Shown: piece after piece, positions 1-64,000 of the stretch
How positions within the stretch are numbered: the stretch's first letter is position 1
How the letters are laid out: every line of letters begins with the position of its first letter
Virus record (IMG/VR): IMGVR_UViG_3300018083_000001
DNA: 64,000 nt
DNA from: a virus
Direction: 5' to 3' (one strand)
Notes under the pieces: generated by a model
Told to the model about the DNA's origin: nothing
What the model saw: the letters and a program-made list of their open reading frames with translations, nothing else
Database searches by the model: none
Made by a program: the position numbers and the translations under genes

Positions 1-555
1 CGCAGAAGCCCGGAACACAGTAACAGTCGCCCCACCAGCAAAACCGGATCGAACCGCAGGACGCACTTCAATTGTTAAAGAGCCACCGCCAGAAGCTGTG
101 CCACCTTCACTAACCCGATGTAAAGCCCTTACAGTCGTACCGCTGGTATAATCAAATGACAGATAATCTCCCGGCGATAAGATAAAACCGGCAGGCAAGC
201 TGCCAAGAACAATGGTATATGGAAGCGTTACAGACGTCAATGTGCACGTGCCGGTAAATCCTCCAAGGAAACCAGTATTTGCGTAGGCTAATGGATATTG
301 TCGGTATTGATCGTAGCCATAGAACTCTTGTATTGAAGACAATGTATCAAACCAAGCGCGCGCAACCCCCATCTTGGTAGCGTCCATTGCCTCAGATCGC
401 CATTCTCCAAGCCATAGATTTGGACCAATATCAAGAGCAATCTGCCGACCGGATCGTAATGGTGATATTTCCAGCATCGGCTTCAAGGTAAATGTAAGAC
501 CAGAAAGACGGTCACTTAGCTCAGATGGTATTGCCCTTGGGAAGGTAATAGCCAT
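1..555 (-). CDS. tail protein directly downstream of tape measure (distal-tail / minor-tail slot); 3' end outside the window
   Basis: My own minus-strand translation from ATG 553-555 (MAITFPRAIPSELSDRLSGLTF...) stays open for 185 codons to base 1. The ATG overlaps the TMP stop (TAATG) and GGAGG lies upstream. It is absent from the ORF track because there is no stop in the window. Confidence 0.6.
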   Translation of the reverse strand, partial: MAITFPRAIPSELSDRLSGLTFTLKPMLEISPLRSGRQIALDIGPNLWLGEWRSEAMDATKMGVARAWFDTLSSIQEFYGYDQYRQYPLAYANTGFLGGFTGTCTLTSVTLPYTIVLGSLPAGFILSPGDYLSFDYTSGTTVRALHRVSEGGTASGGGSLTIEVRPAVRSGFAGGATVTVFRASA

Positions 556-2969
556 TATACACCTCCCACCCTGCGGCTTTTGGCGTCTTGCATAGTCCGG
601 ATCACGATGCTTGGTATCTCCCTTTGCCGCGCCGCAATACGTTCATCAATCATTGCGACAGTTTTCTCGGATGCGTCCCCCTGGATGATGATATTGGTAC
701 CGCCGATATTTACTCCACCGCCGCGGCCATAGCTTTGTGTCTCCTCGCGACTAAGCACCCTCTCGCCAGGATGGGCTATGATCGGCACCCCATCGTCCGT
801 GATCATACCGCCACTGGCAAAGTGCGGGGCATTATCAAAGTATGCCGGATGGACCCATGTTGGTGTGCCTCTATCTCTTCCGACCAAGCCGCCTCTTCTG
901 AAGGCTCCCTCAATATTCAAGTTCCATGTATCATTAAACGATGGACTTGGATCCAACTTGGCATCTAATGGACTGAATGCGCCTTCGCTCATAACCGTGA
1001 CGCCTTTATCGCCGCCACCTCCTCCACCACCTAACAATTTTCCTAGTGCTCCTACTCCTGCGCCACCTCCTGCTGCTCCAGCAGCACCAGTAATAAGACT
1101 ACCGATACCACCACCACCGCCAATTCCAGTCAGCGCGGCTTTCAACGCCAGAGCGATAGGCTGAAGGATCAGCATCTGATTCATCATGCTTAGTAACGTG
1201 CGGATAGTCTGCAATCCAAATTCCTTCATAGCCTCGCTGGCGGACTTGGTACCCATCTGGAAATCAAGCAAAGCGTTATTCATGTTACTGAGGCCGACAA
1301 TAGCCACTTGATCAAGTTGCTTATTCAAATTAGCCGTCTCATTGATAAAGCTTTGCAGATGCGGCAAGCTTGATCCATAGACCTTCGCGGCTTCTGCCGC
1401 CTCCTTGGCGTGACGGGCATAATTGCTCATACTTGTATTGGCTTCTTGCTGCGTAAGATGCCCCTTCATAACTTCAATATTTAATTCTTTTTGCTTTTGA
1501 ATCATAAGCTCATCAGCAGTAACAATACCATTTGCAGCACGAACCTGTAGAATGGTATTAGATCGGGTTGCCTCTTCAACGGCCTTTGTCTCTTCAAGTA
1601 TGTTCTTCGCCTGCCTTGAAGTTATCCCAGCGCCAGCTTCGCGATTAGCCTTCTCAATCTCAAGACGTTTCAATTTAACAATATCAGTGATCTTGGCCTC
1701 TTCGCCAAGTAGATTAATACGTGCTTGTAGGGCAGACATTGCCTCGTTTGACTTAAATGCAGCAAGAGCACGGTCAGCGTATACCCGGAATGATTCCCCA
1801 TTCTTTGCTACTGCTGCGTCTAGCTCTTTGACTTTGAGCGCAAGACGCTCTGCTGGCGTTGCAGCATCACCAAGCACTTCCATCCATTTCTTAGTTTCAT
1901 TGTATGCCCGGATGGCGGCTTTCCTCGCCTCCTCTAAAGTTTTCTCTGGAGTGGCTACTGGAAAGACCGTGATTGCTACTGGTGATCGCGTTCCTCCACG
2001 AGTTTGCGTCTCATCCGTCGATTGCGCAGCTATCTTTGCAATAGACGTAGCAGCAGATAATAATTTCTCAGAAGCCCAATTAAGCAATTCCAAAACCTTC
2101 CCGGAAAAAATCTGAATGATTGCTGTACGAGCTGCGGCCATGTTCTTGGTAATGCTGTCCCCAAGGTCATCGAATTTTTTGGCGTTTTGCTCAGTGATAT
2201 TCTGCAACATGTTCAGATCAGACGTGAGCTTGCCAAGACCGCCACCCTCTTGCGACGCTCCAAGCAAGCGAGAGATGCCGCCGCCACCTCGACCAAAGAT
2301 TTGTCGAGACAGAACCAACGCCTGTTCCTGCGAACCAGCTTTGGCCGCCTTAGCTACCAAGTCCCAAGCTTCAGCAAGATCAGTCGTCTCAGAGATTTGT
2401 TTAGCGATAGCTGGATTCATCAACAGAAGCTGCTCGTAAACTGGACCTGTTGCCTCCTTAACATTGTCCATCTCAAATGAGAATTTTTCTAATCCCTTTG
2501 AGACAGAATTAGCAGACACGCCAACCTCAGCACCAGCCTTCTGCAAAGCTTGAATTTGCGTCGTTGTAAACGTAGTGGTCTCAGCAAAGTCTCTTAACTC
2601 ACCTGCCTTGTTTGCCATTTCAAGTGCGGCCTCTGCGGCTTTATGAAAGGCAAAAGCAAGAACGCCAAGTGTACCAGCAATAGCCACTCCTGCTACGCCG
2701 AATGATCGTAAGGCGGTTGTTATAATTCCAAAGCTACCACTAGCCAATGTGTTTTGCGCAACGACCTGCGTCATAGCATTCTTGACGGCAGTGATCTGAG
2801 TGGCGTGTCGTTCCATGCCGCCAGACGTTGTCCTTGCGCGAATATCCATCTCATGTAATTTAACTTCAGTGTTTTGTGCCTCCTTGTTGAACGCCTTGAG
2901 TGAAGCTGTCCCTTTATCCAAAGGGGCAGAGTCAACGGCAAATCCAAGCTCAGCAACAGTAGCCGCCAT
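555..2969 (-). CDS. tail tape measure protein
   Basis: 804 aa. The N-terminal two-thirds is long and helical, with Gly runs (GIGGGGGIG, LLGGGGGGGD). It lies after the G/G-T chaperone pair and before the distal tail gene. Confidence 0.85.
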   Translation of the reverse strand: MAATVAELGFAVDSAPLDKGTASLKAFNKEAQNTEVKLHEMDIRARTTSGGMERHATQITAVKNAMTQVVAQNTLASGSFGIITTALRSFGVAGVAIAGTLGVLAFAFHKAAEAALEMANKAGELRDFAETTTFTTTQIQALQKAGAEVGVSANSVSKGLEKFSFEMDNVKEATGPVYEQLLLMNPAIAKQISETTDLAEAWDLVAKAAKAGSQEQALVLSRQIFGRGGGGISRLLGASQEGGGLGKLTSDLNMLQNITEQNAKKFDDLGDSITKNMAAARTAIIQIFSGKVLELLNWASEKLLSAATSIAKIAAQSTDETQTRGGTRSPVAITVFPVATPEKTLEEARKAAIRAYNETKKWMEVLGDAATPAERLALKVKELDAAVAKNGESFRVYADRALAAFKSNEAMSALQARINLLGEEAKITDIVKLKRLEIEKANREAGAGITSRQAKNILEETKAVEEATRSNTILQVRAANGIVTADELMIQKQKELNIEVMKGHLTQQEANTSMSNYARHAKEAAEAAKVYGSSLPHLQSFINETANLNKQLDQVAIVGLSNMNNALLDFQMGTKSASEAMKEFGLQTIRTLLSMMNQMLILQPIALALKAALTGIGGGGGIGSLITGAAGAAGGGAGVGALGKLLGGGGGGGDKGVTVMSEGAFSPLDAKLDPSPSFNDTWNLNIEGAFRRGGLVGRDRGTPTWVHPAYFDNAPHFASGGMITDDGVPIIAHPGERVLSREETQSYGRGGGVNIGGTNIIIQGDASEKTVAMIDERIAARQREIPSIVIRTMQDAKSRRVGGV

Positions 2970-2976
2970 GTGGTTC

Positions 2977-3348
2977 TCACTTCAAGAGATTATCGAACAA
3001 ATCCGGAGTCATGTCCTTTGGAATGACTTCTTCTGTCTTGTTACCATTCGTCCATGACACGTAATAGCTATCTAGCCGCCGAATGACAAGAAGCTCAAAC
3101 GGACTAAGTTGTACGTGATTGAGTTTTTGCCAAGCAAGATACTCGCTCGATTTGACAAAACTAACTGGATCGAAATCTCTGTCTCTGCTGATAGACAGAA
3201 ACCAATACCACAGATAGCTCAACTCTGGAGGCTCGTCAGTATTTGGACTAGCAAACTGAGCCCGACCGAAATCAATTAGCTTTTCGGCAAGGCTTTCGAA
3301 AAATTTGCTCTTGCTCCACAAAAATCGTTGCCTTGCTCGAACAACCAA
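2977..3348 (-). CDS. T part of tail assembly chaperone G-T (expressed by -1 frameshift from the upstream ORF)
   Basis: The -1 frame ORF overlaps the 3' 73 nt of ORF 3276-3710. After the slip, AAA TTT TTC GAA AGC... reads KFFESLAEKLIDFG, exactly as in the track protein. Confidence 0.6.
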   Translation of the reverse strand: MVVRARQRFLWSKSKFFESLAEKLIDFGRAQFASPNTDEPPELSYLWYWFLSISRDRDFDPVSFVKSSEYLAWQKLNHVQLSPFELLVIRRLDSYYVSWTNGNKTEEVIPKDMTPDLFDNLLK

Positions 3349-3710
3349 CGATGGTTGTTGTAAGCAACCCGGTATTCATCCGGCTTATTCTGCGCTGGTG
3401 TCCCATCTGACAGTGGGATGTCCCATTCCTTGGTCGCTACAACAAGCAACTCGATTGCATCCTTATCCAATGCAGAGGCGAGTTGCGGTGATCTAGTCCG
3501 CATCATCGTTAGTGCCCGTCTATCTGCTTGCTGACGGGACACTCGCACGATCCGCTCAGAGTCAGAACCATAATAGGTAATGGTCCACGGTCGCCCATCG
3601 GGCCACCGCAGTACCTCACCATCAATATAGCTGCGCACTTCCATAGTGGCTCCTTCTTCAGAGCCAACTGTGGTATCAAAAGAGTCAAGTCCAAGGCTTC
3701 GATTACTCAC
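3276..3710 (-). CDS. tail assembly chaperone (G-like)
   Basis: 144 aa with a GTG start overlapping the upstream stop (GTGA). It sits immediately upstream of the tape measure and carries a slippery heptamer near its 3' end. Confidence 0.7.
   Translation of the reverse strand: MSNRSLGLDSFDTTVGSEEGATMEVRSYIDGEVLRWPDGRPWTITYYGSDSERIVRVSRQQADRRALTMMRTRSPQLASALDKDAIELLVVATKEWDIPLSDGTPAQNKPDEYRVAYNNHRWLFEQGNDFCGARANFSKALPKS
3300..3306 (-). promoter_or_regulatory. -1 programmed ribosomal frameshift slippery heptamer A_AAT_TTT
   Basis: On the minus strand, GCA AAT TTT TCG is in the zero frame of the G ORF. The X_XXY_YYZ pattern re-pairs as AAA TTT in the -1 frame, which is the open T frame. Confidence 0.6.
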
Positions 3711-4120
3711 AGGGTTACTCCTGGTGTTTGGATGCGAAGGCTCAGAACCGTCGTTGACTTTGCTAAGCCAAGAAGGTTCACCGTCTCACCCGAGGTGATC
3801 ATATCTGCTTGCGGTTGAATACCACCTGGCGTCTCCGACAGGTAGTAAGGCGAACCAGCGACAAGCGTTGCACCGATCGTGACATCGCCGGAAACAGCAA
3901 CCTCAATAGTCTGTCCCGTGCCAGCGCTATTGAGAGCGATGCCGCCTGGTGTCTTAGACTCAGCCGTTGCACCATTGTTGTCGGCAAGTTTCCACTGACC
4001 CGTGGCTGCTTCCCGGTAGACAACTTGTCCTGCTGTGACAGAAGCACCAGCAATGCCGCCTTGAGTTGAAGCGTTGCCCGCAGCAACGACGTTGGCCGGT
4101 GTTATGGTGAGATCAACCAT
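3707..4120 (-). CDS. hypothetical tail-module protein
   Basis: 137 aa from ATG 4120, with GGAG 8 nt upstream. The longer 180-aa track ORF would overlap the tube gene. The sequence is Gly/Ala/Thr-rich and beta-type; I did not recognise the family. Confidence 0.5.
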   Translation of the reverse strand: MVDLTITPANVVAAGNASTQGGIAGASVTAGQVVYREAATGQWKLADNNGATAESKTPGGIALNSAGTGQTIEVAVSGDVTIGATLVAGSPYYLSETPGGIQPQADMITSGETVNLLGLAKSTTVLSLRIQTPGVTL

Positions 4121-4172
4121 TTGACGAACTCCATGAGTTGGACGAAAGAAGGATAAAGATGAAGCGCGACGA

Positions 4173-4652
4173 TCATGTCGCGGCAACACGAACAACGTTA
4201 GAGTTGATCTCCAACGTAGCATTAACCTCGCGAATGGTATTAGCACCACCGCCTTGATCTTGCGCAGTCATAGCCAGGGCGATGAAGTATCTTTTTGACG
4301 GAGCGCCAGCCGCTATCTGATCGTTCAGATCGATGCGGAAGGCATAATTGTTCTTGTTGTTCGGTTGCGATGCCGCCAGAAGAGCGATCTGTCCGGGATC
4401 AGTCGGTTGCGACGCAAATACGTTCTGCATCGTGCCAGCGTTTGCCGTGCCCTTCTGCTTGATGTCACGGCCACGATTAATGATGGCGGTTGTGATGGCT
4501 TGCGCCGCGTCACCAATAGCGCCCATCGTAGACCAACCGTCAATTTCGGTCCAGACCTGCGACGTGAAATCAGATTCAATGAAGTCAGTAGGCTTATCGG
4601 CGAGCACACCGCCGATGAAGATATGGCAACCTGCGACTGGATAGAGAGCCAT
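4173..4652 (-). CDS. major tail (tube) protein candidate
   Basis: 159 aa, lying between the terminator-like gene and the chaperones. Size, position and beta-rich sequence fit a siphovirus tube protein. The family was not verified. Confidence 0.6.
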   Translation of the reverse strand: MALYPVAGCHIFIGGVLADKPTDFIESDFTSQVWTEIDGWSTMGAIGDAAQAITTAIINRGRDIKQKGTANAGTMQNVFASQPTDPGQIALLAASQPNNKNNYAFRIDLNDQIAAGAPSKRYFIALAMTAQDQGGGANTIREVNATLEINSNVVRVAAT

Positions 4653-4677
4653 CTAGTTTTCTCCTTCAAAGATGATT

Positions 4678-5121
4678 TTAAGCGGTGGGTCTTGCGTAGC
4701 AACGGTACAGAAGGCGCACTGGAATGATCCACCATGAACCATCTGTAAACCCTTGAGTGACTTGTGGAGACTCATATAGCGTTACCACGAAGTCATCATC
4801 GATGATTGTGGTTCCACGTTTGAAGTAAGCAGCAACGTCCGCAGCGATCCGCCTTGGCTCTGTGTCGCTACCCCTGATGCCGCAGAAGACATCAAGTTGA
4901 AAGATACCATAGTGTTGTTGATAAGAATTATAAGGAATACCCAACGCGAACGATGGCGCTGGAATAAAAGAAGCCCGCAGATATTTTGCCGTTGGTGTTG
5001 GCGTCGGTGGCGTGAAGTCCTTGTTAGGCTCAGCCAACGGGAGACTGACTGAAGTGGCAAAGGCTCGTGCTTGTACGAGCAACCCTTCCTCAATTGCCAC
5101 TTCTGCTACGTCATCAACCAT
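4678..5121 (-). CDS. tail terminator / tail completion protein candidate
   Basis: 147 aa from ATG 5121, overlapping the upstream stop (ATGGTTGA). It occupies the slot between the gp10-family gene and the tube gene. Confidence 0.5.
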   Translation of the reverse strand: MVDDVAEVAIEEGLLVQARAFATSVSLPLAEPNKDFTPPTPTPTAKYLRASFIPAPSFALGIPYNSYQQHYGIFQLDVFCGIRGSDTEPRRIAADVAAYFKRGTTIIDDDFVVTLYESPQVTQGFTDGSWWIIPVRLLYRCYARPTA

Positions 5122-5563
5122 TTGATCTCTCTGCAACACGGTTCTTTAATTCATTGACGACTTGATTCACCGTCTGTGGCCATTGTATTACAGCTTGACC
5201 GACATATGCCCGCGGCGCCATCTTGGATGTTCCATATTCCACAAACCCAGCGTAGCTTGCGGTGTAACCGACATAGATCGTTTGACCGATCTTGGCGCCA
5301 GCAATAGCGAGCGTAACGTCTCCAGGCAAGGCCGTCCTGCGCCGCCGCGAACCGCCACCACTAGATTTTTCCGAACTGATACGCGGCATCTCACTAACAG
5401 ACGCTTGAACGGAAGCCCGGAGAAAACCCGTATCAACGGGAACTAGGCTTTGTGCTATTGATATTGTACGTCTTGTACTCTCGCGAAACACGGCATTCAT
5501 GCGCTGCTCTGTTGCACGAACCCAATCGTCAATTTGCGCACCAAATGAAAGTTTATTGGCCAC
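5114..5563 (-). CDS. HK97 gp10-family head-tail/tail component
   Basis: 149 aa. The VPVDTGFLRAS motif is typical of the family. GTG start with a GGAGAAG RBS. Confidence 0.75.
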   Translation of the reverse strand: MANKLSFGAQIDDWVRATEQRMNAVFRESTRRTISIAQSLVPVDTGFLRASVQASVSEMPRISSEKSSGGGSRRRRTALPGDVTLAIAGAKIGQTIYVGYTASYAGFVEYGTSKMAPRAYVGQAVIQWPQTVNQVVNELKNRVAERSNG

Positions 5564-5663
5564 CGAAAAACTTCTCCATCAATATGTGGATCAATACTAG
5601 GACCGCCCCAGAAAGAACGACCACTGAGGCTGTTATGAATATGAACCACATCCATTCTGGCAT
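5553..5663 (-). CDS. possible 36-aa single-pass membrane peptide
   Basis: My own translation gives MPEWMWFIFITASVVVLSGAVLVLIHILMEKFFGGQ. It fills the gap between the morphogenesis gene and the gp10-family gene. It is below the track size cutoff and the RBS is weak. Confidence 0.3.
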   Translation of the reverse strand: MPEWMWFIFITASVVVLSGAVLVLIHILMEKFFGGQ

Positions 5664-5667
5664 TGCA

Positions 5668-6690
5668 TCATTTGACTCCAGCAAGGAAGTCAACCACAGG
5701 TTCGCGCCAACATCGACAATTGATTACCTCGTCTGCCGGTCCATTTGGATCACCGGGATACATTAGCGCAACTCCATTGCCGGTTATAAATGGTTCATCT
5801 TGTTTAACGACTTGGCCATCCATAACCCGATGAGAGTCACGGGTACGATCATCGTGCGTCGCATGCCACATATATTCAACATTTTCTTTTTCAATAGCGC
5901 CCTGCGAGATACCTTGTCGCATCGCCTCATCCTGCGATTGATGCAAGGCGGCCATTGATTCGGTCCGTGCTATCGCTTCTGCGCGAAACTTCAATGCGCG
6001 GTTTTTGTAAGACGTAACCATCTTCTCCCGCAGCTCAGCAGGCACTGGCGCACCTTCCTCTGCCGCACGTCTCACTGCTCCATCAAACCTTTTGTCTCTG
6101 AGCGTACGGTTGAGCGCTGCCCCTGGCGCATCTGAGGCAAGTTCGTCCCGGTAATTGCGAACCCATTCCGCTTGCGACGAAGTGAGTCCCAATGTGCCGC
6201 CCTCACGGCGTCCAGACGCGCCAATACGTCCAACGAGATCGAGTGACGCAGTGCGCGGGTTGAGTCCTTTAGCCATCCCATCTGTTAGATGCTCCCGGAT
6301 CATATTGCGCTGATCTTCAAGTATCTCTGTGATTGACTTAGATGAATGTGCGCTAAGCCATTGCTCTGCGCTTTGATTGCGAACGGAAAATTGAATGACG
6401 GTCCTGAAGCCTTGTGGGTTCCTCGTGACAGGAATAAGTCTAGCTGTGGCGTTGCCTCCTGCTTCAAAGGCATTACCAATAGTCGCATCCCATTTGCGAA
6501 ATTGCACGGGATCAAGACCAACAGCACTAACAGCACCAGCAACATCGCCACTCTCAAGCATCCTAGCAATCTGCTGGATGTCAGCTCCCTTTCGCATATT
6601 CTGGACGGCATCATTGAATGCCTTTTGTAATTCGACATCCCAATGATCGATCAACCTATCAAAGAGACGATTTGTTCTAGCCTTCGCCAT
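5668..6690 (-). CDS. head morphogenesis / minor capsid protein (SPP1 gp7 / Mu F family)
   Basis: 340 aa. The C-terminal WHATHDDRTRDSHRVMDGQ ... EVINCRCW signature matches the family. Confidence 0.85.
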   Translation of the reverse strand: MAKARTNRLFDRLIDHWDVELQKAFNDAVQNMRKGADIQQIARMLESGDVAGAVSAVGLDPVQFRKWDATIGNAFEAGGNATARLIPVTRNPQGFRTVIQFSVRNQSAEQWLSAHSSKSITEILEDQRNMIREHLTDGMAKGLNPRTASLDLVGRIGASGRREGGTLGLTSSQAEWVRNYRDELASDAPGAALNRTLRDKRFDGAVRRAAEEGAPVPAELREKMVTSYKNRALKFRAEAIARTESMAALHQSQDEAMRQGISQGAIEKENVEYMWHATHDDRTRDSHRVMDGQVVKQDEPFITGNGVALMYPGDPNGPADEVINCRCWREPVVDFLAGVK

Positions 6691-6955
6691 CGGTTTCTTC
6701 TTGAGTTGTATCTAACAAATTAGCAAGACGATATTGTAGCATGACGACAGCGCCAAGAATTAAACCAGCATTGCCGATTGTGTTCTCTGAAACGCAGCAA
6801 TTGATAGCCGAGTTTGGCTTTACATAGGCAATTGCCACTTCAGTTATATCTCCTGCCTTGGCCATCTTGAGAATCATCTCAAGCGTCTCAATCGCTGACT
6901 CGCGATCTGAGTCAATACGCTTCTTGAACTTTACAACCTTTGGTTTTTCTCTCAC
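6677..6955 (-). CDS. hypothetical protein
   Basis: 92 aa with a GTG start in a GTGA overlap with the upstream stop. Confidence 0.5.
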   Translation of the reverse strand: MREKPKVVKFKKRIDSDRESAIETLEMILKMAKAGDITEVAIAYVKPNSAINCCVSENTIGNAGLILGAVVMLQYRLANLLDTTQEETDGEG

Positions 6956-7305
6956 ATCCGCCCTCTACATGTCCAGACTGCTGTTGCTGGATCAGTTGAT
7001 ACTTCAAGAACCATAAATTCCTGACCGCCATTTATCGTAACAACATCTCCAACCTTAGGCATGACCGATATGCTACCAGCAAGGATCATGATCTTGCGTT
7101 CATTCTCCGCCACAAGGCCATCTGCGCGCAACGACATTGAATATGTTTCAACAAGTGCCTTACAAGAATGAGTCGCTGTTACAAATTCAATTGAATCGCC
7201 ACTACCAACAACCTCAGTATCCCGTCTTAGGATTGCTGGAAAGAACACGTCAGTGAACGCTTTGTTAATTTGCGAAGCCATAGCGGCAATCGGAGAAGTG
7301 GCCAT
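6952..7305 (-). CDS. head-tail joining / head closure protein candidate
   Basis: 117 aa. Size and position in the connector cluster fit. The call rests on weak sequence resemblance only. Confidence 0.4.
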   Translation of the reverse strand: MATSPIAAMASQINKAFTDVFFPAILRRDTEVVGSGDSIEFVTATHSCKALVETYSMSLRADGLVAENERKIMILAGSISVMPKVGDVVTINGGQEFMVLEVSTDPATAVWTCRGRM

Positions 7306-7306
7306 G

Positions 7307-7603
7307 TTATTTTGTCTTCACTTTGAGTTTGACAGTTTGATCCCAGGTACGTCCGCCTGTCGTCAAGATGCGATTGATCAATTTATAAGTGACACCTTCA
7401 GTACCGCCAGATAGCCATATCGTTGTCGTTGTAGCGGTAAAGCTATCGCTGTTCTTGACGAGGCCAACTGGAACGATCCAAGTAGATGTTTGAATTACAT
7501 CACCGAGTGTACGTCCCGGTTGCGTTGCATTTCCTGCCCAATTGAGACTATAATCGGCAATCTCATCCGGGTCTTTGTTATCCCACTTGCCTGATAATGC
7601 CAC
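7307..7603 (-). CDS. hypothetical small beta-rich virion-module protein
   Basis: 98 aa with a GTG start, directly downstream of the 1838-aa gene. Confidence 0.5.
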   Translation of the reverse strand: MALSGKWDNKDPDEIADYSLNWAGNATQPGRTLGDVIQTSTWIVPVGLVKNSDSFTATTTTIWLSGGTEGVTYKLINRILTTGGRTWDQTVKLKVKTK

Positions 7604-7610
7604 TGTCGTC

Positions 7611-10600
7611 TCACTGTTGTTGGATTACAGATGCCGCATCTTCATCAATTAACACAAGTGCCATTCGACTTTCTGCTATTACTAACACACTATGACTTTC
7701 AATCATCGGCAAAGCTATGGTACTTTCATCTAGTACATTAGCAACGTGATCGGCCGCAATGTCGCTTGGTACGATGATCTCAGAGAAGATTACACCAGCT
7801 TGCGCCGTTGCCGCAGCACCGATCAGGAAGCCCTTAACATCAAACCTAGTTAGATTGCCAGCTGACGCAGTGACGAATGAACCAAGGAGCCTAGCGCCAC
7901 GCAGAAGGATACCAGCTTGCGCTTGAACTTGTGCGCCTTGAATTGCGAACGCTGATACGCGAGCAAATATCGCACCGGCAGTAACTTGGACTTGTATCCC
8001 AGATAACACGGCAGTAATAGCCTGGGATACCGTAAACAATCCAGCGGACGTTGTAGCTTGTACACCAATAAGCGATACGGCTTTTGTAGTCGGTGCTGAT
8101 AGCGTTCCAGCAAAGGTAGTAACAAACGCGCCTTGTATATTGACACTTATTGTACTTGCCGCAGCCGATGTAATTGTTCCAGCGCTTGCGGCAACCTGTG
8201 CGCCAAGAAGCGCGAAGATATCAGAGACGCCAAATGATCCTGGCGATGCCGTAACTTGTGCACCAGTTAGCGCAACGACCTTGGCGACCAGCGCCGCCAT
8301 CGCGCCAGCTTGCGCAGTAGCCTCAACACCAATAAGCGTAGGCGGTCTTGCGGCAAGAGAAATGATACCTGGCGATGCCGTAACTTGCGCGCCTGGTACC
8401 GCAACATTAGCCGTGCTTGCGGTATTTACAACAAGCGAACCAATTTGCGCCGTAACTTGTGCGCCAACGAATGCAAAGACATCGCCAATACCGAATGTAC
8501 CAGCGGAGGCGGTAGTTTGCGCGCCAGTAAGCGCGACAAGTTTAGCGATTGAAGTTATTAATGTCCCAGCTTGCGCAGTAACAGATGCGCCAGTAAGGAC
8601 TTTTGTAACAGGCTGCGCAAGGACGCCAGCCGAGATAGTAACTTGAGCTCCGGTCAGCGATACAAAAGTGGTACTGACCGTGGTTGCTGTTATCGTACCC
8701 GCAGTCGATGTAACTTGCGCGCCAATCAAAGCGAACGTATCGCTCAACCTAAATACGCCAGCAGTCGTAGCCGCTTGCGCACCAGTAAATGTAACTGCCA
8801 CGGCTTTGGTAACAGAGAGGAGGCCCGGAGTGGCGGTGGCTTGAGCGCCAACGAGACCAACAGGCTGTACCTTAGCAACCGTCAATATACCAGGAGACGC
8901 AGTGCATAATGCGCCAGGTAGCGTTTTGCTAATCGTCTCTCTTATAGAACCAGCAGAAGCTGAAACCTGAATGCCTGGAACTGCAACATTGGTAACTGTC
9001 GAAACAGCCGAGACACCTTTCACCTCTACCCACGAGACATAGACCCGCGCCAACACAACAGCGAACTGGAAGGTTCCAGCAGAGAAGGTACAACCCGCTC
9101 CAGCCAGATTAGCGGGAGTGAATTTTAAAGTAGTCAGTGTACCGGCAGAAGCAGAACAGGACGCACCAACAAGCGGCTTTGCTTCCGTGATCGCCAGCGA
9201 TCCTGCCGAAGCAGATGCTTGCGCACCAGTCAGTGAAACAAGTCTAGCGGTCGTTGGAGCTATCGAACCAGCGAACGTAGCTACCTGCGCGCCGGTTAAG
9301 AAAACCCGCTGCTGCGCGAGCGATCCAGCCGACGCGGTGACAGACGCGCCAGTTAGATTTACTGAGACAGAGCTAACAGCAATCGACTTGCCGTCCCAGG
9401 TGGTATATCCGCTCGCTGGAGGGGCACCTAAGAACGTACCATCAAACTTTGCGTTGAACACCTCACCATTGAGGCGAAGATCAATAGCAAGCGACAACCG
9501 GCCACCGCCAAGCGCCGAGATGCTAAAAGTGTTCCAGGCACCATTCTGTGTGATGTTACGAACGGAAACAGTGGCGGCAGAAGTATCAGCAGAGACAGAG
9601 TACCAATCACCGGCAGCAATGACCTTGTCGTGTGTTCCTACGTTAGAACCGCCAACATAAACAGGTCTGCCTGAACCAGTCCAGAAACCGATGCTGTTGT
9701 TATCCCAACCTAAATAAGCAGCAAGTGGCGTTACCAATGCTGACGCATTCGCGACACCGATAGAACTTGAAGGACCACCACCACCGCCAGTGAATTGTAC
9801 CTCAGCATAAATCTTGGTAGTGCCGACCGCATTAAGAGTTGAGAATGCCAGCCTGTCAGAGAAGTCGCCAGAAACCATAGTCGCTGTCAAATAATTATTT
9901 GACAGAATGATAGTTGGGAACGTGCGATCCGGATTAAAGAACGTAGCAGGATACGCACCCAACGTCCCGGCAGACATCGTCACCGATGCACCGGGCAGAT
10001 TTACACCGCCAGCTATCGCTTTACCATCCCAAGTGGAATAACCACTCGCGGGAGGCGTCCCTAAAAATGCACCGTCAAAGTTCGCGGTAAACGCATCAAA
10101 TTGATTAGCAAAGGTGCTAGCAAAACAAATTTCACCACTGGTTATACTAGAAATGGAAACTGTAGCGGACCAGCTTCCAGCACCTGTGATGTTCCTGAAT
10201 TGAATTGTGCCTGCGATACGATCAACCGCAATACCAATCCAGTCCCCAGTTCCAACCGCTGGCGAAACAGTGATGCCAGCGCTGACGCCATTGTAGTACG
10301 CAGTAGCACCATATAGTCCAATTGAATCGGTGCCTTGACCGATAAAACCTGAACCATTTGTGACATCAAAAGTAGTGGTAGCAACGCCAACACCGAAAGT
10401 TCCACTCGCTGTATCAAGATGAACCTCAGCATAAACTTTCGTGCTGCCGTGCGTCGGTGTAGAAAGAACGCTCGCTAAAGTCCCTGCAGCATTAGGCCTT
10501 GTCGCTGTCAGATAGTTATTTGACAATACGAGGTCTGGAAACTTACGATCTGGATTAAGAATAGTGCCGGCATATCCACGGAACGTCCCAGCGGACATCG

Positions 10601-13127
10601 TGACCGATGCACCAGCAAGCGCCACGACCGGAATGGACCTGCCGTCCCAGGTGGTGTAGCCGCTGGCTGCCGGAGGTCCACCTAGGAAAGGACCGTTAAA
10701 ATTTACGTTGAATACTTCGCCTTGATTGAAGGTGGCAATTCCGAGCGATTGCTGAACGCCACTGAGACCAGCATGACCTACTGTCTTCCAGATGCCGTTC
10801 TGCGTGATGTTGCGGAAATAACAGCGACCAGAACCAGTATCAACTGCAATGCCGAACCAATCACCCGCAACAGTGTTCGTCTTATCAATCGTCCCGACCT
10901 GGGCACCATTGATGAAGATATTGCCAGCGACATATATGCCAACTGAATTATTGTCGGAACCTAAATAATTGGTTAATGCCGCCGAGGCATTTGCGATACC
11001 GACCCCATCACCGGAGAGGCCAACACCGCCGCCAGCCATCTGAGCTTCAGCATAAAACTTAGTGGTAGATGCATCATTGAGAATTGAAAGAGACAACCGA
11101 TAATTAGAGGTCGCTGAAGTTCGAGTTGCCGTCAAGTAATTGTTAGATAGAGTAATGTCCGACAACGCCGTGCGACTTGAATCGAGGTACGCTCCAGAAA
11201 TAGTCTGAAACGTTCCAGCAGACAGCGTTGCTGATGCGCCAGGAAGATTGACCGTGATCGTAGAAACAACCGAGGTCCCAATCGTGCCTGCCGACATCGT
11301 AGCAGACGCGCCAGGAATATTAATAAATGGAGAGATCGAAACCGACAATGCCTGAGCGGACGCAGTGACCTGCGCACCGATCAAGTTTGGCTTGGTCAAT
11401 ACCTCTTGAGCGTCTAAAGCACCGGCGCTTGCCGTGACCGAGATGCCGGGAACATTGACATTGGTCGTTGCCGTTATCGCGCGGATATTATATTCGTTAT
11501 ACTTCAGAGTGCCATTGTCGTTGACAATGTAGCCAACAACATAGTTACTACCGCGCGCATACATACTGCCGCTGGAGCTGCGCGACAGGCCAGCATCTGT
11601 GTTAGGAACTGTTCCAGCAAATGCTAATACTGGAGAACCAAACGTCGCGCCATCGTTCGATGATTTAATCGCGTAAAGGTCGCTATCCGATGAATTGCGA
11701 TAAGCAATAGTTACTTCATCGGTATCAATATCCACGCCGATGCGATGCGGCGTTGAAGCAGCCGCAATACTTTGATTTGCAGTAGTAAGCGTCGGATTAT
11801 CCGAACTGTCAAAATACACGGTCTGCTGCGCAGCACCGACAGAAACGGTTGCAACAACTTTGGTGGTACCTGACCGGTCGTAGCTAACAGCATCGCAAGG
11901 ACCACCCCAAGCTCCTTGCGATACCGCCGTATTCATCGTATTGGCGGCTGACAATGTCCTAATACTATTAACTGATGCGGCTGGCTGAAACAAAAAATGG
12001 ACTCTGTCAGCAGCACCCAAGACTGCTGTCGGAGCTGAAGTATCAATTGCAGTATTGCCATCAACCTGGGTTTCTGTAGACCAAGTGTTGACCGCTGTGC
12101 GGCGACGATAATAAATGCGGGCACGGAACGTGCCTGAAGTCTTGGTCTGCAAACCATTATAGAACGCAACGACCTCGCCGTTACCGCGAACAACAAGCGA
12201 AGCATTAGCATTAGCGCCAGAAATTTGACCAGCTACAGAACCCGCTGCTGAGACCGTTTCCACAGTAGCAAGAAAAGTATCTGTTAGCGCATCAAATGAA
12301 AGATACTTGACCGCTTGAGACGTTGACGCCGTGCCGTCTTGCACCAGCAAATGAACCGTATAGCCAACCTGATACGCATCAACCCTCAGGATCGCGGTAG
12401 TGAAGCCGGTCTTGGTAGTAACACTCGCCCACGATGTATCCGGCGCGGTGGCCTTGAACGCCTGCAGCGTCGTACCAGTCGTACCATCGCGGCCAAAGAA
12501 GTAATATTGATCTGAAGCGACCGTGACAGCCTTGTAATAAGTGATCGCATAGTCGAATGGCGCGGCACTCTGACCAGCTAGATTGGCAACGGTGTTGCTG
12601 CTGCCATCAAGCGGCGTATAAGCCAGACCGCCGGTAATGTCGTTGACTGCATTGCCGACAAAACGAACACTATTCGCAGCACCAGAAGTAAGGATATAAA
12701 ACACAAGCGCGTACTGAGTTAAATTTGTCAGCGCAACCGGAGTAGCGAAATGAAACGAAATAGTAGTATTGCCGCCATTTGCAGTTAAGGTGCCTGAGAC
12801 TAAATCACTGGTCCCCAACACTGTACCAGTAGGAGCACCGACCGATAAGCTTGCGTGGTCCCTGAGCTCAACGTAACAATTTGCAATAGGAACGGCGGGA
12901 AGGCCAGTCCCCGCCAGTATGATTGAAACATCACTTAAACTATAACCAGGCGATGGCGTAAATGTCTGAGCCGCGATGTGTGAAGTAAATGCACCAGCCG
13001 TCACGTTGTTAGTTGTGGTCGTTACTCCACTTTGACCAACCGCGCTATAAGTCCCAGCCGCCACCTTGAATGGCCCGGCTGGCGCAACCGCCGTCGAGAT
13101 ACCAGTGATGGTGACGGGCAGTGCCAT
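7611..13127 (-). CDS. giant multi-domain virion-associated protein (Asp-box region, 3 SPRY-like modules, C-terminal short-repeat fibre)
   Basis: Single 1838-aa ORF whose ATG overlaps the upstream stop (TGATG). It has an Asp-box (SSNDGATF). Three ~207-aa modules each carry LSNNYLTAT. The C-terminal part holds ~25 units of L(T/I)GAQVTASAG-type repeats. Confidence 0.85.
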   Translation of the reverse strand: MALPVTITGISTAVAPAGPFKVAAGTYSAVGQSGVTTTTNNVTAGAFTSHIAAQTFTPSPGYSLSDVSIILAGTGLPAVPIANCYVELRDHASLSVGAPTGTVLGTSDLVSGTLTANGGNTTISFHFATPVALTNLTQYALVFYILTSGAANSVRFVGNAVNDITGGLAYTPLDGSSNTVANLAGQSAAPFDYAITYYKAVTVASDQYYFFGRDGTTGTTLQAFKATAPDTSWASVTTKTGFTTAILRVDAYQVGYTVHLLVQDGTASTSQAVKYLSFDALTDTFLATVETVSAAGSVAGQISGANANASLVVRGNGEVVAFYNGLQTKTSGTFRARIYYRRRTAVNTWSTETQVDGNTAIDTSAPTAVLGAADRVHFLFQPAASVNSIRTLSAANTMNTAVSQGAWGGPCDAVSYDRSGTTKVVATVSVGAAQQTVYFDSSDNPTLTTANQSIAAASTPHRIGVDIDTDEVTIAYRNSSDSDLYAIKSSNDGATFGSPVLAFAGTVPNTDAGLSRSSSGSMYARGSNYVVGYIVNDNGTLKYNEYNIRAITATTNVNVPGISVTASAGALDAQEVLTKPNLIGAQVTASAQALSVSISPFINIPGASATMSAGTIGTSVVSTITVNLPGASATLSAGTFQTISGAYLDSSRTALSDITLSNNYLTATRTSATSNYRLSLSILNDASTTKFYAEAQMAGGGVGLSGDGVGIANASAALTNYLGSDNNSVGIYVAGNIFINGAQVGTIDKTNTVAGDWFGIAVDTGSGRCYFRNITQNGIWKTVGHAGLSGVQQSLGIATFNQGEVFNVNFNGPFLGGPPAASGYTTWDGRSIPVVALAGASVTMSAGTFRGYAGTILNPDRKFPDLVLSNNYLTATRPNAAGTLASVLSTPTHGSTKVYAEVHLDTASGTFGVGVATTTFDVTNGSGFIGQGTDSIGLYGATAYYNGVSAGITVSPAVGTGDWIGIAVDRIAGTIQFRNITGAGSWSATVSISSITSGEICFASTFANQFDAFTANFDGAFLGTPPASGYSTWDGKAIAGGVNLPGASVTMSAGTLGAYPATFFNPDRTFPTIILSNNYLTATMVSGDFSDRLAFSTLNAVGTTKIYAEVQFTGGGGGPSSSIGVANASALVTPLAAYLGWDNNSIGFWTGSGRPVYVGGSNVGTHDKVIAAGDWYSVSADTSAATVSVRNITQNGAWNTFSISALGGGRLSLAIDLRLNGEVFNAKFDGTFLGAPPASGYTTWDGKSIAVSSVSVNLTGASVTASAGSLAQQRVFLTGAQVATFAGSIAPTTARLVSLTGAQASASAGSLAITEAKPLVGASCSASAGTLTTLKFTPANLAGAGCTFSAGTFQFAVVLARVYVSWVEVKGVSAVSTVTNVAVPGIQVSASAGSIRETISKTLPGALCTASPGILTVAKVQPVGLVGAQATATPGLLSVTKAVAVTFTGAQAATTAGVFRLSDTFALIGAQVTSTAGTITATTVSTTFVSLTGAQVTISAGVLAQPVTKVLTGASVTAQAGTLITSIAKLVALTGAQTTASAGTFGIGDVFAFVGAQVTAQIGSLVVNTASTANVAVPGAQVTASPGIISLAARPPTLIGVEATAQAGAMAALVAKVVALTGAQVTASPGSFGVSDIFALLGAQVAASAGTITSAAASTISVNIQGAFVTTFAGTLSAPTTKAVSLIGVQATTSAGLFTVSQAITAVLSGIQVQVTAGAIFARVSAFAIQGAQVQAQAGILLRGARLLGSFVTASAGNLTRFDVKGFLIGAAATAQAGVIFSEIIVPSDIAADHVANVLDESTIALPMIESHSVLVIAESRMALVLIDEDAASVIQQQ
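7770..9370 (-). repeat. degenerate coding tandem repeats (18-24-aa units, about 25 copies, with a ~4-unit super-repeat)
   Basis: Read from the protein, e.g. VALTGAQTTASAGTFGIGDVFAF / VGAQVTAQIGSLVVNTASTANVA / VPGAQVTASPGIISLAARPPT / LIGVEATAQAGAMAALVAKV. This 4-unit block recurs at least 3 times. Coordinates are approximate. Confidence 0.75.
9370..11200 (-). repeat. three tandem ~620-nt coding repeats encoding SPRY/B30.2-like (concanavalin-like) modules
   Basis: The LSNNYLTAT anchor occurs near 11135, 10515 and 9895. Each module also has K.YAEV, GVG(V/I)A, NS(I/V)G and GDW.G(I/V)A(V)D ... RNIT. Coordinates are approximate. Confidence 0.6.
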
Positions 13128-13480
13128 CAGCCCTGCTCGATCAGTTCGCGACCCCGCTCAAAGATGCCCTTGGGCACCACACCATTCTTCACTGCCAGTT
13201 TCCTGCCTGCTCGGTCGCTGTTACGGAACATTTCTCGGCAATCATATTGACGACATTCGTAGGGCGCACGCTCGTGAATCGAGCAACCACGTTCATTGAG
13301 GTAACAACAATCTCCGTTCGGCAGTCGGTCGAGGATCGTGATGGGCTCTTTGTCCAGCCCGTCGCGGTACCATTTCGCGGTATTATATTGGCTGGCATCA
13401 TCGCCCATCTCCGGACGTATCACGGTCATCATCCGGCAGCACAGCTTGCAGGAACCACACGGGACAACATTGCGGTTCAT
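13127..13480 (-). CDS. YkgJ/UPF0153-type Cys-cluster protein (family that includes flagellin lysine-N-methylase FliB)
   Basis: 117 aa from ATG 13480, in an ATGA overlap with the upstream stop. Motifs are PCGSCKLCC (CxxCxxCC) plus CCYLNERGCSIHERAPYECRQYDC. Confidence 0.75.
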   Translation of the reverse strand: MNRNVVPCGSCKLCCRMMTVIRPEMGDDASQYNTAKWYRDGLDKEPITILDRLPNGDCCYLNERGCSIHERAPYECRQYDCREMFRNSDRAGRKLAVKNGVVPKGIFERGRELIEQG

Positions 13481-16400
13481 GATACTGCGCCGGTCCAAAC
13501 CCAGCCGGTGCTGGAACCATGATTAGCCGTCAAAGCGTTCCACTGTGCGGCGTTACCGTAAAAGTCAAAAAGTGGAGTCCCATAGGCGCTATGCGATGTT
13601 GTTGGATTGACCAGAACGCCCGTCGTAGGATTACAGAAATTATTCTGAACGGTTGAATTACCAACATCAGCAGTAACGCCAGTCCACATCGCAGCCCGAT
13701 ACATGAGGCCATTGAACGGGAATATACCTTCACGCGAGCCTATCGCAAATGAAGAACCTCCAGCCGTGAACTCAAAATCAAGCGTACTACCTGAAGTATC
13801 ATCGACACCGTCATTGACCCATGCACCAGAACCCTCACGCCACACGCGTATCTTCGACGTGCCATCAGCATCGAGTGAGATAAGAATGTTAGCTCGCTCA
13901 GCGCCAATCACCGTAGTGTTATTCATAATAATTGGAGCAGCGGCAGCGGTATCCCGCCAGATAGTGCTGAGTGAACCCGATAGTGCTGGATGTCGGCAAG
14001 TGCCACTGGTACCACCTAACTGTGATATTAGATAATTAGGGTCTGCGCCAACAACAGAAGCAAAATCAACGCTTATGAAAATCAACGCCGTTCTGCCATC
14101 AGTCGGAGCAAGCTGCGTGCTCTTAGTCAACCAAGTGCTTCCATTAAACGTCACGCCATTCTCGGTGAACTCTGCTCCTGTAATGCTGAATGAACCAGCA
14201 TAGGCTCTGGCTTGAACGCCACGCAGACCGCCAGTCGGCCAAAGCGGCTCAGCCACGTCATAGAACAATTTTGTCCAGTTGGTCGTATCACCCCATTTGA
14301 CGTAATCATAATTTGAAGAGTTCCAGATCGGCGGGGCTGGTGGACGAACTTGCCCTTCCTCATCAATCCATCGCTTCAGGTACACAAAGAACGAATCATA
14401 ACCCCAACGTCCAACTTCACTAGCCAGAACCAAGGCGATTGCTAATCCTGAACAGCTCTGCGAACCGATGATCTGATAAGTAGCCGAATTGTGATGTTGA
14501 TAAGCACTACCGCTAGCAGGAGCAGGCGAGAATGCCGAGCCTCTGCGAACTTGGTAATAACTTGTATTGTCTGGCTGCGTCGTCCACGGAGCAGTGACCG
14601 TTGCGACCTTGGTACTGGAGTTCCAGCCTGATGAAGCCACCGTCCGCATCTGTCCTTCACCCGTCCCGGACCAGATGAAGATATGATCACCAGCTATGAT
14701 GCTGGGCGATTTGTCGGCTTGCAGAGTAATGGTCGATGTACCACCCGTCTGCGCCTTGCCACCGCCGTCAGTGAACGCTTGAAACGGAGCAACGAGCAAC
14801 TGCTTAGTTGTGTCGTTATAATGAATCATCTCGGCCTGTTGTCCGGAACCAGTGCCGCCGGTGATCTCCATGTTGTAAAAAAGCGAAGGGTTTCCGCTAT
14901 CAGCGTTAAGTGAAGCTGCAAGCTGGATCGAATCAGCCGTCCCGCCCTGAGCTATACCATAGCCCTTAACTATTCCTGTCGGATCGGTAAGGCCATAAAC
15001 AACATCCCGTGTCTCATGGTTATCGGGATAAGTCTTTGGCGTTCCCAATGTCGGATTAGCCCTGGAGCCATACAGGTCTTCATGGGCGCCATACCAGAAG
15101 GCACCATCCTCGTGATAGAACTCTTGGTCAGGATAAATACCTGCAGTGACGTTTCCAGGTTTCACACACATCGCCGGGACATTAAGGAACCGTCCAGCAA
15201 AGAATGCCAAGCCCTTCATGCCTGGACCAAAACCACCCAGCGCGATATTGCAAGGCATATTCAGCGCGACATGCGAATAGGCCATCAAGCCATCACGCAC
15301 GATGCGGTTGATAAGTTCATTTCGGCTTGGGCTATCTGACAACGCCCCAAGAATCATTCTGTTGGTATTTATTGCTTGGTACGCTGGATAGGCAAGTTGC
15401 GATCTGACAGGACACCATGACGTGTAGTAAACAATCGGTCCAAATCTTACCAGAGGCCGTTCATGGAATGGGTCAAGCATGTTATACCCGTTCCAGTTTG
15501 GCTCCTCGTATCCGACTGGCCGCGTGACCGGCGTGTAAAGGCTATAGTTGATATCGCTAGTGGTGTATGTCGGCTTGCCTGGCGATGCGACATAAAGACC
15601 AGTCGGCTTAATCGCATTGGCTGGTGGAGCACTCGCCACTACAGTGATCTCAAGAATGTTATAGCAAGCGTTGTACGCGCCGCCGCTTTGTACATTGTCG
15701 CAGCCGCGATAAAGCCAAATTGTCTTTGGACTCCCGTCTGGATAATGATCAATTGTTGCTGGTAAACTTATCGACAAGGCTGCGCTATAGTTACTTCCAG
15801 GACCAACATTGCTAACAGGATGCACTCGATCATCCATCCCCTGCAACAAACCTTGGGGATCGACCATGACCTTGCCCTTGTAGGAACCAAGACCCACGTA
15901 AGCAAGGTCACCAGTTGGAGCGACGGCTCCAGTCGTATCAATACCAAAGTTCAACAACCTTGCGCCGCCAGAAGGCGCAACAACCCACGGGCTGCCATCG
16001 ACGTAGACGCCGGTTGTAGGTTTTCCGCTGAATACTGCAGTGATCCCATCACGAGAAACAAACGTGAATGAATCCCATAGATCGCACATCCAACCGTTGC
16101 CAGACCCACCGAAGCCCTTTATGTCACGGTGGAACTTGCCACTTCCGACAAAGGTCGAGAAGTCTGTGCTATCGTCGAAGTAACGACCCCAATTTTCCCA
16201 CATCTTGGGATCGTTTAGATATCTTCTGGCAAACGCTGCAACCGATCCGTTTCCGCCCCAGGAAGCTTCATCTCCCATGATGGCCGAGGCCATGAACAAT
16301 CCCTGATGGCCGTATTGATTGGCAGCCATATAAGTTCCAAGCCAATTCGGCTCATTTGGATCAAACAGTTGGTTATAAGTGCCCTCACGAGAATTTGGAA

Positions 16401-18378
16401 AGTCTGGATTCCAGATAATGAATTTGTCTGTAGTATCAGGATTAGCCGAGAAGGCTGAGTTGACTGTTAATACCCTTGTCGTTCCGTTATAAGCGGTGCA
16501 AGTTTTCTTCTCATAGCTTCCGTCTATGTAGCCATAGATGGTTCGACCAACGAACATACCATCAACATTAAACAAAGTCGGGTATAACACCTCGTTGACT
16601 ATCTTAAATGTTGTGGCGTTTGCTGAATTAACTTGAACAAAATCACAGTAATATAATGGCTGATCCTTGTATGGATAAACATCATAGGTCAGACTTGGAT
16701 AACGCGCCGTTCCATTGCCGCCCTGACCGGCTGAATAATCCTGGAATGCCGTATCCCCGAACAGCGGATAGTCTCCAGTATGCCCAGCAGGCATCGTGTA
16801 TGCCACTGACGGAGTAGCACACCAGAACGTGCGAGTCTGCTCGCCCCATTTGTAGACGGTTTCACCAAAAAGATTTATCTTGCCAGTGGAAATGCTTGCG
16901 GCATTCTTCATACCAGTGTCGTTGAACAACAAGCCGGCAAACCGAATGAGCCAAAGCGGAGTGATAAAAAAACCTGCGCCGCACGAGAACGGTGCAGCAC
17001 CAACAAACTGAGCTACTGCATAAGCATCAATAGCAATCTGGATGAGACGCTTCAGGAATTTGTCTCGATCAGAAACATCGTGCAACACGTAACAGGCCAA
17101 CTTGCCCCAGGAACCGCCACGGTCGCGTGGATACCAATTCATATTCATTGCCGGAGACAGCATAGTATAACCGTTACGAGCAGTGCGATGCGGGGTGATA
17201 AAGTATTGCAAATCCTCGCATGACTCTTTGCGCATCTGCTCGTACTGAGTCATGAACGGAATGTAACCGCCATCAGCACCGATATAAACCGAGTCATCAT
17301 CAATGTGCCAAGCGTCAGAAGTAATGCCCTTAGGATTAAAAGGCGAGGTCAGATTTGGCAACAGACTGGTATTCAATTCACTGAAACGTCTGCGGGTCTT
17401 TATTGCGCCGTAATAAGCCGGGCGAAATTCATCAGCCCACGGAATGTAGTTGACGACAGTCAAACATGCCATACGCATCAGAGTCTGAACATTTGACGTC
17501 TGTAAATTGTATTGCGTATCGTCCATAGAAACAGAAGAGACGAGAGAGTCGCCTGGGTGCAAAACCGAACCATTGGTGTGGGCGTTATAAGATGCGTCAT
17601 AATCGATGGCGTTAGCATACGGACCATGCGGCAATAAAGTAGTATCGTTCTCAGTCGCCCTTCCGTCATAACCCTGCTTCATGGTCGTAGTGTAGCCATT
17701 ACCATCCAGCGCCACTTCAACCATCGTGTTGAACGTCGGATTTATCATTCCGCCGTTCTTTGTATTGACTCCTGTTCCGCTTGGAGGAGTGGACATTGTC
17801 GGCATCGGCAGTGTCGTGGCCGTGTAGACCCAGACATCGCCGTTGACATAAGTGCCATTGGTCACTGTGCCAGGGAACGTCCAGGACATCCCATTCGGAG
17901 CAGTCACCGTCGTCGTCCCACCAACAGCCGGATTGGCCGTGAACTCAAGCTCAAGATTATTGAAATTGGTAATCGCTGCAAGTTGCGGGGCCGTCAATGT
18001 TTGCACAACAGTAGTGAATGTTGCAGAAATGCCGGTATGCGTCCAACTGACGATCTCAGTGCTACCCTGCATCAACCGAACGAGCAAATCTGCTACGCCA
18101 CCAGATCCTGATTTTGCGTAGCGATAGCTGACCGTGACCGGATCGACCAATGTCGTACCGCCAGCAAGATTACCGAGGCTGACTCGGCACGTATCATTAG
18201 CGGCTAGCGATGATTGGATATAATCAGCATCATTGATTGATGCCTCATCAATGTACGAGAACAAATTGGCGCCAGCATCCTGTCCAGCCCAAGTGCCATC
18301 GCTCACATCAGCATCAGGCCTCATAAATGCATAAATAATGCTGCTTCGATAACCAAAGAATATTTTAAACTGCGACAT
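13477..18378 (-). CDS. giant virion-module protein with C-terminal LamG/concanavalin-like domain
   Basis: 1633-aa single ORF. The C-terminal ~180 aa (TALIFISVDF ... RVWREGSGAWVNDG ... FAIGSREGIFPFNGLMYRAAMWTGV) fits the LamG_3 pattern. I did not recognise the central region. Confidence 0.8.
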   Translation of the reverse strand: MSQFKIFFGYRSSIIYAFMRPDADVSDGTWAGQDAGANLFSYIDEASINDADYIQSSLAANDTCRVSLGNLAGGTTLVDPVTVSYRYAKSGSGGVADLLVRLMQGSTEIVSWTHTGISATFTTVVQTLTAPQLAAITNFNNLELEFTANPAVGGTTTVTAPNGMSWTFPGTVTNGTYVNGDVWVYTATTLPMPTMSTPPSGTGVNTKNGGMINPTFNTMVEVALDGNGYTTTMKQGYDGRATENDTTLLPHGPYANAIDYDASYNAHTNGSVLHPGDSLVSSVSMDDTQYNLQTSNVQTLMRMACLTVVNYIPWADEFRPAYYGAIKTRRRFSELNTSLLPNLTSPFNPKGITSDAWHIDDDSVYIGADGGYIPFMTQYEQMRKESCEDLQYFITPHRTARNGYTMLSPAMNMNWYPRDRGGSWGKLACYVLHDVSDRDKFLKRLIQIAIDAYAVAQFVGAAPFSCGAGFFITPLWLIRFAGLLFNDTGMKNAASISTGKINLFGETVYKWGEQTRTFWCATPSVAYTMPAGHTGDYPLFGDTAFQDYSAGQGGNGTARYPSLTYDVYPYKDQPLYYCDFVQVNSANATTFKIVNEVLYPTLFNVDGMFVGRTIYGYIDGSYEKKTCTAYNGTTRVLTVNSAFSANPDTTDKFIIWNPDFPNSREGTYNQLFDPNEPNWLGTYMAANQYGHQGLFMASAIMGDEASWGGNGSVAAFARRYLNDPKMWENWGRYFDDSTDFSTFVGSGKFHRDIKGFGGSGNGWMCDLWDSFTFVSRDGITAVFSGKPTTGVYVDGSPWVVAPSGGARLLNFGIDTTGAVAPTGDLAYVGLGSYKGKVMVDPQGLLQGMDDRVHPVSNVGPGSNYSAALSISLPATIDHYPDGSPKTIWLYRGCDNVQSGGAYNACYNILEITVVASAPPANAIKPTGLYVASPGKPTYTTSDINYSLYTPVTRPVGYEEPNWNGYNMLDPFHERPLVRFGPIVYYTSWCPVRSQLAYPAYQAINTNRMILGALSDSPSRNELINRIVRDGLMAYSHVALNMPCNIALGGFGPGMKGLAFFAGRFLNVPAMCVKPGNVTAGIYPDQEFYHEDGAFWYGAHEDLYGSRANPTLGTPKTYPDNHETRDVVYGLTDPTGIVKGYGIAQGGTADSIQLAASLNADSGNPSLFYNMEITGGTGSGQQAEMIHYNDTTKQLLVAPFQAFTDGGGKAQTGGTSTITLQADKSPSIIAGDHIFIWSGTGEGQMRTVASSGWNSSTKVATVTAPWTTQPDNTSYYQVRRGSAFSPAPASGSAYQHHNSATYQIIGSQSCSGLAIALVLASEVGRWGYDSFFVYLKRWIDEEGQVRPPAPPIWNSSNYDYVKWGDTTNWTKLFYDVAEPLWPTGGLRGVQARAYAGSFSITGAEFTENGVTFNGSTWLTKSTQLAPTDGRTALIFISVDFASVVGADPNYLISQLGGTSGTCRHPALSGSLSTIWRDTAAAAPIIMNNTTVIGAERANILISLDADGTSKIRVWREGSGAWVNDGVDDTSGSTLDFEFTAGGSSFAIGSREGIFPFNGLMYRAAMWTGVTADVGNSTVQNNFCNPTTGVLVNPTTSHSAYGTPLFDFYGNAAQWNALTANHGSSTGWVWTGAVS

Positions 18379-18383
18379 AACAA

Positions 18384-18698
18384 TTAAGCCGTCGTTGGAA
18401 TTGCAAGGACAAAGTCAGCCCACTCCTTAGGAGACGTCTGATCAATGCCAACGATGAAGATGTTATCGGCATTCATCTCAGTACTCGTCAGCGCAATCTT
18501 GACCGACACTGAACTTGCTGGCTCCACCACAGGCAATGTTGCTAAATTGGTCAATGCTCCTCCGTCTTTTGAAATTTTCCAATCACCAGCTGCTAACGTT
18601 GGACTGCTTTTAAATGAACCAGGATTGGCTGGATCAACAAGTGAAATGTATGTAACAAAATCTTCATTCTTGACCGGAGGATTATATGGTGCTGCCAT
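18384..18698 (-). CDS. hypothetical protein
   Basis: 104 aa, tightly packed in the operon. Confidence 0.6.
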   Translation of the reverse strand: MAAPYNPPVKNEDFVTYISLVDPANPGSFKSSPTLAAGDWKISKDGGALTNLATLPVVEPASSVSVKIALTSTEMNADNIFIVGIDQTSPKEWADFVLAIPTTA

Positions 18699-18701
18699 GT
18701 T

Positions 18702-19826
18702 CTATAATCCCAGGTTGAATGACGGTCGCGCGGAATATCCTGCTGCTGGAATAAACACCGGCGATATATTACCAATTGCTCGTACATCATCAGTCCATGA
18801 ACCAGGCGAGCCAATGACTTCCTCTGTCCAGTAACAGTTGCCATTGAATGCCAAAGCCGCAGCTTGAACGTCGGCATCTATTGTCGCAGTTGTCAAATGT
18901 CTTATCTTGCGAGGAATAGAAAAGGCAAAAGCTGGAAGCATAGTGAACCGATACCAACGTCCAGCCGGTAGAAAAAGATGCGAGGCAGTTGAGAATACAT
19001 TCACCAATGGAACTGGAGCAGAACCACCAAGAGAGCCAGCTTGATTGGTATATGTTCCTAGCGTAGTACCTTTAGGCAAAGAACTGTCCGGATAAATCTT
19101 CCAAATGTGACCTTCATTACATGTGACGCCAGAGTCAGGATAACCACCCATACCAACCCAAACAACATCTTCATCTGGCTTAAAGCGCAATCCGCGTTCA
19201 TTCACATCACCAGTCGTTGTGACCATTTCATCGAGCAATGTGCCGAGCGGATGCAGCAATCCGGCATACTTAACGATCATCATCGTGCCAGTGAATTGAT
19301 TTGTTGCAGGATTGAATCCAGACGCACTATATGATCCATTAGCCGATGAAGCCAGTGGAGAGCTAACGCCATTGTCCCGGTTCATCGTGACGTAGTTCGT
19401 TGCGCCTCCATCTTGATCACCAATAACGAACGAATAAAGCTTGCCGGCTGTAACTGAAATAGACAATCCACTTTTCTTCACCCAACAATTAGCAGTCGTT
19501 CCATTAAGTGTGATGGTGAAGGCCGAACCAACCAACGTCCCAGGGACAAATGTGCTAGCCATTCCTTCCCTGATTTGACCATTGATCACTCCGTCCGTTG
19601 ATCCCCACGTCCCATTGTACGATGCAACGTAAACCCAGACGTCGGTCAGTGTTCCTGTCTCTTGAGCGAGAAACCAACCAGCAAAACAATTGCCAGAAGT
19701 GCCATACACAAACGCATTATTGAACGCCATTGTCGTCAAGTTAGGGACGCCATTGATTATCTTGGACGGCGACATCTTGTTGGCGCTACCAGTCCGCAGA
19801 TCACTCCATCGAGAAAATGCGGCCAT
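18702..19826 (-). CDS. hypothetical beta-rich structural-module protein
   Basis: 374 aa. The N-terminal jelly-roll-like pattern resembles the N-terminal regions of the two giant proteins. Confidence 0.65.
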   Translation of the reverse strand: MAAFSRWSDLRTGSANKMSPSKIINGVPNLTTMAFNNAFVYGTSGNCFAGWFLAQETGTLTDVWVYVASYNGTWGSTDGVINGQIREGMASTFVPGTLVGSAFTITLNGTTANCWVKKSGLSISVTAGKLYSFVIGDQDGGATNYVTMNRDNGVSSPLASSANGSYSASGFNPATNQFTGTMMIVKYAGLLHPLGTLLDEMVTTTGDVNERGLRFKPDEDVVWVGMGGYPDSGVTCNEGHIWKIYPDSSLPKGTTLGTYTNQAGSLGGSAPVPLVNVFSTASHLFLPAGRWYRFTMLPAFAFSIPRKIRHLTTATIDADVQAAALAFNGNCYWTEEVIGSPGSWTDDVRAIGNISPVFIPAAGYSARPSFNLGL

Positions 19827-19828
19827 GG

Positions 19829-20089
19829 TTATGCGCTCAATGTTATCGTGTAATTGGCAGCGGCATAATCGGATCGCTCTGTAGCGTTCTGCGAGAGACT
19901 AAACAAAGTGTAGCCACGTTGCGTCAACCAACGATGGATCATCGTGAACTGTTCGATGAACGGATGATTGATATCCGTAATGATGTCTTTCACGCTCAGC
20001 GTGGTCACTTCCATGTAGACCTTCTGGCCTCCGCCCATGTCAAAGACGGCCTTGCTGCCTTGGAACGTGAGCGGAGGAAGGGAAGGCAT
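19829..20089 (-). CDS. hypothetical protein
   Basis: 86 aa; the start is adjacent to the upstream stop. Confidence 0.55.
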   Translation of the reverse strand: MPSLPPLTFQGSKAVFDMGGGQKVYMEVTTLSVKDIITDINHPFIEQFTMIHRWLTQRGYTLFSLSQNATERSDYAAANYTITLSA

Positions 20090-20808
20090 TAGGCGATACG
20101 CAGGATGGCGTTGGAAGCGTCTGGCGTCGGGAACACGAAGGTCATCGTACCAGCCGACACTGTCTGTGTGCCACCAAAGTCATGCACCGACACCGAGCGA
20201 TTGATCGCTGAGCCACCGGCATTCGGCGTGATACCTGTCGCATGACCAAGCCGCACCGATGTATTGTAGATAATGCCGGCTGTGCATGAGATGGTCGCCG
20301 TCGTAAGAGATGGATCAGGCGAGAAGTCAGTGAATGCCGTGGAACCGGACACCGTTGGTGTCACATTGGTCAGCGCCATGCCGCCTGATGTATAGCCTGT
20401 GCCAGATGCCTCGTCCGTACCAACGTTTGTCGCTGTTGGACCTGCCGTACCAGGCGTACCAACGTTAGTTTGCGTGCCGTCGAAGGTTCGCGTTGGCGTC
20501 ACCTTGATCAAAAGCAACTTGAAGGCATCGCCAGTCATAGCAATAGTGCCGGTTGTCACAGTACCAGTGTGCGCCTTTGAAAGCGTCACCGCAGTACCAG
20601 AATCAATCGACGCAATGACAGCACCAGCGGCGATGCCGGTGCCTGTTACAGCCATACCAACGGCCATACCGGCAGTAGTAGCCAGACCAGTGAGGGTGAA
20701 CTGACCCGACGTGCCCGCGCCAGCCAAGGAGGACAATGGTCCATTGAAACAGTGCGCGGCTTGTAGCATCTCTTGCTTGTCTGACACGCAGACGGCGGTT
20801 GTTGCCAT
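20089..20808 (-). CDS. hypothetical Gly/Thr/Ala-rich structural-module protein
   Basis: 239 aa. Low-complexity G/T/A segments suggest a fibre or decoration-like protein. Confidence 0.65.
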   Translation of the reverse strand: MATTAVCVSDKQEMLQAAHCFNGPLSSLAGAGTSGQFTLTGLATTAGMAVGMAVTGTGIAAGAVIASIDSGTAVTLSKAHTGTVTTGTIAMTGDAFKLLLIKVTPTRTFDGTQTNVGTPGTAGPTATNVGTDEASGTGYTSGGMALTNVTPTVSGSTAFTDFSPDPSLTTATISCTAGIIYNTSVRLGHATGITPNAGGSAINRSVSVHDFGGTQTVSAGTMTFVFPTPDASNAILRIA

Positions 20809-20846
20809 AATTTAATTCTCCGATTGAAAGGGCCGAGGTGAAACTG

Positions 20847-21401
20847 TTACTTCTGAAGATACTTACTTATGTGCGCATGAACGTTAGCAGCGCCATGGTT
20901 AGCGCGGGCTTCGCGATAAGCCTTGGCTTCTGGATTGCTAGCGTTCTTGTCGGCATGATAGCTGCGCTCGATGTCCATTGCCGTGGCAAAGTGCGAGCCA
21001 ATCATACCAGCAAGCACAGCTTGGACTTCCTTCTTGGCGAAATGTTCGCCAAGGTCAACCTCCTTCTCACCTCCGGTATCAGGATCGGGTATTTTGATCT
21101 TGCCGACCTTCTTAGCAGCGGCAGCAACCTCAGCAACAACTGCGTCACAGTGTTCCCTTGGATCAATCGGTTCAGCGAGACGCTTCATGCCGCCTCTTTC
21201 GATCTTGCCGCGCTCACTGGTTTGTACATTCTCGTGGTGCGGTTGCAAGAGATCAAGAAGCGCCATTTCAAACTTGCGCGCGCCGACAGTGTCCGCGGCG
21301 CCAGAACTGAACACAGACTGGATGATTTGTCCAGCGGTGGTAACTGCCCACTTGTCAGCGGGATGCGGGCCACCATTGGTGACCATAATTCCTACTTGCA
21401 T
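20847..21401 (-). CDS. hypothetical protein
   Basis: 184 aa, with codon usage consistent with its neighbours. Confidence 0.6.
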   Translation of the reverse strand: MQVGIMVTNGGPHPADKWAVTTAGQIIQSVFSSGAADTVGARKFEMALLDLLQPHHENVQTSERGKIERGGMKRLAEPIDPREHCDAVVAEVAAAAKKVGKIKIPDPDTGGEKEVDLGEHFAKKEVQAVLAGMIGSHFATAMDIERSYHADKNASNPEAKAYREARANHGAANVHAHISKYLQK

Positions 21402-21441
21402 GATGGCCTCATTTGATTTGAATTGAAAAGGGAAGGAAAGC

Positions 21442-21473
21442 GGACCGGAGGAAAAGGGTGTAACCTCCGGTCC
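21442..21473 (-). terminator. hairpin (10-bp GC stem) followed by a T-rich tract; possible attenuator after the capsid genes
   Basis: Minus strand reads GGACCGGAGG-12 nt-CCTCCGGTCC, then GCTTTCCTTCCCTTTTC. Confidence 0.45.
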
Positions 21474-21544
21474 TAGGTGAGCTGAGGAGTGGAACTCACC
21501 TACAAAGTCACTTCCATAAGAGTGAGCTGGGAAGGCAACAGCCC

Positions 21545-22258
21545 TTACTCCGTGACCTTGTTCGCATTCTTGTTGTGCTTCTTGATGGCCTTGATGATGT
21601 CTGCTTTCAAGTAGGCATCGCCAAGGTCGATGTTGTTCTGTTCGGCATGTTCCTTGAGCTCAGCGACAGTCATGCCTTCCAGATCTTCATCTTCACTGCC
21701 TTGCGCTTTGTTGGCGCCGGAAGCCGCACGGCCAGAAGCAACCCTGGCCCTGGTTGCTGTAGGATCATTCGGATTTGGCGGACGACCAATCGTCGCTGCA
21801 GCAACCAGGGCCTCTGTGGCTTCTTGGACCTTCTCATGGACCTCTGGACGCAAGCCGCCAGGCTTGTCTTCCATGCCAACTGATTCACGCATCTGACCAG
21901 CCGACTTGCCGATGAACGCGCCATGGTTGTTCTCGAACTCCGTGGCGTCCTTGTCAGGATAGCGGATGTCGGTTGGGGTTGGCTCACTGTAGGTGCCGGA
22001 CGGATTCTTGTCCGTTGCCACCAGCCCACCGCCTTCATTGACACCATAGTTGGCATCGATGCGGCGTTTCGCCTTGTGATCCTCGTAAGCCTGTCGCTCA
22101 GCATCAGTCATCGGCCGATCAGCGTCCGCTGATTTGGCATCTTTGTCGAGCTTGTCTTCATATATCTCGTGCTCGCCTTCTTTGTAATCTTCTTGGTTGA
22201 TGACCTTGTACTCGTTGCCGTGCTCGTCGCTGTGCTTGACTCGTACTGTTCCCGCCAT
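21545..22258 (-). CDS. hypothetical acidic protein with C-terminal HeH/SAP-like motif
   Basis: 237 aa, just downstream of the coat gene. C-terminal MTVAELKEHAEQNNIDLGDAYLKADIIKAI resembles HeH / Rho-N type helix-extension-helix motifs. Confidence 0.6.
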   Translation of the reverse strand: MAGTVRVKHSDEHGNEYKVINQEDYKEGEHEIYEDKLDKDAKSADADRPMTDAERQAYEDHKAKRRIDANYGVNEGGGLVATDKNPSGTYSEPTPTDIRYPDKDATEFENNHGAFIGKSAGQMRESVGMEDKPGGLRPEVHEKVQEATEALVAAATIGRPPNPNDPTATRARVASGRAASGANKAQGSEDEDLEGMTVAELKEHAEQNNIDLGDAYLKADIIKAIKKHNKNANKVTE

Positions 22259-22309
22259 GGGAAGCTCCTTTCGAAAGAAGATGAAACGATAACTTATAAC
22301 GTAGCTAGC

Positions 22310-22331
22310 AGCGCCAAGTTTCCCTGGCGCT
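22310..22331 (-). promoter_or_regulatory. stem-loop immediately 3' of the coat gene
   Basis: Minus strand reads AGCGCCA-8 nt-TGGCGCT. There is no T-run, so this looks like an mRNA-stabilising or processing hairpin rather than a terminator. Confidence 0.35.
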
Positions 22332-22342
22332 ACACCTTTTGT

Positions 22343-23494
22343 TTAGCCAAGCAGCAAAGCGATATGCTCAGGCTTAACAACGCCAACGCCCCAAGCAAGA
22401 GCGACCTCATAGCGAATGCGGCGATATTCGCGATACAACCGCACCTCGAAGCTAATGCCGGACGTTGGATCGGTCACCATCTTCGAGTCATCAGCAGAGT
22501 CACCGCCATCCGGAGCGGCAGGGGCACGCGCCGCAAGAACAAGAGCATTCGGCGTAAATGCTACGTTGTCGGTGAAGTTTGCACCAATCGTCATGTTTGT
22601 CGCCGCTGCTGGGATTGCCTGGAGGAGGCCAGGAGCGTTGATGACTAACGTGCCGGGTGCCGCAAGTCCGGTCTTGACGACATACTTGTTGGTATCACCG
22701 GCGAACGTAACCACGTCACCGGCCAGGATTGTACCAGCGCCAGTAATGACCGGGATTGAAGTCGTACCAATTGGGAAGCCAGCAGCAGTCGAGGTGTACG
22801 CTGTGCCACCGCCCTTGGTGATGACGCCAACGCCAGCGGAGTAGCCAATACCAAAGCCCATGACAGTCGTAAGAATACGACGCCGCAGGAAGTCATCGGT
22901 GTTGGCTTCGTTTGCCTTGAAGAGAACAGCTTGCTTGCCTTCCAAGTTAAACCTTGCGGCACCGCCAATGATCAACCGGCGACCAAATTGCGGTGCGCCG
23001 TTCTGATCGAGGATTTGGTTGAGGCCGGCAAAGTCAGTCAGATCGCCGGCAGTACCAAATGGGGTATTGCCCGCTGTACCGTAGGCGCGTGAAGCTGCTT
23101 TGGCAGCAGCCGCTACCGCGTCAACTTCAACTTGGTTGGCGAGCCAGCGGAATGCTTGTGCGAACTGATCAGCAAGGATCTGATTGTACTGTCCACCAGG
23201 ACCAATTGCGCGTTGCTCTTCACCGTTCCAACGGACCGGCGAATATTTTGACTTCGTGATTGACACAGCTTGTGTACCAACAATGACGTCACCGTCATCC
23301 GGAGGTACAGAAGATGGAGTGATATTGCCGCCAGTTGCCGCTGGCACAACAGGAACAGTTACTGTCTGGCCGACAGCTGCGCGCTCCATCGAGGCATCCC
23401 GCTGCATCGCAGGGATGATACCGATAAGCTCACGGGATACAACGTCCAATCCAGCAAACAGACTGGGAAGGACAGCAGTCAAGGTATTGGCCAT
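22343..23494 (-). CDS. major capsid protein (P22 coat gp5-like family)
   Basis: 383 aa following the scaffold gene. The N-terminus MANTLTAVLPSLFAGLDVVSRELIG..P and the size are typical of P22-type coat proteins. Strong AGGAG RBS. Confidence 0.8.
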   Translation of the reverse strand: MANTLTAVLPSLFAGLDVVSRELIGIIPAMQRDASMERAAVGQTVTVPVVPAATGGNITPSSVPPDDGDVIVGTQAVSITKSKYSPVRWNGEEQRAIGPGGQYNQILADQFAQAFRWLANQVEVDAVAAAAKAASRAYGTAGNTPFGTAGDLTDFAGLNQILDQNGAPQFGRRLIIGGAARFNLEGKQAVLFKANEANTDDFLRRRILTTVMGFGIGYSAGVGVITKGGGTAYTSTAAGFPIGTTSIPVITGAGTILAGDVVTFAGDTNKYVVKTGLAAPGTLVINAPGLLQAIPAAATNMTIGANFTDNVAFTPNALVLAARAPAAPDGGDSADDSKMVTDPTSGISFEVRLYREYRRIRYEVALAWGVGVVKPEHIALLLG

Positions 23495-23587
23495 ATGATG
23501 GCTCCTATGAGTTGAGTGAATTGAAATGGTGGGGCCATCGGCCTAGTCAAGCGTGCCGCCGTCAGCGGAGATAATTGAACCGATCTA

Positions 23588-24379
23588 TCAGACCAGCTGA
23601 ATTTTATCGACCGTCATCTTGGTCATTTGTTCTTGTGGCGTGAGCCTATCAAAGTCAGCACGCGACATGGTCTTTGCGCCATGTTGGCCGTTATTGCCGC
23701 GCCCTCCAGGACCAGATGGCTTACCAAGATATGCCTTGCCTTTCGTGCCAGCCCAATCAGCGACATAGGTAGGCACTTCAATCTCGCCCATGTCTGTAGT
23801 GAATACAGGAACACGGTCGCCCTTCTCGGTCTTAGTAACCTTGACAGATGGCTTGAGGCTGGCGATTGCGCCTTCAAGCAGCTCTGGTTGGACGCCCACT
23901 TCAAGCAGCGCATCCTTCAAACGGCCATCGACCGTGGTCTTGTCAATGTAGCCATCGCGTTCAGCGATCTGCTGCATCAGCGCTGTCTCTTTTTCAGTGG
24001 ACTTCTTCGTCAGGTTCTCAATCTTCTTTTCATAGACCGCCTTCATTGACTGGATGTGCTCATCAGCAATCTTCTTTTTCTTCTCTGGATCGCCAGCATC
24101 ATCGGCGAAATGCGCGACCATCTCCGCGTATTTTTCAGGGTCAAAGCCTTCCGGAATAATTGCGATCTTCTCTTCAAGCTCGGTGACCTTGGCCTTCAAT
24201 TCATCACGCTTGCGGACGTTCTCCTTGTTGGCGGTGATCACACCACGGACCTTTGGATGATCGTCGATCATATCAAGGTCAAGGACAAACTTGCCTTTCT
24301 CCTTTTCATCCTTCTTGTAGAACTCCTTGAGCGTCTCAGGCACATCAGCCTCTGTCTCAAGTACTGCTTTCAAACCCAT
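23588..24379 (-). CDS. capsid scaffolding protein
   Basis: 263 aa from ATG 24379, with an AGGAGAATACCCG RBS. It is Lys/Glu-rich, coiled-coil-like, and directly upstream of the coat gene. Confidence 0.7.
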   Translation of the reverse strand: MGLKAVLETEADVPETLKEFYKKDEKEKGKFVLDLDMIDDHPKVRGVITANKENVRKRDELKAKVTELEEKIAIIPEGFDPEKYAEMVAHFADDAGDPEKKKKIADEHIQSMKAVYEKKIENLTKKSTEKETALMQQIAERDGYIDKTTVDGRLKDALLEVGVQPELLEGAIASLKPSVKVTKTEKGDRVPVFTTDMGEIEVPTYVADWAGTKGKAYLGKPSGPGGRGNNGQHGAKTMSRADFDRLTPQEQMTKMTVDKIQLV

Positions 24380-24557
24380 CGGGTATTCTCCTGTTTGCGA
24401 CATTCAGTCGCATGTTAGATAGTGCGAGCATATCGCTCATATCGTTGATGAAGTCTTTATGATCTTCCGTCCCTTCATCAGCGCAATTTGGATAACATTT
24501 CAAAAGGTAAAGGACCATATTCATAGCCTCTACCTTTTTATTTTCAAAGTCACTCAT
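24357..24557 (-). CDS. hypothetical protein
   Basis: 66 aa track ORF with nothing recognisable. Confidence 0.4.
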   Translation of the reverse strand: MSDFENKKVEAMNMVLYLLKCYPNCADEGTEDHKDFINDMSDMLALSNMRLNVANRRIPDGFESST

Positions 24558-24563
24558 AACAAT

Positions 24564-24698
24564 TCATTTCTTGCGTAGCTTCTTCTTGAAGCCGCCTGTT
24601 GCGTGATAGAACGCAACCTGCTTCTTCGTGAATACGCGACCAGAAGGCGACTTATATTTGCCCTGGCCCTTGCCTTTCATAATCTTCTTGAATGGCAT
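24564..24698 (-). CDS. possible 44-aa highly basic peptide
   Basis: MPFKKIMKGKGQGKYKSPSGRVFTKKQVAFYHATGGFKKKLRKK, from an internal ATG with a GAAGAGG RBS. It overlaps the 3' end of ORF 24652-24855. Confidence 0.35.
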   Translation of the reverse strand: MPFKKIMKGKGQGKYKSPSGRVFTKKQVAFYHATGGFKKKLRKK

Positions 24699-24855
24699 CT
24701 GGCTGAACCTCTTCCAAACTATCAAGCCATTTCTTTTTCTGGCGCTCCTTGCCAGACGGAAGAGAGCCAGTACCATCGAGCCGCTGGTGCAAGGCCTTAT
24801 GCACCTCTGCGTCTTTTAGCATGAGCTCTCTTAGTTGCTCTTCTTGATAAGTCAT
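24652..24855 (-). CDS. hypothetical protein
   Basis: 67 aa; the ATG overlaps the adaptor stop (TAATG). Confidence 0.55.
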   Translation of the reverse strand: MTYQEEQLRELMLKDAEVHKALHQRLDGTGSLPSGKERQKKKWLDSLEEVQPDAIQEDYERQGPGQI

Positions 24856-25415
24856 TATGCCCTCAATAGGTCAACCATTGCCGTCCCACCAACCGCCGCT
24901 TGACCGGCGACTTGCGCGACAAGGTTATCAATTATAGTATAATTCGTTGCGCCCGTCCCGCCACCTTCATACTCGATTGATACTGAACCAGCCTTGAGCG
25001 ATTTAACTTGGCGCTCCATATCTGGTTGCATGGATCCGGGATTTTGTAGCTCACGGTAAGCTGCTTCCGCAGTAGCTTGAAGAAGAGGCCGTGGTATCTC
25101 GTCAACATCAATGATCAATCCTTCTGCATCGACAATGTTCGTCATGTATGGGTCATTGATAAAGACCCCATACTCGATCCAGCCGGCCTTGCGCGGCCAG
25201 AACAATCCTTGCTCATTGCCATAGGTCTTGACGCCTGGATACTTCACCCAGTTGTCGATGGCTCTTGTCCCTTGAATCAAAGCGGACTCAATTTGCTCAT
25301 CGCTATACGCCGATATGTCCCAGTTCAACGTCTCTGCGTAAAGCTCAAAGTCCACCTGTAGCATATAGGTGTTTGCTAAAGGCTCGCCAAGACCTTCTTC
25401 AACGACAAGAGCCAT
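24855..25415 (-). CDS. head-tail adaptor / connector protein (gp6 / DnaT_2-like)
   Basis: 186 aa next to the portal. The pattern ANTYM..VDFELYAE...W ... AL..GTRAIDNW ... Q.LFWPR is typical of these adaptors. Confidence 0.55.
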   Translation of the reverse strand: MALVVEEGLGEPLANTYMLQVDFELYAETLNWDISAYSDEQIESALIQGTRAIDNWVKYPGVKTYGNEQGLFWPRKAGWIEYGVFINDPYMTNIVDAEGLIIDVDEIPRPLLQATAEAAYRELQNPGSMQPDMERQVKSLKAGSVSIEYEGGGTGATNYTIIDNLVAQVAGQAAVGGTAMVDLLRA

Positions 25416-25421
25416 CGCACA

Positions 25422-25544
25422 TTATCCCTTCTTGAATGAAGGCCTACCAGCCTTGGGCAACGTACCACGCTTGCCCTTGCCGCTTATTTCTACTCCAGCC
25501 TTGCGGCCAAAAGCCTTCTTTGCTCCCTTGCTGGCTGCTTTCAT
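25422..25544 (-). CDS. possible 40-aa highly basic peptide
   Basis: My own translation gives MKAASKGAKKAFGRKAGVEISGKGKRGTLPKAGRPSFKKG. It lies between the portal and the adaptor and is below the track cutoff. Confidence 0.3.
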   Translation of the reverse strand: MKAASKGAKKAFGRKAGVEISGKGKRGTLPKAGRPSFKKG

Positions 25545-25557
25545 TCCAGATGCTTTC

Positions 25558-27069
25558 CTAGCCATTAGCAACACGCTCCTTGGGTTTGAGACTGGGTGGT
25601 TTGATAGGCAACCCAGTCAGGGGATCGACCGCAGCAGGTATTGGTAGACCTGTGCGTGGGTCGATGTCTTGCTCTGCTTGAAGATCCATGTTTGCCTGAT
25701 CCTCAGCAATGAGCTCTTGCTCCTCGTCAGCGGTGCGCTCCTCCGGGATCACGCCACCCTTTTGGAGACGTTCAAAGGAGGTCTGCCAGGAGTAGGCGCC
25801 ATCTTGCCAGCCCTTGACGATAGCACCAATCTCTTGCGCGTTGAGCGTGTGATCGTAGAAGTCCAAATTGGGTTCAACCGACACGGATTCTGGATCGACA
25901 TTCATCCACACTGCTAGGTTCTTGAGCGCCTTTTCAAGGCCAGCAGCACTGGTCATTGCGACTTGCTTCAAGGTAGAGGCCTGATTGCCGAGCCGCATCT
26001 TGAGGGCTTCACCGCTCTCTGCTGATCGCTTTTGGTCGGTCAGTATTTGCGCGCCTAATGCTACAGCACGATCAAGGGACGCTTGTATAGCATCCTTCTG
26101 TGCGCCTATCCCTGCGCCGCTAAACTCTAGATACTTAGCATCTGCGCCTTTCGGCAAGATCCAAAGCTTCGATGCACCAATTGAAGATGGCGCTGCTCCC
26201 GATTTAATTGCCTCTGCGGGATCATCAAAGCCCATCGCAACAGGCGTCGGCTCAGATGTCATATGCATGGCGAATGTGTAGTCCGCGTCAAGGCGATAAA
26301 TCCTCAAGGCGATCTTTGCTAGACCGTACAATGGTACATCGTCCGGGTCAGCTTGTAAGCCGTTGGTGTTGATAAACACAAATGGTAGTTCTTCCAATCC
26401 CTGTACCTGTCCCATCTTGGGAGGCTTAAGTGCCACAACATTCGCAACAGGGGACCAGAGGCCTTGCGCAGTCCGCTCCCATTCACGGGAGGTGTACCGT
26501 CCATCCTCCATGTAGCATTCGCGGTAACGCTCTTTCGTGGTCCAGATATTTGTCTCTGGGTTGCGCTCTATTCCACACTCATCAAGTACCAAGTAATTTG
26601 GAACTTCATCTTGCGTATCCCAATTAATAATCGACTCAGCTGTGTACCCAGCCAGGTAGCCTTCACCATCTTGATCTATCCCAGGGAGGATACCATAGCG
26701 ACCAGTAATCATTAGCTCATTAGCAATTTGCCGATGGAAAGTCTCTAACGTGGAACCATTCCTCGTGGCCTTCTCTATCAAGCCTTCCATCTTCTTTGGT
26801 AGCTCGACCACAGCAGGGGTTTCTAACATGATCCCAACAGTGCCGCGCACAGTAGGCGAAACCAACTCAGGAAACTCAGCGCGCGACTTGTACGACAAAT
26901 AAGTCTGATTGCGCAACGCATAGTCCGTCATGGCGTATGTGCCAGACTTCATAGGCAAATATGTTTCACCACGCAACTTGACTGCGTCCTCACCATCAAA
27001 CGCATCACGCATCAGCTGCCAAAAGCCGGCAAACTCTGCATAGCGCGGATGTTGTATGGTTATATCCAT
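25558..27069 (-). CDS. portal protein
   Basis: 503 aa, directly downstream of TerL. The N-terminal region resembles DUF4055-type portals. Confidence 0.8.
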   Translation of the reverse strand: MDITIQHPRYAEFAGFWQLMRDAFDGEDAVKLRGETYLPMKSGTYAMTDYALRNQTYLSYKSRAEFPELVSPTVRGTVGIMLETPAVVELPKKMEGLIEKATRNGSTLETFHRQIANELMITGRYGILPGIDQDGEGYLAGYTAESIINWDTQDEVPNYLVLDECGIERNPETNIWTTKERYRECYMEDGRYTSREWERTAQGLWSPVANVVALKPPKMGQVQGLEELPFVFINTNGLQADPDDVPLYGLAKIALRIYRLDADYTFAMHMTSEPTPVAMGFDDPAEAIKSGAAPSSIGASKLWILPKGADAKYLEFSGAGIGAQKDAIQASLDRAVALGAQILTDQKRSAESGEALKMRLGNQASTLKQVAMTSAAGLEKALKNLAVWMNVDPESVSVEPNLDFYDHTLNAQEIGAIVKGWQDGAYSWQTSFERLQKGGVIPEERTADEEQELIAEDQANMDLQAEQDIDPRTGLPIPAAVDPLTGLPIKPPSLKPKERVANG

Positions 27070-27071
27070 TG

Positions 27072-28322
27072 TTAGTAAATTCCAGAGTTGACGATAGCAG
27101 GTCTCATGGATGCGGTCCGTAATGGTTCAACTGCATAGCGACAAGAGTCAATGGTATGGTTCTTACGATCACTGAGCCTCGGCAATACCTCCTCGGTCTT
27201 ACGGTCAACCTCGTAACTGTAATTGGTAAACTCATCAGCAACATGCGTACAATGTCTTTGGTGAATGACAATGTCATAGCTCTTCAAGAACTCAATACCC
27301 TGCTCAACGGAGTTCGGTCCCTTGATGCTTGGTTGCATCTTTGGATAGCCATTGCGCTTCAGGTAACTTATGTTTTGCGGGTCCGCGCTGTCGGCAATGA
27401 TAGGCCAATTTCGAGCATGTCCATTGTCGATGGTGTCGAACAACGTCGGCGTCCTGTCAATCTCACAACCGATCTTCCACGCCTCGCGATCAATAAATAA
27501 TGTTCGCCCCTTGATCCAGCATCGTACAAGTACGGTGGGATCAACTGAGAAGCCCCAATCTGCGCCATAGTAAAAGCGCGCATCGTCCGGTGTCTCGAAT
27601 TCATCGATGCTGATGTTCTTAAAGACCCTCGCCTCAGAATGCTTCTGATACTCACCCAACCAGACGTGTGCATACTTATCTGGGTCGCGTCGCTGGTCCC
27701 AATCTTTTTCCTCAGCAAGCTCTTTCGGAAACCAAGGATTGTCTGTCCAATTGGCACGAACCACTCTTGAATTAGGGAACGCATTATCTCCTCGCAACAA
27801 TTGCTCTACTGGATCCTTGGGTGACTTAGGGTTCCATGAGAACCATATCTCTGAATCTCTGGCGCGTATTGTAGGACGTAATATGGTCAATGAATGTTGG
27901 CTCAGATTTTGCGCTTCCTCGCACCATGCCGCATGATAGCCTTCCAATGATTGTACTGTTTCTGCTGTATGATTCTGCATTCCAGTGAATGTAAATAAAC
28001 CACCACCAGGCGTTATGATCTTATCATCCATTATGCGAAACTTGGATGCAACCTTGAGCTTGTTGATTTTAAATTCAAGAAGCCGCTTGACTGATTGTTT
28101 TAGGCTCTTCTGAATCTCACGGACACATACAAGGCTGAAACCTTTTTTTGCTACAGCACGCTCGATAGCAAGCTCAGCAAAGAAATGCGATTTGCCTGAA
28201 CCACGTCCGCCATAAGCGCCAAGAAACCTAGCTGGACTCAGGAGTGGTTCGAACACTTTCGGCGTCATTAACCTCAGGCGCATTGTCTTCAGCAATGGCT
28301 CTGTAGTCGCGTCCATCTGCAT
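27072..28322 (-). CDS. terL: terminase large subunit (PBSX/terminase_3-like)
   Basis: Walker A GGRGSGKS lies near the N-terminus and the nuclease half is C-terminal. The start is ambiguous among ATGs at 28322, 28283 and 28268. Confidence 0.9.
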   Translation of the reverse strand: MQMDATTEPLLKTMRLRLMTPKVFEPLLSPARFLGAYGGRGSGKSHFFAELAIERAVAKKGFSLVCVREIQKSLKQSVKRLLEFKINKLKVASKFRIMDDKIITPGGGLFTFTGMQNHTAETVQSLEGYHAAWCEEAQNLSQHSLTILRPTIRARDSEIWFSWNPKSPKDPVEQLLRGDNAFPNSRVVRANWTDNPWFPKELAEEKDWDQRRDPDKYAHVWLGEYQKHSEARVFKNISIDEFETPDDARFYYGADWGFSVDPTVLVRCWIKGRTLFIDREAWKIGCEIDRTPTLFDTIDNGHARNWPIIADSADPQNISYLKRNGYPKMQPSIKGPNSVEQGIEFLKSYDIVIHQRHCTHVADEFTNYSYEVDRKTEEVLPRLSDRKNHTIDSCRYAVEPLRTASMRPAIVNSGIY

Positions 28323-28623
28323 GAATGATCACACGATCAATGTGAGTTATGACGACATCATCGCCATTTCTTTCTGATACTTGAGTAGGAAGGATTTTGC
28401 CAAGCAATCCAAGGAAGGCAGGCATCTCAACTAGTGCCGCACAGCGTAGGTAATTTACAAAGCCGGGAAGTCCGTGGGGATTTTCTAAATCATTACCAGC
28501 AATGTCTGCCGCCATCAATGCTGCTTCTCTGAGCAAAAGATTTGCTCTGTTTGGAATACCAGCTGGACGTCCTGGTGGATCATTAGCAACGACAATCGCG
28601 GTGTTGTTACGTTGTTCTTCCAT
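28228..28623 (-). CDS. terminase small subunit candidate
   Basis: 131 aa immediately upstream of TerL and overlapping it. The call is by position only. Confidence 0.4.
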   Translation of the reverse strand: MEEQRNNTAIVVANDPPGRPAGIPNRANLLLREAALMAADIAGNDLENPHGLPGFVNYLRCAALVEMPAFLGLLGKILPTQVSERNGDDVVITHIDRVIIHADGRDYRAIAEDNAPEVNDAESVRTTPESS

Positions 28624-28703
28624 TGGGGCCGCGCGTACTCTTTCGTTGTTGGCTACCGCTCATGCTTGCGCTCTGTTAGGCAAGGCATTGTTGTACGCGC
28701 GGA

Positions 28704-29189
28704 CTAGCGAACAGCTTCTAGGTTAGATCCACTCAACTCTATCGGAACATAACCGCCCATTGCCATCAGCAATACGCGCTCACGATCATGCTTTCCCATT
28801 CCTTCATACACTACCAACTCCCCGGCAAATGCTCCATCTTTGACGCGAAGCTTTTGCCCGACATACCAAGGCAGGGGAACTGATCCCTGCCCAATCTTCT
28901 CCTTGTGCATCAAATCCTCAACCATTGCGTCTGGTACTATGCTTGGCCTTGCTCCACCCAAGACTTGAAGGACGCCTCTTGTTGATAACAACCCACGCCA
29001 GAACCCAGCAACTCTGACGAACAAGTAGCCAGGAAACAAGTACAACAACCGCTCGTGCTTCTTGCCGCGTTGGAAGTATTGCTTGCGGTAGCGGGGCGCA
29101 TAGCTCTCAATATCTTGGAAGCCTAAGTTGCGGGTTGCGATCCGTTCACAATTCGGCTGAGTTGTTACAAGAGCCCAGTAGCCCGACAT
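28704..29189 (-). CDS. NusG/RfaH-like transcription antitermination factor
   Basis: 161 aa from ATG 29189. The NGN-like N-terminus reads WALVTTQPNCERIATRNL ... LFPGYLFV. The C-terminal KOW-like segment reads GQKLRVKDGAFAGELVVYEG. It is the first gene of the late operon. Confidence 0.75.
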   Translation of the reverse strand: MSGYWALVTTQPNCERIATRNLGFQDIESYAPRYRKQYFQRGKKHERLLYLFPGYLFVRVAGFWRGLLSTRGVLQVLGGARPSIVPDAMVEDLMHKEKIGQGSVPLPWYVGQKLRVKDGAFAGELVVYEGMGKHDRERVLLMAMGGYVPIELSGSNLEAVR

Positions 29190-29337
29190 GGAGACCGCCA
29201 ACAACAGGAGCGTTTGAAACCCAACACGAGGAACTCCGTGGCCTGAACTTAGGCCTCTGTTTCGAGGAAAAGTAAAGTTGTTTTCGGAATTTTTGTTTGA
29301 AAACTAAACCTTTTAGTAAATCACGGACGGACGTTTC

Positions 29338-29458
29338 AGCCCGGTAGCCCGGTTACAAAGGCAGACTTTACCTCGCTCTTTTTCTTCTTTTAAGAAGAAG
29401 AAGAAGAAGAAGAAATATATATAAGTAGGAAATGGGGTATGAACCGGGCTACCGGGCT
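29338..29458. repeat. 17-bp perfect inverted repeat enclosing an (AAG)7 microsatellite and a short (AT)n tract
   Basis: AGCCCGGTAGCCCGGTT at 29338-29354 pairs with AACCGGGCTACCGGGCT at 29442-29458. (AAG)7 lies at 29392-29412, preceded by the complementary CTTCTT, and ATATATATA follows. Confidence 0.8.
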
Positions 29459-29475
29459 TTTCAGTTGTAACATCA

Positions 29476-31695
29476 TCACCAAGCCTCCTCTCCCATCAAC
29501 CCGTCAGGGGTCATGTACGATTTTTCAAGATCAACCCAATTTGCACTATCAGGAAAATCATAGTTGGAAATGATTCTGAACCGGCTCCCTTCTCTGACGA
29601 ACCTCTTTTCTGGAACAGTCATCCCATTGCGTCGGAAAATGCTAGAGATGGTTTCCGCATTCTCCAAGAAGTTGCCATCCTTGTACTTGGCGCTCAATCC
29701 TGCCTTACGATCACTAAGCCATACTCGGACCGCATCAAGCCGCATAATAACATTCTTCTGTCCCTTCATAGCCTTCATTTTGGTAGCCAACTCCCATATC
29801 AAAGCTTCACCATCGCTCAGTGAAGCCAACATCACCTTGGTCTTTCCATCGGTCATTGGTGCGTGGCGGCCGGTCGGGATAATGTTTGCCTCATCCTTCA
29901 CGAACTCCTTCGCCCAAGCAAGGATCGCTTCAAAGCCTCCTTCACGCAGGTACTTGTTGAAGCCTTTCCAATAGGCCTCGGTCCGAACATCACCGCCCAA
30001 AGTCGGAACATACCAACGCCGGTCAGAAGCGTCCATCTTGATTGGTCGGTTGCTATTGGAGAACGCAATCACATGGACGTGGTTCCTAATGGTAAATGTA
30101 TCCTGGTGCATTAATCGTATGTCCAAGGTATCATCCGTGATAACATCTTTCATGCGATTATATAATTTGCTACTATGCCCTTGGTAGACCTCCCCAATGA
30201 TTGCGAGCCTTTTGTTCCTTGCCCAGCCGTTGAACTTATCTAACAATTGTTCCTCATTCGGCCAACTTACATTGTGCGGACCTACCAATTCCGCGACTAT
30301 GTTACCAAGAGTGTTCTTACCAATCCCCTGCGTCTCATGCGGCATCAATAGCCCATACCTCATTCGTATATCAAGACGCGCCGCCAACGTAGCAATCCAG
30401 CACTTAATGTGATGGCGCTCCTTCTCATTAGGAAACAAGATCGCTAGGAACTCCTCAAAAGCACCAAGGTCGCCTTTCCGGGCAGTTAACAAAGTCGGAC
30501 AATGCATATTGTACGCGCTCCCAATATTAGGCAAAGCGACACTCCCCATAGGGAACGCCGGCTCATAGGCCAAGCAATCGCAGCGCGCATGGAAGCTCTT
30601 CTGTAATAATCCTGCGACATTCTTCGCGTCAGAGAACGACGAGAACAATCCATTAAACTCCTTATCAGAGAACGGCATATCGAAATGTGAGTTGTGGATG
30701 AACAAGCTCGGCTTCACAATCCAGTTACATTCCGATATGAACTCCTCACGAAGCTCAAAATACTTTTTGTCCTCGCCACTCTTGCGCGTGGCCCAGGTCG
30801 CCCCTGTGACGCATTCATCAAACTTAGTCTTATTGCCTTCTGGCCAAGGATCAGACAAATCAAAGTGCGGCGGGAAACCGCGGTGGCTAAACTTTATCGC
30901 AAGAGCACTTCTTTGAATGATGCGGCTAATCTTAGGGACCGCATCGTTGCCGGATATATCGTTGTCTGCGATAATGGTAACCTTGATATGCCGTCCTAGT
31001 TTGCGGATCGGCTCCCAATCAACACGGTGCGGGTTTGGGGCACCTCCAGGCCATCCAAGATGAGCTACACCGTCTCCTAGAAGTTCATCCCGCCAGGGAT
31101 GTTCTTCTAGGAACTCGCTGGTCATTGCCGCAGCGCACTTCGCCCCTTCATGGATATATACCTCAATAGCATCCTTAAGCTTCTCCAATCCGTACAATGG
31201 CAACAGACCATCAGGCTCCATCATCCGCCAACGTCCGTCACTCCAGTAGCTCCAGGGAAAATCCTCCTTGGTACCATCTTCCTTTCTTATCCTTTGTTGG
31301 ACAAAGTTTAATTCGCCATTGATATCACGGTACTCAAATAGCTGCGCGTCCCCACCAACCATAGCCCTGAGACCGTCGATGCGTAGCCCACGGTTAGAAG
31401 AATTACCAGCGTCAATCTGCCGGGGCCATGTGCCATTCTTCGTTGCGTGTTCAATCTCAAGCTCAATGGCCGCTGCCTCCTCCTTGGTCGGCGCATACTC
31501 CTCCTCCTTACAGACAATCTTACCATCCACGACCGATATAACACTCGCATCATAGTGGTAGTGGTCGCGTCCCTCTCTTGTGACGACATACTTTCTAAAA
31601 TTCCTTACTTCAGCGCCAATGCGCGCCAAGTAATTATGCAATGCCGCAGGCAACTTGTGCGTCTCAGGCATCTTGTAGGGCGCTCGTTCATGCAT
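29476..31695 (-). CDS. DNA primase-helicase (TOPRIM-like domain plus P4-alpha/D5-type P-loop NTPase)
   Basis: 739 aa. TOPRIM-like segment: IHEGAKCAAAM ... VTIIADNDISGNDAV. P-loop: ETQGIGKNTLGNIVAELVG. Confidence 0.75.
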   Translation of the reverse strand: MHERAPYKMPETHKLPAALHNYLARIGAEVRNFRKYVVTREGRDHYHYDASVISVVDGKIVCKEEEYAPTKEEAAAIELEIEHATKNGTWPRQIDAGNSSNRGLRIDGLRAMVGGDAQLFEYRDINGELNFVQQRIRKEDGTKEDFPWSYWSDGRWRMMEPDGLLPLYGLEKLKDAIEVYIHEGAKCAAAMTSEFLEEHPWRDELLGDGVAHLGWPGGAPNPHRVDWEPIRKLGRHIKVTIIADNDISGNDAVPKISRIIQRSALAIKFSHRGFPPHFDLSDPWPEGNKTKFDECVTGATWATRKSGEDKKYFELREEFISECNWIVKPSLFIHNSHFDMPFSDKEFNGLFSSFSDAKNVAGLLQKSFHARCDCLAYEPAFPMGSVALPNIGSAYNMHCPTLLTARKGDLGAFEEFLAILFPNEKERHHIKCWIATLAARLDIRMRYGLLMPHETQGIGKNTLGNIVAELVGPHNVSWPNEEQLLDKFNGWARNKRLAIIGEVYQGHSSKLYNRMKDVITDDTLDIRLMHQDTFTIRNHVHVIAFSNSNRPIKMDASDRRWYVPTLGGDVRTEAYWKGFNKYLREGGFEAILAWAKEFVKDEANIIPTGRHAPMTDGKTKVMLASLSDGEALIWELATKMKAMKGQKNVIMRLDAVRVWLSDRKAGLSAKYKDGNFLENAETISSIFRRNGMTVPEKRFVREGSRFRIISNYDFPDSANWVDLEKSYMTPDGLMGEEAW

Positions 31696-31842
31696 GTTCC
31701 GTCTCCCAATGACATTCCCTCGACCCTCCTCCGATTCAAATTGTTAGTAAAGATTTTTCTTTGCCATCCAAACAAACAACTTTACTTTCCGTAATTAGAC
31801 GCCGAAGCTATCTGAAGTTGAACACCCGTGTAGGAAAACACA
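31696..31842. promoter_or_regulatory. divergent intergenic region between the primase gene and the plus-strand early operon (promoters expected, not pinpointed)
   Basis: A 147-bp AT-rich gap between oppositely oriented genes. I could not identify a convincing -35/-10 pair. Confidence 0.35.
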
Positions 31843-32418
31843 ATGCCCAGTTTCATAAAAGCTGAAAAGCCTAGTCAAGATAAGCTCGACGCAGTCAAGT
31901 CCGATTTGCGGGAAGTCCGTGATCTTCTTATCGAGAAGCAAAACACGGAAGAACATCTCACTGAGCTTAACAAAAGCATCAACGATAAAATCCGCAACTC
32001 GCTCCCTACTATCTTTCAAGAGACGGGGATTACATCCCTGACCCTTGAACCCACCGGCAACCTCCCGGCTTACAGTGCTAAGCTTGACACAGAGGTTAAG
32101 GCAGGAATAACCAGGGAATTCACGCCAGAGCAACGGCAAGACGCGATGGACTGGCTCGTTGCTAATGGTGCGGACAGCTTAATAAAATCTGTCATCACCA
32201 TAACCCTCGATAGGAATGAATACGATAAAGCCCTCAAACTCGTCAAAGAGTTTAAGGCTAAGGGCCTCGATGTTAGCCTCGATACGACCGTTCATTGGGC
32301 AACGCTTTCCTCTTGGCTACGGGAACGCTTCGAGGCGCAAGACCTCCCGCCAAACATCGTAACAATCGGCGGTACCATCTCACCGATCGTCAGGATCACT
32401 GCCAAGAGGTCCAAATGA
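31843..32418 (+). CDS. hypothetical early protein
   Basis: 191 aa with an AGGA RBS and a coiled-coil N-terminus. Confidence 0.6.
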   Translation: MPSFIKAEKPSQDKLDAVKSDLREVRDLLIEKQNTEEHLTELNKSINDKIRNSLPTIFQETGITSLTLEPTGNLPAYSAKLDTEVKAGITREFTPEQRQDAMDWLVANGADSLIKSVITITLDRNEYDKALKLVKEFKAKGLDVSLDTTVHWATLSSWLRERFEAQDLPPNIVTIGGTISPIVRITAKRSK

Positions 32419-32717
32419 GAAGTCAAGCGGAACGCGATATGCGTAAGTTCTTTGATGAGAAGCTTTATGCTCTCATTGAAGATTTTCGCTGGCGATGCGA
32501 CTTCATTGATATTGAACCGACTGTTGCTGCTGCTATGATGGTACGGGCACTAGTCCGTCCCGCTATGGCTATGATGTTGATCCACGGAAGCGACTCAAGA
32601 AGCGCGGAGGAAATATCTGAAATCCTCCGTACAATGGTGCATCAAGTTGCTAAAGAACTTGATGTTGTTGACGCTAGAATTAAATCCAACCGACGTTCAA
32701 ACAAGAAGGAAACCTAG
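32415..32717 (+). CDS. hypothetical protein
   Basis: 100 aa from ATG 32415, in an ATGA overlap with the upstream stop. Confidence 0.55.
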   Translation: MRSQAERDMRKFFDEKLYALIEDFRWRCDFIDIEPTVAAAMMVRALVRPAMAMMLIHGSDSRSAEEISEILRTMVHQVAKELDVVDARIKSNRRSNKKET

Positions 32718-32718
32718 A

Positions 32719-33537
32719 ATGGCTAAGAATGGTAACAATACCGCCTTGAAAGTCAAGGACAAGGAGCAACTCCCCGCAACAAATACCGTCTCCGATGATT
32801 TTCTTAAGGAGATGCTTGCTGATGCTGGTGAAGGCACAACGCAAGCAGCCGAAGATAATCTTGTTCCTTTGCTGTATGTTCTGCAAGGCCTGTCTCCTCA
32901 AGTCAACAAGCGCAATGACGCCTACATCGAAGGCGCAGAGGTTGGCGACATATGGCTGAAGAATGCACCGCAGCCGGTCTTCAAGGGCAATGAAGGTGTT
33001 ATCTTTATCCCTTGTCATTACTCCCGATGTCACGTTGAATGGATCCCACGAGACAGCGGTGGTGGCTTTGTGACGCGACACTTTACTATTCCAAAGGAAG
33101 CCATCGATACTGGAGAAAAGGCCGCAGGCAAGCCAATCTACGAGATGCCAAACGGTAACACGCTCGTTGATACGGTCAACCGGACCGGCTTCGCGATTAT
33201 GCCGGACGGATTGGCGTTGCCATATATGATCCCGATGAAGTCTACCAACATTACTGTATCCAGGGCTTGGAACAGTATCATCAACCAGAAGCAAAAACAC
33301 GGCTTGATTCTTCCAAGCTACTCGTGGCGTTACCGTCTCACCACGGTCTATCGAAAGAACGACAAGGGCGAATGGTATCTCTTGCATGCTGAAAATGATC
33401 GTGAATTAAACGACAGCGAACGTGAATTGTACCGCCAATGCAAGGCCCTCAAGAAAGCTTGCGACGGCAACAAGGTCACTGGCGAAGCGGAAGAAGGACA
33501 CGGCAATATCCGTGAAGATGCCGACGCACCGATGTAA
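32719..33537 (+). CDS. hypothetical protein with acidic C-terminal tail (possible ssDNA-binding/annealing role, unverified)
   Basis: 272 aa from ATG 32719 with an AAGGAAAC RBS. The C-terminus is GEAEEGHGNIREDADAPM. Confidence 0.55.
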   Translation: MAKNGNNTALKVKDKEQLPATNTVSDDFLKEMLADAGEGTTQAAEDNLVPLLYVLQGLSPQVNKRNDAYIEGAEVGDIWLKNAPQPVFKGNEGVIFIPCHYSRCHVEWIPRDSGGGFVTRHFTIPKEAIDTGEKAAGKPIYEMPNGNTLVDTVNRTGFAIMPDGLALPYMIPMKSTNITVSRAWNSIINQKQKHGLILPSYSWRYRLTTVYRKNDKGEWYLLHAENDRELNDSERELYRQCKALKKACDGNKVTGEAEEGHGNIREDADAPM

Positions 33538-33745
33538 CTGAAATGTGGTCCGCGCACAAATACGCAATGAGGCCGCTCATCCTTATTGCCGCTTATGACC
33601 CTCCCTTTCGTTGTGTTGGGGGAGGCGAGGCGTCTTGGGTATACTCGCCCCAAGTCTCTACACGGGGAGTTTGTGCGTGGGGTAACTCCGGAGCGGAGCC
33701 ACACAATCTTGAAGTTAGTAGTTAGCAACATAGAAAGGTGTTAGT

Positions 33746-34180
33746 ATGAAAAAGGCAAACTTGAATAGCATCGCGTCGTATCGTACCAATGGTGAGTTTG
33801 TAGCAAAGTCAACAAGCTACCGCGAAGCCAATGGATTGAAGCCGCACAATGTTTGGCGAAGTAAGAAGGAAGGAGTGGACCATAATCGTGGCTTGCTCAT
33901 TGCAGTAAAGAAGAACAACAAGGACCACTGGGCTGTTAATAAGTCAGCCATTGAATTTATCTTAAAGGCTGAAACTGAGAAACACATCGACAAAGGATAC
34001 TTGTTGATGGAAGATGAAGAAGGCAACGTGGTTAGGTATCACACTATCAATCAAGTCTATGAAGCCATCAAAGGACAAGAGCCAAACCAAGGAGTTGAAT
34101 GGGGACCATATTATTATTTTGATGAGGAACTAAAAATCTATGCACCGGGCAAGTTCAAACCGGAAAGTGATAGGTTATAA
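33746..34180 (+). CDS. hypothetical protein
   Basis: 144 aa, preceded by a 208-bp non-coding gap. Confidence 0.6.
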   Translation: MKKANLNSIASYRTNGEFVAKSTSYREANGLKPHNVWRSKKEGVDHNRGLLIAVKKNNKDHWAVNKSAIEFILKAETEKHIDKGYLLMEDEEGNVVRYHTINQVYEAIKGQEPNQGVEWGPYYYFDEELKIYAPGKFKPESDRL

Positions 34181-34181
34181 G

Positions 34182-34361
34182 ATGCTCGTTGAAATCAAAA
34201 AGCACGAACTCACGGCCATCGCTCAGATTGTTATAAATCTCCGGGCGATGGCGGCGGTACTACTCCCGCATGACGATCCACAGCTCATCAAGATCAATGT
34301 CTGGGCGGCTATGGTTGATGAGGTTCTTGAGCGGGCTTATGAACAGGAGAACATCCAATGA
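34182..34361 (+). CDS. hypothetical protein
   Basis: 59 aa from ATG 34182, 1 nt after the upstream stop. Confidence 0.45.
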   Translation: MLVEIKKHELTAIAQIVINLRAMAAVLLPHDDPQLIKINVWAAMVDEVLERAYEQENIQ

Positions 34362-35278
34362 TAATCGTCGGCGCGGGATTAGCGGGATTGCTCGCCGCTA
34401 ATATGTTACAGCGGCGTCATTCAGTAACGGTCGTTGAGCAACAAGAGCATATCCCCAACAACCATAGCGCAGTGCTTAGGTTTAGGACGCCAATAATAGG
34501 CGATGTGTTAGGTATCCCGTTCCGCAAGGTCAACATGATTAAGTGTCCCGCAGAATGGCGCAATCCTGTGATCGATGCGCTCGCCTACTCCTACAAATGT
34601 ACGGGACAGTATCGTAGTGACCGCTCCATCACGAGCGGACTGGTCGTTGAGCCGCGCTACATAGCACCACCAAATCTGATAGATCGAATGGCTAACAGTA
34701 TCAATCTCAAGCTCAACAATCGGTACGATCATGGTTTGGGCGAGATCAACATCCCGGTTATCAGTACGCTACCGATGCCCAAGCTTATGGAGATGCTAGC
34801 CTATCCTGAAGCGCCAGACATAACAGAGTTCAAGTCAATCAAGGGCTACAACGTCCGCGCCAAAATCGCCGATTGTGATTCATTTATCAGCCTCCTTATC
34901 CCGGACCCAAACATCCCGATCTCCCGCATCTCGATAACTGGAGATGAAATGATCATCGAGGTACCAAGAGCAAGAACACCAGAACAAGTAAGCGCCAAGT
35001 GGATCGCTTCTGCGGCTATCGAGCTACTCGGCATAAGCTCAAATCAAGTTATGGAGGTAACACTTCATGAACAAAAATACTCAAAGATCACGCCCATTGA
35101 CGATGACGCACGCAAACGCTTCATCGCCTGGGCGACAGACCATCACAATATCTACTCGCTTGGACGCTTTGCTACGTGGCGGCCTGATTTACTACTTGAT
35201 GACCTTGTTAACGACATAAGACTAATCGACAAATGGCTAGGACAACATCACGGTTATGATCGAAAGGAACGAAAATGA
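34358..35278 (+). CDS. FAD/NAD(P)-binding Rossmann-fold oxidoreductase-like protein
   Basis: 306 aa. The N-terminal dinucleotide-binding motif is MIIVGAGLAGLLAA ... VTVVEQ. C-terminal SLGRFATWR resembles the amine-oxidase / UDP-galactopyranose-mutase type. Confidence 0.7.
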   Translation: MIIVGAGLAGLLAANMLQRRHSVTVVEQQEHIPNNHSAVLRFRTPIIGDVLGIPFRKVNMIKCPAEWRNPVIDALAYSYKCTGQYRSDRSITSGLVVEPRYIAPPNLIDRMANSINLKLNNRYDHGLGEINIPVISTLPMPKLMEMLAYPEAPDITEFKSIKGYNVRAKIADCDSFISLLIPDPNIPISRISITGDEMIIEVPRARTPEQVSAKWIASAAIELLGISSNQVMEVTLHEQKYSKITPIDDDARKRFIAWATDHHNIYSLGRFATWRPDLLLDDLVNDIRLIDKWLGQHHGYDRKERK

Positions 35279-36018
35279 AAGTTACAGTCGTTGATTACAC
35301 CGGCGCAGGACTTGATGACCGCTGGTACGCCGCCAAGAAGCTAATCCGCGCCAAGAACACCCGCGTCCATACCCCAATGGACATGGATAGCTTGTCGCAA
35401 GAGGAGCTATTAGACCAACTCAAGGCCGTCGCAATGACGATCCGTAGTTCTTGGGAGTTTGTCAACATCACGTTCAAGATCGAGGACATCTCCCGCGCTT
35501 GTTGTGACCAGATGACACGCTCCAGAGTTGGCGTATCTTTTGCCGTGATGGCGCAGCGCGTTGTGGATAACTCTCATTTCAAATATGTAATGCCCGACTC
35601 AATCAAGAAGAACAAAAAGCTTCTAGAGGTTTTTGAGATGCACATGGTCTCAACAGCTTTCCTCTATTCGGTATTCATCAAGGAAGGTATCCCAGCGCAG
35701 GACGCTCGCAGTATATTGCCGATGGCGACATACTCTCCATTGACCGCGGAGTACAACTTGCGCTCACTCGCAGGTGTCGTAGCCAAGCGCGAGAACCTCA
35801 GAGCCCAAGGCGAGTATGCGAGTGTCGCAGCGGAGATGAAGCGTCTCACCATACAACTATGGCCTTGGGCGGATATGTTTCTCTCTCCTGAAGGTACACG
35901 CACACCGGCCATTGACAAAATCATGAAGGATGCGCTTGGTGATCGCTCGCCTGTCGAGAAGCCAGAGCTCAATGACGCGCTCAAGGAGCTAGACCTTCTC
36001 AAAAAGACGTGGGACTGA
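35275..36018 (+). CDS. thyX: ThyX-like flavin-dependent thymidylate synthase homologue with altered signature motif
   Basis: 247 aa in an ATGA overlap with the upstream gene. It has ARSILPMAT and NLRSLAGVVAKRENLRAQGE like ThyX. The RHR-x7-S-QRY signature reads RSR-VGVSFAV-M-A-QRV. Confidence 0.65.
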   Translation: MKVTVVDYTGAGLDDRWYAAKKLIRAKNTRVHTPMDMDSLSQEELLDQLKAVAMTIRSSWEFVNITFKIEDISRACCDQMTRSRVGVSFAVMAQRVVDNSHFKYVMPDSIKKNKKLLEVFEMHMVSTAFLYSVFIKEGIPAQDARSILPMATYSPLTAEYNLRSLAGVVAKRENLRAQGEYASVAAEMKRLTIQLWPWADMFLSPEGTRTPAIDKIMKDALGDRSPVEKPELNDALKELDLLKKTWD

Positions 36019-36019
36019 A

Positions 36020-36232
36020 ATGAAATATGTCTCATATGTAGTCCTACAACTCTGGTGCAATAAAAATGAGAAGCATTCTGAAACGTTCAATGGCCGGTCT
36101 ATCCAGACTTGCAGGAATCAAGCCAAAAAACGCGGCTGGCGTATCCACGCTGACCGGACTGCAACCTGTCGCAACTGCCACACGTTCAAGGTCGAGTATA
36201 AGAACAAAAGACGCCGACCTCAAGTATCATAA
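36020..36232 (+). CDS. hypothetical Cys-containing basic protein
   Basis: 70 aa. The composition looks protein-like (WCNKNEKH ... TCRNCH). It overlaps the 5' part of the next track ORF. Confidence 0.4.
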   Translation: MKYVSYVVLQLWCNKNEKHSETFNGRSIQTCRNQAKKRGWRIHADRTATCRNCHTFKVEYKNKRRRPQVS

Positions 36233-36671
36233 GTTTTGTTTCACAGACATTGATCATACATTCTCCAATGCGGCTTGGCGGGACGCCCAACTTGGCGACT
36301 GGGATGAATATCATAGGCTATCGGTCGATGATAAACCTATCCCAGAGACAGTCGCCTTGTTAGCAAGTTTGAACTCTGATCGATGGTGGACGATAGGATT
36401 GACTGCGCGTCCGGAGAAATGGCGGGCGATAACTATTAACTGGTGCATCAAGCACGGTGTCTTTCTCGATGAACTCATTATGCGGCCAAATGATAACTAT
36501 CAAGGCGCAGCAGAGTTCAAAAGGCAAGAGGTGATAAATCGTCTTTCCGGTCTACAAAAGACGCCGACTGTGATACTCTTTGACGACCGGGATGATGTTA
36601 TAAGTGCAATCAAGGAATCAGGCGTCCGCTGTGCGTTGTTTCAAGTCAACATAGGAGGAGTGGGTGGTTAA
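36066..36671 (+). CDS. HAD-superfamily phosphatase (T4 Pnkp 3'-phosphatase-domain-like); true start unresolved
   Basis: Motifs: FTDIDHT (DxDxT), GLTARPEKWR, and FDDRDDVISAIKESGVRCALFQV. The only in-frame starts (36066, 36090) lie 48-56 codons upstream, within junk-like sequence that overlaps the previous ORF. Confidence 0.65.
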   Translation: MRSILKRSMAGLSRLAGIKPKNAAGVSTLTGLQPVATATRSRSSIRTKDADLKYHKFCFTDIDHTFSNAAWRDAQLGDWDEYHRLSVDDKPIPETVALLASLNSDRWWTIGLTARPEKWRAITINWCIKHGVFLDELIMRPNDNYQGAAEFKRQEVINRLSGLQKTPTVILFDDRDDVISAIKESGVRCALFQVNIGGVGG

Positions 36672-36957
36672 AACTGTTCCAGAGCGATTTATTGATCTTG
36701 CTGATTTATTCGAAGAACGCAATAAGGAATATGGCGCTGATTACAAGAGCCATGGCAAGATGATGATCAGCCACCTCCCTGATGGGATAAACCTTGTTAA
36801 GGAAATTGACTTCAGTCGTTATGATATTGCTGTTATGATCGCGGCAAAGTATGGCCGATATATGAAAAACTTTCATAAAGGCGGTCATGCTGATAGTCTT
36901 AGAGACATCGCCGTTTATTGTATGATGCTAGCGGAGCTAGATGAGGAAGCGAAATGA
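36664..36957 (+). CDS. small helical protein; possibly MazG-like / dNTP diphosphohydrolase N-domain-like
   Basis: 97 aa with a GTG start. The pattern RNKEYGADY ... KYGRY ... HADSLRDIAVYCMM was recalled from memory and not verified. Confidence 0.4.
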   Translation: MVKTVPERFIDLADLFEERNKEYGADYKSHGKMMISHLPDGINLVKEIDFSRYDIAVMIAAKYGRYMKNFHKGGHADSLRDIAVYCMMLAELDEEAK

Positions 36958-37511
36958 TCGCTGTGATATTCGACACTGAAACGACAGGGCTTATCCAAAA
37001 TCATAGCATGTCCCTCAATCAACAACCTGAGGTCATAGAGTTCTATGCGGCGATGGTTAATATGCATACTGGTGAGATACTCCGCGAATTTGAAACATTG
37101 ATCAAGCCAAGCCGGAAGCTTTCTGATGTTCCAGCCTTTGGTGATAAGAAAACCATAACCCAAATGACCGGCATTACCAACGAGATGCTCGAGGACCAAC
37201 CATCATTCAAGGACGTAGCCGATCAAGTAAGGGACATACTCCTTGCCTCTCCCTGTGTGATAGCCCACAATGTCTCGTTCGACTGCGAGATGATCGACAT
37301 TGAATATGAACGCCTCAAGCAATCCTTGATGTGGCGGGATGTTATCTGTACGGTCGAGGCTTCCGCCTATCTAAACGGCGGAAGGCTTTCCCTAACAAAG
37401 CTGCACGAGTATCTTTTCGGAACGCAATTCAAGGACGCGCATCGAGCCAAGCCAGATTGTCAGGCTCTGATACGCTGTACGTTGGAGCTATTCAAGAGAG
37501 GAGTGATATGA
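36954..37511 (+). CDS. dnaQ: DnaQ-like 3'-5' exonuclease (Pol III epsilon family)
   Basis: 185 aa. Exo I is IFDTETTGL, Exo II is AHNVSFDCEMI and Exo III is HRAKPDCQAL. Confidence 0.85.
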   Translation: MIAVIFDTETTGLIQNHSMSLNQQPEVIEFYAAMVNMHTGEILREFETLIKPSRKLSDVPAFGDKKTITQMTGITNEMLEDQPSFKDVADQVRDILLASPCVIAHNVSFDCEMIDIEYERLKQSLMWRDVICTVEASAYLNGGRLSLTKLHEYLFGTQFKDAHRAKPDCQALIRCTLELFKRGVI

Positions 37512-40342
37512 GCGCAAGAATAAGAACAGGTTACTCCTTTAAGACTGCGTGGGGGCATTTGGAGGAGGTGTCTGAACGATTGAATGAAATTCAACTATCC
37601 AGACAACCCATCACAGACAAAGATTCAACGTTTGGCTTCACATCGTGGAATAAGTTAGTCAAGGCTCCGCTCTTTGGCGTTGAGCTTAGTGTTGCTGCCG
37701 CCATCGGGCAAAAGCTTCCAGCAATCGACAATATGACGTTCCTCGCCAAGGACAACTTAAAGTCTCTCAATCAACTCGTACACTTAGCGACTAGCATCGC
37801 CGCCAAAACCCCGCATCTCCGTTACGAGGATGTTAATAACGCAGAAGGTGTTATCAAGATCGCTGGTGAACGGGCGCAACTTGAACTGCTCGATCCATCT
37901 GACAAAGATTTGTATATGGCACTTAGTCCCGCATTGCCCAAAGGCTTATACACGCAAGCAGTCGAGCGCAAATTCAAATTCATTGCCTGTTCGGAGAATT
38001 ATTATCCATTAGCCAAGGACAAGGAGATATATCGCGTTGCGCTTGGTAAGCGTAGCAATACACAAAGCTATCCAATGTACATCCTATCGGATGATGAATG
38101 GGATAAGTCTATTAGGATTGCTTCCGATTTACATAAATCGAAGGCAATCACAAACCGCAAAAAGGTTTTTGCGAAATGTAACGCCAAGTTGTTACCTGCC
38201 GAGCTACTTACTCCGAGGAAAAACCGGACATTGCGCGAGTTATGCCTTGATGGTGCTGAAAGACTAGGTATCAATCTAACCGATCCCATTTATGGTGATC
38301 GTTTAGATAGAGAGCTAGACTTGATCGAAGAGAAAAAGTTTGAGGATTATTTCTTCATCATTGCTGATCTGGTATGTTACGCAAAGACCAAGATGATCGT
38401 TGGTCCTGCGCGAGGTAGTTCGTGCGGATCATTGGTATGTTACCTCCTCAACATCACCGCGGTGGATCCTATTCCATATGGATTGATCTTTGAAAGATTC
38501 ATCGATACAACGCGTGCCGATCTACCGGATATTGATATTGACTTCTCTGATGCGCGGCGCTTTGAAGCATTCAAGTATGCCGAGGAGAAATACGGCAAGG
38601 ACCATGTGGCACGTCTTGGAACTGTAACTCTTTTTAAGCCGACATCCGCCTTGAACCAAGCCGGTGCGTCGCTCCGTGTACCGAAATGGATGGTGACGAA
38701 GGTATCAGATACCATTGTCGAAAGATCGCTGGGAGATGCGCGGGCTTGGCAAACCATCGAGGACACCTTGGAGTCCACGGACGCTGGCCGGCTTATGATC
38801 AAGGATTTTCCCAGCATGAAGCTCGCTCAGCAAATGGAGGGGCATCCGAACTCCTCCTCGCAGCATGCGGCCGGATTGTTACTTACGCAAAGCCCAATAC
38901 TCGATCACGTCGCCGTTCACGGGCAGACCAATGTCGCGATGTGTGATAAATACGATGCTGAATCGCTCAATATGTTGAAGATAGATGCTCTGGGCCTCAC
39001 ACAACTATCTATTTTCGAAAGGACACTTGAGCTGATAGGAGAGAAATCAGTCAATGGGTATCTTGAGAAGCTACCACTGGATGACCCGCTCGCATTCAAA
39101 ATCCTCAATGACTTTAAGTTCGCCGGTATCTTCCAGTTCAATGGTATCGCCCTACAAAATCTCGTCAAGCAGGTCCGAGACATTAATCATCTTGATGATA
39201 TCATCGCGATCACGGCATTGGCACGTCCAGGTCCATTGGCTACCGGAGGAGCAAACCTCTGGTGTAAGCGGCGCACAGGGCGCGAGCCAATTCTTTACAA
39301 TCATCCCATAGTCGAGCCATATCTAAAAGAGACACTTGGCATTGTGATTTATCAAGAGCAAGTCTTAACGATGGGCCGGGAGATAGGCGACCTAAGTTGG
39401 GCACAAGTCACAGCATTGCGGAAGGCAATGAGTAAGTCGTTGGGCGTTGAATATTTTAACCAGTTCGGTGATCCTTGGAAAATCGGCGCGATGAAACGCG
39501 GTATGTCGCAAGGTGTCGCCGACAAGATGTGGGATGATCTTTGCTCGATGGGATCGTGGGCGTTTAACAAGGCGCACGCTGTTGCCTATGGATTGGTGTC
39601 TTATTATTGCTGCTATTTGAAAGCGCATTATCCGCTGGAATTTGCGGCGGCCACGCTGGACGCAGAGAGCGAGCCAGACCGCCAGATTCAATTGTTGCGC
39701 GAGATGAAAGGCGAAGGGATCGACTATGTTGATGTCGATCCGGACCACAGCGGCAAGCTTTGGTCTATCGCTAACAATAAGCTAATCGGACCATTGACCT
39801 CAATCAAGGGCATCGGACCGGCGTTCGTCAACGAGATAATCAACGCCCGCAAGAAAGGCATACCGCTAAGACCAACAATCGCCAATCGTCTTAAGGAAGC
39901 CAAGACAGATATCAAGACACTCTATCCCGTCAAGGCATTTATCGAGCGCAATTATCCCGATTTAGAAAGTATCAACATCGTCAGCAAGGTGCATAATCTC
40001 ATTGACATACAATGCGGTAAATTCGGCAGGTTCGAGCCGATCCTTGCGATCGCCATAGCAGTCAGGATAAATCCGCGCGATGAAAATGAGGAAGTCAATA
40101 TCAGGCGTCGTGGTGGTGAAGTCGTAACAGGACCGACCAAGTATCTAAATATGTTTTTCCGCGACGACACTGATGAAATATTCGTTAAGGTGGACCGCAA
40201 AGACTTTGAACAATACGCAGTGCCGATAATCGAGCGTGGCCGTCCAGGCAAAGCCATCTACGCAATTAAGGGAACGGTCCCGCCAAACTTCAGGATGATA
40301 TCAGTAGATCGTATCAAATATCTGGGGGACATAGACCAATGA
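37508..40342 (+). CDS. dnaE: DNA polymerase III alpha subunit (DnaE-type) with degenerate PHP domain
   Basis: 944 aa from ATG 37508 (ATGA overlap). Motifs: GPARGSSCGSLVCYLLNIT, PDIDIDF, HAAGLLL and FNKAHAVAYG. The N-terminus RIRTGYSF replaces the H.xVHSxYS metal ligands. Confidence 0.9.
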   Translation: MSARIRTGYSFKTAWGHLEEVSERLNEIQLSRQPITDKDSTFGFTSWNKLVKAPLFGVELSVAAAIGQKLPAIDNMTFLAKDNLKSLNQLVHLATSIAAKTPHLRYEDVNNAEGVIKIAGERAQLELLDPSDKDLYMALSPALPKGLYTQAVERKFKFIACSENYYPLAKDKEIYRVALGKRSNTQSYPMYILSDDEWDKSIRIASDLHKSKAITNRKKVFAKCNAKLLPAELLTPRKNRTLRELCLDGAERLGINLTDPIYGDRLDRELDLIEEKKFEDYFFIIADLVCYAKTKMIVGPARGSSCGSLVCYLLNITAVDPIPYGLIFERFIDTTRADLPDIDIDFSDARRFEAFKYAEEKYGKDHVARLGTVTLFKPTSALNQAGASLRVPKWMVTKVSDTIVERSLGDARAWQTIEDTLESTDAGRLMIKDFPSMKLAQQMEGHPNSSSQHAAGLLLTQSPILDHVAVHGQTNVAMCDKYDAESLNMLKIDALGLTQLSIFERTLELIGEKSVNGYLEKLPLDDPLAFKILNDFKFAGIFQFNGIALQNLVKQVRDINHLDDIIAITALARPGPLATGGANLWCKRRTGREPILYNHPIVEPYLKETLGIVIYQEQVLTMGREIGDLSWAQVTALRKAMSKSLGVEYFNQFGDPWKIGAMKRGMSQGVADKMWDDLCSMGSWAFNKAHAVAYGLVSYYCCYLKAHYPLEFAAATLDAESEPDRQIQLLREMKGEGIDYVDVDPDHSGKLWSIANNKLIGPLTSIKGIGPAFVNEIINARKKGIPLRPTIANRLKEAKTDIKTLYPVKAFIERNYPDLESINIVSKVHNLIDIQCGKFGRFEPILAIAIAVRINPRDENEEVNIRRRGGEVVTGPTKYLNMFFRDDTDEIFVKVDRKDFEQYAVPIIERGRPGKAIYAIKGTVPPNFRMISVDRIKYLGDIDQ

Positions 40343-40566
40343 AGGACTATCCAATCACAAAGGGCATTGACGTTCCCAAGGTTGCTCCGGGAGCCAAGTG
40401 GAAATATCCGTTCAATAAAATGGAGGTTGGCGACAGCTTCGAGGTTGATAGTAAAGCCGAGCATCAGAAGGTCCGGGTTGCGGCCTTGAGCTATGCCCGG
40501 AAACATAATAACAAGTTCACGGTTCGCAAATGGAATGATAAATGGCGTTGTTGGAGGATTGAATAA
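40339..40566 (+). CDS. hypothetical protein
   Basis: 75 aa in an ATGA overlap with the dnaE stop. Confidence 0.6.
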   Translation: MKDYPITKGIDVPKVAPGAKWKYPFNKMEVGDSFEVDSKAEHQKVRVAALSYARKHNNKFTVRKWNDKWRCWRIE

Positions 40567-41471
40567 TGAAAATCGCCCTTGTTGTTATCTCTAATCGTCC
40601 AGAGAAAATGAAGACATGCGTCGCTGCGACGTTCAGGCACGCGATGGTTTCATCGCACAAATATCAATTATGTCTCTCGTACCAAGATCCATACACGGTT
40701 AATGATCTTGCTGAAATAGATCGCTCACTTCCAAAAGGAGTAGAATTCAACTTTGCGTATCGCAAGCCGCCAGAAGGGCCACTGTTCAATTTTGTCGAGG
40801 CGCGGCTCCATTCCTTTTGGCTCGCGGAACGTGCCGAGGCTGACTATCTGATATGGGTTGATGATGACTTCCGCTTCACGAACGGCAGCACGACACAACT
40901 TGGAGTATCCACTGGCCGGCGTTATTCTGATGCTGTCTATTATTTGAAGAAATATCCCGAATGTGGATTGGTCCAGATGACGGGCTTCCTTGGCGGAGCA
41001 AATTCCGGACGCTACATCCAGCCATTTTTCAATGGCTTCTATGAAACGGCCTGTGGCCTCGTCATGCGCGGCAAGGACCGCGCCTATGGACCACTTATTG
41101 ATCCGCGTCTTAACGTAATTGGCGGTGGATCTGATCCGGCGACTTTCGTTACCTCTCTCATCAACGGCTTTTATGTCGCCAAGACATTCAATACTCCGCT
41201 CCGAAAGGATCCAAGCAAAAAGATATTCGTTCCAAGCGGACGGTCCGGCAAACACCTCACAGATAATCAAAATTACAGCCAAGATTATCTTACCACTGTC
41301 GGCGTCCACGCGCAGATCACGAAGCATTTCGGCGAATACCGCCACGGCAAGCGTATCTCAAGGCCACTGTACCAGACTTATCGGCTCGCCGCCAAGAGGC
41401 GCGGCCACGAGATTAAATCCGCGATGTGGATGGACCGTGAAGACCAGGAGCGGCTGGCGGAGGAAGTTTAA
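40566..41471 (+). CDS. GT-A-fold glycosyltransferase-like protein
   Basis: 301 aa. The N-terminal beta-strand MKIALVVISNR and the YLIWVDDDFRF (DxD) motif fit the fold. The fold call is tentative. Confidence 0.45.
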   Translation: MKIALVVISNRPEKMKTCVAATFRHAMVSSHKYQLCLSYQDPYTVNDLAEIDRSLPKGVEFNFAYRKPPEGPLFNFVEARLHSFWLAERAEADYLIWVDDDFRFTNGSTTQLGVSTGRRYSDAVYYLKKYPECGLVQMTGFLGGANSGRYIQPFFNGFYETACGLVMRGKDRAYGPLIDPRLNVIGGGSDPATFVTSLINGFYVAKTFNTPLRKDPSKKIFVPSGRSGKHLTDNQNYSQDYLTTVGVHAQITKHFGEYRHGKRISRPLYQTYRLAAKRRGHEIKSAMWMDREDQERLAEEV

Positions 41472-41863
41472 TGGATGGCGGATTACGCCCAATGTTCCGG
41501 AAGCAACTGCGCGACTATTTTTGGGTCGTGATCGAGACGCCGATGAGCGGTGGCGGTGTCCCGGATCACTACTGGTGTAGCTCCGGGATAAGCGGCTGGA
41601 ACGAATACAAAGCCACCTCCGGGATGGTCGTCCGGTTTCGTCCGGAGCAAATCGGCTGGCACTCCGCCTACGCTCGCCACGGAGGAAGGAGCTTCATAAT
41701 TATCCGCCGCCAGAACCGGGATGCCGATGAGATTTATATTTACAAAGGCAGCGACGCAGATCCAAATATGATGAAGAAAACTCCTTGGGTTTATGCCGCC
41801 GATGGTGGTCCGAAAATGTGGAATTGGGAGGTCATTTCCTCCGTCCTACGCACGGCGAAGTAA
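41471..41863 (+). CDS. VRR-NUC / PD-(D/E)xK nuclease-like protein
   Basis: 130 aa. GGGVPDHYW ... GWNEYK ... PEQIGWH matches the VRR-NUC pattern (G.PD ... E.K ... Q..W). Confidence 0.5.
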   Translation: MDGGLRPMFRKQLRDYFWVVIETPMSGGGVPDHYWCSSGISGWNEYKATSGMVVRFRPEQIGWHSAYARHGGRSFIIIRRQNRDADEIYIYKGSDADPNMMKKTPWVYAADGGPKMWNWEVISSVLRTAK

Positions 41864-41983
41864 TAGAACGGCATATCGGATTTCAAACTTAAAACGGTGC
41901 CTGTGAAATCAGCCCTTACTGGGTGTTTTTCACAATTCCGGGATGACACCTTCTTACTAGCACCTAAAAAAGCGTTATTTTAT

Positions 41984-42005
41984 AAGGGCTTACGAAAGCC
42001 CTTTT
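41984..42005 (+). terminator. intrinsic terminator candidate at the end of the replication operon
   Basis: AAGGGCTT-ACGA-AAGCCCTT followed by TT(CAT). The stem is 8 bp and the T-run is only 4 nt. Confidence 0.45.
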
Positions 42006-42059
42006 CATCTGTCTCGAAAAAGGGCTATTTTACCGGACGTTCTACCGTCGTGAGACGCT

Positions 42060-42437
42060 AGATAAAAAGGTTACTCGGGACTAACCCGAGCGCAGGGAGG
42101 AAAGCCCTCCCGGAAAGCGGACTCAAAAGCGCCTGAGCGGAGTGAAGCCGAGAACCTGGATCGGTAGCGCTGCGAGGGTTAGTAAATCGAGCGGGATGCC
42201 GCGAGAGAGAAGAAGCGAAAAAGTTTTCGAGTGCGCATCGACGCCACCCGAATGTCCACCGCGACCGCAGTACGGACGAAAACTTTTTCGAAGCCCCCAC
42301 CCAATCGCGGTGGGCTGTTGGAAATCCCGAATGCCCTCCGTGGCCGTAGTAGGGATGTTGAGGATTGTTCCTAGTGCGTCGCACCTACGGGATGCGGCGC
42401 ATCGGGGAGCAATACCGCTCCGATGAGGAGACTGAAC
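42060..42437 (+). ncRNA. candidate structured non-coding RNA / regulatory leader (class unknown)
   Basis: About 380 nt of GC-rich sequence with no credible ORF. It has several hairpins: 42074-42090, 42095-42111, 42296-42314, and a 14-bp inverted pair at 42216-42229 / 42277-42290. The strand is assumed from the flanking genes. Confidence 0.3.
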
Positions 42438-42674
42438 GTGATAACGATTAAAGAAGCGACCACCCTTCTGAACCTTGCGAAAGCCTACGCTGCGAACGAA
42501 AAGATTGGCGACCAGGCTCAGAGGCTCTATGTAAATAATTTCGATAAAGCCGAGCGACTGGACGACCAGTACGATAAGACGGAGGAGAAGCTGGACCGCT
42601 CCCTGCGGGTGGCTCTTCTGAAACTGATCGATGCGAACTGGGCGCTGGCCGGAACGCCGGTGAAGATTAAGTAA
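42438..42674 (+). CDS. hypothetical coiled-coil protein
   Basis: 78 aa from GTG 42438, with GAGGAG 7 nt upstream. The track start ATG 42423 has no RBS. Confidence 0.55.
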   Translation: MITIKEATTLLNLAKAYAANEKIGDQAQRLYVNNFDKAERLDDQYDKTEEKLDRSLRVALLKLIDANWALAGTPVKIK

Positions 42675-42775
42675 CTGACTACCTCTGGGGGACGCTGGAA
42701 TGACCCAGCGTCCCTTTCCTTCCACCGAAAGACTCCAAGCCCATCGAGGCACGGAGCAAATAAGGAACTACTAAA

Positions 42776-43960
42776 ATGATCTCTTCTTCTTTGAAGGCTA
42801 ACCTCGCCGCTCTTGAGTCCGTTCTCCCGATTTTGATCGAGAAGGAGAAGGCTGGATTAGTTAAGCCCAATAGCGTGAAGGCCGCTCGCGACTTTATCTA
42901 TATGGGAAAGAATGATCGAACATTTTCCGAAAAGCAGGAACTGTTCGTTGGGACGCTCCTCGCTAGGGCGAACCGGAAGCACATTAAGGCTAACATCCAC
43001 GTTAATACCGGCACGAACGTAAACGTGGAGGAGATCGTCGATAAGGTTATGGAGAAGGTCGGCAAGGAGAAGATTGATCCTGAGCTGATCGTTGGCGCGG
43101 TCTTGAAAAAGATCGACGGAAAGTTTTCCGATAGCGTTGTTGCCTCCGTGGTAAAGACGCTCGATGAGCGGCTGCCTCGGAAAGTTGAGATCGTCGTAAA
43201 GAATGCTGAGACTGGAAAGGCGATTAAGGTTGTCGGTGCGCGCCATAAGAATTTTGAGAGGCTTCTGAAGATTGCCTCTCTGCGCGGCGTGGACGGCCAG
43301 CGTCTCGGCATCTTCCTCTCCGGTGAAGCTTCCTCCGGTAAAACGACCGGAGCGAAGCAGGTCGCTGAGGCGCTTGGATTGAAGTGGTACTTTAACGGGG
43401 CCATTTCTCTCCCACACGAGATGCTCGGCTTCATCGATGGCGCTGGTACCTATCACCGGACGCCTTTCCGCGACGCCTACGAATTTGGCGGCGTGTATAC
43501 GTTCGATGAAGTAGATCGCTCTGATCCGAACGCGCTGCTCGCCGTTAACCCTCACTTGGCGAATGGCGTCGCGACCTTCCCGGATAAGCAAGTGAAGCGG
43601 CACAAGGATTGTATCATTATCTGTACCGCTAACACTTGGGGCTTGGGAATGGACGCGAACTATTCCGGTGCGACGAAACTGGACGCGGCGTTCCTGTCGC
43701 GCTTCCCGGTTAAGATCTCCTGGGACATCGACCTGGACCTGGAGTTCGCTATCGTAAATAATAAAGAATGGCTGGCCCGTGTCCGTCGCGCTAGGGCGAA
43801 TGCCCGAGCCGTTGGATTGAAGGTGATGATCGACGTGCGTACCTCGCTCGCCGGTTCTACCTTGATCGATGAGGGTGGCTTCTCCTCCGATGAAGCGGCG
43901 GAGTTGACCTACCTCGCGAACCTGAAGCCCGAACAACGCAAACAGATTGAGTTGGTGTAA
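42776..43960 (+). CDS. AAA+ ATPase (AAA_5 / MoxR-CobS-like)
   Basis: 394 aa. Walker A is GEASSGKTT, Walker B is VYTFDEVD, sensor-1 is CTANTWG and the Arg finger is FLSRF. RBS is AAGGAACTACTAAAATG. Confidence 0.85.
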   Translation: MISSSLKANLAALESVLPILIEKEKAGLVKPNSVKAARDFIYMGKNDRTFSEKQELFVGTLLARANRKHIKANIHVNTGTNVNVEEIVDKVMEKVGKEKIDPELIVGAVLKKIDGKFSDSVVASVVKTLDERLPRKVEIVVKNAETGKAIKVVGARHKNFERLLKIASLRGVDGQRLGIFLSGEASSGKTTGAKQVAEALGLKWYFNGAISLPHEMLGFIDGAGTYHRTPFRDAYEFGGVYTFDEVDRSDPNALLAVNPHLANGVATFPDKQVKRHKDCIIICTANTWGLGMDANYSGATKLDAAFLSRFPVKISWDIDLDLEFAIVNNKEWLARVRRARANARAVGLKVMIDVRTSLAGSTLIDEGGFSSDEAAELTYLANLKPEQRKQIELV

Positions 43961-43961
43961 C

Positions 43962-44801
43962 ATGAGACAGATTGACCTGACTTACGATAAGCGCCCGGAC
44001 CGTTACCTGCTCCTGGAAAGTGATGAGGTAATCCCGGCGGTGAAGTCGATTGAGAAGCGGTTGACGGGCTATCTCGCCCGGAACCGCTCTTGGTCCGGTG
44101 GGAATAGCTTCGATGAGCTTCTGAATAAGATTATGCTCGGTGACGAGACGCTGGTCGCTGCGTCCGAGGCGATGTTGGAAAAAATCGAGGACCAAGTTCC
44201 AATGTCGAAGGGATACCAGACGGTTGATGACGTCGTTGGAGCGTTTCCGAATATCCCGGCCTATCTGGCGGGCCAGCCGATGTGTATGCGTCGGCGGAAG
44301 CGAGTGACGAAGAATAACGCGCCGCTGGTTATCTATATGGACCTGACCTCTAGCGCCGGCATCGACGCGAAAAGGATCCAGGATCGCGGGACCGTACTAC
44401 TGGCGCTGGTTCGCCTCCTCTGCGACCATCGCGCGGTTGAGCTCTGGGTCGGCACCGGACTAGGTGGCGGCTATAATGGCGTGTCGGGAACGGTGGCGTG
44501 GCGGATAGATACCGCGCCGCTGGATCTGGCCCGTGCGGCGTTCCGTATCGCCTCCACGTCGATTGCGCGCGGATTTGGATACGAGATGGCTACTGAAAAG
44601 TTTGAGACTGGCGGCGGCTGGCCGCTGGGAGACTTTCGGAGGCATCAGGCTACCGCGAAGGAGCGGCTGGCGAATGTTTTCGAAGGCCAAGAGATACTTT
44701 ACGTCCCGCCGATCTTCCTGACGGACGAAATGACGACTGACCCGGTGGGTTGGGTGAAGCGGACCTTGAAGGAGTATGTTGGGGGAGGGGATGATGAGTA
44801 G
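43962..44801 (+). CDS. vWA-like (CobT-like) partner of the AAA+ ATPase
   Basis: 279 aa from ATG 43962. LVIYMDLTSSAGI is a DxTxS MIDAS-like motif. The sequence has an alternating beta/alpha pattern and sits immediately after the ATPase. Confidence 0.55.
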   Translation: MRQIDLTYDKRPDRYLLLESDEVIPAVKSIEKRLTGYLARNRSWSGGNSFDELLNKIMLGDETLVAASEAMLEKIEDQVPMSKGYQTVDDVVGAFPNIPAYLAGQPMCMRRRKRVTKNNAPLVIYMDLTSSAGIDAKRIQDRGTVLLALVRLLCDHRAVELWVGTGLGGGYNGVSGTVAWRIDTAPLDLARAAFRIASTSIARGFGYEMATEKFETGGGWPLGDFRRHQATAKERLANVFEGQEILYVPPIFLTDEMTTDPVGWVKRTLKEYVGGGDDE

Positions 44802-44997
44802 TCCCTTCCCAATTACCGATCCACTATTCGGAAAGAAGCACTATGACTACCTCATCCGCGAATTGGATGACCCGTCTCGTGAGATGGTCGATGAGCTGTG
44901 CCGCGTTTTCAAAAAAGACCGGCCAGCTTTCGATCCAGATTTATTTCGCTACCTCATCAACCAGATTAAGAAGGAACGGAAACATGACCCGATCTAA
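44791..44997 (+). CDS. hypothetical protein
   Basis: 68 aa from ATG 44791, with a GGGGGAGGGG RBS. Confidence 0.5.
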   Translation: MMSSPFPITDPLFGKKHYDYLIRELDDPSREMVDELCRVFKKDRPAFDPDLFRYLINQIKKERKHDPI

Positions 44998-45313
44998 AAC
45001 GAAAACGATAATGGACTTGAGAACCTTGATCGTCCTATCCGCTGTGGCCGGTGGATCGAACCTAGGATTGCCGCTCCCGGAAAAGGAAAAGGTCCAGCGC
45101 CTCTTAACGGTCGATGGCCTAGAGATGGAGCGTGCCGTGATGACGCTCTGGGGAAGCTATATGGATAGCGATGAGATGTGTTATACCTTTCTGAGCGAAT
45201 GCTCGTGGTGGTACGCGGACCGATCCAATTTCAATCGAGGCCGGTCCAAATCCGCCGATCCGTCCTACGTTAAGCGAGTGTGGCCCGACATCGCGCGGGT
45301 GATGGGCTTCTAA
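44984..45313 (+). CDS. hypothetical protein
   Basis: 109 aa from ATG 44984, with an AAGGAACGGAAAC RBS. Confidence 0.5.
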   Translation: MTRSKTKTIMDLRTLIVLSAVAGGSNLGLPLPEKEKVQRLLTVDGLEMERAVMTLWGSYMDSDEMCYTFLSECSWWYADRSNFNRGRSKSADPSYVKRVWPDIARVMGF

Positions 45314-45599
45314 CCGGAGGCCTCCGGTAGGCGCGTCCTATCCCGGAGGCCTCCTACTACCCTCCCGGACCGGGAGGCCTCCCTAGGGCGCTTCTAAGCC
45401 TCCGGGAGGCCTCCTATTCCTAGCCCTAGGGAGGCTTCCTAGGGCGCTTTTCTAAGCCTCCCGCTAGGGTAGGGTGCCTCTCCCGGTAAATCGCGCCTAC
45501 GGGCTGTTTCCGGGTGGATAAAGTGCCTATCCTATCCGTCCCTTTTTCCGGAGGCCTCGAAAGCCTCCGGACCGTCCTACCCTCCGGGAGGCCTCCCGG
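45314..45599. repeat. array of GGAGGCCTCC-core palindromes and related hairpins in a 333-bp intergenic region
   Basis: Copies lie at 45314-45327 (CCGGAGGCCTCCGG), 45343-45354, 45372-45383 and 45404-45414. A degenerate copy is at 45430-45439. A split hairpin is at 45548-45570. A 16-bp palindrome (CCGGGAGGCCTCCCGG) is at 45584-45599. A 17-nt palindrome lies at 45361-45377. CTAGGGCGCTT(C/TT)TCTAAGCCTCC occurs as a direct repeat. Confidence 0.85.
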
Positions 45600-45646
45600 A
45601 GAATAGGTAATACCTAAAATATCCAACGCACAGAAGGAATATCGAA

Positions 45647-45886
45647 ATGACCGTTCAAGAACTAATCGAACTCCTCAGCAATGAAGATCCCAAGGCTCAA
45701 GTCCACGTTACCTACTCCGCCAACGACCACTGGCGGACCGTTCTGGCTCCTCCGGTCCGGAGCGTCGATGGCGAGGCGCGCATTGAGCGTTCCGATTATC
45801 ACGGGACCGATACGCTCCTGGATGATGACGATTGCGACGGCGAGACTTACGACAAGGCTCGCCAAGTCGTAGCATTGAGGATCTGA
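45647..45886 (+). CDS. hypothetical acidic protein
   Basis: 79 aa with a GAAGGAA RBS. Confidence 0.55.
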   Translation: MTVQELIELLSNEDPKAQVHVTYSANDHWRTVLAPPVRSVDGEARIERSDYHGTDTLLDDDDCDGETYDKARQVVALRI

Positions 45887-45888
45887 AC

Positions 45889-46173
45889 ATGGATGATAAC
45901 TATCTCGGAGTCAAGGACGGCAAGATCACGTCCTATGTCGGACCGGACGCCACAGCGGCGTTCCGGGCGATAACGATAGCCAGCGCTCTCCGGTTTTACG
46001 CTAAGACCGGGATGAAGGTGAATCGTTCCTACTCGCCAAAGCTGATGATGAGCGCTGCGGCGAACATCACGCAGAAAATCTACAAGCGCGGAGAATATCT
46101 CCGCGCCGCTGATGACCTTATAAAGTGGGCTGATGAGATGAAGGCGGCTTTGCCCGTCCGGGAGGAGGAATAG
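45889..46173 (+). CDS. hypothetical protein
   Basis: 94 aa from ATG 45889, 2 nt after the upstream stop. Confidence 0.55.
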   Translation: MDDNYLGVKDGKITSYVGPDATAAFRAITIASALRFYAKTGMKVNRSYSPKLMMSAAANITQKIYKRGEYLRAADDLIKWADEMKAALPVREEE

Positions 46174-46174
46174 A

Positions 46175-46399
46175 ATGGCGCATAGAGATGAACCAGATCA
46201 TAGAACAGAGGAGGAGGCGGAAGCCTTCGCTGATAAGGTCTATGAGCTACTCAATAGTACCACCGACGCGGAAGTGATCCTCAAATGGATCGAGGAGGTA
46301 CGCAGCCTAGCGTATCTCAAAGGCTACCAAGACGGCATCACGGATGAGTCGATGGCGGCGGAAGCGAAGAAACGCCGCGCAAAGGCGACAATAGACTGA
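46175..46399 (+). CDS. hypothetical acidic protein
   Basis: 74 aa. Confidence 0.55.
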   Translation: MAHRDEPDHRTEEEAEAFADKVYELLNSTTDAEVILKWIEEVRSLAYLKGYQDGITDESMAAEAKKRRAKATID

Positions 46400-46484
46400 A
46401 CTGTTGCCTGTTGCCGCGTTAAGGAGCGCGGTAATGGGGAGCATCAGAAGGTGTCTCCATAACCCGTGTAGAAGGATTACTAAA

Positions 46485-46793
46485 ATGGCTACAGCTGCAA
46501 AGAAGATCGTTGCGAAGGCTAAGACTGCGGTAAAGGCGAAGGTCAATGCCCGGCGTCCGTCTCGCCGTCTCTTAGTGGACGATGCGCGGTTGAAGGTCGT
46601 GAACTCTGCGACCTATCGCGAAGGGACCGCTGTCGCGAAAATGTTCGAGGCGGTGAAGTCGTGTAAGACCGTAGGCGAAGCCAAGGGCAAACTTGGCCGC
46701 TTCAAGAAATACGGCAACCATGTCGAGCGTATCCTGCGTTGGTGGAACAAGCACGGCATCGTCACAATCACGAAGCCGGAGGCGGCGAAATGA
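46485..46793 (+). CDS. basic protein with Lys/Ala-rich (histone-H1-like) N-terminus
   Basis: 102 aa from ATG 46485. The RBS AAGGATTACTAAAATG is nearly identical to that of the AAA+ gene. The N-terminus is MATAAKKIVAKAKTAVKAKV. Confidence 0.5.
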   Translation: MATAAKKIVAKAKTAVKAKVNARRPSRRLLVDDARLKVVNSATYREGTAVAKMFEAVKSCKTVGEAKGKLGRFKKYGNHVERILRWWNKHGIVTITKPEAAK

Positions 46794-47119
46794 AGCAACA
46801 GGACACAATCGTGATGGTCAGCCTCAATAAGCGAGCGAGCGAGCATCATGTCGGAATCATCCCAGGCTTCCTTGATCTCAAAGACCCTCGTCCAGCTTGT
46901 GTGCAATTTGACGACAAATACTCCTTTGGGGGTGGCTGGCGTTTGATGGATGGATGGACATTGATCAAGGATAGTCTCGTGTTGCGCTATCCGGGTGATC
47001 CAATGCTACACCCAATGGTTGCTATTCCGTTCCGCGATGAATTGATCGTGGTTTACGACTACGCAATCGTTATGATCCTCCAAAAGGATGGATCGTTCGA
47101 AGTATCAAGGATGGACTAA
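46790..47119 (+). CDS. hypothetical protein
   Basis: 109 aa from ATG 46790 (ATGA overlap). Confidence 0.55.
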   Translation: MKQQDTIVMVSLNKRASEHHVGIIPGFLDLKDPRPACVQFDDKYSFGGGWRLMDGWTLIKDSLVLRYPGDPMLHPMVAIPFRDELIVVYDYAIVMILQKDGSFEVSRMD

Positions 47120-47120
47120 C

Positions 47121-47219
47121 ATGCGCGAACTAATCGAAACGACGCTTGAGCTATCCGCTGTGACCGTATTCTTGCTGGTAGTCTTTCTGCTGGCGGGACT
47201 TTATAGCGGAGTAATCTGA
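47121..47219 (+). CDS. possible 32-aa membrane peptide
   Basis: My own translation gives MRELIETTLELSAVTVFLLVVFLLAGLYSGVI. The RBS is AAGGATGGA and the stop overlaps the next ATG (TGATG). Confidence 0.4.
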   Translation: MRELIETTLELSAVTVFLLVVFLLAGLYSGVI

Positions 47220-47401
47220 TGGCACAATATAGCCATAGACCTTGTAACTGCGGCTCCGGAGAAATCCACGAGCCGCAGTTTGACGGCTACGGTATCTTTC
47301 TAACTTACACTTGCTTGAAGTGTGAGAAGGAAAAGATGTCGCGCTATCGCAAAGACATTCATGAGCACTACGAATGTGATGAGGCGATAGATGAGGATTG
47401 A
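47219..47401 (+). CDS. small Cys-rich (zinc-finger-like) protein
   Basis: 60 aa with CNCGSG ... CLKCEKE. Confidence 0.5.
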   Translation: MAQYSHRPCNCGSGEIHEPQFDGYGIFLTYTCLKCEKEKMSRYRKDIHEHYECDEAIDED

Positions 47402-47621
47402 AGTTGGAACCTACCTCCGGGCTTATGGCCCGGAGGCTCTATTGCGATTGCTTATCCTTGAATTGGATAGCTTCGCAGAGGAGGAGGCGACCAGCGGTCG
47501 CATCCCTATCGCTAAGCAAGTCGCTTTGCTTACTCAAAAGCTAGAAGGACTACGATATGAGTACCGTGTTGAAAGTCAAACCAGAGAAAGTCGAGGAGGT
47601 TCTGAAGCAACTCTTCCATGA
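47391..47621 (+). CDS. hypothetical protein
   Basis: 76 aa. It overlaps both neighbours and contains the hairpin at 47414-47436. Confidence 0.4.
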   Translation: MRIEVGTYLRAYGPEALLRLLILELDSFAEEEATSGRIPIAKQVALLTQKLEGLRYEYRVESQTRESRGGSEATLP

Positions 47622-47745
47622 GGTCGGTGACCTAATAAGACACCTCAAGGAAGGCGACGACCAAATCACAATCTCTATCAGTCGCGACAAACTCTACAAG
47701 ATCACGCTATCCCATTCACAAGGAGCGCTGCATGAAGAAGCGTAA
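47557..47745 (+). CDS. hypothetical protein
   Basis: 62 aa with a GAAGGA RBS. Confidence 0.45.
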   Translation: MSTVLKVKPEKVEEVLKQLFHEVGDLIRHLKEGDDQITISISRDKLYKITLSHSQGALHEEA

Positions 47746-48385
47746 GGAAGGCAGTAAGATTGGTAAGCTTGAAGTCAAGTACAAGGAGAGCGGACGCGAA
47801 GCCGCAATCAAGTATGGTGTGTCGATCGGCATGAAGGAAAACCGGGCGCGAAACTTAACTGCGTCTTGGGACCGTCAAAGCGGCAAGCTTATTAGTAAGA
47901 TGCCGAAGCTTCCCAAGGCCGTCAAGGATAAGGCCAAGGCCATTTCTGAAAAGGTCAAGATCAAGGTAGCAAAGGCCAAGCCACTTACTCCAGAGAAGGC
48001 TAAGGCAAAAGCCGAGAAAGCCGACGCTCTGGCGATCAAGGCAAAGGAGATCAGCGAGAAATTCAAAGGCCTGCGGCTTGCTAAGGCTCAAGCCAAGTTG
48101 GAGAAGAAGCTTGCTGGCGAGACCAAGGCCAAGTTCAAATCGTCAAAGGCCAAGGGCGCAGAAGCAGTTAAGGCTGAAGCGGGCGAGGTAAAGAACGTCA
48201 ACGTGAACTCGACCAAGCCCCGTGTCTATGACACGGCCCTGGAACAGTCCGGTGTGTTGCTCGCGGAAGGACCGGACCAGAGTGAGGTACGTTATGATGA
48301 CGGCACTACTCGCTTCACGATCAATAAGCTTCTCAAGAAGGAAGGTTCTGGAGAAGCTACGACAAATGGAGAAGCCGCCGCTTAG
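47732..48385 (+). CDS. Lys/Ala-rich histone-H1-like basic protein
   Basis: 217 aa. The central ~110 aa consist of AKAK / KAKA repeats. Confidence 0.6.
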   Translation: MKKRKEGSKIGKLEVKYKESGREAAIKYGVSIGMKENRARNLTASWDRQSGKLISKMPKLPKAVKDKAKAISEKVKIKVAKAKPLTPEKAKAKAEKADALAIKAKEISEKFKGLRLAKAQAKLEKKLAGETKAKFKSSKAKGAEAVKAEAGEVKNVNVNSTKPRVYDTALEQSGVLLAEGPDQSEVRYDDGTTRFTINKLLKKEGSGEATTNGEAAA

Positions 48386-48719
48386 GCTGCTTTATCTACT
48401 AGCGTTCATAATGGTCGTGGCCGGGGCATTCTCGCTCCGGTCACTTCCTACTCCAACGCCAATACCGTTTGAGCGTCAATGGCAAGAAGCAATCGTGCCA
48501 CTTGCGCTCGCTACTCCGGTCAAGGTCAAGACTGAACGGATCGTTATGGAGCTACCGGAGTACAAGCCTGAGCCACTTCAAGATGAGGAGCCTCCCATTC
48601 CCGTGTATGATGAGGTTCGTAAACCAAAGACATCTCCAAAGCACGACATCTGTCGTGGTAAGGGCCGTACCTACTATACAAAGCGCGGCGGCTATCAATA
48701 CTGGAGATGTAAGCGTTAA
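48366..48719 (+). CDS. membrane-anchored Pro-rich protein
   Basis: 117 aa from ATG 48366. The N-terminal TM segment is LLYLLAFIMVVAGAF. Confidence 0.5.
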   Translation: MEKPPLRLLYLLAFIMVVAGAFSLRSLPTPTPIPFERQWQEAIVPLALATPVKVKTERIVMELPEYKPEPLQDEEPPIPVYDEVRKPKTSPKHDICRGKGRTYYTKRGGYQYWRCKR

Positions 48720-48742
48720 ACACAAACACAAAGGGTACACCA

Positions 48743-49228
48743 ATGAGCTATATGCGAGAGCATTTTGAGACGATTGAGACTTTGTTCAGGCTCAGCCGTC
48801 CAAGTGGCAATAACGTCTATTCTAGGTTTATGCTTACTCACGGACGGGACTATCAGATTGGGCCAGATACCTACAAGGGCCGTCGCGGCGCACGGAAGCA
48901 ATGCTTCATGAACGCCGCCAAACTCGCCCTCAGGAATAGTAAACTGACCTACGTTGAGGGCAAGGTCGCTTGTTATGGTTTACCTATCGACCATGCTTGG
49001 TGCGTTACCGACGATGGATTTGTCGTTGATCCGACTGTCCGAAATGGCGATGATGGACACATCTCGGATTATTTCGGCGTTCCATTCCACGTCAGTTATC
49101 TCGCTGCGGCGATCCGCGAGAACAATAGCTATGGCTTGTTGGATTATTTCTACGCCAATAAGACCGCTCCAAAACTCTATGAGCTTGGCTTGGAGAAGGG
49201 CCAGCGCTGGTTGATGGGTGTGCTATGA
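48743..49228 (+). CDS. transglutaminase-like cysteine-peptidase-fold protein
   Basis: 161 aa. QCFMNAAKLAL ... IDHAWCV ... FVVDPT has the C-H-D order and spacing of the transglutaminase core. Confidence 0.5.
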   Translation: MSYMREHFETIETLFRLSRPSGNNVYSRFMLTHGRDYQIGPDTYKGRRGARKQCFMNAAKLALRNSKLTYVEGKVACYGLPIDHAWCVTDDGFVVDPTVRNGDDGHISDYFGVPFHVSYLAAAIRENNSYGLLDYFYANKTAPKLYELGLEKGQRWLMGVL

Positions 49229-50280
49229 GACCGAAATCGCCAACGTTGTACGATGAAGTATTCCGCGCCAGCTTCAGTAACTCTCCTAACCCAACCTTGT
49301 GGCCTGTTGAGGCGCGTGGCCTATGGCGTGATGCGATCACAAAAGCCCGTCGCTTCGTCCTTGATGATAATATGTCGAGGTTCCTTTCTGACCTCTCAAT
49401 CGAAGCGTTTCAAAAGGAGCAAGGGAACCATGCCTTGCTAATGCGGATGCTTGAGTCGCTCCGCATGAACGCTAGATTACCGCACGGCACAACATGGATC
49501 GAATACAATATCCGGGCACATCAAGCCCGGACTACTGAGTTGCTTGGACGCAACTACGTCGATTCATCTGAAGTCCCGGAGGTTGAGGGTTGGCTCATCC
49601 AGCAGCATCCAAAGATTGACACCGCCTTCATCGCCCATCTAGTCTCTTCTGAGAGTAGGGATTTGTTATTCTTCCCGATGGCTATTGCTTGGACTACGGA
49701 TGATACGACCGTGTTGCCTTGGAAGCCTCTCCCGTTCTCTGAGAGATCCATCTCTCACGGTTACGCAGCAACAGGAATACGTGGCTACAATACAGATCGT
49801 GCGGCGTTTGTATTCTCGCCTATGGTCCATACTCCAAATAAACCAGATAAACTTGCAATCATAATAAGGGAATGGGTTGGGTTGCTGCGTCGCATTTGGG
49901 CGTTCCTTGCGACGATAAATGATCTGCCTGTGTTGCTATCTGACACGGCAGTATCCAAAGGCTTTGTCGCACGGGGACAATACCGGCGCTTCCTATCCCA
50001 CAAAACAATCACGATCAACGTGCCGCAAAAGCACTACCGCAAAACCATCCGAACCGCTTTGGCGCTCGCTCATCGCCGCGCTCATAGCGTCAGGGGCCAT
50101 TGGCGGATCGACTGGCGGCATCCGCTCTCCAAGCTTTGCGATCACGAATGGAGCGCGGACGATAAGCATATGGATTGTACCCGCTGTAAGGGACGTAAGA
50201 GTTGGATCACCGAGCACGAGCGTGGCGATGCTAGTCGTGGCTTTGTTACACACGACTATCTCGTCAAGCATGAAATATAA
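49225..50280 (+). CDS. hypothetical protein with C-terminal Cys/His cluster
   Basis: 351 aa in an ATGA overlap. The C-terminal cluster reads CDHEW ... HMDCTRCKG. Confidence 0.6.
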   Translation: MRPKSPTLYDEVFRASFSNSPNPTLWPVEARGLWRDAITKARRFVLDDNMSRFLSDLSIEAFQKEQGNHALLMRMLESLRMNARLPHGTTWIEYNIRAHQARTTELLGRNYVDSSEVPEVEGWLIQQHPKIDTAFIAHLVSSESRDLLFFPMAIAWTTDDTTVLPWKPLPFSERSISHGYAATGIRGYNTDRAAFVFSPMVHTPNKPDKLAIIIREWVGLLRRIWAFLATINDLPVLLSDTAVSKGFVARGQYRRFLSHKTITINVPQKHYRKTIRTALALAHRRAHSVRGHWRIDWRHPLSKLCDHEWSADDKHMDCTRCKGRKSWITEHERGDASRGFVTHDYLVKHEI

Positions 50281-50292
50281 AAGGAGGTAGCC

Positions 50293-50556
50293 ATGCGCTA
50301 CTACGTTGAGACTATCGTTTGGCGTAATGGCGTTGAGTACTGGAGCCGCAATCGCTTGCGGTCTTACGAGGAAGCCAAGGCCGTAGCCCAATGCCTCGCA
50401 GAGGAGGCATTCCGCGAACAGGTCAATGTCTCCAATGACTATCAGATGGGGCAAGCGCCAACTTTTGAAAATGACTTTGGCGAGATGATGTTGATCCGCG
50501 CCACGGCATTCGGCGAGATGGCGAATGTTCGCGAAGGAGCATTTGTGATTGATTAG
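50293..50556 (+). CDS. hypothetical protein
   Basis: 87 aa with an AAGGAGG RBS. Confidence 0.6.
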   Translation: MRYYVETIVWRNGVEYWSRNRLRSYEEAKAVAQCLAEEAFREQVNVSNDYQMGQAPTFENDFGEMMLIRATAFGEMANVREGAFVID

Positions 50557-50700
50557 AGCTACCCAACCTTGGCATGTTCGGTCGGTTAGCGTGCGGATCG
50601 GCTTTCAGAAAGACAACCTGCGGTCCCAAGGTTGGGTTCGGTCAATACCGTACAAGGTTGTCGTCGCACGCAAAACTTTTACAGGAAAAGGAAAACGGAA

Positions 50701-51051
50701 ATGAGCTACAAACTATCAACTGACAAACGCTACCAGTACTCGGCTCTGGAACGCCGAGCATTTGCGCTACTCAGTAGCGAGCCGCGCAATACCATTGACC
50801 TTGTTGAAGCGTTCTATCCAAAAGGCAAGGAGCGTCCGCTATTCCCGCGTGAGACTGTGACATATCATCTATCAGCGCTCATGAGGAAGCTCGACAATAA
50901 CAATGAGCCGTTTTGCATAATCAAATCCAAAAGACGAGGCTCCGTCCCTATTGAGTGGCACCTTGCGCCGCGCCAGGCAACTCCAACCCAGCACCGGGAG
51001 TATATGAAGGCGCGTCTCCGCATCGTCAAAAACAAAATCGAGGCCGCATGA
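50701..51051 (+). CDS. winged-helix DNA-binding-like protein
   Basis: 116 aa from ATG 50701 with an AAAGGAAAACGGAA RBS. The helix-rich pattern (TIDLVEAFY ... TVTYHLSALMRKL) is tentative. Confidence 0.45.
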   Translation: MSYKLSTDKRYQYSALERRAFALLSSEPRNTIDLVEAFYPKGKERPLFPRETVTYHLSALMRKLDNNNEPFCIIKSKRRGSVPIEWHLAPRQATPTQHREYMKARLRIVKNKIEAA

Positions 51052-52622
51052 AATATCAACCATTGAAGCAACCGTGGAATCACCAAGCACGAGCACTGGC
51101 GTATCTCCACGGACGTAAGTGGTTCGCTTTGCAGATGGCGATGCGGACCGGCAAAACCAAGGTTGCGCTCGATGACTTTGGTCAACTTGAGACTGACGGG
51201 ATGGTTGATGACCTTCTCGTCATCGCTCCTGCCGGCGTGTACCGGACCTGGATCGACGCGGTGGAGGATCATGTCGATCCTTCGCTCAAAAAGCGACTCA
51301 AAATCTATCTCTGGCGGAGTGGCAAGAAAAATGCTTCCAAGGAACAGCTATTGCGTAAATATTTTATGCAAGCCCGCAACGGTCCAAGGTTACTGCTTAT
51401 CAATATCGAGGCTCTGTCTGCGGTTGATGAAGCCTTTTGCCTTGCTGAAGACTTCCTCAAACAGCGCCGCGTCTATTTCGTCATCGATGAAAGCACGACA
51501 ATAAAGAACGAAAGCATAAGAACTGAACGCGCCTTGAAGCTAGGTCCGTTGGCGGAGTATCGACGCATATTGACTGGCTTGATATCACCACGCTCGCCGC
51601 TCGATGTGTTCTTTCAGTTCCAATTCCTCGAACCAGGGAGCCTCGGCCATCGCACATACACATCCTTCAAGGCTCGCTACGCTATCGAAAAGAAAATGTG
51701 TACGCTTCCTACTGGAGTACTGCAAGGCCGCCTAGCAAGCCGCGTTGGGACGAGCGTCACAATCAATGGAGTCATGACACAAGTCACCACCTTGGATCGT
51801 AACTCGGTAATGAACGAGCTAGACCGGCGCGGCATCTGGTACCAAAAGTTCAATACCATCGTCGGCTATAAGAATGAGGATGAGCTACGCGACAGAATAG
51901 CGCCGCATTCGTTCCGCGTCAAGCTTGAAGATTGTTACGACCTTCCGCCCAAACTCTATAGCGTGCGTGATATTGAGATGACGCCAGAGCAAAAGCGTAT
52001 CTACAAAAGCCTCAAGGAGAAGGCGACCGCAGAGCTAACCGAAATGGAACATGTTACCGCGCTGAGTGTCGTGGCGCGGATGATAAGGCTTCATCAAGTC
52101 TTGTGCGGCCACACGCGGGATGAGATGGATAAGCTACACGAGATACCGGAGAAGCGGACCGCGGCATTGATTGACCTCTTGCGTGAGGTGGAAGGCAAGG
52201 CCGTGATCTGGGCGTCGTATGACTACAATGTCCGGTTCATAAGTGCCGCCCTTGAGGAGGAGTTTGGAGAGGGCTGTGTCGCCCGGTTCTGGGGCGGCAA
52301 TGAAGGAACAAGAGAAGAGGAGGAGAAAATATTCCAAACAGACGAAGCTTGTCGGTTCATGATCGGTACGCCTGCCGCTGGTGGCCGTGGGCGCCGCTGG
52401 TCTGCGGCCGACACTGTTATTTATTTCTCGAACACGAACAACCTAGAGCACCGCTCGCAATCGGAGGAGAGAACCCAAGGCATAGGCAAGACAGAGTCAG
52501 TAGTCTACATCGATCTCATCGTCCCGGATACCGTGGATGCACGAATCATCCAAGCATTGCGGGACAAGATAGATATGGCCGCCACAATCAGCGGCGATAC
52601 ATGGAAGGAGTGGTTGATATGA
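51048..52622 (+). CDS. SNF2-family helicase / DNA translocase
   Basis: 524 aa from ATG 51048 (ATGA overlap). Motif I is MRTGKTK and motif II is VIDESTTIKN. Helicase-C motifs are TPAAGGRG and QSEERTQGIG. Confidence 0.9.
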   Translation: MKYQPLKQPWNHQARALAYLHGRKWFALQMAMRTGKTKVALDDFGQLETDGMVDDLLVIAPAGVYRTWIDAVEDHVDPSLKKRLKIYLWRSGKKNASKEQLLRKYFMQARNGPRLLLINIEALSAVDEAFCLAEDFLKQRRVYFVIDESTTIKNESIRTERALKLGPLAEYRRILTGLISPRSPLDVFFQFQFLEPGSLGHRTYTSFKARYAIEKKMCTLPTGVLQGRLASRVGTSVTINGVMTQVTTLDRNSVMNELDRRGIWYQKFNTIVGYKNEDELRDRIAPHSFRVKLEDCYDLPPKLYSVRDIEMTPEQKRIYKSLKEKATAELTEMEHVTALSVVARMIRLHQVLCGHTRDEMDKLHEIPEKRTAALIDLLREVEGKAVIWASYDYNVRFISAALEEEFGEGCVARFWGGNEGTREEEEKIFQTDEACRFMIGTPAAGGRGRRWSAADTVIYFSNTNNLEHRSQSEERTQGIGKTESVVYIDLIVPDTVDARIIQALRDKIDMAATISGDTWKEWLI

Positions 52623-52984
52623 ATACGATAGATTTAGAACGGCTGGAAGGCGACGTGCGGCATGTCCTATCACGGACCAATAACGACCCAGCAATGAAGG
52701 CGGCTGACCTCGGACGCCTCTCAGCAGAGGCTGTACAAGCGCAGTACGAGAATGCCGCTCGTGAAGTCGAGGAGATGGGGAACGCCATCAAGGACCGCAT
52801 CCAGAAACTGGAGGCGGCCTTGCGGGAGTGCGACGCTGACATGAAATATGTCGCTGAGGCGGCCATCGCGATCCGTGAGAAGGGCAAGCTCGTCCATCTA
52901 CAGATCCAAGAGGCCAGTACCCTGTCCCAGGAGATCCGCGCCGCTGCTTCGGAGTTCACAAAGAAGGTGACCAATGGTAGTTGA
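52619..52984 (+). CDS. hypothetical coiled-coil protein
   Basis: 121 aa from ATG 52619 (ATGA overlap). Confidence 0.55.
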   Translation: MNTIDLERLEGDVRHVLSRTNNDPAMKAADLGRLSAEAVQAQYENAAREVEEMGNAIKDRIQKLEAALRECDADMKYVAEAAIAIREKGKLVHLQIQEASTLSQEIRAAASEFTKKVTNGS

Positions 52985-53240
52985 TCACACGGAGGAGTTT
53001 CGCCGCACGATGATTGAGACGGGACAGCCGTTGCGCGATCTGGAACTGGTCCTTGAGAGAAAAGAGCCATGTTGGGACTCAGAGGAGCTCAAGCGCGAGT
53101 TCACCGTGCTTGGTTTTTTGGCGCCCTTTGTCGCTGTCGTTCGTAAGAGCGATGGCGTCAAGGGATGCTTGGAGTTCACGCACAGTCCAAGGTACTACTT
53201 CAACTTCATGCCGATTGATTTGAGATCGGTCAATTTGTAA
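52974..53240 (+). CDS. hypothetical protein
   Basis: 88 aa; last gene before a strong terminator. Confidence 0.5.
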   Translation: MVVDHTEEFRRTMIETGQPLRDLELVLERKEPCWDSEELKREFTVLGFLAPFVAVVRKSDGVKGCLEFTHSPRYYFNFMPIDLRSVNL

Positions 53241-53256
53241 GCGTTGCGTTTGCGTT

Positions 53257-53322
53257 GGATCGGAGGAGCCATTTGGGATCGGTCACGCATCCCCAAATTG
53301 GTTTTCTCCGGTCCCTTTTTTT
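53257..53322 (+). terminator. intrinsic terminator (long imperfect hairpin plus T7)
   Basis: GGATCGGAG ... CCATTTGGGAT / ATCCCCAAATTGG ... CTCCGGTCC, followed by C and TTTTTTT at 53316-53322. Confidence 0.6.
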
Positions 53323-53496
53323 GACCTTGAGGCGGTGTTTAGATACCGCCTACCGGGAGGCGCGGAAAAGCCCGTAAAACGGCCCATCGGATTAGCCACG
53401 TTTAAACAGCCCTAGGACACGATAAACCGGACCGAGGCAGGTAGGGATAGCCCCCAGTCCCGGAAGGCTTATAGGCGCGTGTTATTTCGTGGAATT

Positions 53497-53618
53497 AGCC
53501 CTATCCCGGATAGGGCTTCTTTCCGGAGGCCTCCCGGAGGCCGGTAGGAGGCCGGTAGGCGCGTCCCGGAGGCCGGATCGGACCGGGAGGCAGGGCGGCC
53601 AGTTTTATCGCCTCCCGG
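53497..53618. repeat. second cluster of the GGAGGCC / CCGGGAGGC palindrome-hairpin family
   Basis: Hairpin AGCCCTATC-CCG-GATAGGGCT lies at 53497-53517. CCGGAGGCCTCCCGG is at 53523-53537. Further GGAGGCCGG copies are at 53537, 53547 and 53569. The 9-bp stem CCGGGAGGC / GCCTCCCGG is at 53583-53618. The 15-mer CCGGTAGGCGCGTCC at 53552-53566 is identical to 45324-45338. Confidence 0.8.
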
Positions 53619-53703
53619 ACGATGCTACTCAAATCGCTTTCGCCTGGTTCGCTTTCAGGGATAGCGTAACAAAAGGTAAACGTAATTATATGGAGGTGTT
53701 GGT

Positions 53704-54192
53704 ATGAATAAACCATTCATCAATATCAGCGAGCTACGCCAGCTGGTTGAGAGCGGGAAGCCTGTTACTGAAATCGCCAGAATCATCGGCACGACACCGA
53801 GCACGATCAAGGTACTCTGTTCCAATAACGGTATCAGCCTTCTGCTCCCGCCAATCGAGTCATCACCACGGACCGTGGCGCATGTCGCGATGTACAAGAG
53901 CGTCCACGATGCCTATGCGGATCGCGCAAAAAAGTATCGGATAACTCCCGCGCGATTAATGAATGCGATCTTGACGATCATAGTCAAGGATAATTTATTC
54001 TCCGCGGTGCTAGACGACAGCAAGGAGCAAGATAGCCTTTTGCGGCAGAAGCCAAGTCGCTATCATCGAAGGGCTGCGCCGGTAAAACCCGGCAATGGTG
54101 CTGCCGCTGATCACAAGATCGTCACCCATCCGTCGAACGATGGTTCAGACAGTCTCGTCCTAGGCAAGGTCAGCGGCAGGTCACCAAAATGA
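53704..54192 (+). CDS. HTH DNA-binding protein (putative regulator)
   Basis: 162 aa with an N-terminal HTH-like segment SELRQLVESGKPVTEIARIIGTTPSTIKVL. It is the first gene after the palindrome cluster. Confidence 0.55.
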   Translation: MNKPFINISELRQLVESGKPVTEIARIIGTTPSTIKVLCSNNGISLLLPPIESSPRTVAHVAMYKSVHDAYADRAKKYRITPARLMNAILTIIVKDNLFSAVLDDSKEQDSLLRQKPSRYHRRAAPVKPGNGAAADHKIVTHPSNDGSDSLVLGKVSGRSPK

Positions 54193-54362
54193 GAGCCTCA
54201 ATGCGCCATATGAAAGACTTTAAGAACCGCAAAACGCGCAACGACAACCACGACAAACGTATGCAATGGGGGCTTCTCAAGAACACAATAAGCACAAGTT
54301 CAAGAAATCGCCGCGTCAAGGTATCGCTCGCCAAGATCGAACTAGGGGAGAACGACAAATGA
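54189..54362 (+). CDS. possible 57-aa basic protein
   Basis: My own translation gives MRASMRHMKDFKNRKTRNDNHDKRMQWGLLKNT... It has ATGA overlaps at both ends and is below the track cutoff. Confidence 0.35.
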   Translation: MRASMRHMKDFKNRKTRNDNHDKRMQWGLLKNTISTSSRNRRVKVSLAKIELGENDK

Positions 54363-54610
54363 ATTCTGTCGAAGAAGAATCAATAAGGATGAACTCAATC
54401 GCGACGGCTCTTGATAAGCTTTACAACGGCGACAAAACAGGCAAGGACAAGGACATAGGATTTGTGCTCCTTGTATTCCCTTACGGACAAGTCAGCGATG
54501 GCCGCGTCAACTACATCTCCAATGGCGCCAATCGCCGCGACATTATCTCCTTGATGAAGGAGATGATTGCGCGCTTTGAAGGTCAACCAGAAGTGACGGG
54601 GCATGCATGA
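54359..54610 (+). CDS. hypothetical protein
   Basis: 83 aa from ATG 54359, with GGGGAG 9 nt upstream. I prefer this to the track start at 54266, which has no RBS. Confidence 0.5.
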   Translation: MNSVEEESIRMNSIATALDKLYNGDKTGKDKDIGFVLLVFPYGQVSDGRVNYISNGANRRDIISLMKEMIARFEGQPEVTGHA

Positions 54611-54771
54611 GAGACAATCGGCTCGCCCCACCTTGGAACTGGCATCACGAGTTGCACCAGATCACAGGCGCGATAGCCCGACACGGCAGTAAGATCGACA
54701 AAGAGCTAGTCAAGCAATGGATCGAGGCAATGAAGAAGATCACCAAGTCAATGCGGGAGGAAATAAAATGA
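54607..54771 (+). CDS. possible 54-aa protein
   Basis: My own translation gives MRDNRLAPPWNWHHELHQITGAIARHGSKIDKELVKQWIEAMKKITKSMREEIK. It has ATGA overlaps at both ends. Confidence 0.35.
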   Translation: MRDNRLAPPWNWHHELHQITGAIARHGSKIDKELVKQWIEAMKKITKSMREEIK

Positions 54772-55118
54772 GACGGGTTCTGGTCTGCGGTGGGCGAGAC
54801 TATACAAACAAAACGCTTTTGTATCGCAAGCTTGATGAGGCGCATGAGTTTAGCTCCATCGTTTGCGTAATCTCTGGGATGGCGCCAGGAGCCGATACCT
54901 TGGCCGCTGAATGGGCGAAGGAACGCGGCATAGAACTCGTACCGTTCCCTGCGGACTGGTCGAAATATAGCCGCGCCGCAGGACCAATAAGAAACGCAAA
55001 GATGCTCGTCGAAGGGAAGCCTGATGTTGTTATGGCGTTTCCCGGCGATAAGGGCACTAAGGATATGATTAAGCGAGCGACCAAGGCAAAGATACCCGTT
55101 GTTCAAATCCGTGTATGA
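54768..55118 (+). CDS. SLOG-superfamily protein (DUF2493 / YspA-like)
   Basis: 116 aa from ATG 54768 with a GGGAGG RBS. Motifs: VLVCGGRDY, ISGMAPGADTLAAEWA, AAGPIRNAKML and MAFPGDKGT. Confidence 0.7.
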   Translation: MRRVLVCGGRDYTNKTLLYRKLDEAHEFSSIVCVISGMAPGADTLAAEWAKERGIELVPFPADWSKYSRAAGPIRNAKMLVEGKPDVVMAFPGDKGTKDMIKRATKAKIPVVQIRV

Positions 55119-55128
55119 TGAGGAGATT

Positions 55129-55338
55129 ATGACTGACATTGTTGAACGGCTGCGCAAACGCGCCAATGATGAGTTCGTACAGGATCACCCGATCATGCTT
55201 GAAGATGAGGCCGCCGACGAGATCGAGCGGCTGCGCAAGGCACTCGAAAAAATCTACCACATGGCGGATAACTGGAATGACGACTGGGACGCAATGAAGC
55301 AGATAATCAACGATGCAACAAAAGGACCACAAACATGA
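55129..55338 (+). CDS. hypothetical acidic protein
   Basis: 69 aa from ATG 55129 with a GAGGAG RBS. Confidence 0.5.
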   Translation: MTDIVERLRKRANDEFVQDHPIMLEDEAADEIERLRKALEKIYHMADNWNDDWDAMKQIINDATKGPQT

Positions 55339-55871
55339 ATAGCTATTTGCGGATGGCGACGCTATCCGTTGCGCTACTCTCAACAACACCTGGCGATGCT
55401 GCGGTGTTGACGTACACATACCAAGGACAGCCATTGTTTTACGGTTCAAATTCAACAGTAGGCTGGACCGGACAATTTAGCATTGATGAAGCTCTCCTGC
55501 TGGGAGGCTCACTAGCAAACACGACACATTCCTTCAATTGGGAGGCGAACTCCGTGCTGCCTAATTGGGCCCCTGGAATCAGCTTGAGCTATGGCCCACT
55601 AATCGTCACGAGCAATATTGGACGAGGGCACTTCTCAATAACATTCGACGCTGACCAACACATCATAGCTTGGGAGGGATACAATACGTTTGGATATATT
55701 GATCCGTACACCAGAAATGGAATTGACGGATGGTCTCAAGGCTTTGCGCAAAGCATCGTCCCTGGTACTTGGACTGGTGGTCCTACGGTTGCGGCTGTAC
55801 CTTTACCAGCGACGTTGCCGTTGTTTGCGATTGGTCTTGGGATGCTTGGTCTATTCGGGAGGCGCAAATGA
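55335..55871 (+). CDS. secreted protein with VPLPA-CTERM / PEP-CTERM-type sorting signal
   Basis: 178 aa. The signal peptide is MNSYLRMATLSVALLSTTPGDA. The extreme C-terminus is VPLPATLPLFAIGLGMLGLFGRRK. Confidence 0.7.
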   Translation: MNSYLRMATLSVALLSTTPGDAAVLTYTYQGQPLFYGSNSTVGWTGQFSIDEALLLGGSLANTTHSFNWEANSVLPNWAPGISLSYGPLIVTSNIGRGHFSITFDADQHIIAWEGYNTFGYIDPYTRNGIDGWSQGFAQSIVPGTWTGGPTVAAVPLPATLPLFAIGLGMLGLFGRRK

Positions 55872-56095
55872 AACTATATCCGTGGGATGAGGTTATTGAA
55901 AAGTGTGAATTGATCCTAGCACAAGGCGGAGCCATTTACCAACAATTCAACTGCCAGCATTGCGGACGTAAACAAACAATGGACAAGCCAAATAGCTTTT
56001 ACATTGCTGGTATATGCGAGGAGTGTGGAGGAACGACCGACATTAAAAAGAACGGGATGAACTATATGATTCATCTTGGCGCTAAGGTGAAATAA
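55868..56095 (+). CDS. zinc-ribbon protein
   Basis: 75 aa from ATG 55868 (ATGA overlap), with CQHCGRK ... CEECGG. Confidence 0.55.
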   Translation: MKLYPWDEVIEKCELILAQGGAIYQQFNCQHCGRKQTMDKPNSFYIAGICEECGGTTDIKKNGMNYMIHLGAKVK

Positions 56096-56121
56096 AAAAG
56101 GGGAGGCGATTAAGCCTCCCC
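56094..56121. terminator. bidirectional intrinsic terminator between convergent genes
   Basis: AAAAAA-GGGGAGGC-GATTAA-GCCTCCCC. On the minus strand the hairpin is followed by TTTTTT. Confidence 0.7.
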
Positions 56122-56128
56122 AATTCAT

Positions 56129-56908
56129 TTAAGCCGCAGCGAGAAGCTTCTGCTGTTGCTTACGACGACGCAACTTCAACATACCGAGTCCAGCGATGCC
56201 TGAACCAAAGAGCCAGACGGCTCCTGGAACAGGTACTGCCTGCACAGCCGGGACGATGAAGAATGAGTCAGGACCATCATTCGTATTCGTCATGCGAGCA
56301 AAGAACGCATACTGATGATTTGGATCAAGGCTAGCGGTCGTCAGACCATTGAGCAAATAGTCAGGAAAGCCCGTCCCATTGTTAAGGGTCGGAAGTGCGA
56401 TGTCATCGGCCAAAGCCGGCAAGAACGACGCGATGACCGTGTGTGAAGTAAGATCGAGGAAGAAGAACGACTCCAACACCTGTGCGCCCTGCCCATTGGC
56501 TTGGTTCACATCAATGCCGATGGAGAACGCATTCTGGCCGCCCAGTGCAGTGATCAGGTTGATGATCTGCTGACCGCTGTAGTTGACCGCAGAGATAGTG
56601 TCGGTAGCAAGGTTCGTGTCCCTGAGAATACCAGAAGAGAAGTAAGTCTCAGAGGTCTGGTTGCCTTGGTTGCCGTAGTCCGTGTAACCAAAGTTCTGGT
56701 CGATGTTAGTCTGATTTGGTTGGTTCGCTCCGCAAATAATGCAAGGAGCATTCTGCGGTTGATTCCCAGCCGGTACACCGCCCAGTGTCAGATCTGTGCC
56801 ACCAAGTGTCCAGACTTGGCCGCCGAGAGTGCGAGTGGCCGCCTGTGCGGGAAGAAGAGAGAGAACAAGCAACGACGCTGCCACCGCAGCGCCAAAGAGA
56901 CTTTTCAT
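56129..56908 (-). CDS. secreted protein with PEP-CTERM-type sorting signal
   Basis: 259 aa from ATG 56908. The signal peptide is MKSLFGAAVAASLLVLSLLPAQA. The C-terminus is VPVPGAVWLFGSGIAGLGMLKLRRRKQQQKLLAAA. The longer track start would run through an upstream terminator. Confidence 0.7.
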   Translation of the reverse strand: MKSLFGAAVAASLLVLSLLPAQAATRTLGGQVWTLGGTDLTLGGVPAGNQPQNAPCIICGANQPNQTNIDQNFGYTDYGNQGNQTSETYFSSGILRDTNLATDTISAVNYSGQQIINLITALGGQNAFSIGIDVNQANGQGAQVLESFFFLDLTSHTVIASFLPALADDIALPTLNNGTGFPDYLLNGLTTASLDPNHQYAFFARMTNTNDGPDSFFIVPAVQAVPVPGAVWLFGSGIAGLGMLKLRRRKQQQKLLAAA

Positions 56909-56996
56909 TGGAGTTACCTCTGGTGAGAGTTGTTCGAACAACACAAGGCTATCACAAGGTTGTGACAGGCGGTAGTAAATCTTTTCATTGTAAAAC

Positions 56997-57025
56997 AAAA
57001 AAAGCCCCAGCACTCGGCCAGGGCT
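56997..57025 (-). terminator. intrinsic terminator ending the lysis operon
   Basis: Minus strand reads AGCCCTGGC-CGAGT-GCTGGGGCT (9 bp including 2 G-U pairs) followed by TTTTTT. Confidence 0.6.
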
Positions 57026-57042
57026 AGTCACGGAGGGGAAAG

Positions 57043-57150
57043 TTAGTAATCTCTAGAGTTAATCCAAATCAACAAGAGGATCACAAAGATACCAAGCGCT
57101 CCAACAATGCCGCCAAAAATAATCCAGAAGTTGATTGTTTCATAAGTCAT
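57043..57150 (-). CDS. possible 35-aa membrane peptide
   Basis: My own translation gives MTYETINFWIIFGGIVGALGIFVILLLIWINSRDY. It is in an ATGA overlap with the upstream stop. Confidence 0.4.
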   Translation of the reverse strand: MTYETINFWIIFGGIVGALGIFVILLLIWINSRDY

Positions 57151-57365
57151 TTCGGCGGAATGATGCACTGACTCAGAAGCTTTTGCACCTCCTTTTGCAC
57201 GTCAAGAAATAACTTGACGTTTTCAGCGCGTTGATTATTGAACTGAGCAGATTGCAGATAAACAAATCCTATCAGCGAGAAGATCACCAGCAATAGCCCA
57301 AGCATCAGCGGTTGCGCCTTTAGCACGTCCAACAATGCACCGATATTGCTACCATGTCCGTTCAT
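57147..57365 (-). CDS. membrane protein (lysis-cassette component)
   Basis: 72 aa with one TM segment (PLMLGLLLVIFSLIGFVYL) followed by a helical tail. ATGA overlap. Confidence 0.55.
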   Translation of the reverse strand: MNGHGSNIGALLDVLKAQPLMLGLLLVIFSLIGFVYLQSAQFNNQRAENVKLFLDVQKEVQKLLSQCIIPPK

Positions 57366-57643
57366 TTGCTTCTGTCCCTTAAGAATTCATTGACAACGCG
57401 TAGCAGTTGCGCCTCGTTGCTTTTGACTTGTTGTTCAAGGACCGTGATGCGCTCCTCCATCTTTGCCATCCGCGCCACGGAATATTCCGCACCACGCGTC
57501 TCCATTATTGACACGCGTGTTTCCAGCTTGACTGAGTAAGCAAGGATCGCCGCTGCTGCTGTTGCAAGAGCCACGGCTTGCGCCCCCAGAAAGAGTATCA
57601 ATGTTTGGTTCTCCCCGAACCATGACTTGATATCTTTCACCAT
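57362..57643 (-). CDS. membrane protein with coiled-coil (i-spanin-like or holin-associated)
   Basis: 93 aa from ATG 57643 (TGATG overlap). One TM segment is followed by a coiled-coil. Confidence 0.5.
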   Translation of the reverse strand: MVKDIKSWFGENQTLILFLGAQAVALATAAAAILAYSVKLETRVSIMETRGAEYSVARMAKMEERITVLEQQVKSNEAQLLRVVNEFLRDRSK

Positions 57644-57855
57644 CAACGGACTAAGGGTCGGCCAGTATCGACGATGCCGATCATATCAAGCAGAAGGAGG
57701 ATCAGGATGAGTACGCAAACCACGGTTATCACGACCCGCGCGATTTGCTTGAATGGCGCCATCATTGGCAGATTGTCGACCAGGTATATTAACAACCAAG
57801 CAACGACGCCAAGCACGATTAGGTAGACGACGAAGTGGATCAAGGTATTGATCAT
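57643..57855 (-). CDS. holin-like two-TM protein
   Basis: 70 aa with two hydrophobic helices, a strong AGGAGG RBS, and a position immediately after the endolysin. Confidence 0.6.
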   Translation of the reverse strand: MINTLIHFVVYLIVLGVVAWLLIYLVDNLPMMAPFKQIARVVITVVCVLILILLLLDMIGIVDTGRPLVR

Positions 57856-57870
57856 TTGTGGCCTCCTGTT

Positions 57871-58989
57871 TCATGAAACTGGTACGCCATTGACGGTTAC
57901 TATTACGTCTCCTGTTATCTCGATATTGACGCGCGCCTCCACGACTGGCGGATGCGGCATCGGTCCTGGTATTGGCGGCCGTGGTGTCGATGGAGGTATT
58001 GGCTCTGGGATTGGCGGCATTGGCATTGGTGGTCGCGTTGGCTTCGATACTTCACCGCCAAGGTGATCCGCCAAGGCGGCACATATCTGATTGAAGTTCA
58101 TTTCATACTGCGCCGTGTCCGCCTCGCTGTCCACGAAACAAACCTCGAGCAATACCGCTGGCGCTGATGTCTTGTTGAGGAAGAACAAATCAGTCCGCTT
58201 CTTTGGACCGCGATTGATAAAGCCACCGGATTCAGAGATGACCTTGGATAGCTCTGTCGCTAGGGATTGCTGTGTCACGTACAATACCTCCGTGCCCATG
58301 GGTTTGCTAGTTGTCTGGTACGCATTGAAGTGAACGGATATGTCGAGTTGCCGCGTCTTGCTATTGTGGAAGTCAACTATGCGATTAAGGTTCTCGCTTT
58401 GCGTCTTGGACACATCATCATGGAACGTGACGACATTGCAGCCGCGCATGCGTAGCTCCAAGGCGAGCTTCTCCACGACACTTCTAGCTTCGTCAACTTC
58501 ATCGAGGTAGCCAGAAGCACCACGGACATATTTGCCGTGTCCAGAGGACATCACGATAGAATTATAGATGCCCATGTCAGCCTCTTCTGGTAATTCATAC
58601 GGGAAGGTCACTTCAACCTCATCGTCTGTCTCAATGCCCAATGCCGCCATAAGCCCAGGCGATAAATCCGCAACACGGCCAGTATCCTTATGCGGTCCCC
58701 AGTCCGCAGGATAGGCCATGAACTGTTTGCCGGTCTTTGGCGAGCGTACCAATGCCATAATGCCGAGCAATTCATTCTTTGATGTCTCATCATAGTCCCA
58801 GCGGCAAGCAACATAGAACTCTTCTGGGTTCAATCTTCTTGCGAGGCCTGTTGTTCCTGGAGGCTGATGCGGCAGGAATAGATGCGGCGCATCCGCCACC
58901 TCATAGATGAACGCCAGTCCCTCGCTTGGCGATACTCCCGTATCACGGGGACCACCAAAGTGCGAACATTTGCCGGTGATTGTTCTCAT
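57871..58989 (-). CDS. endolysin: RlpA/DPBB-like domain + N-acetylmuramoyl-L-alanine amidase (Amidase_3) + Pro-rich C-terminal tail
   Basis: 372 aa from ATG 58989 (ATGA overlap). Motifs: GKCSHFGGPRDTG ... ADWGPHKDTGRVADLS; SSGHGKYVRGA ... DISVHFNA ... APAVLLEVCFVDS; then PTRPPMPMPPIPEPIPPSTPRPPIPGPMPHPP. Confidence 0.8.
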   Translation of the reverse strand: MRTITGKCSHFGGPRDTGVSPSEGLAFIYEVADAPHLFLPHQPPGTTGLARRLNPEEFYVACRWDYDETSKNELLGIMALVRSPKTGKQFMAYPADWGPHKDTGRVADLSPGLMAALGIETDDEVEVTFPYELPEEADMGIYNSIVMSSGHGKYVRGASGYLDEVDEARSVVEKLALELRMRGCNVVTFHDDVSKTQSENLNRIVDFHNSKTRQLDISVHFNAYQTTSKPMGTEVLYVTQQSLATELSKVISESGGFINRGPKKRTDLFFLNKTSAPAVLLEVCFVDSEADTAQYEMNFNQICAALADHLGGEVSKPTRPPMPMPPIPEPIPPSTPRPPIPGPMPHPPVVEARVNIEITGDVIVTVNGVPVS

Positions 58990-59519
58990 AGCTTTGCCGC
59001 GCGTAGCCACATCGCTTCCATTGCCTCTGGCGTTGTGTTCTCGGTATTGAGATAGGCCGCCAACCCTTGCACCCATTCATCGTCAATGGAGATCGTCTGC
59101 GCACCAACGAAGAACATATTGGCTTCGAACTCCCGTTCATTCGGCACGTTGGAGGATTTGATGTAGTTATCTATCTCATTGGGCAGTGCGCCAGTCTTCA
59201 TCGTGCCTAACGCAGAATTCTGGGTAATTGAACCCATGTTAGCGAGTTCCTGGTAGAACTGCCTTCTGGAAATTGGCGGTGGCTTCAATGGCGGTGGCTG
59301 GATGTAAGGCATCGTCACGCCGCCCAGCGCGACCCATTCCTGGTACGCGATCCAGTCAGCATTGTCTGGATCATTCGGAATCACTGCGCCATCGTTGCGG
59401 ATCACAGCAGTGCCTTCTGCGTTGGCGAAAGTGTACGTCACCACTTGTTCTTTTGGCTCCGGTGGAGGGATAACAAACGGTGGCGTTGGCGGCATAAAGC
59501 TCCAATCGTCATTCGGCAT
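58986..59519 (-). CDS. hypothetical protein (tail-fibre-associated position)
   Basis: 177 aa with a Pro-rich N-terminus, lying between the fibre genes and the endolysin. Confidence 0.5.
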   Translation of the reverse strand: MPNDDWSFMPPTPPFVIPPPEPKEQVVTYTFANAEGTAVIRNDGAVIPNDPDNADWIAYQEWVALGGVTMPYIQPPPLKPPPISRRQFYQELANMGSITQNSALGTMKTGALPNEIDNYIKSSNVPNEREFEANMFFVGAQTISIDDEWVQGLAAYLNTENTTPEAMEAMWLRAAKL

Positions 59520-59522
59520 CTC

Positions 59523-61100
59523 TTATAACCTCGCGCTGGCTAGGAGTGAATCGACGTAGGCATATCCACCAACAGTTGTTATATCGGCTGAAAGTTGACA
59601 TGAATACGGAGTGGAGAGGCTTGCTGACGGACCTGATACGAACGTACTGCCACCAACAGTAGCGGTAATTGTTACTACCGGTGCGATCCGCATGTAGGGA
59701 TTAAAGTGATAGGTTGCGCGACGATAGCCTGCAGAGTTATCAATTGAAAACAACCACAAGCCACCAGGAGAAAATGTCTCATAGCGGAAATATCTCTGGC
59801 AGATCAATAACTCCTGATCGAATGGGCGCATGATCAATGGCGCTTGCGCGGCGGCGGGTGCTTGGGTGCCAGGGAAAACAAATACCCCGAACAGATAAAT
59901 ACCATCTGCTGTTGTCTCAACGCCATTGACTTGTCCGGGGGCTGCGATGTAGTTGGCATTGTACCAAGTGTTAGCAACTGGTGCTGTGTAAATCGTGCCA
60001 CTTGCCAACGTGAAACCAAACAAGATGCCAACGCCATTCGTTTTATTCCATGTCCCGGTCGTGCAACCAGGGATGGTAATAACATTATATTGTGGAACCC
60101 CAGCGACAGCTTGTACGTATGCAGCGCAGTAGCTGCGATCAGAAGTGGCGTTGCCAACCTTCAGAGTGTAACCGCCAGCACGTTGATGCACTGACCAAAA
60201 CGCAATGGTGATTGGTCTGGCGCTGGCGGTTCCCCAACCAAGACGTGCAATGCGGTAGCCTTCTATTTGTTGAGCCATGAAGGCATAGTCGCCACCGCCT
60301 AATGTCGTCTGCGCCACGGTAGTGTGAAACACCAAGGTGTATTGCAAACCTGGAACATGAGTATCATCATAAGCGCCAAGACCCGTAGTCATGCTACCGA
60401 CACGACCGTGCGACCATCCATCGATAGCGTAACCCGGCGTTATCTGACTGCTGCCGTGGCCATATTGCTGGCTGACCTCAAAGCTGCCATTGTATTGCAT
60501 TCCGTTGTACGCCATCGCGTCGAGCGGCGTGGCCCATTGCTTTGTTACAGCATGCAATGGTGCAGTTGGATCGCCACTCAACGTCAGCAAGCCCGTCATA
60601 ACGGCATCAACGCCGCCAGCCTTATGCACAAATAACGCAGGGTCAGGCGGGGCGGGCCGCACGTCACCTTGTACTACCCACGTACCCGTCACCTTCAGCC
60701 ACAAGGTCCAAGCAGGGACATTGGTCTTGAGCGCATAGTCCCCATCATTGCCGATTCCAGGATCAGGCACAGTACCATCAACCGCGTAGATAATCCCGGC
60801 ATCGGCCATCTTCGACAAGAAGTCACGCAACACCGCCTGTGTGATCGCAGGATCATACCGTGACCAAGAGTTCTTCAAGATCATGTAGACGGAGTTAGTC
60901 GCCGTGGCTCCTGCCCATGGAGCCATTAACGTGATAACATTGAAGCCCGCATTGACGCTCGACACGTAGGCTTGCGTTGTTCCGACCTGTAACGTGTCAC
61001 CAAGTAGCACATCGACAAAGATTGCACCTGAACTGGTTACCGTCGCCGAGCCGTTGGTAACAGTTACCGTTCCGAGATTATAGATTTGCCCGAGTGACAC
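59523..61100 (-). CDS. tail fibre / receptor-binding protein, paralogue 2
   Basis: 525 aa with a GTG start. The N-terminal ~150 aa are about 65-70% identical by eye to the upstream paralogue. Both share the C-proximal MRPFDQELLICQRYF motif. Confidence 0.7.
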   Translation of the reverse strand: MSLGQIYNLGTVTVTNGSATVTSSGAIFVDVLLGDTLQVGTTQAYVSSVNAGFNVITLMAPWAGATATNSVYMILKNSWSRYDPAITQAVLRDFLSKMADAGIIYAVDGTVPDPGIGNDGDYALKTNVPAWTLWLKVTGTWVVQGDVRPAPPDPALFVHKAGGVDAVMTGLLTLSGDPTAPLHAVTKQWATPLDAMAYNGMQYNGSFEVSQQYGHGSSQITPGYAIDGWSHGRVGSMTTGLGAYDDTHVPGLQYTLVFHTTVAQTTLGGGDYAFMAQQIEGYRIARLGWGTASARPITIAFWSVHQRAGGYTLKVGNATSDRSYCAAYVQAVAGVPQYNVITIPGCTTGTWNKTNGVGILFGFTLASGTIYTAPVANTWYNANYIAAPGQVNGVETTADGIYLFGVFVFPGTQAPAAAQAPLIMRPFDQELLICQRYFRYETFSPGGLWLFSIDNSAGYRRATYHFNPYMRIAPVVTITATVGGSTFVSGPSASLSTPYSCQLSADITTVGGYAYVDSLLASARL

Positions 61101-62593
61101 TACATCCTCGCATCAAAGTTGATGTTGCCACCTCCACCAGCATATACTACTGCCACCGCGCCATTGTACTGGATGCCGGATGCCAACGTAAAGTCAAGTT
61201 CAGCTTTGATGGCAGTTGAATAATTTGATGTGATGGTTGTTGCTGCGCTGACAACAGTACCAGACAGGAAAGACACCGGAGAGGTCATCAACACGGCAGG
61301 TGCAACTCGCATCGGCACTGGATGATAAGCCATCGCCCGCGCAACCACGGTAGTTGGCGAATAGACTGCGCCGACCAACGCCGGAATGCCATTGTAGAAA
61401 TATCTCATGCATGTGAGAACTTCTTCGTCGTATGGCCGCATCAGCTTGGGCAGATCGCTCACGAGCGGCAACTGCGTTCCAGCCGAGATAAATACTCCAG
61501 TGATCGCGAACGCATTGCCAGCCGTGTTGAATAAATTTGACGTTGCGTTGAAGGTCTGCACTTTGTTGAAGGTGCCCCAGGCATCGAGCGCCACAACCGG
61601 CGCAGCCTCTTTGCCATCGGCAAATATTTCAAACGTCAATCCAACCCCGTTGCTCTTGTTCCAGGTACCAGCCGTGTCGGGCGGCACGTTGAAGGCGACG
61701 TAGTTCCAGTTGTTGACGATTGCGAACTCATGATAGTAGCAGCGCGACTGATCGGCATTCGATAACTTGGCAAAGATCGTTCCAGGTCCAAGCTGATTGT
61801 AATAGCGGAACGCCACAACAATCGGCGACGCAACACTGCCAGGCATCAAACCAGAATCACCGCCCCAGCCCCAATGAGCAATCCGGTATCCCTCAATTTT
61901 GTGCCGAAACTTCACGAAGTCGCCGCTCGCTGGAGCCGAGAAATTTGCCGCATTGGAGAAATAACAACATTGTGGAAACTCCCTCGATGCGGCGGTTTGC
62001 GTTGACCAAATGGAAGCCGTGGCGTGCTTGAACATTCCCTCCCATCCATCAACGATATTCCGCGCCACATTGTTGGTGAGGAAGTCGGTTGGTATTTGGC
62101 ACACCTCCATCGAGGTATTCCACGCGACATTTTGCTGGACGCCATGCGGTTCACGGAGGTCACCCTGCAACACCCATGTCCCGCCGACCTTGAGCCAAAG
62201 CGTCCACTCCGGCGAATTGGTTCTCAGCGCATAGTCGCCATTGTTGCCGATGTCCGGGTTCGGCGTCGTGGCGACCGAGTAGATCACTCCTGCTGCATTG
62301 ATCTTCTGCAGCATGTCACGGACCCAGGATTGAGTGATCGCTGGATCATATCGCTCCCATGAGTTCTTCAAGATCATATAGGGAGCGCTTGCGGCAGTGG
62401 TCCCAGCCCACGGGGCTTTCAGCGTAATGACCGTCAGACCAGTATCGACACTCAGGATGAACGCCTGAGTTGTTCCAACCTGCAACGTGTCGCCATCGAT
62501 CACATCGTTCCAGATGACGCCTGCGCCTGTGACGGTTACTGATCCATTAGTAACCGTCACAGTTCCAGTATTGTATATTTGTCCGAGTGCCAT
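61100..62593 (-). CDS. tail fibre / receptor-binding protein, paralogue 1
   Basis: 497 aa. The N-terminus is MALGQIYNTGTVTVTNGS ... TLWLKVGGTWVLQGD, and the C-proximal motif is MRPYDEEVLTCMRYF. Confidence 0.7.
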   Translation of the reverse strand: MALGQIYNTGTVTVTNGSVTVTGAGVIWNDVIDGDTLQVGTTQAFILSVDTGLTVITLKAPWAGTTAASAPYMILKNSWERYDPAITQSWVRDMLQKINAAGVIYSVATTPNPDIGNNGDYALRTNSPEWTLWLKVGGTWVLQGDLREPHGVQQNVAWNTSMEVCQIPTDFLTNNVARNIVDGWEGMFKHATASIWSTQTAASREFPQCCYFSNAANFSAPASGDFVKFRHKIEGYRIAHWGWGGDSGLMPGSVASPIVVAFRYYNQLGPGTIFAKLSNADQSRCYYHEFAIVNNWNYVAFNVPPDTAGTWNKSNGVGLTFEIFADGKEAAPVVALDAWGTFNKVQTFNATSNLFNTAGNAFAITGVFISAGTQLPLVSDLPKLMRPYDEEVLTCMRYFYNGIPALVGAVYSPTTVVARAMAYHPVPMRVAPAVLMTSPVSFLSGTVVSAATTITSNYSTAIKAELDFTLASGIQYNGAVAVVYAGGGGNINFDARM

Positions 62594-64000
62594 CAGCCCA
62601 AAATCTCATATTCGCCGCTGAGCCAAAACGTACCAGCACCAGTGAAGGTGCCATTGTAATACCAGAAGATCGACTGGGTTGAACTGGCATACATCAGACC
62701 TGTGAGATCAGCAGCGCCGCCGGTCATGCCATGGAATGGCGTATAGTCCGCCGCCGGGAACGGCAAGTAAAATCTTATCCAGGCTCCAGCCGATCCAACG
62801 TTGGTGATGTCGAGTTGGTATCGCCACTTGCATGTCTTTCCAACCAGGGCATAGTAAAAATCATTTCTGCCGATTGCGCCAATTGCTCCCACGCCAGAAT
62901 CAACCGGCGGATGATACAGAGTCCAGGATGGCCGAAAGAAATTAGGATTGACCTGGATATTTGTTCCAGATGCGACGTTATTTATATTAGTCACGTTGCC
63001 ATAATAGTCATTGCCCTCGACATAGACGTAGGCGGTGCTGCCCTCGAAGTGCAATCCTTCACCGTTTTGACCATACCCGCCGCACGGTCCGATCCTGTTC
63101 GAAGTAATCCTCGTTCCTCCATTGCCGAATGGAGATGCCGACACGTTGGAGAGAAAGACACCATAACCATTGCCACCCATGCTGCAATTGTTGATGCCAA
63201 CGTTATGAATACCGTTGCCGGAGACGATGACTCCGGAATGCGTATTCCCCATCATTTGGCAATTGTTGAATGTTACTCCCTCAATGAGAGACGGCGCAGT
63301 CGCAACGAGCGCAACACCATGTTGCGATCCACTCATAATGTTGCAATCAGTAAATGTGCTGCGGCCAACAGCACCACTGCCGCCGGGAGCGGCGTAGATA
63401 TTAACTAGATTACCATATTCAAACGTGCATCCCTGAACCGTGACACGATTGACATTCTGGCCTGATCCAGGATCAAACAGCATGCAATAGTGCGCGTGAT
63501 TAAAAACGCAGTCAGTGATACTAGTTTTATCAGGATTGTGCCGAAGCAGTATCTGCGCGTATGGCAACGGTGTTGCTGGACCGTCGCAATAGACCTTGTC
63601 AATGAAGATAGTGCCTTGGGCATTGATCAGCACGATGCCGTAACCATTCCCCACAGTGCTATCGATAGTCCCGTCCTTGATAGTGAGGTAGTAGCCCGCG
63701 TTGTCGATCTGAATGCCAATCCATGCCTGAGCAATAAGAAAATCCTGGATCGTGATGGCATTGCCAGTGGTCAAGATATTGATGCCGCCAGTGCGTGCTA
63801 CCGAGTTGATACATCCAATATCCCGGAAATATTGAAAGCCCTGTAAATTAAATTGATGGTTGGTGGCATGCGTCATCTTGATGAACGAGCGGCGGGCACC
63901 GTCACCATAAATGTTCACTCCGGACGGTACGGTGATCACGTTAGAGTGCCGATACACGCCATGCGGTAAATAAGCATTAAGCCCCATCGCCGCGCAGTAG
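62593..64000 (-). CDS. right-handed beta-helix tailspike / depolymerase-like protein; 5' end probably outside the window
   Basis: The frame stays open from 63987 to base 64000 (...YCAAMGLNAYLPHGVY). It has repeated short beta-strand rungs with N/G turns (NCSMGGNGYGVFL, NNCQMMGNTHSGVIV, FTDCNIMSGSQHGVAL). Confidence 0.65.
   Translation of the reverse strand, partial: YCAAMGLNAYLPHGVYRHSNVITVPSGVNIYGDGARRSFIKMTHATNHQFNLQGFQYFRDIGCINSVARTGGINILTTGNAITIQDFLIAQAWIGIQIDNAGYYLTIKDGTIDSTVGNGYGIVLINAQGTIFIDKVYCDGPATPLPYAQILLRHNPDKTSITDCVFNHAHYCMLFDPGSGQNVNRVTVQGCTFEYGNLVNIYAAPGGSGAVGRSTFTDCNIMSGSQHGVALVATAPSLIEGVTFNNCQMMGNTHSGVIVSGNGIHNVGINNCSMGGNGYGVFLSNVSASPFGNGGTRITSNRIGPCGGYGQNGEGLHFEGSTAYVYVEGNDYYGNVTNINNVASGTNIQVNPNFFRPSWTLYHPPVDSGVGAIGAIGRNDFYYALVGKTCKWRYQLDITNVGSAGAWIRFYLPFPAADYTPFHGMTGGAADLTGLMYASSTQSIFWYYNGTFTGAGTFWLSGEYEILG

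Follow-up and report, generated by a model that had tools for sequence, protein, structure and literature searches.

A candidate neck-fibre module of two giant proteins and a Gp77-family adaptor in the late operon of an uncultured long-tailed phage

The DNA analyzed here, which we call the window, is a stretch of 64,000 nucleotides from the IMG/VR virus record IMGVR_UViG_3300018083_000001. The late operon of this uncultured long-tailed phage contains a 14-kb block running from 21401 down to 7307, in which all island ORFs lie on the minus strand. A sequence-only reading of the window had counted nine ORFs between 7611 and 20808. The sizes that it listed do exist, but seven genes lie within that interval, one of them a 117/123-aa Cys-rich ORF that it had left unnamed, and nine are reached once the flanking 184-aa and 98-aa genes are counted. 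The 98-aa gene (7307-7603) is found just beyond the start of that interval and is the last gene of the inserted module. From high to low coordinates, the features of the island and the genes relevant to its position are as follows.

24855..25415, minus strand: Ad1 head-tail adaptor (phrog_477, E 2.8e-29; Pfam DnaT_2, PF20557, E 1.7e-29)
20847..21401, minus strand: 184-aa ORF, with which the insertion begins when compared by synteny with relatives that lack the island
20089..20808, minus strand: 239-aa protein, homologue of gp59 of Roseobacter podophage CRP-603
19829..20089, minus strand: 86-aa ORF, overlapped by the 239-aa gene and 84% conserved in variant L014
18702..19826, minus strand: 374-aa protein, possibly two D1-like beta-sandwiches (hhalign against D1)
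18384..18698, minus strand: 104-aa protein, with a 73%-identical homologue by a 529-aa ORF and Gp77 in locus L113
13477..18378, minus strand: 1633-aa giant, with no family assignment by sequence
17929..18327, minus strand: mobile 130-aa module of the 1633-aa protein, aa 18-150 (RPDADVSDG-W...QTLTAPQ..AITNF), which recurs in other ORFs
16054..17922, minus strand: domain A of the 1633-aa protein, aa 153-775, paralogue of domain B (homologues P0002-P0007, 44-55% identity)
14239..16068, minus strand: domain B of the 1633-aa protein, aa 771-1380, modelled by AF2 as a beta-sandwich, a helical core and inserted small beta-barrels
13480..14175, minus strand: C-terminal domain of the 1633-aa protein, aa 1402-1633, common to P0069 (E 7e-64), with a low-confidence AF2 model
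13127..13480/13498, minus strand: Cys-rich protein of 117/123 aa with nine Cys, CxxCxxCC-type, translationally coupled to both giants
7611..13127, minus strand: 1838-aa giant, candidate fibre protein, directly upstream of Gp77
12528..13127, minus strand: 20-aa N-terminal peptide and D1, a CBM-like beta-sandwich, of the 1838-aa protein, aa 1-200 (AF2, Foldseek)
11469..12527, minus strand: D2 of the 1838-aa protein, a beta-propeller of sialidase or lectin type, aa 201-553 (AF2, Foldseek)
9378..11252, minus strand: three SPRY-like domains of the 1838-aa protein, aa 626-1250, with a period of about 207 aa (Pfam SPRY, internal BLAST)
7758..9377, minus strand: array of 21-22-aa repeats of the 1838-aa protein, aa 1251-1790 (pattern L-x-G-A-x-V-T-A-S-A-G-x-L, internal BLAST)
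7614..7757, minus strand: acidic tail of the 1838-aa protein, aa 1791-1838, with degenerate E-x-[R/H/T]-x-h-x-h units (relaxed motif)
7307..7603, minus strand: Gp77-family protein of 98 aa (Pfam PF23148), fibre-tail adaptor and putative collar ring
6952..7305, minus strand: Hc1 head closure protein (phrog_161, E 4.3e-10), the next gene after Gp77

The genes are as tightly packed as had been noted, with junctions made up of 1-4 nt overlaps or 2-38 nt gaps, and there was no excess of promoter-like or terminator-like sites between them. The identical 1838-aa product was found on nine metagenome contigs; together with 55 homologues of this protein, 356 of the 1633-aa protein (by full HMMER; 11 by word-indexed search) and confident AlphaFold models, this indicates that the island genes are real.

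Synteny with island-less relatives confirmed that the usual gene order is interrupted at this site. The order in L017 (whose MCP is 78% identical to that of the window), L020 and L039 is MCP, a 237-like gene, Ad1, Hc1 and MuF, with the island absent; in the window the MCP gene and the conserved 237-aa post-capsid gene directly precede the module, and a MuF-family gene is nearby. As these closest backbones lack both Gp77 and the island, the module is optional. The 184-aa ORF had no counterpart in L015-L023. The island had also been described as sitting before the connector genes, which does not hold for Ad1, as this gene is upstream, between the portal and scaffold genes. The window Ad1 matches Ad1 of Rhizobium phage P106B.

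Genes for a lambda-like tip follow the tape measure gene on the parent contig, encoding proteins of 213, 198 and 134 aa with DUF6950 and then a 1039-aa gpJ-like protein. These tip genes (DUF6950, Phage-tail_3) lie 7-20 kb from the island, after TMP, so that the earlier suggestion of extra virion appendages distinct from the standard tail-tip module is most likely right. A siphophage baseplate or tip module was considered as an identity for the island itself and is disfavoured, the tip genes being found after TMP instead. Between 61100 and 63987 the window also encodes two further proteins, one of 497 aa whose N-terminus is tail-fibre-like and one of 464 aa that gave a weak pectate-lyase-like match.

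The 98-aa protein matched the Pfam family Gp77 (PF23148; E 2.1e-20, 73.5 bits, cut-off 27), with residues 10-93 aligned to positions 1-83 of the 84 in the profile, and its length agrees with a predicted single Ig-like domain (about 90-100 aa). It also matched gp77 of the Ralstonia podophage GP4, both as PDB entry 8jou_D (E 7e-4) and in a phmmer comparison with the GP4 ORFs (E 5.8e-8). In GP4, gp77 is the fibre-tail adaptor and gp80 is fibre I (PDB 8jou and 8jov; Zheng et al. 2023 J Mol Biol via PMC11445570, PMC12609058), and 15 copies of the 93-aa, Ig-like gp77 ring the dodecameric head-to-tail adaptor and hold the fibres (PMC11445570; PMC12609058). The gp80 gene lies three genes upstream of gp77, and gp80 is part of the same solved complex. 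The adaptors of GP4 and CRP-603 are of the SU10_adaptor family (PF24175) and the window Ad1 is of another family (PF20557/phrog_477).

IMG/VR contains 391 Gp77 relatives. The ORF directly upstream of Gp77 had a median length of 448 aa across 77 IMG/VR loci (background median 172 aa), being at least 300 aa long in 59/77 and at least 500 aa in 32/77, compared with 26% and 12% in the background. A large ORF likewise adjoins Gp77 in GP4, CRP-603, Mwe-JY26 and Lacusarx. Between its tube and chaperone genes the window has a 137-aa ORF, homologues of which adjoin Gp77 in 13 loci.

In seven distinct related siphophage loci the Ad1 start is at most 10 nt from the Gp77 stop, and the genes run in the order Gp77, Ad1, Hc1, MuF, Ne1, Tr, tube, TAC and TMP. 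Because the island ends in a Gp77 gene, and because Gp77 abuts Ad1 in these relatives, we place the putative appendages at the neck rather than on the capsid shell, with Ad1 as the presumed docking partner of a Gp77 ring. The head fibres or filaments of the sequence-only reading are retained as probable appendages, but the evidence favours a collar at the portal vertex over the shell. It is unlikely that the giants and small proteins instead decorate the icosahedral shell in the manner of Hoc-like proteins or RcGTA head spikes, with Gp77 as a capsid-side adaptor: the sole Gp77 ring whose position has been solved, that of GP4, is on the adaptor and not on the shell (PMC11445570), and Pfam and PHROG searches of the island proteins revealed no known decoration fold or family. 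Shell-borne fibres would nevertheless fit the location of the module right behind the MCP gene and the 237-aa post-capsid gene, the 239-aa homologue that follows the coat gene in CRP-603, the D1-D2 giants that L094 to L096 encode a few genes after the portal gene without Gp77, and a fibre and Gp77 pair upstream of the scaffold and MCP genes in L016.

An attachment of the giants by Gp77 to the tail tube or tip, as side fibres, is quite unlikely. It would account for the Gp77 homologue that comes after minor tail or fibre genes in Faith1, other cluster L mycobacteriophages and L048, and for the homologues of the 137-aa ORF beside Gp77, but Gp77 is among the neck genes here and in at least seven related loci, where it precedes Ad1 or Hc1 and is distant from the tip genes, and the tip module is complete without it. 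Its position after minor tail genes in cluster L suggests that the family may also serve at other sites.

The 55 homologues of the 1838-aa protein are each 1000-2800 aa long and share only aa 1-550. The far ends in this family are hypervariable, like those of receptor-binding proteins. Between the window and its close variant the 1838-aa gene was the most diverged (69-73% identity, compared with 84-100% for other genes), as expected of a protein in contact with the host. Column conservation was 0.90 in aa 1-20 and 0.3-0.5 in the remainder of D1. The AF2 model of D1 (pLDDT mostly >80) matched the N-terminal CBM of GH33 sialidases in Foldseek, and D1 and D2 together matched GH33 sialidases (E 1e-9). 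For D2 (pLDDT 85-95) the PLL/PHL propeller lectins gave a better propeller fit than GH33, with a target-normalised TM of 0.65-0.70. Sequence identity to these sialidases and lectins was 8-15%. D2 has one Asp-box-like motif (SSNDGATF), and no Pfam BNR or sialidase match was found in the 1838-aa protein. The residues invariant across the D1-D2 family include R314, R343, R390, Y275, Y533 and E545.

One SPRY copy matched PF00622 (E 4e-7, 30.6 bits, cut-off 26.3), the SPRY region matched phrog_10080 (E 1e-18), and internal BLAST resolved three copies (E 1e-23 to 1e-40). Single 21-aa repeat units precede SPRY 2 and SPRY 3 (aa 839 and 1046), with another at aa 606 upstream of SPRY 1, and at least 23 copies of the repeat motif were counted over aa 561-1770. 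No DNA-level tandem repeat underlies the array. D1-D2 giants lie directly upstream of Gp77 in L098 and L100. The D1-D2 region is 1.7-1.9 kb upstream of Gp77 in L109, L116 and L120, where no single abutting ORF was demonstrable, and Gp77 was absent within 10 kb of the D1-D2 giants of L094 and L095.

Otherwise unrelated ORFs upstream of Gp77 usually have tandem E-x-R-x-h-x-h units (h, hydrophobic) as their C-terminal tail, mostly 3-6 of them. At least two strict units were present in 22/39 ORFs upstream of Gp77, compared with 16/485 control ORFs, and the tail was also found on the ORFs upstream of Gp77 in Lacusarx and Mwe-JY26. Pairs of upstream ORFs were similar over the last 100 aa in 141 cases and over the first 100 aa in 55, with 93 pairs similar at the C-terminus only. 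The 1838-aa protein carries a weak, degenerate copy of the motif, with two relaxed matches in its last 60 aa compared with 0.13 per 60 aa elsewhere in the protein; the E-x-R tail was found in no other island protein. From its sequence, this acidic tail is a putative Gp77-docking element.

In L094, L095 and L096 (E 1e-40 to 1e-46), and also in L109 (74% identical), a homologue of the Cys-rich protein is encoded immediately upstream of a D1-D2 giant. The protein has a CGSCKLCC stretch, and its match to PF03692 (YkgJ-type; E 4.9e-4, 21.2 bits) was below the cut-off of 23.

For the 1633-aa protein, no sequence match was found in Pfam, PHROG, NCBIfam or the PDB. Domain A and the homologues of domain B share motifs in a joint alignment, and the domain B homologues carry BACON_2, LamG, PKD, fn3, cadherin and T9SS sorting domains. 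The AF2 model of domain B had a pLDDT of mostly 85-98, and a Foldseek search of the PDB gave no match at E<1e-3, i.e. no solved structural relative. The island had been called beta-rich throughout, which agrees with the N-terminus of the 1838-aa protein but not with domain B, modelled as mixed alpha/beta. The C-terminal domain had no Pfam match and is LamG-like by eye only. The 130-aa module near the N-terminus also occurs in two giants upstream of Gp77 in L007, in two ORFs of L095 and in P0005/8/9/10, and its second half (about aa 112-147) forms the C-terminal end of seven D1-D2 giants (a by-eye pattern in the last 70 residues). The modular shuffling proposed for the island is strongly supported at the level of domains. 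The N-terminal jelly-roll pattern thought to be common to the three largest proteins was not: the 1633-aa protein failed the comparison (hhalign probability 0.4%), and D1 of the 1838-aa protein showed only a weak likeness to the 374-aa protein, in the second half of the latter (23-43% probability, E 2e-4 to 9e-4).

Among the smaller proteins, the 374-aa protein had only three homologues in 5.8 billion proteins, and the 86-aa ORF had none besides variant L014. The 104-aa protein had no family match and was not Gp77-like by hhalign. The 239-aa protein is 46% identical to CRP-603 gp59 (phmmer E 5.6e-22), which is encoded by the gene after the coat gene, upstream of a fibre and Gp77. We considered whether the 239-aa protein is GP4 Gp80 (PF23140) and detected no such relation, with no Pfam match and an hhalign probability of 0.5% for the 239-aa protein and CRP-603 gp59 against the Gp80 alignment. 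In L110 a 72%-identical copy of the 239-aa protein adjoins Gp77, and a 61%-identical copy of the 184-aa protein is directly downstream of Gp77. The 239-, 184- and 104-aa proteins thus reappear beside Gp77 in other arrangements (L110, L113, CRP-603).

The sequence-only reading had offered ejected proteins as its alternative. Such proteins would be carried inside the head and injected in the way of N4 vRNAP, T7 gp14-16 or the DarB-like protein of GP4. We regard this as highly improbable, despite the giant size, the adjacent head genes and the MuF-family gene nearby: no transmembrane segment was detected in the island proteins (maximum 19-residue hydropathy 1.75), no lytic, polymerase, transglycosylase or peptidase domain was found by Pfam or PHROG, and what is present is lectin-type, propeller and repeat folds, with far ends as hypervariable as those of receptor-binding proteins. 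It is very unlikely that the giants are non-virion cargo, such as a moron in a variable hotspot encoding soluble or released enzymes or adhesins, e.g. depolymerases of the matrix set free on lysis. In favour of cargo, unrelated genes, SGNH esterases included, occupy the same site in L021 and P106B, and homologues of the 1633-aa core occur in T9SS-secreted cellular proteins. Against it, translational coupling joins the genes within a morphogenesis operon, where they have no promoter or terminator of their own, a structural adaptor gene ends the module, and the fibre-like repeat shaft and common C-terminal tail argue for particle assembly.

The reading that we prefer, and hold to be somewhat probable, is that the island encodes accessory glycan-binding or glycan-degrading fibres anchored at the neck. 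As modelled, the folds would suit an adhesin or depolymerase: the 1838-aa protein has a CBM, a propeller and SPRY domains, and the homologues of the 1633-aa protein bear BACON, LamG, PKD and T9SS domains. Into the head-to-neck stretch of its late operon, this lambda-tipped siphophage would have received an accessory fibre module. By analogy with GP4, the Gp77-type Ig-like protein would ring Ad1 at the portal vertex, and the 1838-aa protein would dock on this ring through its short C-terminal E-x-R/H-x-h-x-h tail. Its repeat shaft would then point outward, bearing the three SPRY domains and tipped by the CBM-like domain and the sialidase/lectin-like propeller. The 1633-aa protein, with its two paralogous enzyme-like domains and mobile module, may form another fibre or branch from the same appendage, joined there by the 374-, 239-, 104-, 86- and 184-aa proteins, and the 117-aa Cys-rich protein may be an assembly or maturation factor of the 1838-aa protein. 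Such fibres could bind host surface or matrix polysaccharide reversibly and multivalently, and possibly cleave it, which would keep the virion near the cell until the tail tip engages its receptor.

The neck-fibre device has so far been solved in only one short-tailed phage, GP4. Like the window phage, GP4 has a homologous adaptor protein (93-98 aa) and fibre genes clustered around it, between the coat and adaptor genes. Unlike GP4, the window phage is a siphophage with a lambda-like tip, its Ad1 is DnaT_2 rather than SU10_adaptor, no Gp80 homologue was detected, and its putative fibres are 4-12 times larger with unrelated domains. The collar-whiskers of the myophages Bas63 and Sf14 and the 15:12 collar of N4-like DEV have a small Ig-like ring round the connector, with fibres attached via an extended terminal peptide (PMC12609058, PMC11445570). 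This is the working principle that we propose here, and no sequence relationship was found; the whiskers are short, and Bas63 attaches via an N-terminal extension of its collar protein whereas a C-terminal tail of the fibre is proposed here.

In the lactococcal 936 and P335 siphophages the neck passage structure (NPS) is an optional collar, whose fibres have carbohydrate-binding or glycan-hydrolase-like modules at their ends and act in ancillary host binding (PMC6669499). As in our case, the collar is present in some members of the lineage and absent in others. The NPS is, however, a single protein of 500-900 aa, in which the N-terminus is a BppU-like ring domain and the C-terminus is variable, whereas the ring here would be a separate Gp77 protein, the conserved and variable ends appear reversed, and no BppU_N match was found in any island protein (Pfam). 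The GH33 exo-sialidases with an N-terminal CBM and the PLL/PHL lectins resemble the first 553 residues of the 1838-aa protein in their beta-sandwich and beta-propeller and in the single Asp-box-like motif, but differ from it in the low identity and missing Pfam matches given above. The whiskered Alteromonas siphophage R7M bears numerous fibres where head and tail meet, and a gene of the head-tail module is held responsible for them (PMC8265664). The window phage would resemble it as a siphophage with neck fibres; the R7M candidate is a single abundant small protein.

More tentatively, Gp77-type rings could be a general, so far unrecognized docking platform of long- and short-tailed phages, into which interchangeable fibres plug by a C-terminal tandem E-x-R-x-h-x-h tail. 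In the window phage this platform would hold a pair of giant glyco-active fibres, 1.6-1.8 thousand residues long, one built on a domain without a solved structural relative and the other paired with a dedicated Cys-rich metal-binding helper. If the neck-fibre reading holds, the symmetry-mismatched fibre collar of one podophage would be a widespread, exchangeable host-recognition module, many of the 391 Gp77 relatives in IMG/VR alone lying in siphophage neck operons. It would also give a rule for finding cargo in genomes without annotation, namely a large ORF that has an E-x-R repeat tail and immediately precedes a Gp77 gene of roughly 95 aa. With this rule, receptor-binding proteins and depolymerases of metagenomic phages could be predicted better. 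Two uncharacterized domain families, namely the D1-D2 head and, in the 1633-aa protein, the A/B core, are candidate new glycan-active folds, and the Gp77 ring would offer a plug-in site for engineering added binding specificities.

All genes between 555 and 31695 lie on the minus strand, in the following order.

Gene order of the late operon, from its upstream end
upstream of TerL (-): NusG-like protein, then a small ORF (family searches)
27072-28322 (-): TerL (family search)
25558-27069 (-): portal (family search)
24855-25415 (-): Ad1, the head-tail adaptor (family search), with a 70-aa ORF next
23588-24403 (-): scaffold (family search)
22343-23494 (-): MCP, the major capsid protein (family search)
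21545-22258 (-): 237-aa protein with a Rho_N/LEM-like C-terminus, following the MCP (family searches)
21401 down to 7307 (-): the island, nine ORFs of 184, 239, 86, 374, 104, 1633, 117, 1838 and 98 aa, in that order
6952-7305 (-): Hc1, head closure, after the island
after Hc1 (-): 92-aa ORF, MuF-like protein, Ne1 tail completion, tail terminator and major tail protein (family searches)
after the major tail protein (-): 137-aa ORF, tail chaperones and tape measure (family searches)

The island genes overlap by 1–4 nt or are separated by gaps of 2–38 nt, and promoter-like and terminator-like sites showed no excess over shuffled sequence in the scanned region. The sequence-only reading had placed nine ORFs in 7611-20808. 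Its sizes and coordinates for six island ORFs were correct and there are nine ORFs over 21401-7307, but only seven fall inside its range, and a start at 7611 misses the 98-aa gene (7307-7603), which lies just outside and is key to interpretation. The parent contig of the window is ~69.5 kb long and was recovered from several metagenomes, with an identical 1838-aa product on 9 metagenome contigs; downstream of the tape measure come the genes of a lambda-like tip, one with DUF6950 and then one for a gpJ-like protein of 1039 aa. Upstream of the terminase, heading the long late operon, lies a NusG-domain protein (PF02357, E = 1.5e-13; 28704-29204, minus strand); it could act as the phage's own processivity factor for an operon with 5-kb genes. 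The position of the 237-aa protein after the MCP is kept in nine related loci, and a LEM-like gene occupies this place in Acinetobacter phage qsb1. The minus-strand region 57871-63987 encodes a 497-aa protein whose N-terminus resembles tail fibres (phrog_24607, E = 1e-9), a 464-aa one whose N-terminus weakly resembles pectate lyases (E = 4e-4, sub-threshold) and an endolysin of the Amidase_3 family (401 aa). Fibres of the ordinary sort and lysis genes therefore exist outside the island.

Relatives were found by an MCP-based IMG/VR search and then mapped by tblastn, which confirmed that the usual order of coat, connector and tail genes is interrupted in the window, as had been proposed. The closest backbones, L017 (MCP 78% identical), L020 (72%) and L039, run from MCP through a 237-like gene, Ad1 and Hc1 to MuF in ~2.5 kb, and among the mapped MCP relatives the island was present only in L014, a 95% variant. 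The locus L021 and Rhizobium phage P106B have ~4-6 kb of unrelated cargo at the MCP-to-Ad1 site, which in P106B (L002, 6415-11008) includes two SGNH/GDSL esterase-like proteins and in L021 (9200-15100) consists of ORFs on both strands. This site is a hotspot. That the island is likewise cargo, with products that are not part of the virion, is improbable in our estimate. In relatives Ad1 comes after the 237-like gene behind the MCP, or directly after Gp77 (see below); in the window it has shifted beside the portal, between the portal and scaffold genes, and the island has taken its usual place. Fibres borne on the capsid itself are an unlikely reading of this arrangement, in which the island follows the MCP and 237-aa genes and runs up to Hc1. 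Two contigs of one sample, L014 and L098, look like halves of the 95% variant. Both break within the giant fibre gene, where L014 stops at residue 258 and L098 begins at residue 660 of the 1838-aa homologue, and between window and variant the 1838-aa gene is the most diverged (69-73% identical, against 84-100% for the others). Neither megablast of the island nor tblastn of the 1838-aa protein gave a match in 50,697 phage records.

In Pfam the 98-aa protein falls in PF23148, 'Podophage GP4 fiber-tail adaptor protein gp77' (73.5 bits; cut-off 27), and in the PDB it matches chain D of entry 8jou. In the accounts of Ralstonia podophage GP4 within two articles (PMC11445570 section 11; PMC12609058), gp77 is a 93-aa Ig-like protein that forms a 15-mer round the dodecameric head-to-tail adaptor, a ring that carries two sets of five fibres. 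Three genes upstream of gp77 is the gene of GP4 gp80, a protein that 8jou also contains, in ten chains; gp78 and gp79 have no PDB structure. Gp77 homologues are not limited to podophages: tblastn gave them in Sphingobium phage Lacusarx, Microcystis phage Mwe-JY26, Roseobacter phage CRP-603 and Gordonia, Rhodococcus and cluster L mycobacteriophages, and IMG/VR holds 391 relatives. Seven separate loci of related siphophages (L106/107, L127/128, L138, L152, L158, L122/124) have Ad1 within 10 nt after Gp77. The next genes detected after Ad1 are MuF and then tail genes in all except L122/124, with Hc1 detected between Ad1 and MuF in four. Some actinophages have their Gp77 homologues among tail genes, which counts as a weakness of the model given below; side fibres carried on the tail are nonetheless quite unlikely in our judgement.

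On comparison, the 104-aa, 86-aa and P106B_15 proteins were rejected as second Gp77-like adaptors, and the 91-aa ORFs 3' of giant genes in L094 and L095 are helical and were ruled out as Gp77. The 137-aa ORF between the major tail protein and tail chaperone genes (3710-4120, minus strand) has homologues (39-58% identical) a few genes or less downstream of Gp77 in 13 of 80 IMG/VR loci, at ~30-360 nt in most of these and 2.8-4.9 kb in two. It gave no Pfam, PHROG or PDB match, and its identification as a beta-tulip decoration protein, a likeness by eye only, was set aside. Possibly this ORF, too, belongs to the Gp77 system, though it is encoded at a distance from the island.

The ORFs upstream of Gp77 were surveyed for common tails in 80 IMG/VR loci (L098-L176 and L016). 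In 77 loci the ORF ending just before Gp77 had a median length of 448 aa, against a background median of 172 aa. It reached at least 300 aa in 59/77, at least 500 aa in 32/77 and at least 1000 aa in 9/77, several being cut by contig ends, whereas 26% and 12% of background ORFs reached 300 and 500 aa (binomial P = 1e-20 and 4e-11, values that overstate independence as the loci are interrelated). Among 40 complete Gp77-upstream ORFs, 141 pairs were similar in the last 100 residues compared with 55 in the first 100, and 93 pairs were alike at the C-terminus only. The common C-terminal element consists of 3-6 tandem units of ~9-10 aa each, E-x-R-x-h-x-h (h, hydrophobic residue), in proteins that are otherwise unrelated. 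Two or more strict units were present in 22/39 Gp77-upstream ORFs compared with 16/485 other ORFs of at least 300 aa, and the motif was essentially absent elsewhere in the same proteins. The tail is also carried by the Gp77-upstream ORFs of the cultured phages Lacusarx (543 aa; L009, 12379-14010) and Mwe-JY26 (834 aa; L010, 11486-13990), and two or three units can be seen by eye in GP4 gp79; the Lacusarx paper has no virion data on the neighbour of Gp77. Taken together, the large upstream ORFs, the common C-terminal tails and the Gp77-Ad1 order show that Gp77 genes mark fibre cassettes. The common tail is the obvious candidate for a docking element, and in this siphophage lineage the paired fibre and Gp77 genes form a neck set. 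Within head modules the pair moves about: L016 (156-2651) has it on the upstream side of scaffold and MCP. The order in L110 is Gp77, a 184-like gene, a 239-like gene and a gene for a protein with the 21-aa repeats that the 1838-aa protein has (see below).

The 1838-aa protein has 55 homologues, all of 1000-2800 aa and alike over the first ~550 residues only. An AlphaFold model of residues 1-640, using 26 homologues, was all-beta and confident up to residue 553, with a CBM-like beta-sandwich (D1) and a beta-propeller (D2). Foldseek matched both domains to GH33 sialidases with an N-terminal CBM (E = 1e-9) and the propeller alone to PLL/PHL lectins (target-normalised TM 0.65-0.70); a viral library gave the D1-D2 model generic propeller matches only. 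Residues 1-20 are the best-conserved part of the family (0.90), kept in members without D1, and could be a closing propeller strand or a docking peptide. Downstream of the propeller are three SPRY domains with a period of ~207 aa and at least 23 units of a 21-22-aa repeat, beneath which Tandem Repeats Finder found no DNA-level repeat. The plus-strand AT skew of 8001-14000 is strongly positive (+0.10 to +0.18), unlike other minus-strand gene regions, which probably reflects giants rich in Ala/Gly/Ser/Thr (48% of the 1838-aa protein). The protein ends in a 48-aa acidic tail with degenerate E-x-[R/H/T]-x-h-x-h units, whose density is 15 times that found elsewhere in its sequence; the other island proteins have none.

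A D1-D2 giant lies directly upstream of Gp77 in L098 and L100, the fibre ORF of L100 (2549-8396) having 1854 aa and two tandem propellers. In L109, L116 and L120 the D1-D2 region is 1.7-1.9 kb upstream of Gp77 and in an ORF scan no large ORF, or no ORF whatever, abutted Gp77. Some family members end in a PGSYPGT...W-RRAA tail and others in what appears by eye to be the second half of the 130-aa module of the 1633-aa protein; these differing tails suggest alternative docking ends and a distal N-terminal head. Cellular genomes gave one distant D1-D2 relative (one MAG among 185,579 species), and therefore no host clue. The 98-kb contig L095 encodes, at most 7 kb upstream of its D1-D2 giant, two proteins of the GP4 Gp80 family (fibre I; 2988-5078). 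This ties the giant family to other GP4-type fibre parts, though no Gp77 was seen nearby.

The 117-aa Cys-rich protein (13127-13480, minus strand) is a near-miss to PF03692. Its homologues are encoded directly upstream of D1-D2 giants in L094, L095, L096 and L109, with an extra 52-55-aa ORF in between in L094 and L095, and the adjacency of the two genes is conserved across five or more phage contigs that otherwise differ. The 117-aa and fibre genes are therefore a pair. The 239-aa protein is homologous to CRP-603 gp59, whose gene follows the coat and precedes the fibre and Gp77 in that podophage, and in L110 a homologue stands beside Gp77 together with a 184-like protein; hhalign ruled it out as a homologue of the Gp80 fibre I. 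A 104-aa homologue, 73% identical, is beside a 529-aa ORF and Gp77 in L113, while the 374-aa and 86-aa proteins are almost orphans.

For the 1633-aa protein a word-indexed search found 11 homologues and an exhaustive HMMER search 356.

Domains of the 1633-aa protein
aa 18-150: N-module, 130 aa
aa 153-775: domain A, ~620 aa, paralogous to B
aa 771-1380: domain B (14239-16068, minus strand), ~620 aa, paralogous to A
aa 1402-1633: C-terminal domain, common to one other protein

L007 has the N-module in two neighbouring giants, encoded upstream of Gp77 and Ad1, and L095 has it in two ORFs. An N-terminal pattern common to the three largest proteins had been proposed from sequence. It does not hold: BLAST gave no match; hhalign ruled out the N-module as a relative of D1 (probability 0.4%) and reached only 23-43% when D1 was compared with the 374-aa protein's second half. 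Nor did BLAST among the island proteins reveal paralogy between genes. The model of domain B, with pLDDT mostly 85-98 over ~610 residues, combines a beta-sandwich, long helices and inserted small barrels. Foldseek gave it no PDB match at E<1e-3, only local ones, among them KOW/SH3-like barrels and an RcGTA virion chain (138 columns). No Pfam family covers the core; its homologues add BACON_2, LamG, PKD, fn3, cadherin, Big_5 and sorting domains for type IX secretion, and among the relatives of domain B are cellular proteins secreted by the type IX route, which have BACON and LamG domains. These accessory domains point to an extracellular, glycan-related role for the core, whose many invariant charged residues are compatible with a putative enzyme. 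That the island proteins are instead ejected from the virion is very improbable. Homologues of both giants occur together, in the same order, on a third contig. PDB sequence searches with the two giants gave nothing meaningful, Pfam searches of the whole island proteins and eight sub-segments returned only SPRY, a sub-threshold CxxCxxCC match and Gp77, and NCBIfam gave nothing for the island proteins.

We consider it likely that the island proteins are adhesin or depolymerase appendages of the virion surface, and we lean, with rather less assurance, towards the following model as a whole, the most economical one. The island would be an optional, horizontally exchanged fibre module, with a ring of Gp77 seated on Ad1 at the neck. 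The 1838-aa fibre would plug into this ring through its C-terminal tail and present lectin-like or sialidase-like domains outwards, the 1633-aa and small proteins would add fibres, branches or linkers, and the 117-aa Cys-rich protein would be a helper. Among the main weaknesses, the proposed ring location is an extrapolation from a single podophage, whose adaptor is of another family; the occurrence of some D1-D2 giants without a nearby Gp77 and the weak tail motif of the 1838-aa protein also count against the model.

In the literature that was searched, neither a siphophage collar of Gp77 type, nor the E-x-R tail, nor either of the giant families proved to be described. In its way of working the proposed module would resemble the neck passage structure of lactococcal phages, an optional collar whose fibres are CBM-tipped and give ancillary binding (PMC6669499), as well as the collars of Bas63, Sf14 and DEV (PMC12609058, PMC11445570), but it would belong to the Gp77 family only and not to these systems. 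Neck-anchored accessory fibres are known; here two uncharacterised domain families would be attached to them.

Follow-up and report, generated by a model that had tools for sequence, protein, structure and literature searches.

FliB is a [4Fe-4S]/SAM-dependent lysine N-methyltransferase, and its Cys motif binds the [4Fe-4S] cluster (PMC8598068). The phage protein DpdM (DUF3109), a homologue of YkgJ, carries the motif CxxxCxxCC and is predicted to have two metal sites; its substrate is dPreQ1, of which it N-methylates the aminomethyl group (10.1101/2023.04.13.536721). Here, the gene of a small eight-Cys protein was analyzed that is located between two very large genes in a stretch of 64,000 nt from the IMG/VR virus record IMGVR_UViG_3300018083_000001, termed the window in the following. 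To our knowledge, there are hardly any reports of phage fibres that are deliberately modified by enzymes after translation. In the literature on phage particle proteins, no published description of such a pairing with, or modification by, a Cys protein was found, as had been supposed in an earlier sequence-only reading of the window.

The Cys gene encodes a protein of 117 aa that starts with MNRNVVPCGSCKLCCRMM. The sequence-only reading had described this open reading frame, the CxxCxxCC motif, a second Cys block, and overlaps with both adjacent genes. All of these were recovered, and the gene turned out to be on the minus strand, about which that reading was silent (Table 1). The ATG of the Cys gene (13480-13478) overlaps the TGA of the gene for the 1633-aa protein (13479-13477) in the sequence ATGA, and its own TGA (13129-13127) has one A in common with the ATG of the gene for the 1838-aa protein (13127-13125) in the sequence TGATG. 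C59 in the second Cys block is unique to the window protein. The AF2 model of the protein had a pLDDT of 83.7, and helices were predicted at residues 81-86, 90-98, and 104-116. The C-terminal region is strongly basic and is covered by most of the matches in the broad family, and R90, R93, F107, R109, and L113 in this region each reach a conservation of 97% or more among subfamily members.

Table 1. Positions of the Cys gene, its motifs, and the neighbouring genes in the window
Feature	Position	Strand	Remarks
117-aa eight-Cys protein gene, PF03692/CxxCxxCC type	13127..13480	(-)	CDS 13480..13130, stop 13129..13127
CxxCxxCC motif (C8, C11, C14, C15; CGSCKLCC)	13436..13459	(-)	invariant in full-length relatives
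Second Cys block CCYLNERGCSIHERAPYECRQYDC (C58, C66, C76, C81, plus C59)	13238..13309	(-)	conserved Cys
Basic C-terminal helical region, residues 85-116, FRNSDRxGRKLAVK...FERGRELL	13133..13228	(-)	beyond the PF03692 match
1838-aa gene, putative fibre/receptor-binding protein	7611..13127	(-)	downstream of the Cys gene, translationally coupled (TGATG)
N-terminal module, residues 1-550 of the 1838-aa protein	11478..13127	(-)	sole part co-conserved with the Cys gene
Hairpin QTKTSGTFRARI, residues 327-338 of the 1838-aa protein, with Lys329	12114..12149	(-)	Lys329 codon 12143..12141
1633-aa gene, outside the conserved unit	13477..18378	(-)	upstream; stop overlaps the ATG of the Cys gene
98-aa Gp77-like fibre-tail adaptor	7307..7603	(-)	PF23148 (Podophage GP4 fiber-tail adaptor gp77), E 2e-20

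Judged by profile matches, the Cys protein is a PF03692-type eight-Cys protein, which is clear for its family and marginal for the window sequence alone. The search for PF03692 that the sequence-only reading had proposed gave an alignment over residues 8-81 with an E-value of 4.2e-4; its 21.4 bits fell slightly short of the Pfam gathering score of 23 bits. In contrast, 17 of 18 full-length relatives matched the family (E<=0.01; best E 4.2e-7), and precomputed PF03692 matches are present on four relatives. The eight Cys (C8, C11, C14, C15, C58, C66, C76, C81) are invariant in all 44 complete members of the subfamily. In 150 representatives of the broad family they are conserved at 91-100%, those of the second block at 99-100% together with G56, Y60, L61, G65, I68, P73, D80, and R82. 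The polar non-Cys residues D27, Y32, Y60, D80, and R82 are kept in the broad family across very different genomic contexts, which has the look of a conserved active site and not of a purely structural zinc module. The family profile matched 1698 clusters of a representative library, with proteins of roughly 100-190 aa, and 34 metagenome homologues were 56-91% identical to the window protein; the Cys gene is therefore real. Gene calling gave many homologues a truncated "MMT..." start, so that they appeared to lack the CxxCxxCC motif. These do not form a subfamily of their own, because the motif is encoded in frame just upstream and the starts are miscalls.

Other searches gave little. PF03692 was the sole Pfam match of the window protein at E<=10, and DUF3109 was not matched. 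No NCBIfam match was obtained for the window protein at E<=10, in a library presumed to include the FliB model, or for any of the 18 relatives at E<=1, and a PHROGs search with the Cys protein yielded no match. Foldseek comparison of the model with the PDB gave no meaningful match (best E 4), and its only match in BFVD was an uncharacterized phage protein annotated as "Zinc- or iron-chelating domain". Apart from the Cys clusters, no SAM-binding element or cofactor domain could be recognized in the Cys protein. Neither the window DNA from 7000 to 19000 nor, with tblastn, the 117-aa protein had a match in 50,697 GenBank phage records, and no cultured relative was found. In the GTDB species-representative genomes, only distant relatives with 30-43% identity in unrelated contexts were detected, and no host could be assigned to the subfamily. 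The distant relatives adjoin exonuclease, RecT-like, and HNH genes in early regions or recombination modules of prophages, and some are found in cellular loci. This indicates that the function of the family is not intrinsically tied to virion proteins.

The protein encoded downstream, with 1838 aa, contains an SPRY domain at residues 899-981, and the C-terminal domains of its homologues vary (lectin-like, LamG, or Cthe_2159). Its N-terminal module is predicted to consist of a conserved N-terminal peptide, a beta-sandwich (about 1-190), and a beta-propeller (about 195-550); the AF2 model had a pLDDT of 84.4 and a pTM of 0.83. Foldseek matched the module to the Photorhabdus propeller lectins PLL/PHL and to GH33 sialidases (E 1e-9 to 1e-8, probability 1.00), and in the model residues 195-550 form a six- or seven-bladed beta-propeller. 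The consensus of the propeller family contains an Asp-box-like STDxGATW motif. With regard to the GH33 active site (catalytic Arg triad, Tyr/Glu nucleophile pair, and acid/base Asp), the residues R314, R343, R390, Y543, E290, and D537 are conserved, and several of them may be structural Asp-box-like residues. Sequence searches of the PDB with the 1838-aa and the 1633-aa proteins gave no match. The gene for a Gp77-like fibre-tail adaptor lies just downstream, which makes the 1838-aa protein a candidate tail fibre, and we infer from this context that it is a receptor-binding fibre protein at the virion surface.

The adjacency of the Cys gene to the propeller domain is strict, even between phages that are otherwise unrelated. 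A Cys protein was counted as a close relative if its score with the family profile reached 165 bits, which corresponds to about 50% identity or more with the window protein. Such relatives are encoded at 34 loci, each of which has a propeller gene directly downstream, and in 22 of these loci the two genes overlap or are at most 2 nt apart. The N-terminal module of the window is 39-67% identical to the proteins that follow the Cys genes of other phages, whose genomes otherwise have no gene in common with the window (BLASTP E<1e-5). The reverse does not hold: 16 of 65 non-identical propeller domains, and about half of the propeller loci in IMG/VR, have no Cys gene, which is thus dispensable for the propeller fold. 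The sequence-only reading had proposed an analysis of co-occurrence with the giant structural genes. Co-occurrence was confirmed for the N-terminal module of the 1838-aa protein, but not for the 1633-aa gene, because a comparable upstream gene was found only in L009, a 91%-identical relative, and unrelated genes precede the Cys gene at the other loci. The 1633-aa protein was also rejected as a second substrate, as it is not conserved beside the Cys gene and has neither a propeller nor the KTSG hairpin. Many related loci encode a protein of 125-146 aa upstream, which belongs to phrog_3758 ("virion structural protein") or phrog_644. These small proteins were not counted as members of the unit, because the window has no homologue of either.

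Within the propeller, the presence of the Cys gene is coupled to a single residue, Lys329. In the discovery set, all 26 domains accompanied by the Cys gene had Lys329, whereas the 11 domains without the gene all lacked it. An independent metagenome set, tested on this one pre-specified column, gave 22 of 22 versus 0 of 5 (exact p 1.2e-5), and for the combined 65 non-identical domains the values are 49 of 49 versus 0 of 16. A neighbour-joining tree built without column 329 required at least seven independent changes of the pair. The Cys gene and Lys329 have been gained and lost together repeatedly, without exception. The columns with the highest mutual information, 329, 334, 354, 338, 328, and 327, are all in or beside the same hairpin. 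F334 comes closest to the coupling of Lys329, but varies between F, Y, N, and Q in the group with the Cys gene. Strands predicted at residues 319-330 and 333-345 flank the hairpin tip (QT-K-TSGT), and Lys329 would thus be exposed at the tip. In the domains without a Cys gene, none keeps the Lys. It is replaced by small neutral residues (N, S, T, or A), but never by Arg, and R354 is found in 10 of the 16. Eight of them keep QT-N-TSGT with the Lys alone replaced, and in six others the hairpin tip is deleted. The retention of QT-N-TSGT and the consistent avoidance of both Lys and Arg argue for selection against an unprocessed Lys and not for random decay of a docking surface. At two loci (L090, L096) a different Cys-rich open reading frame occupies the same slot; it was discarded as a functional analogue, because the respective propellers have Asn instead of Lys.

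The Cys protein thus probably modifies, or docks onto, Lys329 of the adjoining fibre protein. The functional tie to a neighbouring structural protein proposed in the sequence-only reading is upheld by the strict adjacency and the coupling to Lys329. The modification or maturation of the neighbours that it suggested is strengthened by this coupling, but for the downstream protein only. As the best explanation, we tentatively propose that the Cys protein is a YkgJ/FliB/DpdM-type metalloprotein that acts on Lys329, most likely by SAM-dependent N-methylation. By analogy, it would be a stand-alone metalloprotein with a [4Fe-4S] cluster on CxxCxxCC and a second metal site. It would act in the infected cell on the protein that is translated directly after it, and its target would be Lys329, the tip residue of a beta-hairpin that belongs to one blade of the N-terminal propeller. 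A site-specific modification of Lys329 would be the best reading of the coupling. N-methylation of the epsilon-amine would be the likeliest chemistry, because each of the two characterized relatives, FliB and DpdM, methylates a primary amine, the kind of group that lysine also has.

Several observations speak against an enzyme. The length of 117 aa is far below that of FliB (about 400 aa), and no SAM-binding element is recognizable. NCBIfam and solved structures gave no match, the Pfam score was sub-threshold, and an alignment with YkgJ was confined to a 16-residue motif. The distant relatives are found in non-structural contexts. In addition, a gene coupled translationally to both of its neighbours could also encode a stoichiometric subunit, and the six hairpin-tip deletions in the absence of the Cys gene would also fit the loss of a docking site.

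The main alternative, possible but in our view rather doubtful, is that the Cys protein is such a stoichiometric accessory subunit or an assembly factor, which would dock onto the Lys329 hairpin non-covalently as a zinc or Fe-S module. It could either stay in the virion as a part of the fibre or be a dedicated folding or assembly chaperone. The tight coupling would lead to near-equimolar synthesis, and the protein is small, with the Cys clusters as its only recognizable cofactor-binding feature. The correlated columns map to a single contiguous element of the surface, tip deletion is as expected for an unused docking site, and the Cys gene is dispensable for the fold. Nevertheless, in at least seven independent losses Lys329 was never kept and never replaced by Arg, yet half of the domains retained all other residues of the hairpin, a pattern that docking does not readily explain. 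The gene of a fibre chaperone usually follows that of its client. The conservation of polar non-ligand residues by the broad family in unrelated contexts also disfavours docking, and the characterized relatives are both enzymes (PMC8598068; 10.1101/2023.04.13.536721).

It seems unlikely that Lys329 is modified otherwise than by methylation, in a radical or redox reaction of the Fe-S cluster that yields a cross-link, an aldehyde-type oxidation, or a charge-neutralizing acyl-type modification. The coupling of gene and residue would be the same. The chemistry of FliB has been proposed to be radical and gives MTA as well as SAH (PMC8598068), and the replacement of Lys by N, S, T, and A but never by Arg, together with R354 in many of these domains, might mean that the mature residue is no simple cation. 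However, the precedent in the family is N-methylation only, and no partner Trp, Tyr, Cys, Asp, or Glu is coupled as perfectly as Lys329, F334 being the closest. A generic role as regulator, redox protein, or DpdM-like DNA- or RNA-directed enzyme, brought next to the fibre gene by hitch-hiking during module exchange, is very improbable, because the contexts of the distant relatives and the basic C-terminal region would fit, but neither the perfect one-residue coupling over at least seven independent events and an independent test set nor the strict adjacency in 34 of 34 loci would be explained.

A more far-reaching version of the proposed modification of Lys329, which can be regarded only as a modest possibility, is a minimal Fe-S lysine modifier of 117 aa that is dedicated to its own fibre and moves between unrelated phages as a cassette of enzyme and hairpin. 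In this view, the Lys would have to be masked by the enzyme or else replaced by mutation (K to N, S, or T), a pattern that would fit the tuning of receptor binding. More speculatively, the Lys of the fibre might be protected from host attack, e.g., by ubiquitin-like proteins that become conjugated to phage tail proteins. If the proposed modification of Lys329 is right, the large and functionally obscure YkgJ/PF03692 family would gain a defined protein-lysine substrate, and the 117-aa enzyme with a domain of 560 aa would be a minimal system for the Fe-S-dependent N-methylation proposed for FliB. Receptor-binding proteins could then carry modifications that are invisible in the sequence, which would matter for host-range prediction and also for fibre engineering, because a fibre expressed without its partner would be the wrong product. 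The coupling of gene and residue narrows the vague idea of a "neighbouring enzyme" to a testable prediction about a single residue.

E. coli YkgJ (PF03692, formerly UPF0153, function unknown) has a similar length (109 aa versus 117 aa) and the same order of motifs, CxxCxxCC, C-x-x-L, C-x-I-(Y/H)-x-x-R, and C-R-x-(F/Y), but its alignment with the profile of the Cys protein covered only a 16-residue motif with 23% probability. Unlike YkgJ, the subfamily has an additional conserved basic helical C-terminus and a fixed genomic partner. DpdM is also phage-encoded and has eight Cys, with the motif CxxxCxxCC and two predicted metal sites, and its motif-bearing N-terminus is likewise lost through miscalled start codons. 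However, the substrate of DpdM is modified DNA, and its gene is found in 7-deazaguanine clusters (DpdA, QueF), whereas the Cys gene belongs to a structural operon and has no genes of this kind in its vicinity. Orthology to DpdM was rejected on account of the structural neighbours and the lack of a DUF3109 match. With fibre assembly chaperones the Cys protein has in common that it is small, encoded beside a fibre gene, specific for one domain, and exchanged together with this domain between phages. The known chaperones act on C-terminal trimeric tips, and we know of none that is a Cys-cluster metalloprotein. Salmonella FliB has a large C-terminal region and methylates many surface lysines, whereas a single hairpin-tip lysine is implicated here. 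The FliB-type label of the sequence-only reading does not extend to orthology: the motif is CX4CX3CC in FliB (PMC8598068) and CX2CX2CC in the Cys protein, and together with the different lengths and the lack of an NCBIfam match this shows that the two are not orthologues. Nevertheless, both have an N-terminal Cys motif ending in CC and eight conserved Cys. FliB acts on an extracellular filament protein, the lysines of which it modifies before export or assembly, and its gene adjoins that of the substrate; similarly, the only residue coupled to the Cys gene belongs to a neighbouring, putatively surface-exposed protein and is a lysine.

The sequence-only reading had located a small open reading frame at 13127-13480 without stating its strand. 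The frame exists and lies on the minus strand (CDS 13480..13130, stop codon 13129..13127). Its translation from the window is the eight-cysteine protein of 117 aa under study (Cys protein), which has the N-terminal sequence MNRNVVPCGSCKLCCRMM. The reported overlaps at both ends were read directly in the sequence: the ATG of the Cys gene overlaps the TGA of the upstream gene for the 1633-aa protein (ATGA), and the last base of its own TGA is also the first base of the ATG that opens the downstream gene for the 1838-aa protein (TGATG). At 51% G+C, the window covers a phage genome of 64 kb or more; its products also include a DNA polymerase III alpha-like protein, an SNF2 helicase, and an amidase. 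Neither the DNA of the region around the Cys gene (7000-19000) nor the Cys protein matched a GenBank phage.

Features of the structural module and of two of its proteins
Feature	Position	Strand	Basis
CxxCxxCC motif of the Cys protein	13436-13459	minus	sequence
Second Cys block of the Cys protein	13238-13309	minus	sequence
SPRY domain of the 1838-aa protein	residues 899-981		
Structural module, first part: large terminase, portal, Ad1 adaptor, scaffold, major capsid protein		minus	
Structural module, second part: several function-unassigned proteins, then 1633-aa protein, Cys protein, 1838-aa protein		minus	
Structural module, third part: Gp77-like "fibre-tail adaptor", head-closure Hc1, MuF-like protein, then tape-measure-like protein		minus	

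Just after the major capsid gene, the structural module contains a 237-aa ORF (21545-22258, minus strand) with an endonuclease VII/HNH-like C-terminus (phrog_3281). The genes for the MuF-like head-morphogenesis protein (5668-6690, minus strand) and the tape-measure-like protein of 804 aa (555-2969, minus strand) are located downstream of the head-closure and adaptor genes. This gene order is unusual and, together with the Gp77-like adaptor, suggests that the window phage is a GP4-like podophage with ejection proteins and not a long-tailed phage. Residues 1-150 of the 1633-aa protein (13480-18378, minus strand) resemble the C-termini of two fibre-module proteins of contig L004, a 914-aa propeller protein and a 377-aa LamG protein, and residues 131-447 resemble a tail protein of contig L002. 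These similarities point to extensive domain shuffling in these giant proteins. L004, from a related phage, also carries a Cys gene with a propeller gene, and downstream of its fibre genes (16359-22664) it encodes a 1241-aa Acb1-domain protein, an ADP-ribosyl exotoxin-like protein, and a zeta-toxin/AAA_33 protein, which are candidates for ejected anti-defence or effector proteins.

The Cys protein itself aligned with PF03692 over residues 8-81 (E 4.2e-4), at 21.4 bits against a gathering score of 23 bits, and had no match in PHROGs or NCBIfam. A protein search retrieved 34 metagenomic homologues with 56-91% identity. Many of them are annotated with a start "MMT...", and these starts are miscalls, because the same frame encodes the CxxCxxCC motif directly before them; the same artefact has been reported for phage DpdM (10.1101/2023.04.13.536721). 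Seventeen of 18 full-length family members matched PF03692 (best E 4.2e-7), and the eight cysteines are kept in all 44 complete members of the close subfamily. A search of 1.8 billion cluster representatives with the family profile yielded 1698 clusters at E<=1e-3. The best 150 of these have 87-195 aa (mostly 100-190) and in most cases align over the entire profile, the basic C-terminal helices included; their representatives conserve the eight cysteines as well as G26, D27, Y32, G56, Y60, L61, G65, I68, P73, R77, F/Y79, D80, and R82. The confident AF2 model of the Cys protein (pLDDT 83.7) had no counterpart among solved structures, and its sole match among predicted viral structures was one unnamed "zinc- or iron-chelating" phage protein. 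In a profile comparison with E. coli YkgJ, a 16-residue motif alone aligned, and no NCBIfam model matched the family members. The Cys protein therefore represents a divergent PF03692-type subfamily and is not an orthologue of FliB, DpdM, or YkgJ. In E. coli K-12 (NC_000913.3, 303853-309332), the ecp fimbrial genes ecpE, ecpD, and ecpC are followed on the same strand, after about 310 nt, by ykgJ. This gene adjoins a surface-filament locus, as do fliB beside fliC and the phage Cys gene beside a fibre gene, but this position may be a coincidence.

In the first contigs examined, a gene for a large protein (892-1356 aa) always followed the Cys gene directly. Over their first approximately 550 residues, these proteins share 39-67% identity with the N-terminal part of the 1838-aa protein, and nothing in those genomes beyond the Cys gene and this module matched the window. 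The AF2 model of the module (pLDDT 84.4, pTM 0.83) predicts a beta-sandwich (about residues 1-190) followed by a beta-propeller (about 195-550). Foldseek matched it to seven-bladed Photorhabdus lectins and GH33 sialidases (E about 1e-9), and the family consensus contains an Asp-box-like motif. The C-terminal domains of the homologues vary (lectin-like, LamG, or Cthe_2159), and many related loci have a small "virion structural protein" gene (phrog_3758) or a phrog_644 gene upstream. All of this fits an inferred role of the 1838-aa protein as a modular fibre or receptor-binding protein. The proposed link of the Cys protein to both giant neighbours was thus only half retained: it applies to the N-terminal module of the 1838-aa protein, but not to the 1633-aa protein, which is not conserved upstream in related loci.

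IMG/VR was scanned with the Cys profile, and loci whose Cys protein scored 165 bits or higher (roughly 50% identity and above) were regarded as close relatives. Co-occurrence with giant structural genes, which had been suggested as a check, was borne out on the downstream side: a propeller gene immediately followed in 28 of 28 such loci and in the six loci found earlier. Overlap or a spacing of at most 2 nt was observed in 22 of the 34 loci, and a gap of 141-176 nt in nine. The one gap inspected (L014:1560-1740) contains an additional reading frame for about 58 aa (MNEWIVLDPEPDVAIATGF...), which extends into the genes on both sides; the other gaps are in L012, L013, L015, L016, L020, L024, L025, and L036. 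Among the 51 more distant relatives, none has the propeller gene; their neighbours are collagen-like tail fibres, terminase, or marine-phage clusters with 2OG-Fe oxygenase and glycosyltransferase. Conversely, about half of the IMG/VR propeller genes have no Cys gene within their flanks. The close Cys subfamily therefore depends on the propeller, whereas the propeller does not depend on it.

Several loci deviate from this arrangement. L037-L039 (e.g. L037:4510-7608) encode a relative at greater distance (134-135 bits, about 50% identity). It is flanked by a collagen-repeat tail-fibre gene (676-737 aa), the end of which abuts the Cys start, and by a proline-rich protein of 178-211 aa on the other side; here a fibre gene is linked to a Cys gene in a second way, unlike the first. 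Distant PF03692 relatives also occur in L070-L085 (e.g. L075:7322-9129), viral contigs of IMG/VR with marine phage-like gene content. Their neighbours encode a DUF6445/2OG-Fe oxygenase-like protein (phrog_1644 'minor coat protein'), a family-2 glycosyltransferase, and a protein of 430-440 aa, and may form a cluster of protein- or glycan-modifying genes. L090 (5539-6000) and L096 (547-954) lack a PF03692 gene; its place immediately before the propeller gene is taken by another small ORF rich in Cys and His (...VCKRHP...SSCCRHPEDHD...YVFHCRCGKQHRRFC...; no Pfam or PHROG match); both propellers have Asn at position 329.

Columns discriminating propellers with and without the Cys gene were sought in an alignment of 37 non-identical modules, 26 with and 11 without an adjacent Cys gene. 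Residue 329 of the 1838-aa protein was Lys in 26/26 and 0/11 cases, respectively, while the surrounding motif hardly differs (FYNGxQT-K-TSGT versus QT-N-TSGT). As this column had been found post hoc, metagenome contigs were scanned independently for sequences that were new, not duplicates, and preceded by 400 nt of DNA or more. Lys329 (K329) was present in 22 of 22 sequences with the Cys gene and in none of five without it (three Asn, two gaps; exact p 1.2e-5 for column 329 alone). The combined counts are 49/49 and 0/16, and the 16 gene-less domains have N (8), S (3), T (2), A (1), or a deletion (2). In a neighbour-joining tree built without column 329, the presence of the Cys gene changes at least seven times. 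The columns with the next-highest mutual information were 334 (F/Y/N/Q versus P/S/A/gap without the gene), 354 (Q/E versus R in 10/16), 338, 328, and 327. Of the top six columns, all but 354 are in the stretch 327-338, from which 354 is 16 residues downstream. This region is a long hairpin in the AF2 prediction (strands 319-330 and 333-345), with K329 beside the predicted turn. Across the two giant proteins of the window, position 329 is the single occurrence of KTSG. These results show joint gain and loss of the Cys protein and of one lysine at the tip of a hairpin in its downstream neighbour; the two form a unit that travels between unrelated phages.

On one of two readings of these data, the Cys protein would be an enzyme that modifies K329, probably by site-specific N-methylation. 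No gene-less lineage keeps Lys329, though half keep all other hairpin residues, and Arg never substitutes; the pattern resembles the outcome of selection against a lysine left unprocessed more than that of neutral decay. In addition, polar residues that are not ligands are conserved across the broad Cys family, in contexts that differ widely. FliB is a lysine N-methyltransferase that depends on a [4Fe-4S] cluster and SAM (PMC8598068), and DpdM, with two predicted metal sites, methylates the aminomethyl group of dPreQ1 (10.1101/2023.04.13.536721), so that both act on primary amines. The lack of Lys and Arg, the conserved polar residues, and this analogy make N-methylation of K329 the favoured, albeit tentative, reading. 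Alternatively, the Cys protein could be a stoichiometric metal-binding subunit or an assembly factor that docks on the hairpin; the tight coupling of the genes, the small size of the protein, and the loss of the hairpin tip by deletion in six lineages all fit this reading, which we regard as somewhat less likely than the enzyme. Within the enzyme reading, a different Fe-S-dependent lysine chemistry at K329 appears improbable. A role unrelated to the neighbour is very unlikely.

The coupling yields a prediction for a single residue, which is directly testable. The literature searches agreed with the earlier statement that nothing of this kind was known for phage virion proteins: neither YkgJ-type proteins encoded among phage structural genes nor lysine methylation of phage fibres turned up in them. 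Of the proposed YkgJ/FliB-type assignment, membership in PF03692 at the family level is supported by the sequence comparisons, whereas assignment to FliB itself fails on motif spacing, size, and profile match. Nevertheless, in its proposed mode of action the Cys protein would be closest to FliB, a Cys-cluster enzyme that is encoded beside its surface-filament substrate and acts on lysine.

Follow-up and report, generated by a model that had tools for sequence, protein, structure and literature searches.

The DNA between positions 41,864 and 42,437 of the stretch analysed here (64 kb in total, hereafter the window) is non-coding, and plus-strand RNA structure of this region is well supported. 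Its best explanation, held here with moderate confidence, is a terminator followed by a promoter and an uncatalogued structured 5' leader RNA that ends in a processing or translation-gating hairpin. A preliminary description of the same DNA had proposed a candidate ncRNA or regulatory hub, and this holds: the region specifies a plus-strand structured RNA that is syntenic and covarying, and it is preceded by a terminator-like hairpin and a -10-like box. The promoter and transcription start are inferred, and so is the mechanism, with its cleavage, its gating of translation and whatever part the 5' 330 nt may play. The leader would belong to an RNA family that has not been catalogued before and is restricted to a small clade of soil phages encoding DnaE.

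A non-coding gap behind the replication genes

In the window, which comes from an uncultivated soil phage, the DnaE replication module ends with orf130 (41471..41863, plus strand), whose stop codon ends at 41863. The next ORF has its best start codon, GTG, at 42438, and the 574-bp gap in between (41864-42437) is the longest stretch without an ORF in the 64-kb window. It has an AT-rich start and a GC-rich remainder, as had been described, with 43% GC in the first 200 bp (41864-42063) and 58.6% in 42064-42437, compared with about 51% for the whole window. The hairpins, dyads and repeats named in the preliminary description all lie where it placed them, and its view that no credible ORF exists here also stands. 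In a six-frame tblastn search against 18 related gaps, none of the ORFs inside the gap was conserved and a conserved small ORF was rejected. The sole matching part was the 3' hairpin, which matched in all six frames, indicating conservation of nucleotides rather than of a protein.

The orf130 product resembles phrog_2165 (E 1.5e-10), has 15 homologue clusters and is a syntenic anchor that always precedes the gap. In 10 of 10 distinct related DnaE-type loci, an orf130 homologue is followed by an ORF-poor gap of 560-860 bp and then by a small ORF. Because phage genomes are compact, obligatory retention of 560-860 bp of non-coding sequence signals function. Searches of the gap against these relatives with blastn and nhmmer found almost no match beyond the 3' end, and homology of the gap was therefore established via synteny and short blocks. 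Among GenBank phages, there was neither a DNA match nor an orf130 match, and a full-text literature search for the invariant strings returned unrelated primers only. The pattern of the 3' hairpin was found in two IMG/VR contigs and in no GTDB genome.

All 31 matches of the 16-mer AGGATTGTTCCYAGTG in IMG/VR were attributed to chance, the recurrent ones lying inside a T7-like primase-helicase gene. Of the IMG/VR matches to the 15-mer ATCCGCAGTAGCGAG, about half were chance, and the genuine ones were leaders of the PolA-type sister group. This much larger group carries differently built, motif-sharing RNAs upstream of a CobS-like AAA+ gene.

The AT-rich part of the gap holds a terminator-like hairpin, AAGGGCUU-ACGA-AAGCCCUU (41984..42005, plus strand; -10.9 kcal/mol, z -2.95), which the preliminary description had already placed here and which has an 8-bp stem. 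The four occurrences of AAGGGCT or its inverted form AGCCCTT are likewise present, at 41910, 41984, 41997 and 42020. The tail of the hairpin reads UU then CAUCU if the A-U pairs form, and UUUUCAUC if they do not. A terminator consensus scan reported no terminator here because the A-U pairs consume the U-tract. This hairpin would end the DnaE replication operon.

A promoter-like box, AAAAAGSGYTATTTTA, is present in two plus-strand copies (41967-41982 and 42017-42032), and no third copy exists in the 64 kb. The second copy is preceded by the inverted repeat AGCCCTTTT/AAAAGGGCT (41997-42026) and includes a -10-like hexamer, TATTTT (42026-42031, plus strand). The same layout, a U-rich/A-rich inverted repeat and then TAT(A/T)NT, was seen in all 10 relatives, and the -10-like TAT(A/T)NT in 11 of 11 loci. 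A sigma-70 consensus scan of 41700-42800, with -35 and -10 boxes 16-18 bp apart, found no promoter and no recognisable -35. The A/U inverted repeat and TATTTT may nevertheless form a promoter-like element, and judging from the -10-like box, a new transcript probably starts near 42038.

The preliminary description had also listed an origin among its candidates. A phage replication origin, possibly transcription-primed, would combine an AT-rich unwinding segment with structured DNA, and the gap lies directly after the DnaE module, contains a segment of 42-43% GC with inverted repeats and a promoter-like box, and belongs to leaders enriched in A/T palindromes. Transcription-primed origins such as ColE1 RNA II, T4 oriF/oriG and the T7 primary origin have a promoter and a long structured or AT-rich untranslated stretch, and the gap shares with them a promoter-like box and such an untranslated stretch beside replication genes. 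However, it differs from them in having no origin hallmarks and in that its conserved element is ORF-proximal and coupled to the Shine-Dalgarno (SD) sequence. Iterons and tandem repeats are absent from the gap, whose direct repeats come in two copies only and are of the RNA-module type, and it contains no DnaA box with one mismatch or fewer. The cumulative GC skew reaches its minimum at about 32 kb, at a divergent gene boundary, with no switch at 42 kb. Furthermore, compensatory pairing, invariant U·G and G·U pairs and a strand preference of 45-70 bits are RNA-like, strand-specific features rather than those of duplex DNA. An origin is thus not supported, and we consider it highly improbable.

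The predicted leader RNA and its 3' hairpin

The predicted leader covers about 400 nt (42038..42437, plus strand), its 5' end being set by the -10-like box, and has an MFE of -160 to -168 kcal/mol. On this reading the gap is an intergenic control region of the plus strand, and the transcript from about 42038 would carry the strongly folded leader at its 5' end. For 42040-42425, the fold has a z-score of -5.14 on the plus strand versus -2.44 on the minus strand, and none of 100 shuffles was as stable as the plus strand. The leaders of eight relatives gave plus-strand z-scores of -2.1 to -5.2, never weaker than their own minus strand. Pairwise RNAalifold of relatives did not discriminate the strands, the minus strand being equal or better, whereas the z-scores and the covariance model do. 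A helix closing the window's leader from its 5' end to the start codon (ACGUUC/GAACGU) was set aside, as it is not conserved in most relatives.

Loci L094-L102 are almost identical to the window and differ from it by a single SNP (T>A at 42043), which makes them useless for covariation. As the 5' 300 nt have no divergent close relative, the detailed 5' fold of the window is a thermodynamic prediction only. Its 5'-proximal hairpin, UCUA-C-CGUC-GUGA-GACG-C-UAGA (42041..42062, plus strand), has -8.6 kcal/mol when folded in isolation, and the full-length MFE pairs these positions otherwise. Most relatives have a hairpin of unrelated sequence at most 50 nt after the -10-like box.

Two GC hairpins follow on the plus strand, CUCGGG-ACUAA-CCCGAG (42074-42090) and GGGAGG-AAAGC-CCUCCC (42095-42111). 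Both had been reported before and both are in the MFE, with pair probabilities of 0.81 and 1.00, respectively. The second had been assigned to a family of palindrome arrays, which is not borne out: the GGGAGG/CCTCCC pattern occurs merely twice in the window.

Further downstream, the A/U dyads CGAAAAAGUUUUCG (42216-42229) and CGAAAACUUUUUCG (42277-42290) are indeed exact 14-nt reverse complements, and no other match occurs in the 64 kb (0.21 expected). The long-range stem proposed for them is predicted in this genome, as 13-14 bp around 47 nt on the plus strand (P 0.94). Relatives, however, have only a single self-complementary palindrome, GAAAA(N0-2)UUUUC, at the same place, which means that the long-range stem is not the conserved feature. 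Palindromes of the A4-5/T4-5 type are 12-fold denser inside leaders than outside, and L137 and L144 have them too, some 160-220 nt ahead of the start codon.

The dyads are interleaved with a 30-nt direct repeat, D1 (CCCGAAUG..CCG(C/U)AGUA.GGA; 42247-42276 and 42326-42355, plus strand), whose copies are 80% identical. Its segment GTGGCCGTAGTAGG is identical in the PolA-type locus L005. A hairpin domain at 42295..42354 (plus strand; helices with P 0.95-0.98) includes the box GGGCUGUUGGAAAU (42312-42325), and GCUGUUUGAMAU is the best conserved 5' block among relatives. TIGR arrays, type III antitoxin repeats and CRISPR-like arrays, suggested by the tandem modules, were rejected, as there are two module copies only and no tandem array; no partner gene for such a reading was noted among the flanking genes examined.

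The last 55 nt of the leader before the SD region form a conserved hairpin, long and irregular, of about 23 bp (42362..42416, plus strand; -35.8 kcal/mol, z -6.66) that ends 22 nt before the start codon. Its basal helix, GGAUUGUUCCY/GGGAGCAAU(A)CC, has 11 bp and is invariant, with an internal loop and a covarying upper stem above it. This helix includes a U·G pair shared by all 12 copies, and the invariance of both its strands exceeds what pairing alone explains. A G·U pair is seen in eight of the 12 copies. The apical loop is GUCAGAG in 10 of the 11 other copies and GUCGGAG in L145. The window departs from this family consensus, with CCUACGGGA in the loop.

Comparison among relatives, which the preliminary description had proposed as a check, shows that the hairpin covaries. 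Across 21 modelled pairs in 12 copies, 94.8% of cells are paired, compared with 42-53% when the partner is slid, and all 10 upper-stem pairs have double-sided changes (42 cells). The covariation score of 0.49 compares with 0.16 in shuffles and was reached by none of 500. Even in an unfitted MAFFT alignment, 87.4% of cells are paired and covariation is 0.328 versus 0.143. With a covariance model of the hairpin (R1), plus-strand scores are 61-87 bits and minus-strand scores 14-20 bits; in the window, the model finds one copy, at 66.3 bits (E 1.4e-15). R1 has no match in 22 PolA-type loci, and the 3' hairpin is thus specific to the DnaE-type clade. In every copy, a start codon follows the 3' end of the hairpin at a distance of about 15-55 nt. 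The hairpin occurs once per genome, except in L139, where a further copy separates two cistrons: the stop codon of the upstream one lies in the 5' strand of the hairpin, and an SD and AUG come after it.

These results also bear on a simpler reading of the gap, as an ordinary terminator/promoter spacer in which the GC hairpins are DNA-level operators or neutral palindromes and any RNA structure is functionless. The promoter-like box and the palindromes do exist, the 5' 300 nt diverge fast, and nhmmer retrieves next to nothing. Against this, the plus-strand z-score is below -2 in nine of nine leaders tested, and strong covariation and strand bias mark the 3' hairpin. The gap is kept at its 560-860 bp in every relative despite the compactness of phage genomes, and the 5' hairpins have stem-loop spacings anywhere between 3 and 14 nt, a poor fit to dimeric DNA binders. 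A spacer is therefore very unlikely.

Predicted pairing around the Shine-Dalgarno sequence

The hairpin is followed on the plus strand by an anti-SD-like GCUCC (42417-42421), the SD sequence GAGGAG (42425-42430) and the GTG start codon at 42438. The preliminary description had placed a hairpin just upstream of the first downstream start codon, and this is confirmed as the hairpin at 42362-42416, followed by a second one, CUCC/GGAG, that covers the SD (P 0.99 in the window). GCUCC can pair with GGAGC of the long hairpin or with the SD, and alternative pairings around the SD are thus present in the modelled folds. With the hairpin intact, its 3' strand GGGGAGC would be locked in the basal helix, GCUCC would then pair with the GGAG of the SD, and the first ORF would be translationally closed. 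If the hairpin were opened, GGAGC could capture GCUCC as a small 5' hairpin and free the SD.

Deletion of the 5' half of the hairpin in the calculation raises the probability that the SD is unpaired from 0.33 to 0.76 in the window, and clearly so in five of 12 copies. The others are L103 (0.20 to 0.60), L104 (0.47 to 0.82), L137 (0.20 to 0.76) and L146 (0.20 to 0.80), with a slight rise in L138 (0.27 to 0.36). The calculation fails in six of the 12 copies, namely L136, both copies in L139, L143, L144 and L145. In L104, UUCC/GGAA replaces CUCC/GGAG, and in L143, GCUCC is altogether absent.

The most likely trigger for opening would be a putative cut by an RNase III-type enzyme specific for double strands, and the same cut would set the upstream ~330 nt free as an RNA of their own with a hairpin at the end. 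In adhE and lambda cIII, RNase III cleavage exposes an occluded RBS, and RNase III sites are known in lambda, T7 and T3 (PMC5371410). Like the RNase III processing hairpins of the lambda N leader, cIII, the early intercistronic regions of T7 and T3 and E. coli adhE, the hairpin at 42362-42416 is a long irregular helix with an internal loop. It also lies upstream of an RBS or, in the one intercistronic copy of L139, between cistrons, and it adjoins an SD that it would indirectly occlude. An irregular helix of about two turns (at least 20 bp) in an RBS-proximal or intercistronic position is what is expected of an RNase III-type site. However, it has no sequence relationship to these hairpins, and another 300-700 nt of structured RNA lie ahead of it. 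Its basal helix and apical loop are sequence-invariant, which an RNase III substrate need not be.

Such invariance might instead point to a riboswitch-like or protein-responsive sensor, in which a ligand, a phage or host protein or temperature chooses between the long hairpin and GGAGC:GCUCC without cleavage. The three conserved segments GGAGC, GCUCC and GGAG could pair in mutually exclusive ways around the SD, much as in riboswitch and other leader expression platforms with anti-SD / anti-anti-SD pairing. In addition, the basal helix and the loop GUCAGAG are invariant beyond the needs of pairing, and by our reading the loop is complementary to a 5' block, (G/C)UUUGA(C/A), in nine of 11 leaders. 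Unlike those platforms, the leader has no known aptamer match, no Rfam riboswitch model matching it, and its closed state is very stable: at -35.8 kcal/mol for the long hairpin, a ligand-driven equilibrium is unlikely. Moreover, the calculation does not recover the switch in half of the copies, the 5' 300 nt are poorly conserved in sequence and the window does not carry the consensus loop. A sensor is accordingly quite unlikely.

Downstream, the first ORF encodes 78 aa from the GTG (42438..42674, plus strand) or 83 aa from an ATG at 42423, and its product could be placed in no family. It is followed by a strong terminator-like hairpin, GGGGGACGCUGG/CCAGCGUCCC then UUUCCUUCC (42687..42716, plus strand; -23.2 kcal/mol, z -5.15), which closes a short unit ahead of the AAA+ gene and is conserved in L003, where a U-A pair has become U·G. 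The gap had been described as separating the replication operon from the AAA+/vWA module. It does lie between the two, but does not abut the latter directly, as the 78-aa ORF and this hairpin intervene. The ORF has no homology to the first ORF of L144, and the first ORF after the leader is non-homologous among relatives, which counts against the gating model.

Conservation of the RNA together with turnover of the first ORF would fit a different product, a large trans-acting ncRNA, about 330-700 nt in length, that might act for instance as the sponge or scaffold of a protein recognising the repeated AGUAG/CAGUA motifs. The 3' hairpin would then be only a processing or stabilising end and the small ORF incidental. 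In the window, L143 and L144, a predicted terminator closes the leader and small ORF into a short unit. Across 19 leaders, AGUAG, GUAGC and CAGUA show a strand-specific, 2.3-fold enrichment, and the window carries the duplicated 30-nt module. PolA-type relatives, for their part, have one or two copies of a covarying, operator-like hairpin with an AGUA tetraloop and a bulged A. On the other hand, no terminator separates the RNA from the ORF, and release of an ncRNA would need the putative cleavage. The window's repeat modules have no stable fold on their own, the AGUAG motifs have no consistent structural context and the partner protein is only hypothetical. This makes an ncRNA as the functional product, with the hairpin as its mere end, unlikely. 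Similarly doubtful, if a little less so, is a wider reading in which the 400-780-nt RNAs of the DnaE clade and the motif-sharing PolA-type RNAs form a new class, cut at the hairpin and trans-acting. Such RNAs would be more than a 5' UTR and may act on an RNA-binding protein, from host or phage, that recognises the repeated AGUA-loop modules, for instance as its decoy or scaffold.

Known RNA families and implications

The leader does not correspond to a catalogued family. The Rfam cmscan proposed in the preliminary description found none: with Rfam 15 (4227 covariance models), the whole window gave no match at the gathering score, and 41700-42600, searched at E up to 10, gave chance-level matches only. 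There were likewise no matches in 15 related loci, and nothing at E up to 5 in the leaders of nine DnaE-type relatives. One chance-level match, to the hya RNA motif (RF02992) at 42054-42123, was rejected (20.5 bits, where the gathering score is 56.8; E 0.71). In it, two adjacent GC hairpins and then GGAAAGC align with the window, and relatives do not reproduce the alignment.

GOLLD and ROOL are large phage-carried structured RNAs of several hundred nucleotides whose function is unknown. The leader resembles them in being hundreds of nucleotides long, strongly structured and phage-carried. However, it would run on into an mRNA and not be a gene by itself, and it is far rarer. Neither GOLLD nor ROOL has a covariance-model match at Rfam thresholds in the window or in 15 related loci, and the window contains no tRNA, although a tRNA neighbourhood is typical of these RNAs. 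The comparison with GOLLD and ROOL draws in part on PMC12286853.

In summary, the hairpin of the leader provides a testable new RNA motif, a long hairpin whose base is invariant and whose top covaries below the conserved loop GUCAGAG, and a covariance-model seed that can be used for annotating such phages. The preferred reading, a structured leader ending in a processing or translation-gating hairpin, offers a model for how an uncultivated soil-phage clade may gate the unit behind its replication genes. If the upstream RNA is released and stable, it would be a new large phage ncRNA on what is a very short list.

A positionally conserved gap in an uncultivated phage clade

The gap at 41864-42437 lies within a phage genome of ~69.5 kb, of which the window is a part (near-identical copies measure 69,410-69,521 bp). 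Upstream, on the plus strand, is a nucleotide-metabolism/replication module encoding ThyX, a PNK-type phosphatase, a DnaQ-like exonuclease, DnaE (37331-40342), two unknown ORFs and orf130 (41471-41863, phrog_2165). Downstream are a 78/83-aa ORF (ORF78; 42438 or 42423 to 42674), a CobS/MoxR-like AAA+ ATPase (42776-43960) and a DUF7192 protein. The window DnaE shares at most ~37% identity with any GenBank phage DnaE, the region has no DNA match among GenBank phages, and the phage belongs to an uncultivated clade.

Several observations concern the neighbouring genes. The only library match of orf130, phrog_2165, is annotated 'DNA helicase'; residues invariant among orf130 and its homologues (GGGxPDH ... 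GWNEYK ... RPEQIGWH ... GGRSF) can be read as a putative PD-(D/E)xK / VRR-NUC-like nuclease signature. Two relatives (L103, 3564-3980; L144, 458-916) have a gene for a GcrA-like protein (PF07750) immediately before the orf130 homologue, a hint of alphaproteobacterial hosts. In another, L138, DnaE contains an intein (1-1860; PF14890 Intein_splicing match).

The absence of a credible ORF from the gap, reported in the preliminary description, was borne out: no other ORF-free stretch of the window is as long, and six-frame tblastn revealed no protein conservation. Against 18 related gaps, the tblastn match was limited to the last ~60 nt and appeared in all six frames, so conservation is at the nucleotide rather than the protein level. 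The hairpins, dyads and repeats listed earlier are all present at the positions given for them, although GGGAGG/CCTCCC does not form a palindrome-array family, as GGGAGG-N-CCTCCC occurs only twice in 64 kb. The first 200 bp have 43% GC and the remainder 58.6%. Elsewhere in the window, the second-largest ORF-free gap (53071-53488; 418 bp, 54% GC) may be another structured untranslated region, with a plus-strand RNA z of -3.73 and a strong hairpin ahead of a U7 terminator.

Homologues of orf130 are scarce, with only 15 clusters among 5.8 billion proteins. Ten distinct related loci were fetched (L103, L104, L136-L139 and L143-L146). In all ten, the homologue comes after DnaE, and a stretch of 560-860 bp devoid of conserved ORFs separates it from a small ORF that differs from one locus to another. 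Directly 3' of the homologue, L136 (3430-3520) and L139 (3412-3640) carry dense, short GC-rich repeats/palindromes (CCCTAGCGCC; CCCGGGGAG / CTCCCCGG) that lengthen the gap, and in L139 the gene caller consequently called a 271-aa ORF there.

A covarying hairpin at the 3' end of the gap

In 11/11 loci the gap ends in GGAUUGUUCCY, a stem, the loop GUCAGAG, the return stem and GGGAGCAAUACC. The window forms a single long plus-strand hairpin here (42362-42416; -35.8 kcal/mol, z -6.66) that keeps the family's base and stem, with the apical loop CCUACGGGA in place of GUCAGAG. Comparative alignment, one of the checks proposed earlier, uncovered compensatory changes in the upper stem. In a plain MAFFT alignment, 87.4% of cells were paired, versus 42-53% with slid partners, and the covariation score was 0.328 versus 0.143 in shuffles, none of 500 reaching the observed value. 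A model-fitted alignment of 12 hairpin copies, biased towards structure by construction, gave 94.8% paired cells, with double-sided changes in 10/10 upper-stem pairs (42 cells) and in 0/11 pairs of the basal helix.

An invariant U·G pair (12/12 copies) lies in the basal helix and a G·U pair (8/12) in the helix after it; both would become A·C mismatches if read on the opposite strand. R1, a covariance model of this hairpin, scored 61-87 bits on the plus strand and 14-20 bits on the minus strand. The window holds exactly one copy (66.3 bits, E about 1e-15), and none was found in 22 loci of a PolA-type sister group. An unexpected extra copy in L139 (5638-5712, 42.9 bits) lies between two genes of the downstream operon; its 5' strand contains the upstream stop codon, and an SD and AUG come after it. 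Matches to a strict hairpin pattern were confined to two IMG/VR contigs that were known before; 185,579 GTDB genomes gave none.

Both strands of the basal helix are invariant in sequence, and the conserved GUCAGAG loop is complementary to a conserved YUUUGAM block. An invariant base and loop could suit a riboswitch or protein sensor; however, the closed state is very stable and no aptamer class was matched, making such a sensor quite unlikely.

Architecture of the leader and its PolA-type counterparts

Structure extends beyond the terminal hairpin. The plus-strand RNA from 42040 to 42425 has a z of -5.14, with 0/100 shuffles equally stable, versus -2.44 for the minus strand; in eight relatives' leaders, plus-strand z ranged from -2.1 to -5.2 and the minus strand was never more negative. 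Pairwise alifold did not tell the strands apart, and strand assignment therefore rests on the z-scores, the G·U pairs and the covariance model. Together with the kept position and the covarying hairpin, this agrees with the preliminary suggestion of an ncRNA or regulatory region. A plain spacer with DNA operators is very unlikely, being contradicted by the plus-strand z-scores, the covariation and the variable stem-loop geometry. The origin of replication also suggested fared worse and is highly improbable: the gap lacks iterons, DnaA boxes and a skew switch, and its conservation is RNA-like.

The window leader is a rearranged form of the relatives' block plan. In block 1, a -10-like TAT(A/T)NT comes after a U-rich/A-rich inverted repeat, represented on the plus strand of the window by AGCCCTTTT/AAAAGGGCT and then TATTTT (42026-42031), a putative promoter element; the 64 kb contain just two copies of the box AAAAAGSGYTATTTTA, at 41967 and 42017. 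In most loci a hairpin of unrelated sequence follows soon after (block 2). The window segment 42041-42062 forms a hairpin when folded in isolation and pairs otherwise in the full-length MFE. The sole gap polymorphism among nine near-identical metagenomic copies (42043, T>A in L099 and L101) falls within this predicted 5' hairpin. Block 3 is a hairpin with an A-rich loop, then GCUGUUUGAMAU (in the window GGGCUGUUGGAAAU, 42312-42325), and block 4 is ACCGC..AGUA, with the 3' hairpin last. The window leader also contains a 30-nt duplication (42247-42276 and 42326-42355, 80% identity), whose core GTGGCCGTAGTAGG recurs unchanged in PolA-type locus L005. Across 19 leaders, AGUAG, GUAGC and CAGUA show ~2.3-fold, strand-specific enrichment.

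The A/U dyads thought to form a long stem do so in the window (13 bp, P 0.94), but this stem is not a recurring unit in relatives. Instead, L137 and L144 resemble the window in having a single GAAAAUUUUC/G palindrome, self-complementary and ~200 nt upstream of the start codon; in L145 and the PolA-type L019 such a palindrome occupies another part of the leader. The density of these palindromes is 12-fold higher within leaders than outside them, which identifies the palindrome, not the long stem, as the recurring unit.

The sister group is larger, with PolA in place of DnaE and AAA+ proteins 57-65% identical (537 AAA+ matches at E<1e-30). Its gap, 400-900 bp between the polymerase and the small-ORF/AAA+ genes, starts with good sigma-70-like promoters such as TTGCTT-N17-TAGATT (L001 3700-3730; L007 3395-3420; also L015, L019, L020 and L021); a conserved CTACC(N)GGTAG-type palindrome in the spacer may be an operator. 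A ~35-nt hairpin module has a variable outer stem, an internal loop and AUC-CGC-AGUA-GCG-A-GAU (L001 4030-4110; L015/L016 3040-3110; L020 3490-3560; also L064, L067, L073 and L075). Frequently there are two of these modules in tandem, 34-46 nt apart. All copies fold alike, with covariation in both the outer and the inner stem.

A candidate processing and translation gate

Boundary features frame the leader. An 8-bp plus-strand hairpin followed by U-rich sequence (41984-42005), not called as a terminator by a consensus scan, plausibly terminates the replication operon. Right after ORF78 comes a much stronger GC hairpin of 11-12 bp with UUUCCUUCC behind it (42687-42716; -23.2 kcal/mol, z -5.15), which sets the AAA+ gene apart from the leader/ORF78 unit; locus L003 keeps it, with one U-A pair turned into U·G, and L143 and L144 have canonical terminators after a non-homologous first ORF. 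A short unit, made up of putative promoter, leader, small ORF and terminator, thus seems to have been inserted between the replication module and the AAA+ module. A short terminated unit, a non-conserved downstream ORF, repeated AGUA modules and the operator-like, covarying PolA-type hairpins that all fold alike would fit a trans-acting RNA released from the leader, a reading we consider unlikely.

We give about an even chance to the gap RNA being a cis-acting structured leader whose terminal hairpin acts as a processing and translation gate. GCUCC, directly 3' of the hairpin, could pair backward with GGAGC, the 3' strand of the basal helix, or forward with the SD GGAG. The forward pairing has P 0.99 in the window MFE; L143 lacks GCUCC, and in L104 UUCC/GGAA replaces CUCC/GGAG. 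In-silico removal of the hairpin's 5' half clearly raised P(SD unpaired) in 5/12 copies (window 0.33 to 0.76, L103 0.20 to 0.60, L104 0.47 to 0.82, L137 0.20 to 0.76, L146 0.20 to 0.80) and gave no SD release in six of the 12. Classic RNase III sites of lambda, T7 and T3 are ~23-bp hairpins with an internal loop, located before an RBS or between cistrons, and cleavage unmasks occluded RBSs in adhE and lambda cIII (PMC5371410). The leader hairpin resembles these sites in size, internal loop and RBS-proximal or intercistronic placement; this form and placement, with the RBS-unmasking precedent, led us to favour the gate.

Searching Rfam 15, as had been proposed, gave no family match to the gap; at gathering thresholds, neither the window nor any of 15 related loci gave a hit, and permissive searches returned chance-level matches only. 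No tRNA or tmRNA genes were detected, and the invariant hairpin strings were absent from the searchable literature, unrelated primers aside. The RNA family of the gap is undescribed, rare and unusually long, and the type of element is already familiar from structured phage leaders in which a hairpin serves processing or gates translation.
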